64,000 bases of DNA, from the NCBI GenBank assembly GCA_002269645.1, contig NIVC01000158.1:372001-436000 (forward strand), in the 5' to 3' direction. The DNA comes from Macrostomum lignano (Eukaryota). Position numbers and translations under genes: made by a program. The notes under the pieces are model-generated. The model saw only the letters and a program-made list of their open reading frames with translations, was not told the DNA's origin and ran no database searches. Below, piece after piece: positions 1 through 64,000 of this stretch (position 1 is the stretch's first letter; each line of letters opens with the position of its first letter).

Positions 1-1540
1 TGGTGATAAGAATGGGTTGGGTGGTTTCTGGACTGTATCACTGGTGATAAGAATGGGTTGGGTGGTTTCTGGACTGTATCACTGGTGATAAGAATGGGTT
101 GGGTGGTGGCTGGACTGGATTGCTGGAGATAAGAATGGGGTGGGTGGTGGCTGGACTGTATCGCTGGTGATAAGAATGGGTTGGGTGGTTTCTGGACTGT
201 ATCGCTGGTGATAAGAATGGGTTGGGTGGTTTCTGGACTGTATCACTGGTGATAAGAATGGGTTGGGTGGTTTCTGGACTGTATCACTGGTGATAAGAAT
301 GGGTTGGGTGGTTTCTGGACTGTATCACTGGTGATAGGAATGGGTTGGGTGGTGGCTGGACTGGATTGCTGGAGATAAGAATGGGGTGGGTGGTGGCTGG
401 ACTGGATTGCTGGAGATAAGAATGGGGTGGGTGGTGGCTGGACTGTATCGCTGGTGATAAGAATGGGGTGGGTGGTGGCTGAACTGGATTGCAGGAGATA
501 AGAATGGGGTGGGTGGTGGCTATGGGTGGTGGTCGGACTGGATCGATAGATAAGAATGGGGTGGGTGGTGGCTATGGGTGGTGGTCGGACTGGATCGATA
601 GATAAGAATGGGGTGGGTGGTGGCTATGGGTGGTGGTCGGACTGGATCGATAGATAAGAATGGGGTGGGTGGTGGCTATGGGTGGTGGCTGGACTGGATC
701 GCTGGAGATAAGAATGGGGTGGGTGGTTTCTGGACTGTATCACTGGTGATAAGAATGGGTTGGGTGGTTTCTGGACTGTATCACTGGTGATAAGAATGGG
801 GTGGGTGGTGGCTGGACTGTATCACTGGTGATAAGAATGGGTTGGGTGGTTTCTGGACTGTATCACTGGTGATAAGAATGGGTTGGGTGGTTTCTGGACT
901 GTATCACTGGTGATAGGAATGGGTCGGGTGGTTTCTGGACTGTATCACTGGTGATAAGAATGGGTTGGGTGGTTTCTGGACTGTATCACTGGTGATAAGA
1001 ATGGGTTGGGTGGTTTCTGGACTGTATCACTGGTGATAAGAATGGGTTGGGTGGTTTCTGGACTGTATCACTGGTGATAAGAATGGGTTGGGTGGTGGCT
1101 GGACTGGATTGCTGGAGATAAGAATGGGGTGGGTGGTGGCTGGACTGTATCGCTGGTGATAAGAATGGGGTGGGTGGTGGCTGAACTGGATTGCAGGAGA
1201 TAAGAATGGGGTGGGTGGTGGCTATGGGTGGTGGTCGGACTGGATCGATAGATAAGAATGGGGTGGGTGGTGGCTATGGGTGGTGGTCGGACTGGATCGA
1301 TAGATAAGAATGGGGTGGGTGGTGGCTATGGGTGGTGGCTGGACTGGATCGCTGGAGATAAGAATGGGGTGGGTGGTGGGTGGACTGTATCACTGGTGAT
1401 AAGAATGGGGTAGGTGGTTTCTGGACTGGATTGCTGGAGATAAGAATGGGTTGGGTGGTGGCTGAACTGGATTGCAGGAGATAAGAATGGGGTGGGTGGT
1501 GGCTATGGGTGGTCGCTGGATTGGATCGTTGGAGGTAAGA
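1..1540. repeat. G-rich minisatellite, 41-44 bp core unit with longer variants (intronic)
   Basis: Tandem TGGTGATAAGAATGGGTTGGGTGGTTTCTGGACTGTATCAC and variants, running off the window start. Confidence 0.95.
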
Positions 1541-1655
1541 ATGGGGAGGTTGCCGCCTACGCGGAATGGCACAAACTAAAAAATTTGTTCGACTTAACAG
1601 CACGGAAAGTTGGTCGGTTCTGCAGCTTCACCCTAATTGCCCCCCCCCCAAACAG

Positions 1656-4600
1656 GTCGATACTTCTGAACGTGCTTGGCGTGATTCTCCTGTTCTCGCT
1701 TCTGGCTCTGACTGGCTATGCACTTTTTGCATTCTACGCCGTAAGAGGCTGCGATCCGTTCTCTAACTCAGACATCCAGTCAATCAACCAGGTAATGCAC
1801 TGATCATCGCTAGGTTTAGTTTATGTGCCGGAGGATCTCGCCACACCCTCCAATATTGCTCAATTGAAACCCCCAAGCCGTACAACTCTAGTATAAATTT
1901 CCGTTAAAAACTACGGCATTCGTCATCTCTCTGCGATTGAGAGATTCTGCTTAGTTCTCATATAGATCAATGTATCATGACCTTCATTCTCTCCTTGCTG
2001 CAGTTGCTACCGATCTACGTCAAGACAGAGCTGCAAATTCCATCGTTTGGTGGCATTCTTATTGCCTGCGTTCTTAGCGGAGCTTTCAGGTTGGTACAAA
2101 TACTGTCTTCAACTTTGGTTCTGATTGATTTACTTGTAGTACAAAATGTACTTTTTTTAATAAAACACGCGTGCAGCACGACCAGCACTGTGTTGAACTC
2201 ACAAGCGGCTGTGACCGTGATCGACTTTGTGCAGCCCTACCGGAACCTGTCCGATGCCAAGGCCACCGTGCTGATCAAATGGCTGGGTGAGCTTGCAGGT
2301 GTCGGGTTTCTGATTCAGAGATTCGGTTTTGAATAACACTTAGTGCTGAAAGTGAGCAGTTCAATCCTGTAAATTTAACGGTTCTACAATAAACAACTGT
2401 AAGCTTCTAACAGCTTTATTAACCCCAAGACTGCGGATGGCCTGCTCTGCAGGTCATGGTCTCATATCTATGGTCTGCGGCTCAATTTGCTGCTGATATG
2501 TTAAAACATTTCTAACGAGTCTTAGTTTGCGGCTGTGGCCTGCAGAGCAGGCCATGAAAAAGTCGGTTGTTTTAAGTAACATTTTTGTTCCTTTTAACAT
2601 CTGATTTTTTCTATACTATGGCGCAACAGGGATACTAAACGAGTTATGAAGTGTGAATATATTTTCTCAACAGTCATTGGAATAGTGAATAAAAGTTCAA
2701 AGACATAGTGAAAAATTTACGAAAACAAGTAATACGAACAAGTTTAAAATGATAAGCGAGTAATTCAACAACGACCAACAAACATCGATAACACCAAGTA
2801 CGAGTAGCAGTCATAGGCATAACAGCAAGTGAGTCACAATTTAACAAATAGTTATAATTAATTTTGATTGGCATGCCAATCTCCGAAGCAGGGCACAGCG
2901 CAAAGACCTGGATTTCCCTGGCAGTGATTGCAACAATAGACAGTTTTCTTGACTCGGCCACTCTTGTAACACTGTCTGCAACGCTTGGCTGGCCGAGCCT
3001 GGGCACCTGTTGGCCGGAGGCGCTTCAGGAGATGCTGCTGCCTATTGGGTCCTGTGCCAGGCTGTGCTTGAATTTGCCGGCTCCGTGCAGGTCCAGTAGT
3101 CTGGATGAAGCCCTTGATGGTTAATTCCAGGAACTTCAGGAAGTCGTACGAGCCGCCACGGGACTGGAACACAACCCAACCGTTTCTGACAAGGACCAAG
3201 AAAAAGTGGGCCCCTAGCTTGGCAAACCACTTTTGTGTCCTTCTGTTTGGGCTGTATGGCTGTAGGCCAGAATCCAGTTTATCAACACCGCCCATAAAGC
3301 TATTGTACGATGTTGCTGTTAGAGGCTTGAGTTCTACAACTTCATCATTTCCTTGAATGGTGCGGTGAACATGTTGAATGGCGGCGGCATTTTTGGTGTC
3401 AATAAAATACACTGTCTTTGTACCAGATGCCTTTCTGACGACGTACTTCACAGCAAGTACACTGCCGCTTCGCATGAAGGCACAGCCTGGAGCGGGCACG
3501 GCCAGATCTCTCAGTTCAACGGGGACACCGCGGTTTGCACGCACTGTGCAGGTCAGCAGTGTGCCGTGACGCAGCAGGTAGTCTGCTAGGCGATGCGATC
3601 CGAACCAGCTGTCGCAAACGACATGGTAGCCAAGGTCCAGTACATATCGGCATGTCTCAACCAGCACCTTCTCGCTCATCGAAAGTCCTTCACATCCCAG
3701 ATCTTGACCAAACTTATCATTCTCGGGTCTGCTCGAATGCACAAGAAAGTTGCAAACATAACCTGTTTTTGCCTCACACAAGCAATAAATTTTAATGCCA
3801 TACCGCGCTTTCTTAGCTGGAATATATTGGCGGAACAGTACTCTTCCTCTGAACAGCACCAGTTCTTCGTCTACGCTTAGCTCCTTCTCTGGCATGTACA
3901 CGTTCCGGCAGATCCGCGACACACAGTTGATGAAGGGCCTGGCCTTAGCCAGAGGATCAGCGGCGTCAAAGTTGGAGCAGTCATAGAAGCGTAGTAGACT
4001 GCTGATCTGCTGAAACCTGTCTCTTGGCAGACATGCTTGCTGCTGGAAGAATGGCGTAGAATAGAACTCGCTTTTAGACCAATAGTGGGTCACTTCCGGT
4101 TTTTTTACTACTCCCATATAAAGTGACATTGCGACGAACTTTGACATCTCATTTACAGTGACATCCTTCCAGCTGGAAAATCGCGATGGTAGCTGTTCAT
4201 CCTGAAGATCTTCGAACTCGCGCCACGCTCGAGCATTCGTCCAGTCGCACAGCTTCTGTAGCAATTCGGGTGTCAGAAACATTCGGCTAAAAGCTACTGG
4301 ATCTTCGTCAGCGTTCTCGGGTTGCGGCAAATCCGGATTGACACCTGGCATGCCAAGGAACTCCGGGTCCTGGTTCAGCTTCTGATCTTGGCCAGGGTGG
4401 CATGCATGCCAAATATTGGTTGCACCCTGGGCAGCGGCCAAGCCTTCATCTACCTCTTGCATTTCCATGCCTCCTTGTTCGGTTTCGTCCTCATCATCAG
4501 TGAAAAAACTGTCGTCTCCTTCTTCAAACTCGGGATCAGTATCAGTATCAAAATGCTCCGCTTGAGCCATAATGACGATAAATAGTGTTAAAAAAATTGA

Positions 4601-7600
4601 AAAGGACGTTAATAGAAGCTGCTCTAGCTCAAAAACTGAGCCACAAGCTGTACAAATACAATCCAAATGTTTCAAAGACTAAATACTCAGTAGGAGCTGC
4701 TACCGCAAACTAAAGACATGTCAGCCAAAGATTAAAAAATGTTCATGGCCTGCAGGGCAGGCCAAGCCGCAAACTGTGTCTATGGCATGAACTCATCAAC
4801 GCAGTCTAGGGGTTAAGATCGAAAAATTTGATCTTGAAAGTTTTACTCCGTATGCGAATCATTGATCGAAATGTCACTTCCCGGTATTGACCTAGCTGCT
4901 TAATGGCTGGTCATTCACTGAAAGTCCTGTTTCGACCATAGACAATTCAATCAATGCCAAATAATTGCCAAAGTGGCCTGAGAGTGTACATGCCTGAAGA
5001 TTAGAAAGTCAGGACGGCTGTACACACTGGGTGAGCGTGTGTATGAGCTCAGGGATCAGCGGAATGGGCTGGTTGAGTTTCCGTCAGCGCTGGTTGTGGG
5101 ACAGGACTTCGTTGAGACCTCTGGCCACATCGTTCCCACATTATCGCATCATCACGTACACTCACGTTAGGATTTTCAGAACTAACATTCCAGCCTTAAA
5201 ACGTGAGCTTGAACTTGTGAAGGCAGAGAGATAAAGCGAGAGTTTCCGAATTTTTGTTTTATAAATTTAGTCAACTGTCTCATTGCTGGTTGTGTTATAG
5301 AGTCTGGCATACACTTTGAGTGCGTCCACTAAGGAACTGCTCTTACAGAACTTTATTTAGCATTCTCTAGAGCCAGCGAGCACCCAGCCTTCTCAGTGAA
5401 CAATTAAACCAGCCCTGGTTTCAAGTGAAGCTTATTGCCAAAAATACGGTATGGAGGGTGTTTGAGTGGCTTTTCAAAGTCTGTACTCGCACATCATAAT
5501 TGCGCTGGAACCGTTTCTCTTCATTGGAATTTTGGATTAAGGAAATTCTCTCCTCTTTTAACAATAGGGCTGCAAATTTTAGGCAGTTTAACAAAGAAAA
5601 TTTAGTTAAAGTTTGCTATAACGACAGTAAAAGAAACCTGTTCGTTTTTTTACTGACCACGTTCAGCATTTTTGCAATTTTTGGCACGCAAAAGATCTTA
5701 GACATAGTTCTTAGGTCTTAGACATAGATCTTAGATCTTAGACATAGATCTTAGGTCTTAGACATAGATCTTAGGTCTTAGACATAGATCTTAGGTCTTA
5801 GACATAGATCTTAGGTCTTAGACATAGATCTTAGATCTTAGACATAGATCTTAGATCTTAGACATAGATCTTAGGTCTTAGACATAGATCTTAGATCTTA
5901 GACATATATCTTAGGTCTTAGACATAGATCTTAGATCTTAGACATAGATCTTAGGTCTTAGACATAGATCTTAGATCTTAGACATATATCTTAGGTCTTA
6001 GACATAGATCTTAGATCTTAGACATATATCTTAGGTCTTAGACATAGATCTTAGATCTTAGACATAGATCTTAGATCTTAGACATAGATCTTAGATCTTA
6101 GACATAGATCTTAGATCTTAGACATAGATCTTAGATCTTAGACATAGATCTTAGATCTTAGACATAGATCTTAGATCTTAGACATAGATCTTAGATCTTA
6201 GACATAGATCTTAGGTCTTAGACATATATCTTAGATCTTAGACATAGATCTTAGATCTTAGACATAGATACACCCTGTGTGTATGAGTGCGCGCTTCCGT
6301 ATACTAGCAAAAAAGATGATCTTGAGGCTGACAAGATCTTATAATCGATTCAAGAAGAATTGTTAGTTATTCCAGTAGTTCATTGTTGAAAAAGTACTTT
6401 TATAACGATTTCATTGTTCGTGTATGGAGAAAGTTAACTAGTTAGTTCTTCTGACTAGTTAAAGTTAACTTTTTCACTTTCAACGAAGTTAAGCTTTTAA
6501 TTGATTATGCTTTGCTCTTACGAGCGTAAAGTGCGACCGGTTTATTTTAACAATGCAAATTTGAAACTTATGCTCCGATTTCTAGTGGCAGTAACATTGT
6601 TTACCTGTTAAGGCCTGTTATCTGTTAGAACGGGCGTCAGTCAAAATAAGCGATAAACAAAGCATAACACACAGCCTGTGCGACCCAATTATTTTTAATA
6701 GTTCTTCCTAGTATTAATAGTACAGCGGTTTCATGTAAATAAAAAAGGGGGGTGCACTCGCTTGCCTTGCAAGGTGACAGGTAGAAAAAAGCAACATGGA
6801 GGAACCTCTGAACTGAACCCTAGACAGGGAAAGAGAGATAAGGCAGAGAAAGAAAAGCCGGAGGGTCGCAAAAGAGGTGGCGCAATGCGCTTTGCATTGT
6901 TAGCAAAGCGAGACTCTATCATTTTGTCGGATTTATACTACTGACACTAATTATATTTGAGAGTAGTGCAAAAGCAAAATTATAAAATGACTTATCTAGA
7001 TATTGGGTGTCACCAGGCTTTCTTTCCTTTCGGCAGTGAAGCTATGGCCTCAGTCAAACGGAAGCCTTAAGTCCGTTTGAACAAGACTCTATTCAGCTTT
7101 GCCCTTTTCTTTACACGATATTTTTATAGTAAAATTCCTGCATTTCTACTTTCAGTAGCTTACTGATCTGTCACACGTTGGCTTTCAGTTGTCGCCTATG
7201 GGGTGCTCGGCGCCGGCATCGCGTTTGCCTCCTCGTTCATCAGCGGCGTCTCGCTGGCGCAGATATCCGCCTCGCTGCTCAACGCCAGCACGGGCGCCAC
7301 CCTGGGTGTCTACCTGCTGGCCGCCTGCGTGCCCAAGAGCACCTGGCAGGGCGCCTTTGTGGGCTCGCTGGCCTCGCTAATCCTGGTTGGCTGGCTGTGC
7401 ATCGGCGCCTTGGCCGGAGGCGGCGGCGGTCCCGCCATGCTGCCGCTGCCCGACTCGAACTGCACTGGCCTGACCGGCGCCAACGCCACCGCAACCTGGC
7501 CGACTTCCCCGGCATCATCCAGTGTCTATTTGACCTCAACCTTGTCTGACAGAGTCGACGAGCTCCCAGTCGGTCTGGATGGCTTCTACAGCATCTCGTT

Positions 7601-9334
7601 CCAGTGGTACGGCCTGCTGGGCGCGGGTTCGTGCCTGCTGGTGGGCCTGCTGGTCAGCCTGCCATCGCTGCTCGATGCCAACGCCCCAGAGCCCGATGAG
7701 ATCTACATCATGCCTGGTCTGCGTGGCCTACTGGTGAGCCGGGATTATGATGGGGATCAATGGGGATTGGGCGGGATGGGAAATGTGAAGATGGGAAGAC
7801 AGTGGGAGTTTTTGGGGAAGACAGAGGGAGTTGTTGGGGAAGATAGTGGGAGTTGTTAGGGAAGACAGTGGGAGTTGTTAGGGAAGACAGTGGGAGTTGT
7901 TGGGGAAGACTGTGGGAGTTGTTAGGGAAGACAGTGGGAGTTGTTGGGGAAGACAGTGGGAGTTGTTAGGGAAGACAGTGGGAGTTGTTGGGGAAGACAG
8001 TGGGAGTTGTTAGGGAAGACAGTGGGAGTTGTTGGGAAAGACAGTGGGAGTTGTTAGGAAAGACAGTGGGAGTTGTTAGGGAAGACAGTGGGAGTTGTTA
8101 GGGAAGACAGTGGGAGTTGTTAGGGAAGACAGTGGGAGTTGTTGGAGAAGACAGTGGGAGTTGTTGGGGAGGACAGTGGAAGTTGTTGGGGAGGACAGTG
8201 GGAGTTGTTGGGGAAGACAGTGGGAGTTGTTGGGGAGGACAGTGGAAGTTGTTGGGGAGGACAGTGGGAGTTGTTGGAGAAGACAGTGGGAGTTGTTGGG
8301 GAGGACAGTGGAAGTTGTTGGGGAGGACAGTGGGAGTTGTTGGGGAAGACAGTGGGAGTTGTTGGGGAAGACAGTGGGAGTTGTTGGGGAAGACAGTGGG
8401 AGTTGTTAGGGAAGACAGTGGGAGTTGTTGGGGAAGACAGTGGGAGTTGTTAGGAAAGACAGTGGGAGTTGTTAGGGAAGACAGTGGGAGTTGTTGGGGA
8501 AGACAGTGGGAGTTGTTAGGGAAGACAGTGGGAGTTGTTGGGAAAGACAGTGGGAGTTGTTGGGGAAGACAGTGGGAGTTGTTGGGGAAGACAGTGGGAG
8601 TTGTTGAGGAAGACAGTGGGAGTTGTTGAGGAAGACAGTGGGAGTTGTTGAGGAAGACAGTGGGAGTTGTTGGAGAAGACAGTGGGAGTTGTTGGAGAAG
8701 ACAGTGGGAGTTGTTGGGGAGGACAGTGGAAGTTGTTGGGGAGGACAGTGGGAGTTGTTGGGGAAGACAGTGGGAGTTGTTGGGGAAGACAGTGGGAGTT
8801 GTTGGGGAAGACAGTGGGAGTTGTTGGGGAAGACAGTGGGAGTTGTTGGGGAAGACAGTGGGAGTTGTTAGGGAAGACAGTGGGAGTTGTTGGGAAAGAC
8901 AGTGGGAGTTGTTGGGGAAGACAGTGGGAGTTGTTGGGGAAGACAGTGGGAGTTGTTGGAGAAGACAGTGGGAGTTGTTGGGGAAGACAGTGGGAGTTGT
9001 TGAGGAAGACAGTGAGTAGGAGCTGGGACGATATATTGTTTTCTTAATTCATCCTTGGGTGGGAGTTAAAGCGAAGTTTCAGGCGGTTGGGTGATGCTAA
9101 GAGATGGTAGCTCAATATAAAATTATCCCCAAATAATTCTCCAAATCCCTGACCGCACAGCGCCGGCTCAAGAGTCCGGCCTACAACAAGGTGCAGGCGG
9201 CCCAGAAAACCCAGCTTGAGGCCCCCGGTTTCCCCATGGAGACCGCGACTGCCATCTGGGCGACGGCCAAAGATGGCCAGCCAGATGAAGACCTTGGCGA
9301 CGAGAAGACGGCGAAGACTGCGGCTGGCATATAG
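1656..9334 (+). CDS. SLC5A: SLC5 family sodium:solute symporter (SMCT/SMVT-like), 3' exons 1656-1791, 2004-2089, 2177-2286, 7189-7733, 9161-9334; 5' part lies outside the window
   Basis: Phase-compatible GT-AG exons give GCDPF..IQSINQLLP..GGILIACVLSGAFSTTSTVLNSQAAVTVIDFVQP, which matches the SLC5 pattern ACxxSGxxSTxSxxxNxxAAVTxxD, followed by further TM helices. Stop TAG at 9332-9334. Confidence 0.88.
2423..4812 (-). mobile_element. piggyBac DNA transposon, full length (2390 bp), in an SLC5 intron
   Basis: TTAA at 2419-2422 and 4813-4816. 13-bp TIR CCCCAAGACTGCG / CGCAGTCTAGGGG (1 mismatch). 19-bp palindromes TGGCCTGCnnnGCAGGCCA at 2438, 2536 and 4746. Transposase inside. Confidence 0.95.
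2858..4570 (-). CDS. piggyBac transposase (PGBD4-like), 570 aa, uninterrupted
   Basis: Acidic N-terminus, catalytic DDD in SVDEEL / VCDSWF / GVDKLD, C-terminal Cys-rich domain CRQC..CNHC..LCAVPCF..WH. First ATG at 4570. Confidence 0.93.
   Translation of the reverse strand: MAQAEHFDTDTDPEFEEGDDSFFTDDEDETEQGGMEMQEVDEGLAAAQGATNIWHACHPGQDQKLNQDPEFLGMPGVNPDLPQPENADEDPVAFSRMFLTPELLQKLCDWTNARAWREFEDLQDEQLPSRFSSWKDVTVNEMSKFVAMSLYMGVVKKPEVTHYWSKSEFYSTPFFQQQACLPRDRFQQISSLLRFYDCSNFDAADPLAKARPFINCVSRICRNVYMPEKELSVDEELVLFRGRVLFRQYIPAKKARYGIKIYCLCEAKTGYVCNFLVHSSRPENDKFGQDLGCEGLSMSEKVLVETCRYVLDLGYHVVCDSWFGSHRLADYLLRHGTLLTCTVRANRGVPVELRDLAVPAPGCAFMRSGSVLAVKYVVRKASGTKTVYFIDTKNAAAIQHVHRTIQGNDEVVELKPLTATSYNSFMGGVDKLDSGLQPYSPNRRTQKWFAKLGAHFFLVLVRNGWVVFQSRGGSYDFLKFLELTIKGFIQTTGPARSRQIQAQPGTGPNRQQHLLKRLRPTGAQARPAKRCRQCYKSGRVKKTVYCCNHCQGNPGLCAVPCFGDWHANQN
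4985..5085 (+). mobile_element. Decayed fragment related to the body of SINE family 2
   Basis: GTGTACATGCCT..GCTGTACAC..GCTCAGGG..GCGGAATGGGC aligns by eye with 37920-38040. Confidence 0.45.
5692..6268. repeat. 20-bp minisatellite GACATAGATCTTAG(A/G)TCTTA
   Basis: Near-perfect tandem array containing AGATCT palindromes. Confidence 0.95.
7790..9015. repeat. 22-bp minisatellite GAAGACAGTGGGAGTTGTTGGG (last SLC5 intron)
   Basis: Direct tandem array starting about 55 bp after the donor at 7734. Confidence 0.95.
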
Positions 9335-9397
9335 GAAAATATTGTAAATTGATGAATACGGCAGTCTCAGTGCGGCTGCCTCGTCTGCTATGAATTC

Positions 9398-9399
<2 letters not shown>

Positions 9400-9466
<67 letters not shown>

Positions 9467-9632
9467 TCTCACTCTCTCTCTCTCTCTCCCTCACTCTCTC
9501 TCTCTCTCTCTCACTCTCACTCTCTCTCACTCTCTCTCTGACTCTCACTCTCTCTCACTCTCACTCTCACTCTCTCTCACTCTCACTCTCTCTCTCTCTC
9601 ACTCTCTCTCACTCTCTCTCTCTCTCTCACTC

Positions 9633-9684
<52 letters not shown>

Positions 9685-9810
9685 TCTCTCTCTCTCCCTC
9701 ACTCTCTCTCTCTCTCTCACTCTCACTCTCTCTCTCTCTCTCCCTCACTCTCTCTCTCTCTCTCACTCTCACTCTCTCTCTCACTCTCTCTCACACTCCC
9801 ACTCTCTCAC
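9400..9810. repeat. (CT)n/(CTCA)n microsatellite
   Basis: Direct reading. Confidence 0.95.
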
Positions 9811-10981
9811 AATGTCTTTGCCAATCTTTAACAGTGTCTATTGATGCTAAAATGTTTTAAACTTGACTCCAATAAAGCTTAAACTGCAATATATCTTGGA
9901 ATGTCTTATTAAACGCACTTTTCGCATATATTTAACCCAGTTTAAATAGCAATTTTTTAGTTTATGTTCAGTCGCACACTATTACAAAACTGTTAACTCC
10001 GAATGAGAATTCATCTACATGTATGCTTAACATTCCGCTAACAATAAAGACGAACGCATAATTATGCAATCTTAGATTTATACATTTCATCATTGTCTTA
10101 ATCTTGCATTTTTGAAGCTCTGTGGCCAGAATGCTTACTTTGAAGTCTACTTGATTGTCTTTTCACCAGAGAGCAGCAGCCTCTTGCTGTCTTGCAGTTT
10201 GGAATTGCGAGCTGTCTGCTTGATTGGCTTTTATTGTCTATGGCCACGAGTTGTTGCAGTGGCTGGCAGAGACACCAATACCCTATAGACCATAGATCTT
10301 ATATTTCCTAGATAGGTCACTTTGTATCGCGGCAACAGGGAAAGCGCGACCGCTGTTTTTCGTCAATTTTCGTACCTCGGACATGCCCAAAAATGAGTTA
10401 ATTAAAAAGCTACTCAAGCAAACTAAGAATGATGCATGCACAGCAGAGACTACTGACGAAATTGAGTTCAGTATAGTTGATGTTGAGTTCACATAAGTGG
10501 TTAATGAGTGGCCCATCTTGTGTAAAAACCGTATGATATTTGTACTAGACTTATACAATAAGTGTGCAATGTCCATTGTGTATGGTAGACATCTAGCTAC
10601 GTAGACTGAAATGTCCTTTAAGAATGGTTAAAAATGTGTATGATTTTTAACTACTCGTCAAATTTCGCTTGCTGAAGCGACACTGCAATACAGACTTGAT
10701 AGACAGCTATATTTGGGGTGTACGGTTGGTTCGTACTTTTGCTTGACCTCCCCACAATCACTGACTCATTGGTATACTTCTTATCGGGCTGTCGAAGCGT
10801 CCCTAAAATAAGCCACCGATGTTAAAATGACGCACTAATAAAGCCTTAGTCACCTGCGTTGAGATAATTGCTATCTCCAAAAAAAGCTTATTCCATGAAG
10901 CACTACTGTACAGCATTATCAATATCTGGTTTCCAAGCAGCTAATAGCAAAGTGCAATTCTTCGTTGGCGAAACAGCCCGT

Positions 10982-10988
10982 TATAAAA
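10982..10988 (+). promoter_or_regulatory. TATA box of monooxygenase copy 1
   Basis: TATAAAA about 100 bp upstream of ATG 11083, conserved in copy 2. Confidence 0.6.
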
Positions 10989-11082
10989 GTGGAGAAGGCC
11001 AGCAGAAATTAGCTGCGATAAGAACAAACTTAACCCAAGCGAACAGAAAACTGAAATCAAAGTGTCTTTTGTACTTTGAAAA

Positions 11083-14049
11083 ATGAGACCGCTCACTCTG
11101 GCACTCGCCATCTTGCTGGTTGTTGTGGCGACCAGTCGACTCGGAACCGCCTATCCCACCTATGCCAACAAAGTGCCCAACGGAAACGGCGTCCAGAGTC
11201 CGTGCAACGCCGACGAGCTGTGGCCGGGCGTCGGGCACCTCCATCAGGCCGGCGGGGGGCCGAGGAATCCGTTTGGACTCGACTTGAAGGCTGAGGGATT
11301 CGTGAGTTCAGTCCCTGAGTGAGGGTGCCGTCAGTCCCTGAGTGTGGGTGCTACCAGTCCCTGAGTGAGGGTACCATCAGTTCCTGAGTGAGGGTACCAT
11401 CAGTTCCTGAGTGAGGGTACCATCAGTTCCTGAGTGAGGGTACCATCAGTTCCTGAGTGAGGGTTCCATCAGTTCCTGAGTGAGGGTTCCATCAGTTCCT
11501 GAGTGAGGGTACCATCAGTTCCTGAGTGACGGTACCATCAGTTCCTGAGTGAGGGTTCCATCAGTCCCTGATTGATGGTTGCTTTGAGTCCTGAGTGAAG
11601 GTGCTGTCAGTAACACTTTATCACCTACAAACCGCCTTCTCGCAGAAGTGGACCCAGCAACTCTGCCGCAAAGACTCCGACGGTGACGGCCGGACCAATG
11701 GCGAGGAGCTCGGCGACCCCGAGTGCGTTTGGCAAGAAGGCGGCAAGCCGAGCCGCACTGACAACGTCACACATCCGGGAATCTGCGAGCCAGTCGGCTC
11801 AGAGAAGTGCGCCAAGCTCAACGGCGAGTTCAAGTGCCCGGAGCAGTTCAACTGCAGCGCCATCCACCAGCCTGGCGTTCGCCAGATGTCGCTGCGACTC
11901 AACCGCACTGAGGTGCCGCCGAAGGAGACCACGTACATGTGCCAGGCGTATGAGGTGAGCAATCGGACCAAGGAGCACATGATTGCCGCAGTTCCAGTCA
12001 TTGACAACCCCGCTGTGCTGCACCACATGATCATCTATGGCTGCACGCAGAAACCCAACGGTAAGTTTTGGTTTATCTTGCTTGAAGGCGAAACCATTTA
12101 GTAACATTGTGTTTTGATATGGAGATGTTTTAACGGTCTTTAGAGATAGTTAAAGGGACGCAGCTAAAGATTTTAGACATGCTGCAGATATTGACGAGAT
12201 GAAGACGTAGTGGAGCTGAGATGTAGTGAAGCTGAGATGTAGTGAAGCTGATGGCAGGCTACTCGGTAGGTAATAGTCTCAGATTGTTGTCGTCTAAAGA
12301 CAGGATGAGGCAATGGAAGTTCACTGCTCAGGAGCTAACAGAACGGCTTGTCAGGAGCTCTGCTATCAGTAGTAAGAATTACGTATTTTACTTAAAAAAA
12401 CCAAAATTCGTTTTTAGTTGCTCTGGACTCGCCTTTCGAGTGCGGCATGAGCGCTGCCAACTGCTTCAACCTCATCGACCTGTGGGGCCTCGGCATGCGA
12501 CCCGGGAACTGCTACAGGGACGACGTTGGCGCGCCGTTCGGCCTGGAGGGCTACCAGTACGTCGTGCTGCAGCTGCACTGGAACAATCCAGCAGAAGTGA
12601 CGAACTGGTTCGATGCGTCTGGCTTTGAGCTGTACTTCTCGCCCAAGCTCAGGCAGTACGACACCGGAGTGATGATGTACGGTCAGGCGAAGCTGGACTT
12701 GGCTCCACGACAAAAGGAGATTTACCGCACAGCCACGAGTGACAGCCGCAGCTCGAAGGAGCTGCTGCCTCAGGACGGCGGCTACAAGCTGCTCTGGGGC
12801 ACCCTGCACATGCACCTGTACGGAACCAGGGGTCAGGTCAGTACTGCGCTAGTTTCATACTACGGGTAAATGGAAGTCTCAAGGTTGCTTATTATGCCCA
12901 TTAGGTCTCTAAGTGCGCGACCTCTAGAATTTTTTATCATTGATTTTGAAAGGACAAATTTCACAGTTAGTCACTATCTGACTAACGCACCATCCGCAGG
13001 TGTCACTCTGGCGCAATGGCCAGAAGGTCCGAGACCTCATTCCTATGCACAACTTTGATTATGACACGCCGATTGTATTCGAGTACCAGCAGCCCATCGA
13101 CTATCTTCCCGGAGACGAGATCCGCACAGACTGCTACTACAGCACCGCCAAGACCAACCGCAGCGTCTACTGGGGCGAGTCGACCCAGGAGGAGATGTGC
13201 TACAGCTTCTTCCAGTACTTTCCGCACAACCGGACCAAGGCGCAGAGTTGGCCAAACGTTGACCTCTGCACCAGCTTTGGCAAAATCGACTACTGTGTTA
13301 CGGGTCTTCAAAGTGTCAAGGGTGAGTGATGTCTTGGGTCATTTGGGTAAATTCCAATTATCATTTATGATGATTGTCTTGTATCTTGAAATGCAATCCA
13401 ACTCAGTGGCAACTGAAGCGTACACTGTACCCTTGCCCCCACAGAGTACATCGTTGACGGCTGCGACGTGAAGACACTCCAGTCGGGCCAGCTGATTCAA
13501 AAGTACAAGAAGGACATCGACAGCGAGTGCCGTCACGCCTACCAGTACCGCTGCTCCGACCAGTGCCTGGCCTGGTACCGATCGGTCAAGGCCAGCGAGC
13601 CCTGCTTCAACGGCGACCCGATCGACTACATTCTGCTGTACACTCGGTACAGCAGCAATGGGGATACCAGAGCGCTGGCTGGCTACCTCGATCTGTGCGC
13701 TGAGAGGGACCAGCGGGACAAGCTGCAGGTAGGGACGAGCTGATTATCACACAAATGTAACAATTACTCAACACAAATGCAAAGCCAAATTAAAATCCTC
13801 GATAAACCTCAGTAAGTCCCTACATTGCTTTTCTTACAGGAGGCCAAAGCGGAGATTGACGAGCTGAACAAGCGATCGACTCCCGCACCTGAGGTTCACA
13901 ACAGTCTGCTGAGCCACGACATCCGCCTGTTGATTGTGTCGGCCTCTTACCTGGCTGGGCTGCTGTTGGCTGCCCTGCTGGTGCTGGTCATTTTCAGGAT
14001 GAAGAGGAGCTCCGTGGCCAGCATTGAGTCAAAGGGCATCCACATGTAG
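11083..14049 (+). CDS. Temptin-domain / copper type II ascorbate-dependent monooxygenase (DBH/MOXD1/PHM family), copy 1, 622 aa; exons 11083-11301, 11646-12060, 12418-12836, 13000-13321, 13445-13728, 13840-14049
   Basis: Signal peptide; temptin motifs (PNG..PC..GVGH..GGGPRNPFG, WT..LC..DSDGDG.TNGEELGDP.C.W); ETTYMC; CuH ligands HHM and LQLHW; CuM ligands HMH and EEMC; C-terminal TM helix. All splice phases are compatible (1869 nt). Confidence 0.92.
11307..11600. repeat. 23-bp minisatellite CAGTTCCTGAGTGAGGGTACCAT in intron 1 of copy 1
   Basis: Tandem array starting right after the donor site. Confidence 0.9.
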
Positions 14050-15025
14050 AAAGTGCAAAGCATGATTGACTGCTTATTTATGACTCAAGAACTGCTACTG
14101 CAAGTGCCGATTCAAATTCAAGTTGTTTCCTTGATTTTCGACATCAATTTTTACGAATTCTGTTTTAGTTTTTAAAATGTGCAAGTCATATTTTCATCAA
14201 TTTAATAGTTATTCACGTCAGATCCGATTTGAGTAAGTTGACGACACTGAGGAATTGTACTGCAGTGACACAGTAAATCAAAGAAGTACACCAGTTCTGA
14301 CCCAGTAATCATTTTTTCTGTTGTAACAGGAAATAGAAAACAACTTCTCGTTTGCTTTGCATCATGAAAGCATTCAATGACAGTTTTTATAGTACCTTTG
14401 CATCGATTTCAATGATAAGGCATCAGCCGCTTTGATTGAAAATAAATATTAATTAATAAGTTTGATTAGCACGCATGTCATACGTTTAGTTTCTGTCTTT
14501 CGTGAACTATAATGTTCTCATTCATTGCGAGTTTTCTACAGCTAGCTGCAAGTGCCCCTCATTTCGGTACCTTGGAAAGAACTTAAAATCCGCTGGCTTG
14601 AAAAACTGACTGAAAATATCAATAAAGGTGCTGATTTTCTTTATAGTCAAAAGTGACCGAGCACCAACAGTAGGGGTCTGTTCCAATCTGCTAGACCAGA
14701 CCTCGGATAGATGGATTTCAAGTTGGAGGCGCAGCCGCTTATTGTCTTCTGCAGGTTCGCTTCAACAATTGTACAAACGGACAATGGCTTTAAAATCTAT
14801 TGAGAGTTGACGCAATTTTATCGATTTTAGCTTCCATGTTTCGGTGGACGTTCGTGCAGAAAACTCTACCAGTTGGCAATGAAATCATCAAACACAGTCA
14901 TCAAGTATTGTTTGAAGCAAACACTATTGAATTTAATCGCACTCAGAAATCAATGCGTACTGCCTGTTTAACACGCATCCAGCTTCTGTTTACATATGCA
15001 TAGATGCGTTGGCTCTGTTTTACAT

Positions 15026-15543
15026 GGCCACCGGACATTTCCCCTCCGGCGTTTCCCCTCCGGCGATTCCCCTCCGGACATTTCCCCTCCGGACATTTCC
15101 CATCCAGCTATAACGAAATAACAGAGCTTTAGAACATGCCAAAAAGAAGTTTTGCACGCATGTACGTCACATCCATGTAGTTATGCTGTTAGATCGCTTT
15201 TATTTAAAAAATTATGTAAGTAAAAAAGTGAGAGTAGATTGTTTTATTATGTTTTATTATAATATATTATTATTATCTTTATTATTAATATATAATTTTT
15301 TATATATTATTATTATTATATTATTATATTATTTTGTATATTATTATTTTTATACTATAATATTATAATATTACTATATTATTACATGTATATATACACT
15401 TATATACATTTATATATATACATGCAACTTATGTTCTCTTTGGACATGTCCGAAGGCACTGTTATTTCGTTATAGATGAAGGGGAAATGTCCGGAGGGGA
15501 AATGTCCGGAGGGGAAACGCCGGAGGGGAAATGTTCGTCAGCG
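15026..15543. mobile_element. MULE/Mutator-type MITE (518 bp) with an AT-rich core
   Basis: 9-bp direct repeat GTTTTACAT at 15017-15025 and 15544-15552. About 120-bp imperfect TIRs built from CGGACATTTCCCCTC subrepeats. Confidence 0.8.
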
Positions 15544-16337
15544 GTTTTACATATAGAAAGAGTGCTCGCAAGCTCAGCTCAGATAATTGGGTTAAGCAGG
15601 CTAAAAGTTGTGTTATAGTTCTAAGCGTAAGGCTACCATGACGTCAACTGATATACAAGCGTTGTATACACAATGAATGAATACAACGTATTGTATACTA
15701 ATTAATTGTATATATTGTAACTATACTTATACCCAGACGCAGTAAAGAAATATTTTTACCATTGTTTAGCAAGTTGACGATCATTATTCACATTTTTAAT
15801 GCAGAACAATCCATTACTACAAAAATGCATTGTCTGTAGGATCGTCAAACAGAAAAACAATGCAAAGAGCCAGCGGTCCCAGTGCGTGACAACGATTGTC
15901 TGGCGAGCGGCCTATATTATGTATCCATTATAATATATCCATCCAATGGATTATATATCCATTATTCAACACTTTTCAGGTTATAGGCCGTAGACAAGGA
16001 TTTGAAATAACGTAGCTATGTTTTAACAGATAAACCGGTGAAAAAATTGACAGTAGAGGCTTCCTTGAATTATTAAGTATATAATCTCTGCGCCGAGGCC
16101 TGAGAAACGAGTTTGAAGTCGTTCTGACCATAGACAAATAAATAAACGGGAGAGATAGTATTTTTCCACAACTTGGCTCGGTCTTGTGGAAAAAAAGAAC
16201 TATAGCTCAACAATCTATGGTTCTGATCGAAACGGAACAGTCCCGAGTTTGATGCGATAGCGATAGTTTGATGCTGTGTAAGCAATTTAATTACAATTAC
16301 GATTACAATTAATTGGCGACGATATAGCGACAGATAG

Positions 16338-16723
16338 ACCAATCAGAGTCTGCGTAAGACTACAGCTACGCTGCTCGACGAGGCTGGGCTTCAACGGCCC
16401 GACATTTGCCGCGTCACAGGCCATTCGAGCTCTGCTCTTGAGCGCTATGTTGGAGTGTCAGTGAAGAAGCAAATGAGCTGCAGTGCTCTGATCAGCCGCT
16501 CTGCTGAGGTGCTGCAGATGCTTCGACCTCAAGGACTCCGACGGTTGCCACTGCTCGTGATGCTGGAGGCGCTCCGACAACTGGGACTACGACGGTTGCC
16601 ATTGTTCCTGATGCTGGAGGCGCTCCGACAACTGGGTCTACGACGGTTTCTACTGCTCCTGCGAAGAAAATGCGAATCGAAGTTTCTGGAAATGATAACA
16701 CCGTCGTGATCACTATGGAGTGA
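16338..16723 (+). pseudogene. Crypton-type tyrosine recombinase C-terminal relic
   Basis: TNQSLRKTTATLLDEAGLQRPDICRVTGHSSSALERY matches the HSLR..TGH..Y catalytic block (H replaced by Q). Probable frameshift into an A/T/G/P-rich tail ending KKMRIE. Confidence 0.65.
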
Positions 16724-19132
16724 GAAAGACAATAAGTGCTTTACTGTCATTGACTATCAGTCTATTAGCGTTAGTGTCAACCATAGTTGCTTTTTGTGGC
16801 CTTTTTGTTGTCGTTGTCAGTTCCAAATAAATCGTTTCTTCTTCCGGGACAAATAAATATTTCTTCGTCCCGGACAAATAAATGCTTCAACACTAGACCA
16901 TACACTTATTTGACCGGGACAAGTGGGGGATAAAAACTTGTCGCGACTTTCCTATTCATTTCTTAGTTCACCTTCACTTGTCTCTGTTTACTCTGTTTAC
17001 TCTGTTTTCTCTCTCTCTGTCTAGCTCAATCTTGTTATTCTTATCTCTCTTTCCCTTGCTGCCTTCTGATTGGCTCTCATTCTCACCTCTCTCTTTAGTC
17101 GCGCACTCCACCCCTCTCTTTATTATCTTCAATTCAAACCCCCTGCAATTTAATGTGATATAAATACACTTGGTTTGGGCCCTGCGCCCACTTACTGCTC
17201 CTTCTCTCTCAGTATCAATTTAACTCCAATTAAATAGTCTTTAGTTTAGTTTTTAGTCTTTTCTCGACAATACTTATTAATTGATATCAAACAAATGCAA
17301 TTTTGAAAACGCCAAATTGCATGAAAAAGATAAATTAGGCTTCACTTTTGCAACATACTTCATCAGTTCGTAGCCGATTATTCATCTGTTCAACCGTTGA
17401 TTTCAGAAGTGACTGAAGCTCGGCGCTATCCATTGTCGAGATCGACTGCTCATTGAAACCATCCACTTCCGGCAGGTCCGGCAGTTCTTCAGTTCCATGG
17501 TCGTTCTCAATCCAATCAATGAAATCCCGCAAGGCCTGGTCATCATGATGGTCCGTTGAACTAAGCTCAAACAGCAGTTGCAACTCGTTCATCGACTCCG
17601 TTTAGTATAGCCAGTCCACGGGAAAGATGTTTCCAATTAATAAGCGCAGCCATAGTTGCTTTGTAGAGAGAGAGTTTTAATTTTTGAGAATCGCATAACT
17701 GCATAATCAAAGACAGACTTTGAGGAAACTGTTTTGTCTATGGCCCACTTAAGTATATGGTAGACCTCATATAGCTCTCGTGTGTTTCGTCTATGGTAAA
17801 CTAAATCGCAAAACAGCCAATAGCACCGGAGCCAGAAAGTGTTGAATAATGACAGCGACAAAAGTGATAAATAATGACATGGCGTTGGGTAAAATTATAA
17901 ATACAATGCACTATACAATTATAAATACAATGCAATGGTTCATTATTCAACGAAGTTACATACTATACAATCTACCATTATTAATTGTATACAACGGTAG
18001 CTTCTAGTGGTCCTTGCTTGGTCATGGAGGAGCAAGATCAGCCCAGAATCGTGGACCATATGATAAGACTGTCGAACGAACGCCATTGGCTTGTGATCGA
18101 AGCGGAGTTTTGACCATGGTAAAGTTTTGTCTTTTTATAGTTGAGCAGATTGCATTTTTGACGTCACCTTGTGTTGGTACAGTGAAATTTTCTCAAATAA
18201 ATTTCTAGCATTACATAGCTGACACCCAATCATTGATGCTTGATGCTTGATGGACCAAATTAAATGCCGCTGGGCCAGCCTTGCTACCATAAACAAAAGC
18301 TCCATAACTTTGGCAAACGTATCATATTTGGCAAACAGTTCTCTAGTTGTGGGATGACGAAGTATGAGTATCAATGATATTATACCATCGACATTTTAGT
18401 CTAGGCTAAACTTTCATAGCAAGGGCGGGCGTGTGGGGGCTATGGGGTGTTGGAGCGATGGCTGCACTTACTGCCATAGACGATTTTTTAGAATTGTAAA
18501 AATGCTTTGTCATCAAGAGAACCGTTCTCGCTTTTTAAATGGAATCTGCTAGAGAGAGGCTTTATACTGATGACCAGACAATTGAATATTACAACAAAGT
18601 GTTATTTAATAAAAGCAGAGACCATGATTAACCACAGCAGCATTCTCGAAGAAGACATTGCCGGAAAAAAATTCTATTTTCTAAACGATTTAACTTAATT
18701 TGCCAAAAACTACAAGGCTTTTAAGATATTAAAAAATAAGGGATACTTACCTCCACTGCTGGGTCGGCAAATTTCGATGCTGTATTCTTGAAGTCTCGAT
18801 CCTACTCTTGTGCATTGTGTCTCGTAAGCTTTGCTTACTCATCACAATCGCTCTAAATTTGCTTAAACTTCTGCAGCGATAATAGATTTTTGATTAATAG
18901 CGCATTAATTCACAATCAAAACTATTGAAGTAACTTAGCAAAGCGACGCTATTTAGCGTTACTTTCTTCCCCAGGAATCATTTCACTGACTCATGGTTGT
19001 GCAAGCGCCGAATGCTACTCACTGGCCTCAGGTTGCTCAAAAAGTCCTTTAACTGAGTCATAAATAAACAATGATATGAAGCCATTAGTCACTGCGAAAT
19101 GAAAAGTGCAGTAGGCAGGCGAAACAGTCCGT

Positions 19133-19139
19133 TATAAAA
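19133..19139 (+). promoter_or_regulatory. TATA box of monooxygenase copy 2
   Basis: TATAAAA in the same context as 10982. Confidence 0.55.
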
Positions 19140-19457
19140 GTGGAGAAGGCCAGCAGAAAGTAGCTGCGATAAGAACAAACTTAACCCAAGCGAACAGAAA
19201 ACTGAAATCAAAGTGTCTTCTGTACTTTGAAAAATGCGACCGCTCACTCTGGCACTCGCCATCTTGCTGGTTGTTGTGGCGACCAGTCGACTCGGAACCG
19301 CCTATCCCACCTATGCCAACAAAGTGCCCAACGGAAACGGCGTCCAGAGTCCGTGCAACGCCGACGAGCTGTGGCCGGGCGTCGGGCACCTCCATCAGGC
19401 CGGCGGGGGGCCGAGGAATCCGTTTGGACTCGACTTGAAGGCTGAGGGATTCGTGAG

Positions 19458-19680
19458 TTCAGTCCCTGAGTGAGGGTGCCGTCAGTCCCTGAGTGTGGGT
19501 GCTACCAGTCCCTGAGTGAGGGTACCATCAGTTCCTGAGTGAGGGTGCCATCAGTTCCTGAGTGAGGGTACCATCAGTTCCTGAGTGAGGGTACCATCAG
19601 TTCCTGAGTGAGGGTTCCATCAGTTCCTGAGTGAGGGTATCATCAGTCCCTGATTGATGGTTGCTATGAGTCCTGAGTGA
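19458..19680. repeat. 23-bp minisatellite in intron 1 of copy 2 (fewer units than copy 1)
   Basis: Same unit as 11307-11600. Confidence 0.9.
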
Positions 19681-21328
19681 AGGTGCTGCCAGTAACACTT
19701 TATCAACTACAAACCGCCTTCTCGCAGAAGTGGACCCAGCAACTCTGCCGCAAAGACTCCGACGGTGACGGCCGGACCAACGGCGAGGAGCTCGGCGACC
19801 CCGAGTGCGTTTGACAAGAAGGCGGCAAGCCGAGCCGCACTGACAACGTCACACATCCGGGAATCTGCGAGCCAGTCGGCTCAGAGAAGTGCGCCAAGCT
19901 CAACGGCGAGTTCAAGTGCCCGGAGCAGTTCAACTGCAGCGCCATCCACCAGTCCGGCGTTCGCCAGATGTCGCTGCGACTCAACCGCACTGAGGTGCCG
20001 CCGAAGGAGACCACGTACATGTGCCAGGCGTATGAGGTGAGCAATCGGACCAAGGAGCACATGATTGCCGCAGTTCCAGTCATTGACAACCCCGCTGTGC
20101 TGCATCATTTGGCCATTTTCGGTTGCAAAGAAAAGCCTAACGGTGAGTTTTCACTGCTTTTAATTCACCAGTCTCGACGCCGTTGGAAGTTAGCAAAGCT
20201 ATTGCTTAACTCTCGTGTTCCATATCAGTGCCTTTGGAAACGCCCTTCGAGTGTGGCATGAGCGCTGCCAACTGCTTCAGTCTGATCGACCTGTGGAGCC
20301 TCGGCATGCCCGGGAACTGCTACAGGGATGACGTTGGCGCGCCGTTCGGCCTGGAGGGCTATCAGTATGCTGTTGTGCAGCTGCATTGGAGCAATCCAGC
20401 AGAAGTGACGAACTGGTTTGATGCGTCTGGCTTTGAGCTGTACTTCTCGCCCACGCCCAGGCAGTACGACACCGGAGTAATGATGTACGGTCAGGCGAAG
20501 CTGGACTTGGCTCCACGACAAAAGGAGATTTACCGCACAGCCACCAGTGACAGCCGCACCTCGAAGGAGCTGCTGCCTCAGGACGGCGGCTACAAGCTGC
20601 TCTGGGGCATCATGCACATGCACCTGTACGGAACCAGAGGTCAGGTGAGCGCTTCAGTTCGCTTTTTAGCTCGCAAAGAGTACCACCGTTCAGCTCTAAA
20701 CTGTGCTATCTTGAACTTAGATTAATCTTAGTACACTAGGCCACTTGCCAACAATAGTAACCCATTTTTGCAACAGGTGTCACTCTGGCGCAACGGTCAG
20801 AAGGTCCGAGACCTCATTCCCATGCATAACTACGACTACAATACTCCGATTGTATTAGAGTACCAGCAGCCCATCGACTATCTTCCCGGAGACGAGATCC
20901 GCACAGACTGCTACTACAGCACCGCCAAGACCAACCGCAGCGTCTACTGGGGCGAGTCGACCCAGGAGGAGATGTGTTACAGCTTCTTCCAGTACTTTCC
21001 GCACAACCTAACGAAATCTCACAGTTGGCCAAATATTGACGCCTGTTCAAGCTTTGGCAAGGTCGACTACTGCGTTATGGGTCTCAAAAGTGTGGAAAGT
21101 GAGTTCTTCTATTCTATTCAGTATTCAATTTGGATGCAGTACTATTTAATAGGTTTTTGTTTTAACCTTTTTAATGAACGGTTTCTATATTGGCTATCAG
21201 TTACACGGCCACAGAGAGACAGAGTTTTGAATCCAGTCTTCGGTCAATCGGTTTTTATTGCCCGGAAAAATTCACCCAGGCTTTCCCTCTACAGTGATAT
21301 TTAAGTACAATAAGGTTCCGAAAAAGCA

Positions 21329-22554
21329 TGTGGCGGAAGGCCTTTTAGTTTCAATAGATGGAATGGCAGCGAAGAGTTTTGTGCTGCATTGCGTGTATAT
21401 TTATATGTACACAGACTGCGCGAGATTGAGGGGCCTAGGGAGGTGCGAAAAGGTGGCGTGGCGTGATAGGCTACGCCGACCCCCCCCCCGGCTTAGCGAG
21501 CCGGCTAGCATGGCGCGCACCCACCCCACCTGAGCTAGACAGAGGTTTGGGGGCGTTTCCAGTGCGGCTGCACTGGTGCTGCCAGTCGCGTACAGTCTGG
21601 CCGCCACACAGCTCCCCCCAGCACCGAGCTAGGCCCCGAACGTCGGGTGGTAGCCGAGGCCGCGAGAATGCCGAGGAGCGGGCGCCGAAGGCAGCAGGGG
21701 CGCGAGGCGGGCGCTGAAGGCGGCAGGGGTGCGAGGCGGGCGCCGAAGGCGGCAGGGGCGCGAGGCGGGCGCTGAAGGCGGCAGGGGCGCGAGGCGGGCG
21801 CCGAAGGCGGCAGAGGCGCCGATGGCAGCAGGGCGCCAGGCGGGCGCCGAAGGCAGCAGCAGGGGTGCGCAGCCGGACCACACCAGAGGCAATCGACAGT
21901 CAGTTGCCGCCGTGAGCCGGGTCGATGCTCCTGCACAGAGGCTGGGGACGTTAGGCTAGCAACAGCGGTGCTAGCCTAGAATGAGCTGCAGCGTGTGGCG
22001 CTGGTTGGTCCAACGCGGGGGCCGAAAGGCGAGACCCCAGGAGCTACCGGGTGGCGGGCTGACTGGGCCGATTCGTGCTGCGGGCCGCGGGGTACTGCTG
22101 TAGCTGCTGGGCTGCTGGGCTGCGGTGCTGCAGGGCTGCTGCTGGGCTGCGGTGCTGCTGGGCTGCGGTGCTGCTGTGCTGCCGTTGCAGTCGGCCAAGG
22201 CGGTTGGCTGCCAGGACCGCACAGGGCCGACCAGGTAGGCCCAGCGTTCCGCGCTGGGAGTCGGGCTCACCAATGAGGCGGAAGGCCTTTTAGTTTCAAT
22301 AGATGGAATGGCAGCGAAGAGTTTTGTGCTGCATTGCGTGTATATTTATATGTACACAGACTGCGCGAGATTGAGGGGCCTAGGGAGGTGCGAAAAGGTG
22401 GCGTGGCGTGATAGGCTACGCCGACCCCCCCCCCCGGCTTAGCGAGCCGGCTAGCATGGCGCGCACCCACCCCACCTGAGCTAGACAGAGGTTTGGGGGC
22501 GTTTCCAGTGCGGCTGCACTGGTGCTGCCAGTCGCGTACAGTCTGGCCGCCACA
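21329..22554 (-). mobile_element. Non-autonomous miniature LTR retroelement (TRIM-like, 1226 bp) in intron 4 of copy 2
   Basis: 280/281-bp direct repeats (21329-21608, 22274-22554) with TG..CA ends (TGTGGCGG..CCGCCACA). 4-bp TSD AGCA. On the minus strand: PBS TGGTGAGCCCGAC next to one LTR, GGGGGGAG polypurine tract next to the other, TATAAATA in the LTR. Confidence 0.9.
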
Positions 22555-25232
22555 AGCATGAGTTTTTTGGCCATAGTCTTTTTTCCATGTATAAAACTAA
22601 AATAGATTCTGTTACTATGGTGCTAAGCTTGTTCTCCAGGTGACCAAAGCAATCTGATTCGCACCTTTCGCATCGATTCCCAATTTTGAATTCATGCAGC
22701 AAGACTTTCCATTCGACTGCAAGTTGGAAGTTTGTGACGTCGCATCTCATCAGTTAAGTAAATATAACAGGAGCGCCGAGGCTGCTGGAGATGTGATTTT
22801 CTAGGATTTTTCCCGTCAACTTGGAATGTTTGCAGCTGATGAAACTGTAGAAATCTATGAAATATTGCCAAATTTAGTTTTTAAAACATTCTCCTTGCCC
22901 CCACAGAGTACATCGTTGACGGCTGCGACGTGAAGACACTCCAGTCCGGCCAGCTGATTCAAAAGTACAAGAAGGGCGTCGACAGCGAGTGCCGTCACGC
23001 CTACCAGTACCGCTGCTCCGACCAGTGCCTGGCCTGGTACCGATCGGTCAAGGCCAGCGAGCCCTGCTTCAACGGCGACCCGATCGACTACATTCTGCTG
23101 TACACTCGGTACAGCAGCAATGGGGATACCAGAGCGCTGGCTGGCTACCTCGATCTGTGCGCTGAGAGGGACCAGCGGGACAAGCTGCAGGTAGGGACGA
23201 GCTGATTATCACACAAATGTAACAATTACTCAACACAAATGCAAAGCCAAATTAAAATCCTCGATAAACCTCAGTAAGTCCCTACATTTCTTTTCTTCCA
23301 GGAGGCCAAAGCGGAGATTGACGAGCTGAACAAGCGATCGACTCCCGCACCTGAGGTTCACAACAGTCTGCTGAGCCACGACATCCGCCTGTTGATTGTG
23401 TCGGCCTCTTACCTGGCTGGGCTGCTGTTGGCTGCCCTGCTGGTGCTGGTCATTTTCAGGATGAAGAGGAGCTCCGTGGCCAGCATTGAGTCAAAGGGCA
23501 TCCACATGTAGAAAGTGCTAAACTGCCTAATGACCAACTAACTGTCACTGCAAGTCAAAAATGCTGCTATTACATGTATTTTTGGCACCATTTTCGAGTT
23601 CCATGATTGAATTCGGCTTTGATTTTTTGTTACCCAGATGCAAATGATCAAAAAATGAAACACGTGTGTACTTTAATAAGCTCTTTGTTTCTTGGAAACA
23701 TTGTCATTGTTGATTCGAATAATCGCTCTTATCGAAATCTAGGAATCTAAAACAGGCAAAAAGTTGAGCACTATTTATTAAATAGCGAAGTGATTTTTTG
23801 TTTTTGTTTTAGTCAGTTGCTTAGTAGTGAAACAAACAAACAAGTAATTTCTATTCGTTTTACGAGCGTAGATTTATGCAATTTTGAGTCACAAAATGAA
23901 TAACATAAGAAGTACGAAAACAAGTCGTGCTTCATCTCAGTCCTTACCGTCACGACTCAGGGAGGCTGTCTGCCACCATCACTATATTTCGGGGGGGGGG
24001 CACTTTCCCCCTACTGCCTCGCCCCTGCTGATCCGTCACTGGTGTATAGTGTTTTTGTCGGAAAAAATGTCTGAGGGAATTGATGCCCGTGCATATTTTG
24101 AGTCAAATGAGAGGCACTAATGAAGAGGATTCAATTTAAGACGGCAATCAAGATTTCTCACCTGAGCAAAGCAAGTTTGATTCCCGGGGGTTTTATGGAG
24201 TGGCAGTTGCAGAGCTCAGTGAGATGCTGCGCCGCATGCAGTCTCTGGGGGCATTGCGGTGTCATGATGGCTAATTATGTGGAGCACAATGTTATTTAGT
24301 TGTCAGTCAATGAGAGTTTAGGGGCATGGTCGTGCTTGCGGCCAAGCCAAATCGAGCGCTTGTATTTTGGAACTGAAAGAAGGCATACACACTGAACGAT
24401 GGTATTGATATACTCGCTTACAACTCGAAGGATTAACAAAGTTTGGACATAGACACAGTTTAAGCACATACGTATTGGCTGCATTAACGGATCATAAGGC
24501 ATAACATGTCCCTCCTTAGGTGAACGAGATTGATCATTTTTCAAAGCCTGATTGCGGAGCATCACCTTGGGGATTTATTTGGCCGCCAAGAGAGCAGAAT
24601 TAATGGACATGGATAGGAATATGTATGGGCGGTCACATCTGTTGGAGCTGAGAATTCATTTTCTTTCCATCTTTCCCTGGAGGAAATCCCCATTTCGAGA
24701 TCCGACCATCGGAGCCAGAAATTTGAGAAGAGAAATGACACCGCATCCGCGTGTGCGAGTGTTCGCGCCATGACTTCCCATGGCCTCAGCTCCTTCTCTT
24801 TTCGATGCTTGTTGTTGCCGCGGGGGTTAAAAAGAAGGGAGCCAAGGGTGAGAGAGAAGGCAGAAACGGACAGGCCGAGTTTGCAGGCTGGGAGCGCCTC
24901 AGGAGATGAGGTGGATATAGAGATGAGAAGAGATGCAGAGATCTGAGCCAGCATCCATTGGCCTTTGAGCTGGGAATAGCAGGAAGGAAGGCAGAGGCTC
25001 ATCTAGCAGCAAAGCACTGATTTCTCAGGCGCCACTGAAGACTGCGACGCCCCAGATCTCACCCGTCTTTTCGCACCGACACCTCAAAGGAGAAGAGGGA
25101 AAAGGAAAGACTATTAACGGGATTGAGCTTCTCCATCTCGCCTAATTCACCTGTGTCCCGGGTAAAAATCTGTGCGATACAGCTGCCAACAGAACCCGCA
25201 GAGTCGGTTGAGTGCTGCTCGGAAATCTCGGC

Positions 25233-28200
25233 ATGGCTCGTGGCGGTGCTGGCGGCAGAATCCGGTTCAGAGCGGCCAAGGGCGGCCACGCCAGCGACCC
25301 GCACGACGACCTGGCCCGCAGGCGGAACACCAGCAGGTTCCACGTAGTGAACAGCGGCTGCTTCTATAGGAGCCGCAACAGGCTGTGCCCGAGTCGCCTG
25401 ACCGACTACTATTGTGTCATGTGGACTGAGGCTGCCGATGAGGAGCCGCCAGCCGCTACGGACGGCGCTCGTAAGAGAAATGTTTTTAGATATGTTCATT
25501 AGATTTCTGAACAATGCTGCGAGTGATGGACCGGAGGTTCGACTGCAGATGAAGGGATGAAAGCTGGTTGCAGATGAAGGGATGGAAGCTGGTTGCAGAT
25601 GAAGGGATGGAAGCTGGTTGCAGATGAAGGGATGGAAGCTGGTTGCAGATGAAGGGATGGAAGCTGGTTGCAGATGAAGGTATGGAAGCTGGTTGCAGAT
25701 GAAGGGATGGAAGCTGGTTGCAGATGAAGAGATGGAAGCTGGTTGCAGATGAAGGTATGGAAGCTGGTTGCAGATGAAGGTATGGAAGCTGGTTGCAGAT
25801 GAAGGGATGGAAGCTGGTTGCAGATGAAAGAATGACAGCTGGTTGCAGATAAAGTGACGGGGCTGTCTTCATCGCTGACAAAGGAACGGACTTTCAATTG
25901 TATACTCGATAAAAACTGTCGATGATTGAGAAAAAATCATTTCACTAGAGTAACAACTGCTTTTGCATATGATCTCGTTTTGGACTTGAGTATAGTACAT
26001 GTAAAAAAAATTCAACAGAACTACTGAAGGCAGTCTCGCTACGTTTCCACAAAGCCTCTCAATCATTCTCAAACTGGTGCCGCCGAAGTGTTATAAAATT
26101 TCCTGGATTTTTCCTGTTCCAATCAATTCCCGAACGTTCGGTTCGGTTTGGGAGAAATTAATTCACCCGTCCAAGGAGCCGGGCGTAAGTGAATTAGTCC
26201 TCGGAGGCGAAATTTTCGTCTCCCTTGAGAAGCTACACTCAGCGTTTTGCGCGAAGGCGGGTGCAGTCCCGCCCGCGCGGATGACAAAATCTCATCATCA
26301 GAGCGAAGTCGTACGACGGCAGACGAAGATCGGACACGCAGAGGGGAGCAGTTCTCCCGCTTTACGATGAAGCGGAGGGACAAATTGGGGGTAGAGCGCT
26401 ACAATCGCTTGGCTGATTTATGCGCCCGCAGAAGGGGCAGATAATTAGAGAGAGAGAGAGATAGAAGAGATTAGAAGATAGCAAATTGAATACTCCAGGA
26501 TGGGATGCGCGCGAAATGGCTTCATAATGAAGGCTCATCTGTGGCCGGCGCAGGACTTGGCGAAGTTAATACGATTTGAAATTTTTCTCTGGCAGCCCGC
26601 GTCCCGATATCTGGTATTGATACCCTGGTATTGTGCATTGATGGCGCATAACACTGTCTCAATGGTGCTGTCTCAGCTGCGCACATTCTAGGACAATGTC
26701 TCAATGGTGCTGTCTCAGCTGCACACATTCTAGGACAATGTCCCAATGGTGCTGTCTCAGCTGCGCACATTCTAGGACAATGTCTCAATGGTGCTGTCTC
26801 AGCTGCACACATTCTAGGACAATGTCCCAATGGTGCTGTCTCAGCTGCGCACATTCTAGGACAATGTCTCAATGGTGCTGTCTCAGCTGCACACACTCTA
26901 GGACAATGTCCCAATGGTGCTGTCTCAGCTGCGCACATTCTAGGACAATGTCTCAATGGTGCTGTCTCAGCTGCACACATTCTAGGACAATGTCCCAATG
27001 GTGCTGTCTCAGCTGCGCACATTCTAGGACAATGTCTCAATGGTGCTGTCTCAGCTGCACACACTCTAGAACAATGTCCCAATGGTGCTGTCTCAGCTGC
27101 GCACATTCTAGGACAATGTCTCAATGGTGCTGTCTCAGCTGCACACACTCTAGGACAATGTCTCAATGGTGCTGTCTCAGCTGCGCACACTCTAGGACAA
27201 TGTCTTAAAAGTGCTATGCTGTAGCACTCTCTCTATGTCTCTGTAGCGACTCTCTGAGTGATAGTTTCATATAATTAACAGTACTAACGTATAGACTACT
27301 AAAATACGAGTAGACAGTCCTACAGACACTATTAAGGAATTGAAGAGCTCAAACTCCCCTGCCCGCAGGTCAAAACTCTACAATAGCTCTGTCCGGCAGC
27401 TCTTCAGTTGTAGAAAGTGACAGTCAAGATCAGCAGCCGCTGTGCTCCGGCGACTTCACATTGGAGGGCATCCTGCTGACGAGTAACGTGCTGGCGCCGC
27501 TGCTGCTGCTGGTTGGCAGCTGCTTGAACTGCCTTAACGGCCGCCTTATGCTGATGTACAGCAAGCGGCAGCTGCCAGTCTGCTTGTACCTGGCACTGCT
27601 GGCAGGGCTCGACACCGCTATGCTGTGGCTCCGCTTCCTCGACCTCTGGCTGCAGGCCGCCTTCGACATCAAACTGCTGCTCACTCTGGCAATTATGGAC
27701 GAGTCAACGTGTCAGCTGATTAACATGCTCTATTCAACATTGCTCCACTTTAAAGCGGCCCTACAGGTATGCTGTTCGTGGTGGTTGGCTAAAGAAGTCC
27801 TTGAGCCCAATTGTGAAAGCTATTAGTCTTGTGTTGAAGAGATGAGCCAACTATTCATACATGGACAAGTTATGCAGAGGGGTCGTTGCACTCGCAGATT
27901 GTGCGAATCTCGCGGAGGGGGGCGGTCTTCGCTGTAAAATAAAAAAATAACTCGTAATAACTCATTGCACCTGCCCCAATCGGACCAGATGTGCAACCGG
28001 CAGCTCAGCCGCAGCTATTGCGCGGGCGCATCTAAAGGATGCGTACGGCTGTTGGGGGGGGGGTCGCCACACAAACCCTTAATTACCCCAGCTAATGCTG
28101 GCACCCATTTTACAGCTAGGTGAACTGAAGCAATGCAGAGTCTTGCTCAAGGACACAAGTTTTTCCAGTGGGATTGGAATCGAACCCCCGACCTTCAAGT

Positions 28201-29408
28201 CGTGAGTCCGACGCTCTAATCACTAGGCTACAACCCCCTACAGGCTACAAACCCCTGCAAAATGTATTTGCGAAATGGGAAGTTTTCAGTTTTTTAAGCT
28301 CAAACTTGACAATAGTGTTTGGTTTAAGGTGCAGTCACAAGTCTATCAAATTATTTTTTCATAAATTTCTACCAGAGACCAGTAATCAATCAAATTCCAG
28401 CTGTTCCTGTCCCCGTAGTTAATTTTTCAGCGCGAATTTGTCAATGGCGAAACCTCATTTAGCGGGTATACAAAAAGCTAATCTTTTCGAAATCCGTTCA
28501 TAAAACACATTTGTATTGTGAACATTGCCGCTCTCAAAATAATGCTTTCTGAGTGTCACTTGACCCGCTTGCTTGTTCCTTTATTTAGTCCTCTGATTTA
28601 TTTTCCATGTGTATTTACGATCCCCGAACAGGTGTCGCTGGCGCTGGACACGGTTCGCATGATTCGCCAGCCTGTCTCGAGAATCGAGCGCTACACAGCC
28701 GAGTGGGTGAAAAACAGCGTCATCCTGGCATTCGTTCTCGTGCTGCTGCTGAACGGCCACCACCTCTGGACGCTGGCCGTTGTGAAGGTAAGCGGCGGCT
28801 CCGGTGACGCTGAGGGTGCATTCTACTGCGGCTGGACCCTTCGATGGCCAATAACGGAGCAGTTCGCCGTGTGGATTTGGCCAATCAGCGACCTGCTAGT
28901 GGGCGACCTGCTTCCAGTTGCAGTTGTCGCCGCATGTTGCATCTGTGGCGTCGCCGGCGGCGGCCTCCGCAGGCGCCGCGCAGGCCTAGCCTACTACGTC
29001 ATCGACGTTGATCTGCACTGTACTCTCCGACGCGGCCTACTGGCCTGCTGCGCCGGCTTCGTGGCGTTGGGCCTACCAACGCTTTTCCGCACAGCCTCAA
29101 TGCGCTCCGCTTTCTTCGCCCACCAACTTCGGGAAACGTCGCATCCAGCCGGACGCGGCGGAGAGCCGCTCGGCTGGGCCGCAGCCTGGTCCGAAGAGAA
29201 CGAGGCTGGAATCTTCATCCTTCGCCTGTGCTCGGGACTGCGGCTGTTCATCAGTCCACTGCTTCTGCTCGCTTCTGTGCCCCGCTACCGCTGCGACTTC
29301 CGCAATACCATTGCCGCCGCAGCCGAGGCCGTTTTCGGCTGTTGTGGCGCGAGGCGATGGCGATCGACTGGGCAGTGTGGGAGGCAAATGTATTGTGTAA
29401 ACATGTAG
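25233..29408 (+). CDS. Divergent class A (rhodopsin-like) GPCR, peptide-receptor-like, about 470 aa; exons 25233-25470, 27369-27766, 28632-29408
   Basis: Seven hydrophobic segments; TM1 GSCLN, TM2 YLALLAGLD, Cys at the top of TM3 and in ECL2, TM5 LLP, TM6 LGLP, helix 8 ..DFR; N-glycosylation site NST. Phases are compatible. Exon 1 is the least certain. Confidence 0.75.
25545..25850. repeat. 25-bp minisatellite GCAGATGAAGGGATGGAAGCTGGTT
   Basis: Tandem array in GPCR intron 1. Confidence 0.95.
26650..27205. repeat. 42-bp minisatellite GGACAATGTCTCAATGGTGCTGTCTCAGCTGCGCACATTCTA
   Basis: Tandem array in GPCR intron 1. Confidence 0.95.
28030..28238 (-). mobile_element. tRNA-derived SINE family 1 with a CORE-like domain
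   Basis: Head GGGGGTTGTAGCCTAGTG..GGTTCGATTCC (A/B boxes), then TGTGTCCTTGAGCAAG..CTGTAAAATGGG resembling the MIR CORE. Second copy at 43269. Confidence 0.75.
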
Positions 29409-30199
29409 CTTTATGGAGGCTACATGTAAATCTCCTGGTAGGAAACAGTTTTCTGCATAGGAAACTTACATGTATAAGGTGTCCATCCAACAAACGAGGA
29501 AACAACCGTTTGTACGTTTCTCTTTCTCTGCAACTCGTGTGTGTTTCTAAGTGATAAAGGATTTCACGAGTATCATTTGAAGTGATCTCCAAATTAATTT
29601 GATTTTCGAAGAAAGTCAGAAGTACGGAAAATAAAAAGTGAATTTATTTGCTAAGGAGTTCATTCTTGAAAACGCGGCTCATACGCAAATCCTTGCACAT
29701 TACACATACATGTACATGTATCTGTCAAGTATTAATTATTCACAAACCACTGTTTCTTTTCGTATCGTTAAACGCTTAATCACTAGTTGCATTCGAATTG
29801 GATTTAAATTTTAAGAAGTCTTGCAAGATGGAACATAATTAGGTGTTACATTGTACCCCTTGATGGAGCAGTTCGTTCCGCTATTCGATCTTTCGATGAA
29901 ATGAATGCTGCAGTCCGCGCTACTTCCCCCTTACATGCAACTAACGTTTAAAGCTCGTGTAAACTTTATGTGCATGTACGCTGTACATGCAGGTATGCAC
30001 AGCAGATTACGCCACACGCTTAGTCGATTCATAATTCATAATAAGATGTACGTGTTACAATGTGCAATTTCCGATGTTGAGGCCAAGCTTGAGGCCAGTG
30101 CGAAAATTTAGCCCAGTTCAAAAATTTATTGAGTCGAATTGGATCAGCGGAATAAAGTGCTACTCAAGGCACTCCAAGGAGGACGCGTGATACCATAAA

Positions 30200-31720
30200 G
30201 TGATGAAGCTTTCCATGAAGTTTTTAGTTCTTCGAGCCTACAATGTCCAGAGAAGCTGATCGCAGCGGTCAACCAAGACACGTTCGCTGCTGTGATCGTA
30301 CCTGACGGCCTCTCCAACTTCTTCACCACCTCATTCGGAGTCCTGCAGGAGATATCCTCGCTCGATCTCTTCCTGTTCATCCTTATCCTGGACTGGGTGT
30401 TGCGGACAGGGCTTCCGGACAACTCGGACGGCTACATCCTATGCAGGCGAACGAGCAGCCGGCACCCGGAGAAGCGGCTAGCTGTCCTCGGCTATGCTGA
30501 CGACCTCGCCCTTCTGGCATCCACTGCTGCCGGTGCTCAACGCCTCCTTAACGGCCCAGCTACGCTGCTGCGAGAGTCGGCCTCAAGATCAACGCCAAGA
30601 AGACGGAATTCCTGACTGTGCCAGCTGACCTGCCAATGGACATTCGCCTTCCCAGCTGGGACAGCACGACTGCAGCACTGCTTCCCCGATGCGAGAAATT
30701 CTGGTACCTTGGCGGTCTCGTGCCCAGCGTCCATGAGGACCTGCAGCGCCGCAGAGGGCTCGCGTGGGTGGCTTTCCGCTCAGTGCGTGTCGTACGCAAG
30801 GACTACTCAAGTAACATATATATAGGACGCTACACTCGAAATCTATGGTAAATGTTTTAAAGGCAACTTTTCGCCGAAAAATACACTACAGAGATGGGAG
30901 GTTTTAATTTTTTCAGCACAAAAATTGTTATTTTTTTTGATAGGAGGCAGATCCAGTGTTCATCTTGTGATATGTTGTGCCTTAATTCTTATTGCTCTAT
31001 CGAAATTCATAAAGCTTTTCGTTTAAAAAGATTTAAAGGCAGGTTTCACCAGAAAAGTACACTACAGAGATAGAAAATTTCACGATTTTCAACACTAAAA
31101 CAGTGATTGGGTCTCTTAACAGTGTCAGAGAAAGTTCTAATCCCACTATTTTGTGCCTCACATGCTGCTCTAACGACTCATTAATCGATTTTTATGATAA
31201 ATTGGTCTGTCACTTAAAAAAACGTTTAAAATAATGACAAGACCAATGATAGTTGTCTTTGGTCGTACGTGCTCCAAAACGACGCCCTGTCGGACCAGCT
31301 GAGAAGACTTGACTGTTCCAGGCGGTTGTGGAAACGGTGCTCCTCTATATAGACCATGACGGAGGTCCTGGAGAGCGACAATCATAAAGCGGTACACTCA
31401 CGCGCTACCTTCAACATCCACCGTCACGCCGAACACGTCACCAACAAAGCCCTCTATCAACGGGCCAAGCTGAGCCCTCCCAGCGTGACCCTGCGACAGC
31501 GACGCCTGAAGCTGGCGGGTAACGTCATCCGCGCCGAGTCATACTGCCGCGAGAACCGCTGCAGGAGGTTCTGCTGTGGACACAGCGGGCCCACTTCCGG
31601 CGGGGGCAAGCGCGCGGACCCGGAGGTTGGTCGACTGTTTGACAGAAGATGCCAAGTCGCCTGATCAGGCCAACGGTGTTGCCTTTATCAGCGACTGTGC
31701 GACTAGACGTGTATTGTATT
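30200..31720 (+). mobile_element. 5'-truncated, decayed RTE-like non-LTR retrotransposon (RT and C-terminal region), split by an insertion
   Basis: GVLQ..FLFILILDWVLR, YADDLALL, then FQAVVETVLLY and HVTNKALY..RQRRLKLAGNVIR; several frameshifts. Confidence 0.85.
30795..31265. mobile_element. AT-rich insertion in the LINE, possible TA-targeting MITE
   Basis: Interrupts RT-like coding sequence, flanked by TA, with weak ~14-bp imperfect inverted ends. Confidence 0.4.
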
Positions 31721-32908
31721 ACGTATCGTATATTTTAATGAAAGCAACCTACAGTACGGAATAAGTACAAATTCGGAGTTGTAATAAGTAGCAAAAAATA
31801 AAATACATAAAAAAATTTATTTTATTCTCTTTCTAATTCATACTTTTAAATATGATTTATATATATGATTTATATTTATATAAAAGTTGTTTATTTTTTG
31901 TTTTACCCATCTTATGTTTCAGTGCCCAGAATTAAATTTTAGAAGTACAAATTAAATTCAAGCAGCGAATATGAGAGCTCAGAGTTAGCTTAGTCTTAGT
32001 GTAGCTAGGGCCTAGGCCTAGTAGTCCGTAGATGAGGATCTAAATATTGATAGCAAGCGTCAAACCGTGTATTTATTGGCTCTTCAATTCATTTAGCCAA
32101 GTTTTTAAATTACTCCTTTGCGGCTTTGTAAAATTAACATTTCACTTCATAATCATAGCGTAGTCATAAAACATAGACCAAATCCAGACTGTCACTGAAT
32201 TAATGCCTCTTAGTTTTATGCAGCTAAGCCTAGTCTACTTTAAATGTAATTGAGTGTTCTCGTAGCTCTTTAGCTCATTTTTAGTGTTTACTGTTTGCCC
32301 TACTAAGTCTAGGCCTAGGCCTAGTTACTTGGCCTATGTGAATTCAATTCTCTATTTAAAATTTTATATATTCCTACGCTTCTCTGCAGCCACCCATATA
32401 AAGTCAAATAAAACATTTTAATATGAATAGAAAAGGAAATTCAGCCACTCACTCTCAGCCACATGGCTCAACACATAACAATGCTTTATCAGGAACTTAT
32501 CAAAAAAATCATCGGACTTATGTAAGACTATAGTCTAGTCAGTGCCTTTTTATATATAATTTATGTAAATGCTTTAATTATATGACACATAAAATTTGTA
32601 TTCTACAATTATAGCCTATTAAAAATAGGCCCTAGTTTTCATTTTAGTATATACCTATAATATAGGCATAATAGGCGACAGTAAAGTAAAGATAAATAAA
32701 TTTTGATCTATTAGATATTCTAGGCTTATGGCTAGGCCTATATCTAATAATTGAACTATATATAGGCCTATCAATATAGAATTTTTGTACAAAAAATGTA
32801 GGCCTAATTCTTGTAATATAATATTATTATATTGCATTTAGGAAAAATTGTATAGTGCAAAAGAAAATTGCACACTTAGGCCTATATACTTATACCATAA
32901 TTTAGATC

Positions 32909-34007
32909 CAGTGTTGGGCACCAGCCACATTCCAGATCATCTAGTATATGCCCAAAAATTTGGGCAGCATTGGCCTTGCATGCCAAAATTAGCCATACAC
33001 AGATGTGTGTATGTAAGCCTGGCATGCACTTTAAAGAATCAAATGTAAGAATTATTGTAGCATATAGCATAAATTTATTTAGCATAAATTTCAAGCTTTC
33101 TAGTTTTTTTAAATTGTAGAAAGCATTTAAACAAATCTTTGCGTGTATCAATTTTTTGCTATAAAAAATTGCCAAAAAAAGCAGAAAAATCAACCAAAAA
33201 GTTTGCTAATAGGGGTTTATTATGCAATTTAAAAAAGGTTATTTATTGTCACAGTGTAAAAAAGGTCATTTATTGTTGCAACACTGGCATATTTTTGAGA
33301 ATGGGCTTGTACTACCTTTTTTGGTATGTATTTAAAATTAATCAATTTTTGTTTGGTTGTGCATCTAGTATAATCTGCGCCTTGGGGGGGTTGGCTATTA
33401 ATTACACGAGCAAAGCCAAGCCAAGATTCCAATTGAGCCCCAAATTAATGTGACTGCACTTGGAATCAAGCCTGGGTTGCTGGCACACCAGAGTAGCTGC
33501 GCTATTGCTAGGCTATGGCCCCCATGTGAGCATTGATCACTTTGATCTCACTTCTTTCCCAATCTTTCATAACTTTCTCCTGTGCCTGCTAATGCTAATG
33601 AAACAACTCTTCTATTTATATTTTATTATTAACTAATTAGCTTTTAAGTTTTAAAGAAATAAGTTAATTCTTTTACTGTATGCTTACTTTTAGTAGTATT
33701 ATACATACAAGTTTTTTAATTTATTATGTATTACTTTTTGCTTATAAACCAGTTAGATGACCTCTGTGTTTTGCTAAAAAGATGGAAAAGCAAAGATAGT
33801 ATATTTTGAAGTCTGTTTTGAAAAAAATGTACAAGATTTCTGTATTTTCTAGGTTAACTTTAACAGATTAATGCTTTTTAACAACTTTCAGTTAACTTTC
33901 AGTTTATTTAACAAATTTAAAAGTTAATAAATTAAGATTTTCTTGTTTTAACACTAACACTTGCCATTAATGGAAGTTAAGATTTTTATTAACAGTGCCC
34001 AACACTG
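32909..34007. mobile_element. hAT-type non-autonomous element (1099 bp)
   Basis: 13-bp TIR CAGTGTTGGGCAC / GTGCCCAACACTG; perfect 8-bp TSD TTTAGATC (32901-32908, 34008-34015). Confidence 0.88.
33375..33523 (-). mobile_element. SINE family 2, partial copy (5' part), C-to-T mutated
   Basis: Aligns with 37766-37915 and 52570-52728. Confidence 0.85.
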
Positions 34008-37000
34008 TTTAGATCATGGTAAATATATACCAAAATGAAAATTCTAGTTTTTTTCAATTTTACACAGATATAAGTTAATATTACACAGATATAAATAAAA
34101 AACTTTTTACATTAAAATTAAAATTAGACCTTTACTTACATGCCAACTTATTTAGAGACTATATTTCTTAGAAATAAAATAAAATATAAATATAAATAGG
34201 GCCTATTATAATTTTTACATTATATATCATAATTCATGATTTAGACTATTAAATAAAGTAGACAATTAATTAGAAAAACAAAAATTAACCTGTCTATCAA
34301 GTTTATCAATAGTAATAATCTGCTGTATTAATTTTTTAATATTGGTAAAATTGGATTAGGTCTAGATTTAATATGAAATTACACACCAAAAAGTTGCAAT
34401 TTTTTGTTTTATATGCTAGTGTAGATGCAAGAATTCTATTTTATATCATGATTTATTATAACTTCTATGACTTCTATAATCTTAAGTAAATATTTTTTAA
34501 ATAAGGTCTATATCTAAATCATTTAGACATAGATTTATAATCAAACAGTTATGAATAATATAGAAATGGAGGTATATATATAAGTTATATAAGTCATAGA
34601 AATGTTTGATAAACTTGAAATTTCACAAGGTCTAAATTGTAAATTATCAAAACTAAAAAAGTAGCCATTTTGATAAAATTAAAAATTTATAAGGTCAAAT
34701 TTTAACAAAGTTAAAAACTCCAACAACATCCAAAGATAGAGGTTAAATAGGAATGAAGTCATTGAATAGGATTGGAATTGGAAATATTTTTGGGGGAGGG
34801 TTAAGATTAGGATTGGGATTTAGTAATTATGATCAGGTCTTTTAGTGTACCATAGTTCATTGGTCCATATAGAATTATAGAGAAGATATACAATATAATA
34901 TAGACAAAAATATTACCTATTAAAGTACTGATAGGCATAGCTATGAGTATGTGTGCAAGACTTCTACTAGCCAAATTTTTATATTTTGTATGTTGAAGGA
35001 TTAATAAGTATATTAAATGTTTTAAATGTGCTAAAAATAAATGAAAAAAAATATATAATTAAGCTTAGTAAAGTACTAGAAGTTATTAATATTTAATTTC
35101 TTGGGTTTTGGATATTCAAAATAAAGGGCCTTATTGTTTATATACTTTTTTAAACATGATTTAAAATAGAAAAGGTAGAAAACAGACTAAGATATCTTAT
35201 CAATGCAAAAACTATTTTCAGTTTATATTACCAAATTATATTACCTACTTTTCAGGTCCCAAACAGTTGTCCAAGCACAAGCACTTTTTTGCTTGTTTCT
35301 ATAAAACATCATAGAAAACATTTAGTGCTGCCACTCACAACAAAATTATTTTTTGCGCAGGGAAAAAATGTGTAGGCAGAATTAGAAACCTAAGTTGATT
35401 ATTGTTAGTAAAATGAAGAAACAAATAAAGAAATTCAATCCAGCATGCTTTTTTCTTGTCATAATTTTTCCTCAGTCACAACTTTCAAATATTTTCATGG
35501 CTATAAAGCAATCAAATATAGCTGGTTTTATTCGACTTTCAAGAGGAAGAAAATATTGCAAACAACCAACCAAGAGAGTCACTGAATAATTAATTCAAAT
35601 TGTATGGCATTGTTAAATTGTCAAAACCTGAAATATTTCTAAAACTTTGTTTTAATCAAAAAGGCACATTTGTTGCCAAAACTATCCAAAACTAGTCTAT
35701 ATATCTAAATCTGAGCTTAGTAAGCTAATAGTTAAAAATTGGTCCAATATGCAAATTAAAAAACAGTTTGGATCAGTCCTTCCTCTTCTTACTGTCTGTG
35801 CCCTGAACCACAGTTGACGCCATGCTAGTGCTAGTGCACTTGCTCGAACTCTGACATGAAGGCCCCCCTGACTAGGTTCTGGCGCTCCTTTTGCAGGATC
35901 TCTTGCTTTTTTGCAATTGCTTGCTTGTCTTTTTTAGCACTACTTAGTAGATGCATTGCTTCTTTGCGCTTCTCAGCAGCTGTCTGCATGAGTTCTTGAA
36001 GCTGGCTCTCCTGTTCCACTACTGTTTGTAATAAACTTGCCAATGAATGCTTCGCAGCCTTCGCTGCCTCTGCCGCCTGCAGTTCTTTCTTTTTCTTCTC
36101 CTCTTCAGCTTTGCATTCCTTCCGTTGTTGTTCCAACTTCTTGTGATAATTGCATCGTGCTTCGAAACCACGCTTTATGAGTGAGTCATCAATTGGAAAC
36201 GTTTCTGCTGACCAGTCTCGGCTTGCGAGCCCTGACTTAAGCACCAGCATGGCGTGCAGCATTTCCTCCTGTAGGCAGTTACGTTCATTGGTTAAATTGG
36301 ATGTCAGGAGCTTCAGCAGGCGCTCCGTGTCTGCATTACCATGTGGTAGGCAGAGCGAGGAAAGAGCCAATTTACTCAAGGTTCGATACGATTCCAGATT
36401 GCTCATACTTAACCAGAAGCCCACAATGTTGCGAGTCTCCGAAAGTGTGCAATCAAAGGTGTTAATTCGGTCATAGATCCGCAGCATACGAGCTTCTGCT
36501 GCGACGGAGGCCACATCTTCAGTGATTACTGTTTTCATCACCTTCGCAACTGAGACAGCATTCTCCTCAAAGAATGAATTAGCTCGAGTGCTAGGATCAA
36601 GAAACGAAAGACTTCGCAGTAGTTTCGCCTGCTTATGATTTCCAACCGGCAAATAATGCAATAGCTTGTCAACAAGTGTTACATAGAAGTCCTTGACATC
36701 TTTGAAAAACATCAGACTGGCACCGCTCTCCAATTTGAAAATGCTGCTTCGAAGTGTTTCCTGGCTTGGGCGGAAGGTGGTTGACAGAATTTTTGAAATC
36801 GATCTGATGCACGGCTCTGCCTTCCATGGCTTCCTTTGAGACAAAGCGGACGAGAGCAGACTTGAACAGATCATCCATCTTCTGGAAAAGGGCATGAATC
36901 AGAGGTTCTTTCCTTTGAAAAAGAAGTTCGAACTTCTTGCACTGCTGCAGTGCATCCTGAAGAAATTGGAGTTTCGGGAGTGTGGTCTTGTTTGCAGTCG

Positions 37001-37765
37001 CAAGCTTGATACGCTTTAGTCGCAACTTGTTCTGCGTGTCTTCATTGGCGTCATCTGGAGCTTGGCTGAAGCGCTCCAAAGCAGGCCACACGACAAGAAG
37101 CCGACTGACGACTGGATGCAGCTGCAACCAGCGGGTCTCGACTAGCCGGAGTAGAAAAAGTTCCGGAACTTTTAACTCTCGTTGAATCACTTCAATACTA
37201 TTCCTTCGTTTGGCGTAGCGAAAGTAGTTGAAGAGGTCTTTGGCAAATTGCTCTACTTCTTCTCCCAGTGCAGTAACAGCATACTTGGTTGCATTGTGCA
37301 CATGGTGTAGTGAGCAACCGCCAAGATCGAGAATATGCTGAAGCCCAGGTTCCTTTCGCAGTTTTGCGATTGCACCACCCTTTTCACCTCTCATGGTGTT
37401 GCAGCTGTCGCACATGATTGCAAGCAGGTTCTTAAAAGGAACAACTCTCGCAACTAAGACGTCCTAAAGAAGTTTTTTCAGGACATCAGCTGTCTGCTCT
37501 GAGAGCTCATTGACACTTAAGCAAGTAGTAACGACCTCTTTCTTATATTGATCTAAATAGCGCACTAGAAAGGCAACGAAGGACCTGTTTCCTCTTGTCT
37601 TCTCATCGAGAAGAACCGAGAATGGGCAATTTGATAGCTTCTCAATTAGCATCGCCGTAAATTCTGATTCTAGTTCTTCAATAGTCAGGTACGTCGCCTT
37701 CATCCTGCCACAGGAAAAGTCTTTGCAATCGATGAATCAGGAAACATTCTCCTAAAAGTAGCTGC

Positions 37766-38117
37766 CGTAGCCCAGCGGTAGCGCAGCTGCTCTGGTGTGC
37801 CAGCGACCCAGGCTCGATTCCAAGTGCAGTCACATTAATTTGGGGCTGAATTAGAATCTCGGCTTGGCTCTGCTCGTGCAATTAACGCCCTTGAGAGCCA
37901 ACCCCCCAAGGCGCAGTGAAGTGTACATGCCTAACGATAAATAAAGTTAGGGCCGCTGTACACTCCTGTGTGATTGTGTGCCTGCGTACGTATCCGCGCG
38001 CTTGTGTGACTGCTCAGGGGAGTCGGCGGAATGGGCAGCAATGCCTCTCGCCGGTTGTGTGCCAATGTCGCTTAAAGTGCGCCAGGGTGCACACAACCCC
38101 CTGCCTCTAATAAAAAA
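37766..38117 (+). mobile_element. SINE family 2, near full length, inserted in the hAT transposase
   Basis: tRNA-like head with B box GGCTCGATTCC, A-rich tail, TSD AGCTGC. Removing it restores DSAATFRRMFPDS. Confidence 0.88.
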
Positions 38118-38285
38118 AGCTGCGGAGTCAGAGCTGGATGCAAAAGAAAAGTCGTGCTCCACCTGTCGAGTGACCCAAATGAGCTCAGACTGCAAAACAT
38201 CTTTTTGGTGCTTCGTAAAATTGCTATTTGGAGTTGCTGCAAAGAAGCTTGTTACAGGCTGACATTTCGACACTTCCCGTACCAG

Positions 38286-38455
38286 CATGCTTGGGCGCAA
38301 CCTAGGGATTCACCCGGCCGTTTCTATTGGCAACGCACACTGTCTTAGTAGTAGTCACGTAGTAGTAGTCACGTGACTGCTCTCAGCCAATAGCGACTTA
38401 CATGAGTGTATTGCCAATAAAACGGCCGGGTGATTCCAAAGGTTGCGCATGTAAG
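38286..38455. mobile_element. 170-bp hairpin MITE inserted in the hAT transposase
   Basis: About 55-bp imperfect inverted arms; flanking duplication CGTACCAG. Removing it restores KHKRLVREVSKC. Confidence 0.8.
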
Positions 38456-39346
38456 CGTACCAGGCGCTTGTGCTTCTCAGCTCTTGAGTGACTAATAAGC
38501 CGAGAGATGCCTCCCTGAGAGACATCAATGCTGGTCTTGCAGACAAAGCATTCCGCCTCTGTTTCCGTGTCAACGCGCTTGCACCAAGTCTTTATCAATG
38601 TTCCATTTGAGTCGGTCTGCTGGAGCCAATCGGACCGAAATTTTGTTTTCGCTCATAACAATTATTCTGAAATTGAGGCACATAATTAGTCCCAAGTGCC
38701 AAGTCAGGTGGCTAATTACTGAATTTTGATTGCAAGATAAGGACCTTTGCTCAAAGCACTCTAAGGCTTCTAGCATTGCAATAATGTAATTTTGTTCCTT
38801 TACAGTTTTTTGCACATTTAAAATAGAATACTAATAATTCCTCTTAAGTAGTATATATTGCTTTTTATATAATGTATGTATTTATGTGTGTATAAAAGTC
38901 ATTTGGATGTAAAAAATCGACTCAACACGGAGGGCTGATGAAAATAAGACGTAGGGGTGGCATTTCTACTTTAATTGGTAATTGATTCGAAAATTAACTA
39001 TTGAAGAAATCAGAGACCCACTTGAATTGTACTATTTCTCTCCCTTTTATGGTATTTGTACCGGCTATTTTAAATTTAATTTGCTAAAGTGCACTGTTTC
39101 TACCTATCTGCTAGATTAAATGTATCGAAATGCAGAATTTGATTGCAGTTAAGCCCTATTACTAAAATAATGATAGACTATGGATTCTCTGCATTCTCCT
39201 TTCCTGCTACTATGCGTACGTTCTGTTTTCATTCTCTATCTGCAATTGGCGAGTCTCATTGGCGTTTCTCCCCCCCCCCTCCTCCCTCCTGCCCTGTCTC
39301 TCTCCAATGCCTGCTCTGGTTAGAACGGCTCAAAAGGTTTGTGCAG

Positions 39347-39539
39347 CGAGCCGGTCGAGTCTCCGCGACCCCAGCCGCCGCCTCCGCCGCCGCCGCCACC
39401 TGACAGGCGCTACGACCCGGCTAATTACTCTCTGCGCCTGCGGCAGCTCAGCAGCAACACTAGCGGCGGCCCTACAGCAGCACCTGCTGGCATTCCCAAC
39501 GGCAAGCGCCAGCCGCCTCCACCGCCGCCCCCACCGCCT

Positions 39540-39572
<33 letters not shown>

Positions 39573-42500
39573 CGCGTGATCACGCCATCAAATTTTCACG
39601 CCCCACCGCCTGCAGCCGTTCTGGCAGCCATGGCCGAGGAAACTCTCATGGCTGCCGCTGCAGCCGCCGCTGCCGCAGCTTCAAACAACGACGGGAAGCG
39701 TCGTCATAGCAACGGATCGTTCGAAGGTGACAAACCCGTACCGCCGGACGTGTCGCTGATTAATAGCAGGCACTACGGCTCCACGTCGAGTCTGGAGGCG
39801 TTGCAGAAGACTATGAGCAAGGTTTGCGCTTTCAATTGGTGCTTTTCTTAAGTGGGTGGTAAATATGGGGATGGAAAACTCCGGCCTGCGAAGCCTCTCT
39901 ATCTGGCCTTCTAGTGCCTGCGCGTGAAAAGTGGTTTAGTGAGAGAGAGGAACGGCCATAGACAACAACAACAACAAGGGTTGGGGTAACTCCTGGGGTT
40001 CACGAGAAGCAGTCAAAGTCATTAGCCGAGGGCCTGCGCGTGAAAAGTGGTTTAGTGAGAGAGAGGAACGGCTATAGACAACAACAGCAAGGGTTGGGGT
40101 AACTCTATGGATGAAGGAATAGAAAGATTCGCTCATCTGAAAGCGAATCTATGGCCAAAACCTAAAAATTAGGATCCATGAATTTCATTGGCTGATGGAA
40201 TTTAATAATAGTACCCCCTAAGTTCCTACTAGCTGAAGCTTGTACGCGAAGGAAATTCCAAATCCAAAGTCACGATTAACGTTAGACATCTTTAACTTCC
40301 TCTGGGCCACGACGGCTTAGGGGAAAGAAATTAGCATTTCCCCCGGGTACAAGCATCAGCCATTAAGAACTTAGGGGAGACTTATTAAACTCCAGCAGCC
40401 AATAAAATTCATGAGGGGGAATATCCCAATTTTTAGAAAGTCTTGGCCATAGACTCGCTTTCAGATGATCGATCCTTTCTATTCCTTCATCCATGGGTAA
40501 CTCCTGGAGTTCACGAGAGACAGTCAAAATCATCAGCCGAGGGCCTGCGCGTGAAAAGTGGTTTAGAGAAAGGAACGGCCATAGACAACAGCAAGGGTTG
40601 GGGTAACTCGTGCGGTTCACGAGAGACAGTCAAAGTCATCAGCCTGCAATAATGCTTGTAGCTAGACCATGTGGCTCTTGTACTATCTTGTCTCCATTGT
40701 TGAATGTACGTACAAGCGTATATTGGATTTTTCTTGCACAAAGCAGAATGGGGAGGCTTCGGAATAAGCGAGCTAGATCTAGAAGCAGACACGAGCAGGT
40801 AGCAATTAAATAGATTGAGTATCGCCCTCTCGAGTATGTAGCAGGTGCTGCGCAAGGCTTCTGGAGCGACCAAGGGAAAAATATCACGGCGGGGAAGCTA
40901 TACAGTCAGATCCTGCTGATAAAGCGCGTAATTTCTCTGTGTAGCCTTCTTCCTGTTAGTGAGTTTGCCTTTGTGTTCCCAACAGTAACAAGACTGACTG
41001 ATTAATCTTCAAATACTTTCTAGCTCTGCATCCGTTTGACTCGGCCTGTTCGACTAAAAGGGGGGGTCACTAGGGAAGCTAGAAATTCAGTCAGTCAAGT
41101 CCGCTTGCTCAGCAGCTAGCTTTTTACTTTATGTCTGAGGGATTGCAGGATTACAGTATGCAAGTTATTAATTGAAAATGGCTTGCGAATAATTATAAGC
41201 ACACAATATAGATCGATTGATGTATCGATATAATACACCGAATAGTTCGCTACTAGGTACGTAGGACAAACCATAAACAGAGCAGATTGATATGTACACA
41301 CGAGATGGATATACATACAGAAGATGGATATATACATACAGAAGATGGATATATGCATACAGAAGATGGATATATACATACAGAAGATAGACCTATACAT
41401 ACAGAAGATAGACCTATGCACATAGTAGATGGATATATACACAAGATGGATATATACATACAGAAGATGGATATATGCACACAAGATGGATATATACATA
41501 CAGAAGATGGATATATACATACAAAAGATGAATATATACATACAGAAGATGGATATATGCACACAAGATGGATATATACATACAGAAGATGGATATATAC
41601 ATACAGAAGATTGATATATACATACAAAAGATGAATATATACATACAGAAGATGGATATATGCACACAAGATGGATATATACATACAGAAGATGGATATA
41701 TACATACAGAAGATGGATATATGCACACAATATGGATATATGCATACAGAAGATGGATATATACACGCAGTAGATGGGTATATGCTTAGAAATGAGTGCA
41801 ATTACGAGTAATAGATGTCAGTAAGCCCGAATAAATGCACCCAAGCCAGCCGCAGCTTCTCACCCGCAATCCACGCCAGGTTCGCATATCCGACGATGTC
41901 TCTATTGAGCCTAATAGGCAGCCGCCCCAGCATCTGCGCAATTCCCAACAACAGAAGCAGCAGCAGCAGCATCAACAGCATAGCAAGCTGGGTTCTCAGC
42001 AGCAACACCAGCAGCAGCAGTTGCTGAGCCCCTCCCGACCCGAGCAAGCCAAAGCCGGCAGTTTCAGCCTGTTTAAAAGCTTTCGCAAGAATAATTCTCT
42101 AAGCGAATTGGAGACTCCGGCTAGTCAGGCCAGGGCCAGGCAGCTGTTAGCCCACTGGGACTGCCAGAGCGCCGCATGGCGCGCCGAGGACCTCCTCGCT
42201 GCTGCCGCTGTCGCCTCCAGTTCCGCTGCCGCCGCCGCTGCGGCCACTGCAGCTGTTGATGGCTCCGGCGATTATAGCGCTGGCTTCGGCGGCGGCGGCG
42301 GTTCAACATCGTCTGGTGCGGCGTCTCCACTGCAGCCTCAGCAGCAGCCCCATCCTGGTGGCAAGCAGTCGCCGCAGCTGCCGCCGCCGCCTCCTGCGCA
42401 GCCGCAGCCGCCTAAGCGTCGCAACACGGGCGCTTCAGCCGCCGCCGTTGCTCAGGCCAGCGAAGACGGCGGCGACGAGACCAGCGGAGGCTGCGGTCGC

Positions 42501-45500
42501 TCCTCAGATGATTCCAGTGCAGTCGGCGGCAGCAACGGCGGAGCCTGCGGCCTGCTGCTCCGCTGTCCGCATTTCGTTAACGAGCTTGGCGGCGAGCCAG
42601 TCCGAGTCTGCGCCCACACCCGCCTGACCTGCTCGCGTGTCTACGCGGCCTCCGCTGTGCCGCCGCCCCAGCAGCCCCTGCTGCCGCCGTCGGCTAATTC
42701 AGCCTGTTTGCTAGCCCAGCCGCTGCCCGGACACTGTCCGGAATTCGCAGACCTTGGCGCCTGCTATTACAGGCAGCATTTCCGTACATTCGACGATCAC
42801 ACTAATTGGTTCGGTCAGGACCCGGACCTGGGACCCCTGGCTGTCAGCCTGCGCCGGGAGAAGATCAGCAGCCAGGATGGGCAGTACTCCGGTCACCTGT
42901 GGCGCGTCATCATTCGGAGCGGCGAGTTGCGAGCACTGCGCGGCTGCATCCTGGAGGAGGCGGTGCCAACCCACAGTCGCTATTCGGCTAACAAGGGCCT
43001 GCCGCCGCGCGACGTGCTGCACTTTGTGGCTCCCCAGCTGCCGCTGTCCTGCCTGCACCTGGGCCGGTCGGAGCCGCGCGTCTGGGACGATCTAGTGGCT
43101 ATAGATGAACAGGTGCTAATTAATAAAATCAAAGTTGGCGTGCTGTTGTGCAAGGCTGGGCAGTCAACGGAAGAGGAAATGTATAATAATGGTGAGATTG
43201 TTTAAACTTCTTTACCTGCCAGTTTTGCTCAATTCATGGACCTCTGGAGATCTGGACTGGACTCAACCGGGGATTGTAGCCTAGTGGTTAGAGCGTCAGA
43301 CTCGCGACTGAAAGGTCGGGAGTTCGATTCTCGACCCACTCGCTCGGAACAATCTGTGTCCTTGAGCAATAACCATCTCGTCAATACATTTTGCAGGGGT
43401 TTGCAGCCTAGTAGGGATTTGAAGCCTCGTAGGGGTTTGTAGCCTAGTAGGGGTTTGCAGCCTAGTAGGGGTTGCAGCCTAGTAGGGGTTTGTAGCCTAG
43501 TAGGGGTTTGCAGCCTAGTAGGGGTTTGCAGCCTAGTAGGGGTTTGTAGCCTAGTAGGGGTTTGTAGCCTAGTAGGGGTTTGTAGCCTAGTAGGGGTTTG
43601 TAGCCTAGTAGGGATTTGCAATCTAGTAGGGCTTTGTAGCCTAGTAGGGGTTTGCAGCCTAGTAGGGGTTTGCAGCCTAGTAGGGGTTTGTAGCCTAGTA
43701 GGGGTTTGTAGCCTAGTAGGGGTTTGTAGCCTAGTAGGGGTTTGTAGCCTAGTAGGGGTTTGTAGCCTAGTAGGGATTTGCAATCTAGTAGGGCTTTGTA
43801 GCCTAGTAGGGGTTTGCAGCCTAGTAGGGGTTTGCAGCCTAGTAGGGGTTTGCAGTCTAGTAGGGGTTTGTAGCCTAGTAGGGGGTTGCAGTCTAGTAGG
43901 GGTTTGTAGTCTAGTAGGGGGTTGCAGTCTAGTAGGAGGTTGCAGTCTGGTAGGGGGTTGCAGTCTAGTAGGGGTTTGTAGTCTCGTAGAAGGTTGCAGT
44001 CTAGTAGGGGGTTGCAGTCTAGTAGGGGTTTGTAGCCTAGTAGGGGGTTGCAGTCTAGTAGGGGGTTGCAGTCTAGTAGGGGTTTGTAGCCTAGTAGGGG
44101 GTTGCAGTCTAGTAGGGGGTTGCAGTCTAGTAGGGGGTTGCAGTCTAGTAGGGGGTTGCAGTCTAGTAGGAGGTTGCAGTCTAGTAGGGGGTTGCAGTCT
44201 AGTAGGGGGTTGCAGTCTAGTAGGAGGTTGCAGTCTCGTAGAAGGTTGCAGTCTAGTAGGGGGTTGCAGTCTAGTAGGGGGTTGCAGTCTAGTAGATTGC
44301 AGTCTAGTAGGGGGTTGCACTCTAGTAGGGGGTTGCAGTCTAGTAGGGGGTTGCAGTCTAGTAGGAGGTTGCAGTCTAGTAGGAGGTTGCAGTCTCGTAG
44401 AAGGTTGCAGTCTAGTAGGGGGTTGCAGTCTAGTAGGGGGTTGCAGTCTAGTAGATTGCAGTCTAGTAGGGGGTTGCAGTCTAGTAGGGGGTTGCAGTCT
44501 AGTAGGGGGTTGCAGTCTAGTAGGAGGTTGCAGTCTAGTAGGAGGTTGCAGTCTAGTAGGGGGTTGCAGTCTAGTAGGGGGTTGCAGTCTAGTAGGGGTT
44601 TGCAGCCTAGTAGGGGTTTGTAGTCTAGTAGGAGGTTGCAGTCTAGTAGGGGGTTGCAGTCTAGTAGGGGGTTGCAGTCTAGTAGGAGGTTGCAGTCTAG
44701 TAGGAGGTTGCAGTCTAGTAGGGGGTTGCAGTCTAGTAGGGGGTTGCAGTCTAGTAGGGGTTTGCAGCCTAGTAGGGGTTTGTAGTCTAGTAGGAGGTTG
44801 CAGTCTAGTAGGGGGTTGGTAACTGAGGGTGTGTGTGGCGACCCCCCAGTCCTTGGACTGAACAGCCGTACGCTGATATTAACAGCCGAAAACCTTACTA
44901 TCGGAGGAGGCCTAAATGGTGAATATGTGCAGGGCCGGCTTCCAATCCAGGTCTTTAGCTGTAGAGGTCCGTGATCTAATATTTGTGCTCCGCTTCTTTT
45001 CGTGCCAACGGTGCACCGTCTTATCAATTAATCAATAAATCAATGTTTCAGAGCACACCAGCCCAGCTCTGGAGGAATTTATGGAACTAATTGCTACTAA
45101 AGTTTCGTTGAAAAATTTCGACAAATTCAAAGGCGGTTTGGACTCGAAGTGTGAGTATAAGACTTGGCGTGACGCAAATGTGGTACCGCTGCTCCTACCA
45201 AACGCTGTATACAGAGGGGTCTAGTTCTGAGCATATATGAGCGGGGAAAAGGGCCGCAAATAATCTCCGACCCTAGCAACACGGGGGGGGGTTATTAATC
45301 CTTTTGACTTCATTCTCTTTTTCTTCATCAGCGGCAGCAGAATGCTCCTCACACACACATGCGTCTCCCTCTCTCCAGCCGACAAAGGAAAACGCGGGGG
45401 AGGGAGTGAGATTAAGGCGGGGCAAATGCAGGGCAGGTAAGAATGCGGGATGAGCTGAGAAAGGGAAGGAAGAGAACTGAGTGGGGATTTTCGAATGCGG

Positions 45501-48500
45501 ACTTGCGGTACGCGGGCGGGCATCTGCGTGTAGGCAAGAGAGCTCGGGGTGTTTCGGCGTGTCAGTTTTCTTCTCGCCCTGATTTCAGCGGCGGCTGCTG
45601 TAAGACAGAAAGCGACGGTAAGGCAGGGATGCGGGGTACACAGAGGCTGAACGCTCGCTTCTCTATCTGCAGCCGCTTCTCCGCCTCAGTTTGCCGGTTT
45701 TGCTATTAACAGATTTCTAGTCTTGCTTTCGCATAGCTCTCCCCATTGCTTGCATGGGGGAAATGTTTTATACATTGCTTTGCTACTTAAATTTTGCTAC
45801 TGCGATAGTCTGTTTTGGGAAAGAGAGCTCTCTGCTCCGCTCTGCGCCATCTCTGTCTGTCCGTCTGCCTGTCTAATCTACTTGTCTCTGTGCCTGATCT
45901 ACCTGTCTGTGTTCCTGATCTACCTGTCTGTGTTCCTGATCTACCTGTCTGTGTGCCTGATCTACCTGTCTGTGTGCTTGATCTACCTGTCTGTGTTCCT
46001 GATCTACCTGTCTGTGTGCCTGATCTACCTGTCTGTGCCTGATCTACCTGTCTGTGTGCCTGATCTACCTGTCTGTGTTCCTGATCTACCTGTCTCTGTG
46101 CCTGATCTACCTGTCTGTGTTCCTGATCTACCTGTCTGTGCCTGATCTACCTGTCTGTGTGCCTGATCTACCTGTCTGTGTGCCTGATCTACCTGTCTGT
46201 GTTCCTGATCTACCTGTCTGTGTGCCTGATCTACCTGTCTGTGTGCCTGATCTACCTGTCTGTGTTCCTGATCTACCTGTCTGTGTGCCTGATCTACCTG
46301 TCTGTGCCTGATCTACCTGTCTGTGTTCCTGATCTACCTGTCTGTGTGCCTGATCTACCTGTCTGTGCGCCTGATCTACCGGTCTGTGTGCCTGATCTAC
46401 CTGTCTGTGTTCCTGATCTACCTGTCTGTGTGCCTGATCTACCTGTCTGTGTGCCTGATCTACCTGTCTGTGTTCCTGATCTACCTGTCTCTGTGCCTGA
46501 TCTACCTGTCTGTGCGCCTGATCTACCGGTCTGTGTGCCTGATCTACGTGTCTGTGTGCCTGATCTACCTGTCTGTGTTCCTGATCTACCTGTCTGTGCG
46601 CCTGATCTACCGGTCTGTGTGCCTGATCTACCTGTCTGTGTGCCTGATCTACCTGTCTGTGTTCCTGATCTACCTGTCTGTGCGCCTGATCTACCGGTCT
46701 GTGTGCCTGATCTACCTGTCTGTGTTCCTGATCTACCTGTTTGTGTGCCTGATCTACCTGTCTGTGTTCCTGATCTACCTGTCTGTGTGCCTGATCTACC
46801 TGTCTGTGTTCCTGATCTACCTGTCTGTGCGCCTGATCTACCGGTCTGTGTGCCTGATCTACCTGTCTGTGTGCCTGATCTACCTGTCTGTGTTCCTGAT
46901 CTACCTGTCTGCGCCTGATCTACCGGTCTGTGTGCCTGATCTACCTGTCTGTGTTCCTGATCTACCTGTTTGTGTGCCTGATCTACCTGTCTGTGTTCCT
47001 GATCTACCTGTCTGTGTGCCTGATCTACCTGTCTGTGTGCCTGATCTACCTGTCTGTGTGCCTGATCTACCTGCCTGTATCTCTCATTTCGGCCCGTAAC
47101 AGTGACTTCAAAGGATTATATGGGAATGCCTTATCTGACGTAAATGTCGGGGATCAGCTCAAAATAATACGCCTACGAGCAGCGAGAAGTTTAGTTTTAG
47201 TTTTTTTATTTAAAATAAAGTTACAACCAAGATTTCTAATATTAACACGAACAGAGAGGCAGATTTTTCTGCCGAACTAATGAGCACGAGATATCCGCGT
47301 GGCTCTCTAGAGAACAGTTAAAGTCATAAATTAGTTGGCCTTATTGTCAAATTTGTACTTTTATTTACATATATAGACTCTCGGTCTGTTGCCGGCAGGA
47401 GATGGCCAAGTAATTATCGTGCAGTGGATAGCAGTTCCTCATTTTTGTCAGTTTTCTCTCTATGTACAGGTTTTATAATCCCGTGACAGAAAGAAGATGT
47501 TTTGCTGATGGAGATCGATGGAAAGTTTAGCAGGGAGTTGGCCTAACTAGGCAATGCATATATACAGGCTATGAGACGCTGTGCGCCTCTTTCCCAACCG
47601 GTTGCTTCTCCCAACTACAATCGTCTCCTAGCATTAGCATTGGGAAGGTTAGGAATTAATAAGCGCACTATTTTTCTATGCCGCCAATGACTTTTCCTAA
47701 TGATTTTTATTGATTATATAATGTAGCACTTGTATAAGCAACTGGAATTGGGCGCTAGTCTGAGTCTGTCCTATTTTAATTTCTCGTCTACCGATCCCAG
47801 GTCCTCTACTAATCAATAAAATATTTCACATTAACTTTGCACTCTCGTGCCATCTCTTGTCTTACTCTACCCTCTCCCGTGTTCCTCTACCCTCTCCCGT
47901 GTTCCTCTACCCTCTCCCGTGTTCCTCTACCCTCTCCCGTGTTCGTCTACCCTCTCCCGTGTTCCTCTACCCTCTCCCGTGTTCGTCTACCCTCTCCCGT
48001 GTTGCTTTACCCTCTCCCGTGTTCCTTTACCCTCTCCCGTGTTCCTCTACCCTCTCCCGTGTTGCTTTACCCTCTCCCGTGTTCCTCTACCCTCTCCCGT
48101 GTTCCTCTACCCTCTCCCGTGTTCCTCTACCCTCTCCCGTGTTCCTCTACCCTTTCCCGTGTTCCTCTACCCTCTCCGTGTTCCTCTACCCTCTCCCGTG
48201 CTCCTCTACCCTCTCCCGTGTTCCTCTACCCTCTACTGCTTTCCTGTACCCTCCTGCCTTTTTTACCCTCTACCGTTTTCATTTGCCCTCTCCTGCCTTC
48301 CACTCTACTCTCTACACTGAACTGTCACACCAAACCGTCACACCTACAGGCACAGGCGATTACACTTATTATACTACTATGGGCGACTGCGAGCTGGTAT
48401 TCCACGTGTCCACCATGCTGCCCTATTCAAATACTAACCGGCAGCAGCTGCTGCGCAAGAAGCACATCGGTAACGATATCGTTACTATAGTGTTCCAGGA

Positions 48501-48815
48501 GCCGGGGGCTCTGGCGTTCTCTCCTAGAACGATTCGCAGCCAGTTCCAGCACGTGTTCATTGTGGTCCGGGCGCACAACCCCTGCACTAAGAAGCTCTAC
48601 TATTCGGTGGCCGTATCCCGCTCGGAGGAGATGCCGGCGTTTGGGCCGCCGTTCTCAGCTGGGCACCAGTTCGCCAGGGAGCCAGCGTTCAGGGAGTTCC
48701 TCCTGCGCAAGATCATCAACGGGGAAAACGCCGCGTTCAGGTGACTTGGAGTCGGGAACTAAGACAGACAGACAGAGGAGTACAGAGACAGACAGACAGA
48801 CAGACAGAGGAGTAC

Positions 48816-48850
<35 letters not shown>

Positions 48851-48863
48851 GGCAGACAGACAT

Positions 48864-48902
<39 letters not shown>

Positions 48903-51900
48903 GGCAGGCAGGCAGACAGACAGACACAGACAGACAGACAGGCAGACAGACAGATAGACAGGCAGACAGACAGACAGACAGACAGACAGACAGGCAGACA
49001 GACAGACAGGCAGGCAGGCAGGCAGACAGGCAGACAGACAGACACAGACAGACAGACAGGCAGGCAGGCAGACAGACAGACAGACAGACAGGCAGGCAGA
49101 CAGACAGACACACAGACAGAGAGACACTGAACAGACAAAGCAACACACTGCCAAGGTAATCACAAAACTTGCAGACCAACAAACAGACTAATACATAGGC
49201 TACTGACCAGTGCCAGTGGGCTTGACGCCATCCACCCCTCCCCTGACATGCCTCAGGTCAGAGAAGTTCTGCCAGATGCAGAAACGCACCCGTGAGGACC
49301 GGCTCAAGGAGCTGGCTGAGTCGCATTCCGCCGCCGCCACTATCGACATAAAATCGACGCGCTCTCTGCTCGGCAGCGGCCGGCGTCGCAGTTCCAAGTC
49401 GCTGACTGCAAGCAACGACGCCGTCAACCGACTGGTTGTTGAACTCAATGAAGCTCTGAGATTTGAAGTCACCCTGACCGAGCCTAACAATAGAGAGATG
49501 CGCTGCGACCTGCTTATTGGCCGCACTTACCTGGCCCTGCAGTACGGACAGCAGGTGAGGATTATGTTTTGTTTATAATTGACCGTTGGTTTATATTTTC
49601 TTTAAAAGTATTTACCCGATGAGAATCTCATTCTTAATGCTAATCGTCCCATCACTAAAGAGAATCTCCCCATCACCAGTAAGAATCGCCCCATTAACAA
49701 TGAGAATCGCCCCATTAACAATGAGAATCACCCCATCACCAATGAGAATCTCCCCATCACCAATGAGAATCTCCCCATCACCAGTAAGAATCGCCCCATT
49801 AACAATGAGAATCGCCCCATCACCAACGAGAATCTCCCCATCGCCAGTAAGAATCGCCCCATCATCAATGAGAATCGCCCCATCACCAATGAGAATCTCC
49901 CCATCACCAATGAGAATCGCCCATCACCAGTGAGAATCTCCCCCATCACCAATGAGAATCTCCCCCATCACCAATGAGAATCTCCCCCATCACCAATGAG
50001 AATCTCCCCCATCACCAATGAGAATCGCCCCATCACCAATGAGAATCTCCCCATCACCAGTAAGAATCGCCCCATCACCAACAAGAATCGCCCCATTAAC
50101 AATGAGAATCACCCGCATCACCAATGAGAATCTCCCCCATCACCAATGAGAACCGCCCCATCACCAATGAGAATCTCCCCCATCACCAATGAGAATCTCC
50201 CCCATCACCAATGAGAATCTCCCCATCACCAATGAGAACCGCCCCATCACCAATGAGAATCTCCCCATCACCAGTAAGAATCGCCCCATCACCAACAAGA
50301 ATCGCCCCATTAACAATGAGAATCACCCGCATCACCAATGAGAATCTCCCCCATCACCAATGAGAACCGCCCCATCACCAATGAGAATCTCCCCCATCAC
50401 CAATGAGAATCGCCCCATCACCAATGAGAATCTCCCCATCATCAATGAGAATCTCCCCCATCACCAATGAGAATCTCCCCATCACCAATGAGAATCTCCC
50501 CCATCACCAATGAGAATCTCCCCATCACCAATGAGAATCTCCCCCATCACCAATGAGAATCTCCCCCATCATCAATGAGAATCTCCCCCATCACCAATGA
50601 GAATCTCCCCATCACCAATGAGAATCTCCCCCATCACCAATGAGAATCTCCCCATCACCAATGAGAATCGCCCCATTAACAATGAGAACCGCCCTATTCC
50701 GAATCGCCCTTTAGCCCAACTCTGTTCCCAAAGCCAGCAGTTGCTATACCCGGCCAATTGGCCAATTCTCCAGGTGCTGCTATCGATCCCGACCGGCTGC
50801 ATGCTGTCGTGGCGCACAGGCCAGGCGGGAGAGCTCACTGTGTATTACAATCGCGGCGAGCTGCTCCGCATGCGCTGCTCAACCGAAACCGCCTGCCAGT
50901 TGGCGGCCCGCCGCCTGGCCTGGCTTGGCGAACAGGAAACCCCCGGCGCTTGCCAGGCCATCGAAGTCACGGTGCACCGCGTCACGGCCTACGAGGCCAG
51001 CCTGAGCTTCGGCGTACAAGCCGACGCTTTCTACGTTCGCTCTGTGGACTCGGCCGCCCTGCCGGACGTGGCTAAAAACTCTCGTTTAGTAGAATTGTGC
51101 GGCGTGCCGATCTGCGCCATGCCGGAGGCGCGCGTATTCAACCTGCTGCAGACCGAGGCCCAGCTGGCACTCGTGCTGGTGCCGCCAACTTCAAAAGGCG
51201 CCGTCCGTTGTTCGCAGGAGTTGCGCGATATTTTCCTGACTAATCGAGCGCACGCTCTGTTCTGCCCAGCCGGGGCTGCCGGCAGCGGACAGGGCAGCCC
51301 GGAGGTCGGCCCGGACCATGGCGACTGTCGCTTCCTGGATGCGTCTCTGCTGCGCAGCGGAGAAGCCGCGGTTTCCGGGTGAGAAATTCTTTTCTTTTCC
51401 ACTCAGGCAGATTCAATCCTCATTTGCCCTGTGGATATTTTCCCTTTGTTCATTCATCCGCCAACCCGATGGTGTAACCGGGTTCCCCTGCTGTTTGTGC
51501 CATGAGCAGCCTCGGGTTCCCCTGCTGTTTGTGCCATGAGCAGCCTCGGGTTCCCCTGCTGTTTGTGCCATGAGCAGCCTCGGGTTCCCCTGCTGTTTGT
51601 GCCATGAGCAGCCTCGGGTTCCCCTGCTGTTTGTGCCATGAGCAGCCTCGGGTTCCCCTGCTGTTTGTGCCATGAGCAGCCTCGGGTTCCCCTGCTGTTT
51701 GTGCCATGAGCAGCCTCGGGTTCCCCTGCTGTTTGTGCCATGAGCAGCCTCGGGTTCCCCTGCTGTTTGTGCCATGAGCAGCCTCGGGTTCCCCTGCTGT
51801 TTGTGCCTTGAGCAGCCTCGGGTTCCCCTGCTGTTTGTGCCTTGAGCAGCCTCGGGTTCCCCTGCTGTTTGTGCCATGAGCAGCCTCGGGTTCCCCTGCT

Positions 51901-53884
51901 GTTTGTGCCATGAGCAGCCTCGGGTTCCCCTGCTGTTTGTGCCTTGAGCAGCCTCGGGTTCCCCTGCTGTTTGTGCCTTGAGCAGCCTCGGGTTCCCCTG
52001 CTGTTTGTGCCTTGAGCAGCCTCGGGTTCCCCTGCTGTTTGTGCCTTGAGCAGCCTCGGGTTTGTCCCCGTTTTTATCTAATAATAAGATTCCGAATAAT
52101 GAATATCCTCTTTTTTGTATGACATTGATCTGTAAGGCATTGAGGCTTTCTCGGTGCAGGATGCATCGGTGCTATGCCTAGGCTATTGTATCTGTTTAAC
52201 AGAGCATGCAGGCAGGTGCATCCTGCCAGTTGAAAACTCGTTTTGCATGACAGAACAGGGATCTGCATCTGCCTACGTGTTTTGGTTGAATGGCATTTCT
52301 TAATTGCTGTCCATGATTTTTGCAGGGCAGCTCAAATTCTATCTTGGAACTTCCAGTGTCACTTTTTTTTATTAGAGGCAGGGGGGTTGTGTGCACCCTG
52401 GCGCACTTTAAGCGACATTGGCACACAACCGGCGAGAGGCATTGCTGCCCATTCCGCCGACTCCCCTGAGCAGGCATACAAGCGCGCGGATACGTACGCA
52501 GGCACACACTCACACAGGAGTGTACAGCGGCCCTAACTTTATATTATCGTTAGGCATGTACACTTCACTGCGCCTTGGGGGATTGGCTCTCAAGACCGTT
52601 AATTGCACGAGCAGAGCCAAGCCGAGATTCCAATTCAGCCCCAAATTAATGTGACTGCACTTGGAATCGAGCCTGGGTCGCTGGCACACCAGAGCCTGCG
52701 CTAGACCGCTGGGCTACGCCCCCCCCCGCTTCCAGTGTCACTACTTTTAGTAGCAGTGTTTGCGACAAAAGCAGATGTTTTTTTGCGAGCTGTTTTCCTT
52801 GCTTCATAAAGGTCTAATAAAAAACAGAGTTATCTCCCAGACTCCGGCCCTTCATCTGCCGGGACCTCATCCTCCCAGACTGGTTCTTCATCTGCCGGCT
52901 CCTCATTCTCCCAGACTGGTTCTTCATCTGCCGGCTCCTCATCCTCCCAGACTCCGGACCTTCATCTGGCTAGCACCTCATCCTCCCAGCCTCCGGCCCT
53001 TCATCTGGCTAGCACCTTCTCCTCCCAGACTTCGACCCTTCATCTGGCTAGCACCTTCTCCTCCCAGACTCCGGCCCTTCATCTGGCTAGCACCTCATCC
53101 TCCCAGCCTCCGGCCCTTCATCTGGCTAGCACCTTCTCCTCCCAGACTTCGACCCTTCATCTGGCTAGCACCTCATCCTCCTAGCCTCCGGCCCTTCATC
53201 TGGCTAGCACCTTCTCCTCCCAGACTTCGACCCTTCATCTGGCTAGCACCTCATCCTCCCAGCCTCCGGCCCTTCATCTGGCTAGCACCTTCTCCTTCCA
53301 GACTTCGACCCTTCATCTGGCTAGCACCTCATCCTCCCAGCCTCCGGCCCTTCATCTGGCTAGCACCTTCTCCTCCCAGACTTCGACCCTTCATCTGGCC
53401 GGCACCTCATCCTCCCAGCCTCCAATTCTTCTGCATCTCATTTAGTCGCCTATCTCACTGCAGCGGCTCTCCTATTCGAGCGCCGCCTACTCAGCAACAG
53501 CCGCATCAAGCGGCCAACACGCAGGAGAAGCTGAAGCGCCTCATCAACAATGAGATTAGCGAAGATCAGTTGCGTCGCGAAGACGACTGGAGCCAGCTGG
53601 TCCGCAGCGCCAACCAGTTCGCCGCGGCCGCCGCCAACTCAACCACTTCCTCTTCTAGCGGTCGCGGGACAGCGCAGAAGCAGCAGCCACGGTGCGGCCG
53701 CTGCCAGCAGCTCGAGGAGCAGCTCCGCGCCAGCGAGGCGGAGCGTCAGGCGCTGAAGCGTCGGCTAGTTGAATCGGCCGACGAGATTGAACGACTTCGG
53801 GCCCAAACAATGGAGGCTAAACAGGGCCTGATTCAGTTTACTGAGAAATTCTTCACTAGCATGGACACTCAGACTACATTGTGA
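39347..53884 (+). CDS. SIPA1L: SIPA1-like Rap GTPase-activating protein (RapGAP, PDZ, C-terminal coiled coil); exons ~39347-39821, ~41856/41880-43191, 45052-45150, 48350-48740, 49257-49554, 50774-51378, 53464-53884
   Basis: [64 protein letters not shown] (Asn thumb), [15 protein letters not shown], terminal FTEKFF. The start codon and the exon 2 acceptor are uncertain. Confidence 0.93.
39915..40645. repeat. About 120-bp tandem repeat (3 full units plus a partial one), interrupted by a MITE
   Basis: GCCTGCGCGTGAAAAGTGGTTTAG..GGGTTGGGGTAACTC repeated. Confidence 0.85.
40106..40495. mobile_element. hAT-type MITE (390 bp)
   Basis: About 140-bp imperfect TIRs starting (T/C)ATGGATGAAGGAATAGAAAG; 8-bp TSD GGTAACTC. 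Confidence 0.85.
41290..41780. repeat. About 21-bp minisatellite AGATGGATATATACATACAGA
   Basis: Tandem array in SIPA1L intron 1. Confidence 0.92.
43269..45044 (+). mobile_element. SINE family 1 copy (head 43269-43370, tail 44816-45044) split by an 18-bp satellite
   Basis: tRNA-like head with A/B boxes, TGTGTCCTTGAGCAA, tail GTGTGGCGACCCCCC..AACAGCCGTACGC shared with the 28-kb copy, TCAAT-rich end. Confidence 0.8.
43397..44815. repeat. 18-bp minisatellite GGGG(G/T)TTG(C/T)AG(C/T)CTAGTA, about 75-80 units
   Basis: Tandem array whose unit resembles the SINE 5' end. Confidence 0.95.
45880..47075. repeat. 21-bp minisatellite TGCCTGATCTACCTGTCTGTG
   Basis: Tandem array. Confidence 0.95.
47865..48235. 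repeat. 20-bp minisatellite TCTACCCTCTCCCGTGTTCC
   Basis: Tandem array. Confidence 0.95.
48762..49135. repeat. (GACA/GGCA)n microsatellite
   Basis: Direct reading. Confidence 0.95.
49620..50700. repeat. 21-22-bp minisatellite CACCAATGAGAATCTCCCCAT
   Basis: Tandem array. Confidence 0.95.
51480..52062. repeat. 34-bp minisatellite GGGTTCCCCTGCTGTTTGTGCCATGAGCAGCCTC
   Basis: Near-perfect tandem array. Confidence 0.95.
52364..52728 (-). mobile_element. SINE family 2, full length
   Basis: Reverse complement of the 37766 copy; poly(A) tail; 13-14-bp TSD CTTCCAGTGTCAC(T). Confidence 0.9.
52835..53420. repeat. 39-bp minisatellite CCTCCCAGACTCCGGCCCTTCATCTGGCTAGCACCTCAT and variants
   Basis: Tandem array ending about 40 bp before the last SIPA1L acceptor. 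Confidence 0.92.
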
Positions 53885-54419
53885 CCGTTGGATAGTTGTG
53901 CGTGATCCCAGTCTATTTCGATTGTCGATCTGCCCTGTTCTTCGGTTTCAACTTGTCTGATTTAGTGTGCTACATAACAGATACTAAAATCCCTAAGTTT
54001 TCCTAAGGTTTGCAATTCACAGCCATAAGGGCTAACCCCCCCCCCCCCCGGTTGCATCTGTAGTGCACGTCTCCTCGGTTAGGCAAATAGCAATGCAACA
54101 ATTACAGCAGACCAACAGGTGTTTCTAAAGAGTTGCTAGCTGAGTTTGGAGCCCCATCCAGACTAGAAGCTGCCCCACTGCATTTCTGCAGGCATGCGGA
54201 AAATTTTTTGGTTAAATTCTTGCGTTTAACTCTTGTTTGAATCCGATGAACCGGTTCTTGGTAGTTAACTCTTCTCACGGCACCAGTCCAAGTGTGTTTT
54301 CAGTGGTCCATGCTGCGCATGCTAAAATGCAAGTTCTTTTTGTTGTACTACTGTATTGTGCGTCACTGCTTTCACAATCTGTACTTTCATTGTGCTAATC
54401 TTGTCGCTCTACTTATCCT

Positions 54420-54935
54420 CTACCCACTACTAACCACCTCCCGCTCTACTACCCTCTACCCGCTCTACTATCCACCACCCGCTCTACTACCCTCCACCCG
54501 CTCTACTATCCACCACCCGCTCTACTACCCATCACCCGCTCTACTATCCACCTCCCGCTCTACTATCCACCACCCGCTCTACTACCCACCACCCGCTCTA
54601 CTATCCACCTCCCGCTCTACTATCCACCACCCGCTCTACTATCCACCACCCGCTCTACTATCCACCTCCCGCTCTACTATCCAACACCCGCTCTACTATC
54701 CACCACCCGCTCTACTATCCACCACCCGCTCTACTATCCACCTCCCGCTCTACTATCCACCACCCGCTCTACTACCCACCACCCGCTCTACTATCCACCT
54801 CCCGCTCTACTACCCACCACCCGCTCTACTATCCACCTCCCGCTCTACTATCCACCACCCGCTCTACTATCCACCACCCGCTCTACTATCCACCACTCGC
54901 TCTACTACCCTCCACCCACTCTACTATACACCACC
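54420..54935. repeat. 19-bp minisatellite ACCCGCTCTACTATCCACC
   Basis: Tandem array. Confidence 0.92.
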
Positions 54936-55479
54936 CTCCATACATCTCTCCACCTGCTGGCATTCCGGTCTAAAGCTGTGTTCATAGTTTTTTGTCTGTC
55001 TGAATTCTTGTCGCTTATAAAATTAATGCCATTATATCAAATGTATGTGCATATAGGTTTTTATATTTAATAATCTGGATTAATCTCATAGTGCGTACTA
55101 TTTAACTGTTAATTCTTCATTTGCTGCTATGTCTAAGTATTGTTTTTTTTTCCACACGAATATGTTTCCCTTGTTGGCTTTTGTCAAGGTGTAATCTCAG
55201 AGCGCGTCTCAGTCCTGCTTGTTTGCTAACTTAAATGTGTTTTTTGTTTTGTCAATTTTTATTAACGTTTTGCTTGGCAAATTTACGCTTGTAATTAGTG
55301 CGCTTATTGTGTATTGTGTACAGTAGTTTAGCTGACTTCTGTCTTGTCTGCCTGCTGATCTGCACTAATCTCTCATCCCTGCATCTCTTTTCTTCTCGCT
55401 GCATTTCTCTTCTCTTCATACAATTCCTCTCCGTACACCTCTCTTCCTCTATGCTTTTTTCTTTGTTTGTCTCCCCTCC

Positions 55480-56000
55480 CTACACCTCTCTCCTCCCTAA
55501 TCTCTCCCCTCCCTACATCTCCTCTCCCTACATCTCTCTCCTCCCAAAATCTCTCCCCTTCCTACATCTCTCCCCTTCCCACATCTGTCCCCTTCCCACA
55601 TATCTCCCCTTCCTACATCTCTCCCCTCCCTACATCTCCCCTCCCTACACCCCCTCCCTACATCTCTCCCCTCCCTACATCTATCCCCTCCCTAAATCTC
55701 CCCTCCCTACATCTATCCCCTTCCTACATCTCCCCTCCCTACATCTCTCCCCTCCCTACATCTCTCCCCTCCCTACACCTCTTCCCTCCCTACATCTCTC
55801 CTCCCTACATCTCTCCTCCCTACATTTCTCCCCTTGCTGCATCTCTCCCCTTGCTACATCTCTCCCCTTGCTACATCTCTCCCTCAAGTCCCCTTCCTAA
55901 ATCTCTCATCCCAACATCTCTTGCATCTCTCCCCTTCCTGCATATCTCCCCTCCCTACAATATCTCCTCTTCCTGCATTTCCCCTCAGCTACATCTCTCT
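55480..56000. repeat. Degenerate pyrimidine-rich ~17-bp repeat (CTACATCTCTCCCCTCC)
   Basis: Direct reading. Confidence 0.85.
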
Positions 56001-56699
56001 CCTGTCCCTTCATCTCTCTTTTCCCTACCTCCTCTTCCTATATCTCTCCTCCCTTCATCTCTACATTTCTCTTCTCCTTTCATCTCGTCCTTCCTTGCAT
56101 CTCTTCTCCCAACCTACATCTCTAGCTCCCTGCATCTATATCCGCCTATTTGTCTTCAATTTGCGCTCAATCGGCATATCATAATTATTTATAATCATAA
56201 TCCTATCAATCATTCCCCAGAGTCTCCTTCGCGCTGTGCTTAACTAGCTAGTTCCGTGTCCGTATTGTGCCCTAAATTTGTCTCCATATAAAGTGTTTTA
56301 GCCTGCTTAGAATCTGACCTGCATTGAGCGTTCGAAATTAATTTAATTCTTGGTTTGTTTACTCAAAGTTAGTCGGTGTAATGCACTACTCATGAATTGG
56401 CGCGTCTGTAGTATGAGAGCGCTTGAAAATAAAATACTCCACCACCTGCTCAGAGTATAGGCAGTCCTGATTTGCACCTGGCTGTAAGGTACACAGTACA
56501 ATTAATTGGTATCGATACATTGATTTTAATTATTGTTTTTGTCAAGTTAAGTCTATTAAAGTACACTTGAGCGGAGGCGTTTAAATATTAAATAGTTTTG
56601 CTTACTGACTGATAGACATTTTGAGACTATCGTGTTACTATAATTACTTCAGTGTGTTTCAAAATTGCATTGTTCTGGGGTATTAACAGTTATTAAATC

Positions 56700-56735
56700 C
56701 GTCTGTCTGTCTGTCTGTCTGTCTGTGTCTATTTA

Positions 56736-56768
<33 letters not shown>

Positions 56769-56777
56769 GTCTATTTA

Positions 56778-56820
<43 letters not shown>

Positions 56821-57023
56821 ATGTCTATTTATCTGTCTGTCTGTCTGTGTCTATTTATGTCTGTCTGTCTGTCTATGTCTATTTATCTGTCTGTCTGTCT
56901 GTGTCTATTTATGTCTGTCTGTCTGTCTGTGTCTATTTATCTGTCTGTCTGTCTGTCTATGTCTATTTATCTGTCTGTCTGTCTGTGTCTATTTATGTCT
57001 GTCTGTCTGTCTGTGTCTATTTA

Positions 57024-57064
<41 letters not shown>

Positions 57065-57110
57065 GTCTATTTATCTGTCTGTCTGTCTGTCTGTCTGTTT
57101 CTCTATCTAT
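56700..57110. repeat. Compound (GTCT)n microsatellite
   Basis: Direct reading. Confidence 0.92.
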
Positions 57111-57554
57111 CCATCTATTTTTGCTTGCACCTACTTCAGTATCTCTCCCTTCTATCTCACTAGTGGATCGCAGTGCTCACAGAGGGTTCTATCACAGCAA
57201 GTAAGGCTGTCCTTGATACTGAGCAATGATATCCAAAAGCTAGATTGGCGTTGTACCGTCACTGCATGCAATGGGGCCAGAACTGAAGCATTGTGCTGCT
57301 CATCTTGCAAACAGATGTCAAAGCCAAGTGTTGCTGCTTACAGCTTTGCAGCAATAAATTGGCAAAAAGTTTCCCACTGTAAAGCAAACAAGTCATTAGC
57401 GAAATTTCTATAATCGGGACTTCTCGTCAGGTTCGCATTTCATTTTTATCTTTGATTGTCTTTGCTTTTTTACTATGCAAAACTTCAACCTCTGTTCAGC
57501 TGTTTCAGTTGATTCGCTTGTCACTATTTGCAATTTTTCTTGAATTTACACTAT

Positions 57555-58808
57555 CACCTGAGCTCTCATCCTTCTTTTGAGCTCTCACTATCACCTGAGT
57601 TCTCACTCTCTGCCGAGCTCTCACTATCGAATGAGTTCTCACTCTCTCCCGAGCTCTCACTATCACCTGAGTTCTCACTCTCTCCCGAGCTCTCACTATC
57701 ATCTGAGTTCTCACTCTCTCCCGAGCTCTCACTATCGAATGAGTTCTCACTCTCTCCCGAGCTCTCACTATCATCTGAGTTCTCACTCTCTCCCGAGCTC
57801 TCACTATCACCTGAGTTCTCACTCTCTCCCGAGCTCTCACTATCGAATGAGTTCTCACTCTCTCCCGAGCTCTCACTATCATCTGAGTTCTCACTCTCTC
57901 CCGAGCTCTCACTATCACCTGAGTTCTCACTCTCTCCCGAGCTCTCACTATCGAATGAGTTCTCACTCTCTCCCGAGCTCTCACTATCATCTGAGTTCTC
58001 ACTCTCTCCCGAGCTCTCACTATCACCTGAGTTCTCACTCTCTCCCGAGCTCTCACTATCGAATGAGTTCTCACTCTCTCCCGAGCTCTCACTATCATCT
58101 GAGTTCTCACTCTCTCCCGAGCTCTCACTATCACCTGAGTTCTCACTCTCTCCCGAGCTCTCACTATCATCTGAGTTCTCACTCTCTCCCGAGCTCTCAC
58201 TATCATCTGAGTTCTCACTCTCTCCCGAGCTCTCACTATCATCTGAGTTCTCACTCTCTCCCGAGCTCTCACTATCACCTGAGTTCTCACTCTCTCCCGA
58301 GCTCTCACTATCATCTGAGTTCTCACTCTTTCCCGAGCTCTCACTATCGAATGAGTTCTCACTCTCTCCCGAGCTCTCACTATCATCTGAGTTCTCACTC
58401 TCTCCCGAGCTCTCACTATCATCTGAGTTCTCACTCTTTCCCGAGCTCTCACTATCGAATGAGTTCTCACTCTCTCCCGAGCTCTCACTATCATCTGAGT
58501 TCTCACTCTCTCCCGAGCTCTCACTATCACCTGAGTTCTCACTCTCTCCCGAGCTCTCACTATCATCTGAGTTCTCACTCTCTCCCGAGCTCTCACTATC
58601 ATCTGAGTTCTCACTCTCTCCCGAGCTCTCACTATCATCTGAGTTCTCACTCTCTCCCGAGCTCTCACTATCATCTGAGTTCTCACTCTTTCCCGAGCTC
58701 TCACTATCATCTGAGTTCTCACTCTCTCCCGAGCTCTCACTATCATCTGAGTTCTCACTCTCTCCCGAGCTCTCACTATCATCTGAGTTCTCACTCTCTC
58801 CCGAGCTG
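57555..58808. repeat. 36-bp minisatellite (a diverged 18-bp dimer) GAGCTCTCACTATCATCTGAGTTCTCACTCTCTCCC
   Basis: Tandem array. Confidence 0.95.
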
Positions 58809-58887
58809 CATTCAATCCTCCTGAGTTGAGAATGGCTACCAATAGCATTGCTGAGCTCCATCTATATAATTTTCTAGAATGCAAATT

Positions 58888-58930
58888 CCTTTTGCCAAGC
58901 CGGCAGTAAACTGGCTCTTTGCAGGTTTTC
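58888..58930 (-). CDS. Candidate downstream exon of the neuropeptide precursor, encoding (R)K-TCKEPVYCRL-G-KR
   Basis: CAG acceptor at 58933-58931 is phase-compatible with the donor at 61704 and creates dibasic sites around a Cys-bridged, Gly-extended peptide. The exon's 3' end is unresolved. Confidence 0.45.
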
Positions 58931-59679
58931 CTGTACATTTATATGGCCAGCGGTGTGTCTGAGGACCATTTTTCAACGCAGCCCCGGGGGCAATCTATCA
59001 TCAGCTTGGGAGATTTTCGCAGCAAAGGCGCCGGTTTCGCTATTCATGAGCTCTCGTGTGTCTGCAGTGCCGGTGGTGCGACACCCGATCCTTGATTAGC
59101 TGCTTAAGCCGCTCGCCTCCTTTCCCTTACCCCCGTGTCTAGGATTTGGGACGCTGTTAGCATTGGCAATAAAAATCTTTAGCTGCGCGCGTGTACGAGT
59201 ATACAATTTCTCACAGTTGGAGCTGGTGAAGATGCAAGAATTCTCGCACATTGTACCTATCTGCGCACTTCTGCTCATGGCATCTGGGCATTTTCTCTAA
59301 CTGCTTCGGTAATGAACTTGTTATCAGGGCCAAGAAACTGGCAGATTTCAGATCTCTGCCGCCTGTCTCCGGGGAGCCTGTCTGCTTAGAGATTGAAATC
59401 GAAATTCACATGAGTTCCTTAAATTAGCTGTCTTGCGGGAAATGCAAAGCTGTTAGGATTCTGTGTGTGCAGCATTGCGTGATTCACTGATTGCCAATTA
59501 TCCTGATTTTTCCCTCTTCGATCCGCAAAAAAACGTTGCTTTTAACAATATTCTCCATCGAAGCATGCTGCTGAGCATCGTTGCGAAGCAGTGACGGGGG
59601 CACAAGTGACTCATGATTGCGAAACTGTGAGAAGAAAATGACTCGACATGACTGTTACCATGACTTACAAGTCTCCGAC

Positions 59680-60720
59680 CATGAGTCACCTGTGCCCCTC
59701 ACCGCTCACCAACCATGAGTCACCTGTGCCCATCACCGCTCACCAACCATGAGTCACCTGTGCCCATCACGGCTCACCAACCATGAGTCACCTGTGCCCA
59801 TCACGGCTCACCAACCATGAGTCACCTGTGCCCATCACGGCTCACCAACCATGAGTCACCTGTGCCCGTCACCGCTCACCAACCATGAGTCAACTGTGCC
59901 CCTCACCGCTCACCAACTAAGAGTGACCTGTGCCCCTCACCGCTCACCAACCATGAGTCAACTGTGCCCCTCACCGCTCACCAACTAAGAGTGACCTGTG
60001 CCCATCACCGCTCACCAACCATGAGTCAACTGTGCCCCTCACCGCTCACCAACTAAGAGTGACCTGTGCCCATCACCGCTCACCAACCATGAGTCACCTG
60101 TGCTCAATACCGCTCACCAACCATGAGTCACCTGTGCCCCTCACCGCTCACCAACCATGAGTGACCTGCGCCCCTCACCGCTCACCAACCAGGAGTGACC
60201 TGTGCCCATCACCGCTCACCAACCATGAGTGACCTGTGCCCATCACCGCTCACCAACCATGAGTCACCTGTGCCCCTCACCGCTTACCAACCATGAGTCA
60301 CCTGCGCTCAATACCCCTTACGAACCATGAGTCACCTGTGCCCATCACCGCTCACCAACCATGAGTCACCTGTGCCCCTCACTGCTCACCAACCATGAGT
60401 CACCTGTGCCCCTCACTGCTCACCAACCATGAGTCACCTGTGGCCATCACCGCTCACGAACCATGAGTCACCTGTGCTCAATACCGCTCACCAACCATGA
60501 GTCACCTGTGCTCAATACCGCTCACGAACCATGAGTCACCTGTGCCCCTCACTGCTCACCAACCATGAGTCACCTGTGGCCATCACCGCTCACGAACCAT
60601 GAGTCACCTGTGCTCAATACCGCTCACCAACCATGAGTCACCTGTGCTCAATACCGCTCACCAACCATGAGTCACCTGTGCTCAATACCGCTCACGAACC
60701 ATGAGTCCCCTGTGCCCCTT
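59680..60720. repeat. 34-bp minisatellite ACCAACCATGAGTCACCTGTGCCCATCACCGCTC
   Basis: Tandem array. Confidence 0.95.
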
Positions 60721-61104
60721 TCTGCTCACCAACCAGACGCGAACATGCAAATTCGCAGTGTATTTAGAGAGTCAAATTATGAAAAAACCAAGCCAAAGAC
60801 AGGAACTGAAGATGAAGCGTTTGAATTTTGCCGGATTTTCTGCTATAACAATTATTAAATTTCCAAGGCGAGATTTTCCTGCAATTTCTCAGTTTATCTG
60901 CTATGTGGTGGGAAAAATTGGCGGCATTTTCAATTCCGCTTAGATTAACAGCTGTTTTACTTTCACACCGAAAAAGTTCACGGAATTCCGTACATGTGAT
61001 GCTGACGTCCTATCTGAAATTTTTTGTGATAGCCAGTCATAAATATCCGCTCTGTATAGGAGAAACAAAAATATCTCGAGTTTACGAGTAGAGTCAAAAA
61101 CGAG

Positions 61105-61678
61105 AACAGTCTAGCAATCCAGAACACACAGTCTAGCAATCCAGAACACACAGTCTAGCAATCCATCATGCAGTCTAGCAATCCAGAACACACAGTCTAG
61201 CAATCCATCATACAGTCTAGCAATCCAGCATGCAGTCTAGCAATCCAGCATGCACAGTCTAGCAATCCAGCATGCACAGTCTAGCAATCCAGCATGCACA
61301 GTCTAGCAATCCAGCATGCAGTCTAGCAATCCAGCATGCACAGTCTAGCAATCCAGCATTCAGTCTAGCAATCCAGCATGCAGTCTAGCAATCCAGAACA
61401 CACAGTCTAGCAATCCAGCATGCAGTCTAGCAATCCAGCATGCAGTCTAGCAATCCATCATGCAGTCTAGCAATCCAGCATTCAGTCTAGCAATCCATCA
61501 TACAGTCTAGCAATCCATCATGCAGTCTAGCAATCCAGAACACACAGTCTAGCAATCCAGCATGCAGTCTAGCAATCCAGCATTCAGTCTAGCAATCCAG
61601 CATGCAGTCTAGCAATCCAGCATGCAGTCTAGCAATCCAGCATGCAGTCTAGCAATCCAGCATGCAGTCTAGCAATCC
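61105..61678. repeat. 20-22-bp minisatellite CAGTCTAGCAATCCAGCATG
   Basis: Tandem array. Confidence 0.95.
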
Positions 61679-61691
61679 TCAATCGTAAATA

Positions 61692-61964
61692 TCAGTAGCC
61701 GCACCTTCCATAGTTGCTTCCGAACCTCAGGCTGTTTCTAAAGCCTCTCTTTTCTGCCTGGGCGGCGGCCCTCTGCCTCAGCAGCGACAGCAGCAGGGCC
61801 TCCTCATCATCCGCCCACTGCTGATCGCTCAGTCGGGCAGCGCCTTCGGCTTCGGCCGCCTCCACGGCAGCACCTGAAGCCGAACGGCCTTCAGCGGGGC
61901 TCCACAGGGCGACTGCGAGCACCAGGAGCAGCGGCAGGACGAGCTTCGGGACTGGGCACTTCAT
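61692..61964 (-). CDS. Neuropeptide precursor, main coding exon (signal peptide, acidic spacer, KR-GFRNSLRFGSNY-G-R)
   Basis: Hydrophobic signal MKCPVPKLVLPLLLVLAVALWSPAEG, acidic spacer, KR site, Gly amide donor. GC-rich coding style. Possible donor AG/GTGCGG at 61705/61704. Confidence 0.85.
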   Translation of the reverse strand: MKCPVPKLVLPLLLVLAVALWSPAEGRSASGAAVEAAEAEGAARLSDQQWADDEEALLLSLLRQRAAAQAEKRGFRNSLRFGSNYGRCGY

Positions 61965-62034
61965 CGTTGTGAGCAGCTGTGCTGTGCTGATGATGAGCTG
62001 GCTTGTTATAACTGGCTGAGCTGAGGATGATGGG

Positions 62035-62370
62035 TGAGAGTGAGATGAGTGAGAGTGAAATGAGTGAGACTGAGATGAGTGAGAGTGAAATGAGTGAGTG
62101 TAAGACGAGTGAGAGTGAGACGGGTGAGAGAAAGATAAGTGAGAGAGAAATGAGTGAGTGTGAAATGAGTGAGACTGAGATGAGTGAGAGTGAAATGAGT
62201 GAGACTGAGATGAGTGAGAGTGAAATGAGTGAGTGTAAGACGAGTGAGAGTGAGATGGGTGAGAGAAAGATGAGTGAGAGTGAAATGAGTGAGAGTGAGA
62301 CTGATGAGTGAGATGGGTGAGAGAAAGATGAGTGAGAGTGAAATGAATGAGAGTGGGATAAGTGAGAGTG
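62035..62370. repeat. 15-bp minisatellite GAGTGAGAGTGAAAT in the 5' UTR intron of the neuropeptide gene
   Basis: Lies between donor CAG/GTGAGA (62422/62421) and CAG acceptors near 62010-62025. Confidence 0.9.
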
Positions 62371-62484
62371 AGAATAGAGCACTACAACCGTGAGAGCCAG
62401 GGCAGCTGGCGGGAATCTCACCTGAAGCTGTAGCACGGGAATTCGGTGGAGTTCGAGATCAGAGAGTCTCCAGGCGGCAGGGAT

Positions 62485-62545
62485 CGCTGAGCTGATCAGG
62501 GCTCCCTCAATTTATAGGCGACTTGACCGAGTGGGCGCACCGGCA
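62485..62545 (-). promoter_or_regulatory. Core promoter of the neuropeptide gene
   Basis: TATAAA at 62516-62511, Inr-like TCAG about 28 bp downstream, followed by a non-coding exon ending at donor 62422. Confidence 0.6.
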
Positions 62546-63269
62546 GCCAATGGGTAGCCGGCTGCACCGCCCTGCTCTGCAAGGCATCGTGTGCGGGACA
62601 TTTGGCACACAATTTGATAATTAGAAAGTCAAACAGCTAGCGGTGGCTTCTCAAATATTGATTGTTAGCCAAGCCATCGCCTAATTTTCCTCGAGCACTC
62701 TCGGTCGTTGAATTCGAATCTAATTTTCGCTATAGCGATGCAATGATTGAATCAGATTTTTGTCACCGTTTTTGCTCCGGCGTTGGAATAAAGGCGGACT
62801 GGCTAACAGAATGAGGATGAAATGTTTCGGTGGAAAATGACAAATGCTGGAGGAGATTTAAGATTGACAAGCTGTTGAAACCAGGGGATTTTGAACCCGG
62901 GGAATTCCAATCCCCGGAACTATTTTTGCATATATTCTGAAATCTGAGGCCATACACAAACAAAAACTTGTTAATAGTTAGTAGGATAGAGGTAAGCATA
63001 AAATGGAGCACATTCGTGTAAAATTCAGATTTGAGGCAAACATTTGATATTGTTGGCTGGGGTGGTGTGCAGAATGTCAGGCAATGTCTGCCTGACTCTA
63101 AAACATGCATTGGCGAACTCTGGCCTCTGCCTCTGACTCTTCCTACGTCCCTTGGATCCTTTGAAACTCCTATCTTCTCTTCTGCTTCCTCTCTTCTCTC
63201 TCTCCTCTTATCTCTTCTCTTTTTTCCTCTCTCCTCTCTCCTCTCTCCCCTCTTATCTCAGAGTGAAAG

Positions 63270-63700
63270 TAGAGAGAGTAAAAATAGAGAGTGTGAAAGT
63301 ACAGAGTTAAAGTACAGAGGGAAAGTACAGAGTGAAAGTAGAGAGTGAAAGTAGAGAGAGTGAATGTACAGAGTGAAAGTACAGAGTGAAAGTACAGAGT
63401 GAAAGTACAGAGTGAAAGTACAGAGTGAAAGTACAGAGTGAAAGTACAGAGTGAAAGTACAGAGTGAAAGTACAGAGTGAAAGTACAGAGTGAAAGTACA
63501 GAGTGAAAGTAAAGAGTGAAAGTAAAGAGTGAAAGTACAGAGTGAAAGTACAGAGTGAAAGTACAGAGAGTGAAAGTACAGAGTGAAAGTACAGAGTGAA
63601 AGTACAGAGTGAAAGTAGAGAGAGTGAAAGTAGAGAGAGTGAAAGTAGAGAGAGTGAAAGTAGAGAGAGTGAAAGTAGGGAGAGTGAAAATAGGAAGAGT
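63270..63700. repeat. 13-bp minisatellite GAGTGAAAGTACA
   Basis: Tandem array. Confidence 0.93.
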
Positions 63701-64000
63701 GAAAGAGCGATAATTTAAGGAAAACAGTGAAAATGTTGTGTGGGTGGAGAGAGTATAAAGAGAGAAAACAATCAGTGTAAATATGGAAACTCTCTGAAAT
63801 TGCGGAACAAAGAGCTTTCAGTGCCAGCATTGAGTTGCTTTCATTTTTGCGACTCAATGGATTTGGTATTGCCAGCAGAAAAAAAAATACTAAAATAAAT
63901 TGTCTTCAGTGTGCCAGTTTCAGATTTCGCAGGCACTCAGCTGCAGTTTTCTATCTTACAATGGAAGATGCAGGATTCTTGCACGCTTTGATGAGCTCTT

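What the first reader, a model, noticed from the sequence alone, without database searches (positions are those of the whole stretch)
58888..61964. Neuropeptide precursor that, when spliced, yields two different amidated peptides, one linear and one disulfide-bridged
Seen: the ORF track ends the gene at ..NYGRCGY*, but a phase-2 donor (GGA AG/GTGCGG, 61705) fits a phase-2 acceptor 2.77 kb away (TACAG/G, 58930). The join gives KR-GFRNSLRFGSNY-G-RK-TCKEPVYCRL-G-KR, creating a dibasic site exactly after the amide-donor Gly. Two minisatellites fill the interval, as in the other introns here. Known: KR/RK cleavage plus Gly gives C-terminal amides. Peptide 1 resembles allatotropin (mollusc GFRANSASRVAHGYa) and is a 12-mer like SIFamide (GYRKPPFNGSIFa). 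Peptide 2 has C-x5-C spacing as in CCAP but no sequence I recognise. Inference: a novel two-peptide precursor that gene finders would truncate.
Basis: partly seen in the sequence, partly recalled or inferred. Interest (0 to 1): 0.72.

Follow-up and report, generated by a model that had tools for sequence, protein, structure and literature searches.

The report
Flatworm single-peptide neuropeptide gene; second peptide unsupported
This is a real, already annotated small gene of the flatworm Macrostomum lignano that most likely makes one amidated, allatotropin-like neuropeptide; the proposed long splice that would add a second, disulfide-bridged peptide has no support and looks like a chance match.

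Summary
The window is Macrostomum lignano (GenBank contig NIVC01000158.1). The phase-2 donor AG|GTGCGG at 61705 is real. But the transcript-based GenBank model joins it to an acceptor only 691 nt away (TTTCAG|A TAG, exon 2 starts at 61013), so the protein ends ...SNYGR*, 87 aa.

- **Conservation of the short splice:** the donor, the minisatellite intron, the acceptor and the immediate stop are kept in a 77%-identical tandem paralogue (GFRGTLRFASNYGR*). They are also kept in all six copies at three homeologous loci.
- **The distal "exon" (58930..58888):** it has no stop; the frame runs 477 codons through a 36-bp minisatellite. The paralogue has no counterpart. One homeologue loses the dibasic site (GKR to GKM) and another is frameshifted. 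It matches no protein in 5.8 billion.
- **Chance:** the "R[KR]...G[KR][KR]" pattern appears in 76% of shuffled controls.

Peptide 1 stands and peptide 2 does not. Peptide 1 resembles lophotrochozoan allatotropins more than SIFamide, but family membership is unproven. Interest is low to moderate.

The parts
61705..61964 (-). Exon 1, coding part (ATG 61964; 86 codons plus the first 2 nt of the Arg-87 codon).
   Evidence: Translation. It is 100% identical to GenBank-derived protein P0001 (87 aa).
61887..61964 (-). Predicted signal peptide (about 26 aa, MKCPVPKLVLPLLLVLAVALWSPAEG).
   Evidence: Judged by inspection: a basic N-terminal region, a hydrophobic core, and small residues at -3/-1. No signal-peptide predictor was run. 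Nearly identical in the paralogue.
61746..61751 (-). Lys-Arg prohormone-convertase site just before the peptide.
   Evidence: The pro-region EEALLLSLLRQRAAAQAEKR is identical in the paralogue, with 4 synonymous and 0 non-synonymous changes.
61710..61745 (-). Peptide 1, GFRNSLRFGSNY, predicted to be C-terminally amidated.
   Evidence: The paralogue has GFRGTLRFASNY (9 of 12 identical); dN 0.145 against dS 0.72.
61707..61709 (-). Gly-86, the amide donor.
   Evidence: The role follows from established peptidylglycine alpha-amidating monooxygenase (PAM) chemistry; this is inference.
61014..61704 (-). Phase-2 intron of 691 nt (GTGCGG...TTTCAG), mostly the 20-bp minisatellite at 61107..61678.
   Evidence: Deduced from the GenBank gene range of 955 nt for an 87-aa product. 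Repeat array. Donor and acceptor are kept in all six copies.
61010..61013 (-). Coding start of exon 2: A (completes AGA = Arg-87) plus the TAG stop.
   Evidence: The paralogue has A + TAA at the same place.
60840..61009 (-). Presumed 3' UTR. AATAAT at 60856..60851 aligns with an AATAAA in the paralogue.
   Evidence: Alignment. The extent is inferred, not shown.
59678..60735 (-). 34-bp minisatellite downstream of the stop (late 3' UTR or intergenic), not intronic in the annotated model.
   Evidence: It is shared with the paralogue's downstream region, and the tandem-duplication homology ends here.
58888..58930 (-). Unsupported and most likely non-coding.
57549..58807 (-).
   Evidence: The array is only about 170 bp long in homeologue L004.

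Best explanation
**What it is.** A two-exon gene of Macrostomum lignano that encodes an 87-residue preprohormone carrying a single bioactive peptide.

**Proposed processing.**
- The signal peptide (about 26 aa) is removed.
- A prohormone convertase cuts after Lys72-Arg73.
- The reading frame ends at ...Tyr-Gly-Arg*, so no C-terminal endoproteolysis is needed.
- A carboxypeptidase E-type enzyme trims Arg87, and peptidylglycine alpha-amidating monooxygenase (PAM) uses Gly86 to give GFRNSLRFGSNY-NH2.

**Gene structure.** The Arg87 codon is split by a 691-nt phase-2 intron (AG|GTGCGG...TTTCAG|A). This intron is mostly a 20-bp minisatellite, and TAG follows the junction at once. If the intron is retained the product is ..GRCGY*, which gives the same peptide by monobasic cleavage, so peptide 1 does not depend on splicing. 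A tandem paralogue 4.3 kb upstream, outside the window, gives GFRGTLRFASNY-NH2 in the same way.

**Likely function.** The peptide is most likely a neuronal ligand for a G-protein-coupled receptor (GPCR). Its best match is lophotrochozoan allatotropin (GFR...aromatic-amide).

**Shown versus inferred.** Shown: the gene structure, its conservation, and purifying selection. Inferred: processing, amidation, neuronal expression and receptor type.

**Sub-probabilities.** Gene structure as stated, about 0.9. Amidated signalling peptide, about 0.75. True allatotropin/orexin-family orthologue, about 0.4-0.45.
For: - **Gene range fits one structure only.** The GenBank gene at this locus has an 87-aa product ending SNYGR and a range of exactly 955 nt, 61964..61010. 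Only 260 nt of exon 1 plus A-TAG at 61013..61010 fits this.
- **The annotation rests on transcripts.** It was built from RNA-seq alignments, StringTie/TACO assemblies and a mapped de novo transcriptome, with ORFs called by TransDecoder (PMC5730564).
- **The same structure recurs.** The homeologous copy PAA48489.1 (locus L003, range 791 nt) ends ..TTTCAGATAG. The 77%-identical paralogue PAA89243.1 ends ..TTTCAGATAA.
- **All six copies agree.** Every copy at the three loci keeps AACTATGGAAG|GTGCGGCT and CACAAAAAATTTCAG|ATA[G/A]GGACG. The acceptor block is an island of identity in otherwise poorly alignable flanks.
- **Purifying selection between paralogues.** Pro-region dN 0 against dS 0.28; peptide dN 0.145 against dS 0.72.
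- **No longer isoform is recorded.** The look-up keeps the longest product of a gene, and that product is 87 aa.
- **Similarity to allatotropins.** Permutation p is 0.002-0.02 against lophotrochozoan allatotropins, and 0.08-0.5 against SIFamide, for both paralogues.
- **Literature context.** Allatotropin-like immunoreactivity, using an antiserum to APFRNSEMMTARGF, is reported in Macrostomorpha (PMC3797082). Allatotropin-type receptors are reported in a fluke (PMC6114109). An orexin/allatotropin precursor is reported in a polyclad flatworm (PMC10396302).
Against: - I could not see RNA-seq reads, so the junction is known only through the annotation.
- Multi-mapping reads could copy the same evidence among homeologues. 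This cannot apply to the diverged paralogue.
- The donor GTGCG departs from the species' enriched GT[G/A]AG motif (PMC8629364).
- No homologue outside M. lignano was found by either protein search, and there is no Pfam family. The neuropeptide status and the allatotropin link therefore rest on motif logic and short-peptide similarity.
- The allatotropin panel was mostly recalled from memory, and its p-values are not corrected for the number of families one could compare.
- The C-terminus SNYamide lacks the [RH]-G-[FY]amide of allatotropins, and the peptide is 12 residues long, not 13-14.
Confidence: 0.8

Rival explanations
1. The donor at 61705 splices to the acceptor at 58931/58930 across a 2.77-kb intron, giving a precursor with GFRNSLRFGSNY-NH2 plus disulfide-bridged TCKEPVYCRL-NH2, either as the main form or as a minor isoform.
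For: - The join is in frame and creates G-RK and G-KR sites with a Cys pair.
- Requiring two Cys, only 5-10% of shuffles give such a candidate.
- In homeologue L004 a 1-nt deletion happens to supply a stop 8 codons after the KR.
- The GenBank annotation dropped transcripts that overlap repeat annotations, so a rare isoform could have been filtered out.
Against: - In the window the frame has no stop for 477 codons and runs through a minisatellite.
- The annotated transcripts use the acceptor at 61014/61013 and stop at once.
- The paralogue has no homologous segment, because duplication homology ends at the 34-bp array.
- L003 has GKM instead of GKR, and L004 shifts the frame. The segment is no better conserved than its flanks.
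- No protein in 5.8 billion shares even three 5-residue words with it.
- 76% of shuffles give an equivalent dibasic/amidation candidate.
- A likely poly(A) signal lies about 155 nt after the annotated stop (inferred).
Confidence: 0.04
2. The UniProt/ML2-assembly model (A0A1I8JLV7). The same donor joins an acceptor near 59625 (CTCACAG|T), giving ...NYGSFAIMSHLCPP..., a 129-aa secreted protein with no amidated peptide 1.
For: The predicted protein P0002 exists in UniProt.
Against: - In the window a 1-nt difference puts that continuation in another frame (one search compared).
- ML2-derived predictions at this locus disagree with each other and include obvious fusions (P0010 and P0011).
- The paralogue has no homologue of that segment.
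- The model would destroy the conserved G-R processing site.
Confidence: 0.03
3. The gene is real, but its product is not a neuropeptide. It could be a small secreted protein or peptide with another role, such as glandular, adhesive or antimicrobial, and the KR...GR motif is incidental.
For: - There are no homologues outside the species and no domain.
- Expression site and mature product were not observable here.
- The pro-region is more conserved than the peptide.
Against: - The architecture is textbook for an amidated peptide: signal peptide, acidic spacer, KR, a 12-mer, Gly, a basic residue, stop.
- That architecture is preserved in a paralogue that has diverged elsewhere, including an 11-codon indel in the spacer.
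- The N-terminal GFR and the C-terminal aromatic residue before Gly match a known peptide family.
Confidence: 0.13

Closest known systems
Allatotropin / allatotropin-related peptide (orexin-type family), e.g. Aedes APFRNSEMMTARGF-NH2 (PMC3797082) and mollusc GFR(A/L)NSASRVAHGY-NH2
   Same: - A single-copy peptide placed after a spacer and a KR site.
- An N-terminal G-F-R followed by N-S.
- A C-terminal aromatic residue followed by Gly and a basic residue, which implies amidation.
- The best permutation scores of the families tried.
- Allatotropin-like immunoreactivity is reported in Macrostomorpha.
   Different: - 12 residues, not 13-14.
- The C-terminus is S-N-Y-amide, not [RH]-G-[FY]-amide.
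- The precursor ends right after G-R, with no C-terminal extension.
- No significant database similarity.
- The receptor has not been tested.
SIFamide ((A/G)YRKPPFNGSIF-NH2)
   Same: A 12-mer with G/aromatic/R at positions 1-3 and G-S-x-aromatic-amide at the C-terminus.
   Different: - SIFamide directly follows the signal peptide, and its precursor carries a Cys-containing C-terminal peptide. Here a spacer of about 46 aa precedes the peptide and nothing follows it.
- Similarity is not above shuffles (p 0.08-0.5).
GenBank M. lignano hypothetical proteins PAA48489.1 (BOX15_Mlig008911g2) and PAA89243.1 (BOX15_Mlig024750g1)
   Same: These are the homeologous copy and the tandem paralogue of the window's gene, with the same two-exon structure ending GR*.
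   Different: They are annotated only as hypothetical proteins. UniProt's automatic names for the assembly-ML2 copies ("TKN1 protein", "Gastrin domain-containing protein") are not backed by any Pfam match.
   Same: C-x5-C spacing and a following Gly in the hypothetical translation.
   Different: - The second Cys is not C-terminal.
- There is no sequence similarity.
- The segment is not shown to be expressed or conserved.

Membership tests
Amidated neuropeptide preprohormone (generic) | N-terminal signal peptide | tested here: inconclusive
   The sequence shows the classic charged N-terminal, hydrophobic and small-residue cleavage regions and is conserved in the paralogue. No dedicated predictor was available.
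Amidated neuropeptide preprohormone (generic) | Peptide flanked by a dibasic site upstream and by Gly plus a basic residue (or the precursor end) downstream | tested here: met
   KR-GFRNSLRFGSNY-G-R*. The paralogue has the same layout.
Amidated neuropeptide preprohormone (generic) | Purifying selection on the peptide and its processing sites | tested here: met
   KR, G and R are invariant; peptide dN/dS is about 0.2; the pro-region has 0 non-synonymous and 4 synonymous changes. Counts are small.
Amidated neuropeptide preprohormone (generic) | Mature amidated peptide present in tissue, with neuronal or endocrine expression | not testable with these tools
   Needs LC-MS/MS and in situ hybridisation.
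Allatotropin/orexin-type peptides | N-terminal G-F-[KR] directly after the cleavage site | tested here: met
   KR|GFR in both paralogues.
Allatotropin/orexin-type peptides | C-terminal [RH]-G-[FY]-amide (TARGFa in arthropods, PMC4357254; HG[FY]a in lophotrochozoans, from my own knowledge) | tested here: not met
   The C-terminus is S-N-Y-(Gly). Only the aromatic amide is shared.
Allatotropin/orexin-type peptides | Statistically supported sequence similarity to family members | tested here: inconclusive
   Permutation p is 0.002-0.02 for lophotrochozoan allatotropins, uncorrected, with a panel mostly recalled from memory. Database searches found no family member and there is no Pfam hit.
Allatotropin/orexin-type peptides | Activates an orexin/allatotropin-type GPCR | not testable with these tools
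   Needs a receptor assay. Allatotropin-like receptors are reported in the fluke Fasciola (PMC6114109).
SIFamide | Peptide immediately follows the signal peptide | tested here: not met
   About 46 residues of spacer plus KR precede the peptide.
SIFamide | Precursor carries a C-terminal associated peptide with two Cys (from my own knowledge) | tested here: not met
   The annotated product ends at GR*. The only Cys-pair candidate is the unsupported distal segment.
CCAP-type (peptide 2) | An expressed, conserved exon encoding a C-x5-C amidated peptide | tested here: not met
   The frame has no stop; the segment is absent from the paralogue; it reads GKM in L003 and is frameshifted in L004; no protein matches it.

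The most novel reading that the evidence does not exclude
A rare isoform does use the distal acceptor at 58930. In the homeologue L004 a 1-nt deletion supplies a stop eight codons after the KR, so one gene copy could yield both the linear amide and a cyclic TCKEPVYCRL-NH2. That would be a very young second peptide recruited from intergenic DNA between minisatellites.

Separately, and much more probably (about 0.4), peptide 1 and its paralogue are the missing molecular identity of the allatotropin-like signal seen immunologically in macrostomid flatworms.
Probability: 0.04. Interest if true: 0.5.

Novelty: new member of a known kind. Interest (0 to 1): 0.27.

Why it matters
The two-peptide precursor would have been a modest curiosity, but it does not hold up.

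What remains is a tandem pair of tiny genes, triplicated by the hidden polyploidy of M. lignano. Public databases call them "hypothetical". They most likely encode amidated GFRxxLRFxSNY-NH2 peptides.

If these are allatotropin/orexin-type ligands, they would:
- give a sequence to the allatotropin-like immunoreactivity reported in Macrostomorpha;
- give a ligand to test on flatworm allatotropin-type receptors, in a flatworm where transgenesis works.

Methodologically, this is a clear example of how, in a minisatellite-rich genome, an in-frame "dibasic plus Gly" pattern after a distant AG is expected by chance. It also shows that paralogue and homeologue comparison settles the question quickly.

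Tried and rejected
- **Literature search for the peptide strings.** GFRNSLRFGSNY, TCKEPVYCRL, GFRGTLRF and others gave no paper.
- **McVeigh et al. 2009, flatworm neuropeptides.** Not held.
- **Planarian prohormone paper.** It contains no GFR.. or ..NYamide peptide.
- **Polyclad allatotropin sequence.** Not in the held supplement.
- **HMMER search of 1.84 billion representative proteins with the conserved 37-aa C-terminus.** Only M. lignano proteins came back.
- **Pfam.** Nothing matched the precursor, with or without the hypothetical exon 2.
- **Exact look-up of the unspliced 90-aa product.** Not in the collection.
- **Splice-site strength.** Both acceptors are CAG with 9 of 18 pyrimidines upstream, so intrinsic site strength does not separate them. 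I did not build a species position-weight matrix, because the last large protein search was not worth spending on it.
- **Rfam and tRNA scans of the window.** Nothing found.
- **Minisatellites as an intron marker.** Rejected, because arrays are equally common in intergenic DNA here.
Full report
**1. What the sequence shows**

The gene is on the minus strand. From ATG 61964 the ORF reads MKCPVPKLVLPLLLVLAVALWSPAEGRSASGAAVEAAEAEGAARLSDQQWADDEEALLLSLLRQRAAAQAEKRGFRNSLRFGSNYGRCGY*.

- Joining them gives ...NYGRKTCKEPVYCRLGKR... as stated.
- Two minisatellites lie between them: 20-bp units at 61107..61678 and 34-bp units at 59678..60735.

It runs on through 35 copies of a 36-bp minisatellite (RERVRTQMIVRA repeated) to 57505, which is a 477-codon ORF.

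**2. Organism and existing annotation**

A protein search with exon 1 found only Macrostomum lignano proteins. The window lies on GenBank contig NIVC01000158.1 of assembly GCA_002269645.1.

The gene called there has an 87-aa product ending ...SNYGR and a range of exactly 955 nt. Counting from ATG 61964, that range ends at 61010. Exon 1 supplies 260 nt, so the remaining 4 nt must be A plus TAG. These follow ...ACAAAAAATTTCAG at 61013..61010.

The annotated structure is therefore:
- donor at 61705;
- a 691-nt phase-2 intron that holds only the 20-bp minisatellite;
- acceptor at 61014/61013;
- an Arg codon split AG|A, followed at once by a stop.

This annotation comes from RNA-seq alignments, StringTie/TACO assemblies and a mapped de novo transcriptome, with ORFs called by TransDecoder (PMC5730564). 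The junction is therefore transcript-derived, although I could not inspect the reads. The look-up keeps the longest product of each gene, so no longer isoform is annotated here.

**3. Comparative test**

*Paralogue.* A tandem paralogue sits 4.3 kb upstream, outside the window (locus L002 10001-10565; PAA89243.1; 76 aa...KRGFRGTLRFASNYGR). Its exon 1 is 77% identical, with an 11-codon indel in the spacer. It still has the same donor (TATGGAAG|GTGCGGCT), an intron made of the same minisatellite family, and the same acceptor, followed by A TAA.

*Homeologues.* Two further homeologous loci (L003 on NIVC01004133.1 and L004 on NIVC01004341.1) each carry the tandem pair.
- All six gene copies keep the donor and CACAAAAAATTTCAG|ATA[G/A]GGACG.
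- In an alignment of the two paralogues' downstream regions, this acceptor-plus-stop block is an island of identity in otherwise poorly alignable sequence.
- The stop differs (TAG against TAA) but its position does not.

- The tandem-duplication homology ends at the 34-bp minisatellite, and no TCKEPVYCRL-like segment exists near the paralogue.
- In L003 the segment reads CRLGKM, so the Arg of the closing dibasic site is lost.
- In L004 a 1-nt deletion 30 nt further on changes the frame.
- The segment is no better conserved than its flanks.
- No protein among 5.8 billion shares even three 5-residue words with it. That database includes both public M. lignano gene sets.

**4. Chance**

Downstream of the donor, as far as the neighbouring Rap-GAP gene, there are 971 AG dinucleotides. 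With a phase-2 donor ending in AG:
- 637 give Arg at the junction;
- 47 give R[KR];
- 5 give R[KR], then 3-40 residues, then G[KR][KR].

Dinucleotide-preserving shuffles give on average 1.8 such candidates, and 76% of shuffles give at least one. If exactly two Cys are also required, 5-10% do. That criterion was chosen after seeing the sequence. The "dibasic site created exactly after the Gly" is thus an expected by-product of scanning many acceptors.

Minisatellites are no guide either. The window has about 24 arrays, including four in the annotated intergenic stretch 53.9-59 kb.

**5. What peptide 1 is**

The architecture is signal peptide, acidic spacer, an amphipathic conserved pro-region, KR, a 12-mer, Gly, Arg, stop. 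This is a standard amidated-peptide precursor.

Between the paralogues:
- the pro-region EEALLLSLLRQRAAAQAEKR has 4 synonymous and 0 non-synonymous changes;
- the peptide has dN 0.145 against dS 0.72;
- the counts are small, but they point to constraint.

Because the frame ends at G-R*, only carboxypeptidase trimming and PAM are needed at the C-terminus. That is inference from established processing rules. Intron retention (..GRCGY*) would give the same peptide.

*Family assignment.*
- Pfam gives nothing.
- HMMER against 1.84 billion representative proteins finds only M. lignano.
- In a permutation test, both paralogous peptides score best against lophotrochozoan allatotropins (p 0.002-0.02) and not against SIFamide (p 0.08-0.5) or CCAP.
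- Most panel sequences were recalled from memory, and the p-values are uncorrected, so this is a lead and not a proof.
- The defining allatotropin C-terminus ([RH]-G-[FY]-amide; TARGFa in arthropods, PMC4357254) is not met.

*Literature context.*
- Allatotropin-like immunoreactivity is reported in Macrostomorpha, using an antiserum against APFRNSEMMTARGF. That sequence shares FRNS with peptide 1 (PMC3797082).
- Allatotropin-type receptors were found in Fasciola, with the ligand "not yet reported in flatworms" in 2018 (PMC6114109).
- An orexin/allatotropin precursor is reported in a polyclad flatworm (PMC10396302; PMC13551398).
- Planarians lack a recognisable allatotropin (PMC3890597).
- No held paper contains either peptide string.

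**6. Verdict**

It is wrong about the acceptor, the intron length and the second peptide.

The gene model is already in GenBank as a hypothetical protein. What is new is only the functional reading: an allatotropin-like amidated peptide gene pair. Interest is low to moderate.

Noticed in passing
L002 10001-10565 (4.3 kb upstream of the gene, beyond window position 64000); also L003 about 5870-6400 and L004 about 5676-6570: A tandem paralogue of the peptide gene (GFRGTLRFASNYGR*). The whole pair is present at three homeologous loci of the assembly, which fits the hidden polyploidy of the DV1 line.
   Followed up: yes
window 11308-13500 and 19459-21304 (+): A tandem pair of genes with a Temptin_C domain plus Cu2_monooxygen and Cu2_monoox_C domains, the enzyme family of dopamine beta-hydroxylase and the peptide-amidating hydroxylase PHM. 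Each copy is preceded by the same 23-bp minisatellite. I did not test whether either is the peptide-amidating enzyme.
   Followed up: partly
window 2858-4675 (-): An uninterrupted 605-aa ORF for a piggyBac-type transposase (DDE_Tnp_1_7, E = 3.5e-61, plus its zinc finger). It may be an active or domesticated element.
   Followed up: partly
window 35831-37415 (-), within the AT-rich block at 32-36 kb (GC 27-31%): Two overlapping ORFs with a hAT-family dimerisation domain: a frameshifted hAT transposase remnant in a stretch whose base composition differs sharply from the rest of the window.
   Followed up: partly
window 39339-53884 (+): A Rap-GAP gene (SIPA1L-like; 1207 aa in GenBank). The stretches between its coding ORFs are filled with minisatellites (periods 18-39 bp), which produce many long spurious ORFs on both strands.
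   Followed up: partly
window 57549-58807; L004 about 13357-13523: The 36-bp minisatellite has about 35 copies in the window and in L003, but only about 170 bp in homeologue L004. The intron's 20-bp array also differs in length (intron 691 nt here, 527 nt in L003, 334 nt in the paralogue).
   Followed up: partly
UniProt A0A1I8GA24, A0A1I8F6M8, A0A1I8JNP7, A0A1I8JLV7 (proteins P0008, P0009, P0010, P0002): Public names for copies of this gene ("TKN1 protein", "Gastrin domain-containing protein", "Calmodulin") are automatic, or come from fused or indel-ridden ML2-assembly models. No Pfam family matches the precursor.
   Followed up: yes
window 57566-58861 (-): In another frame, the same 36-bp minisatellite gives a 431-aa acidic Ser-rich ORF (SGESENSDDSES repeated) that starts at an ATG just outside the array. 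No gene is annotated there, and it is probably mechanical.
   Followed up: no
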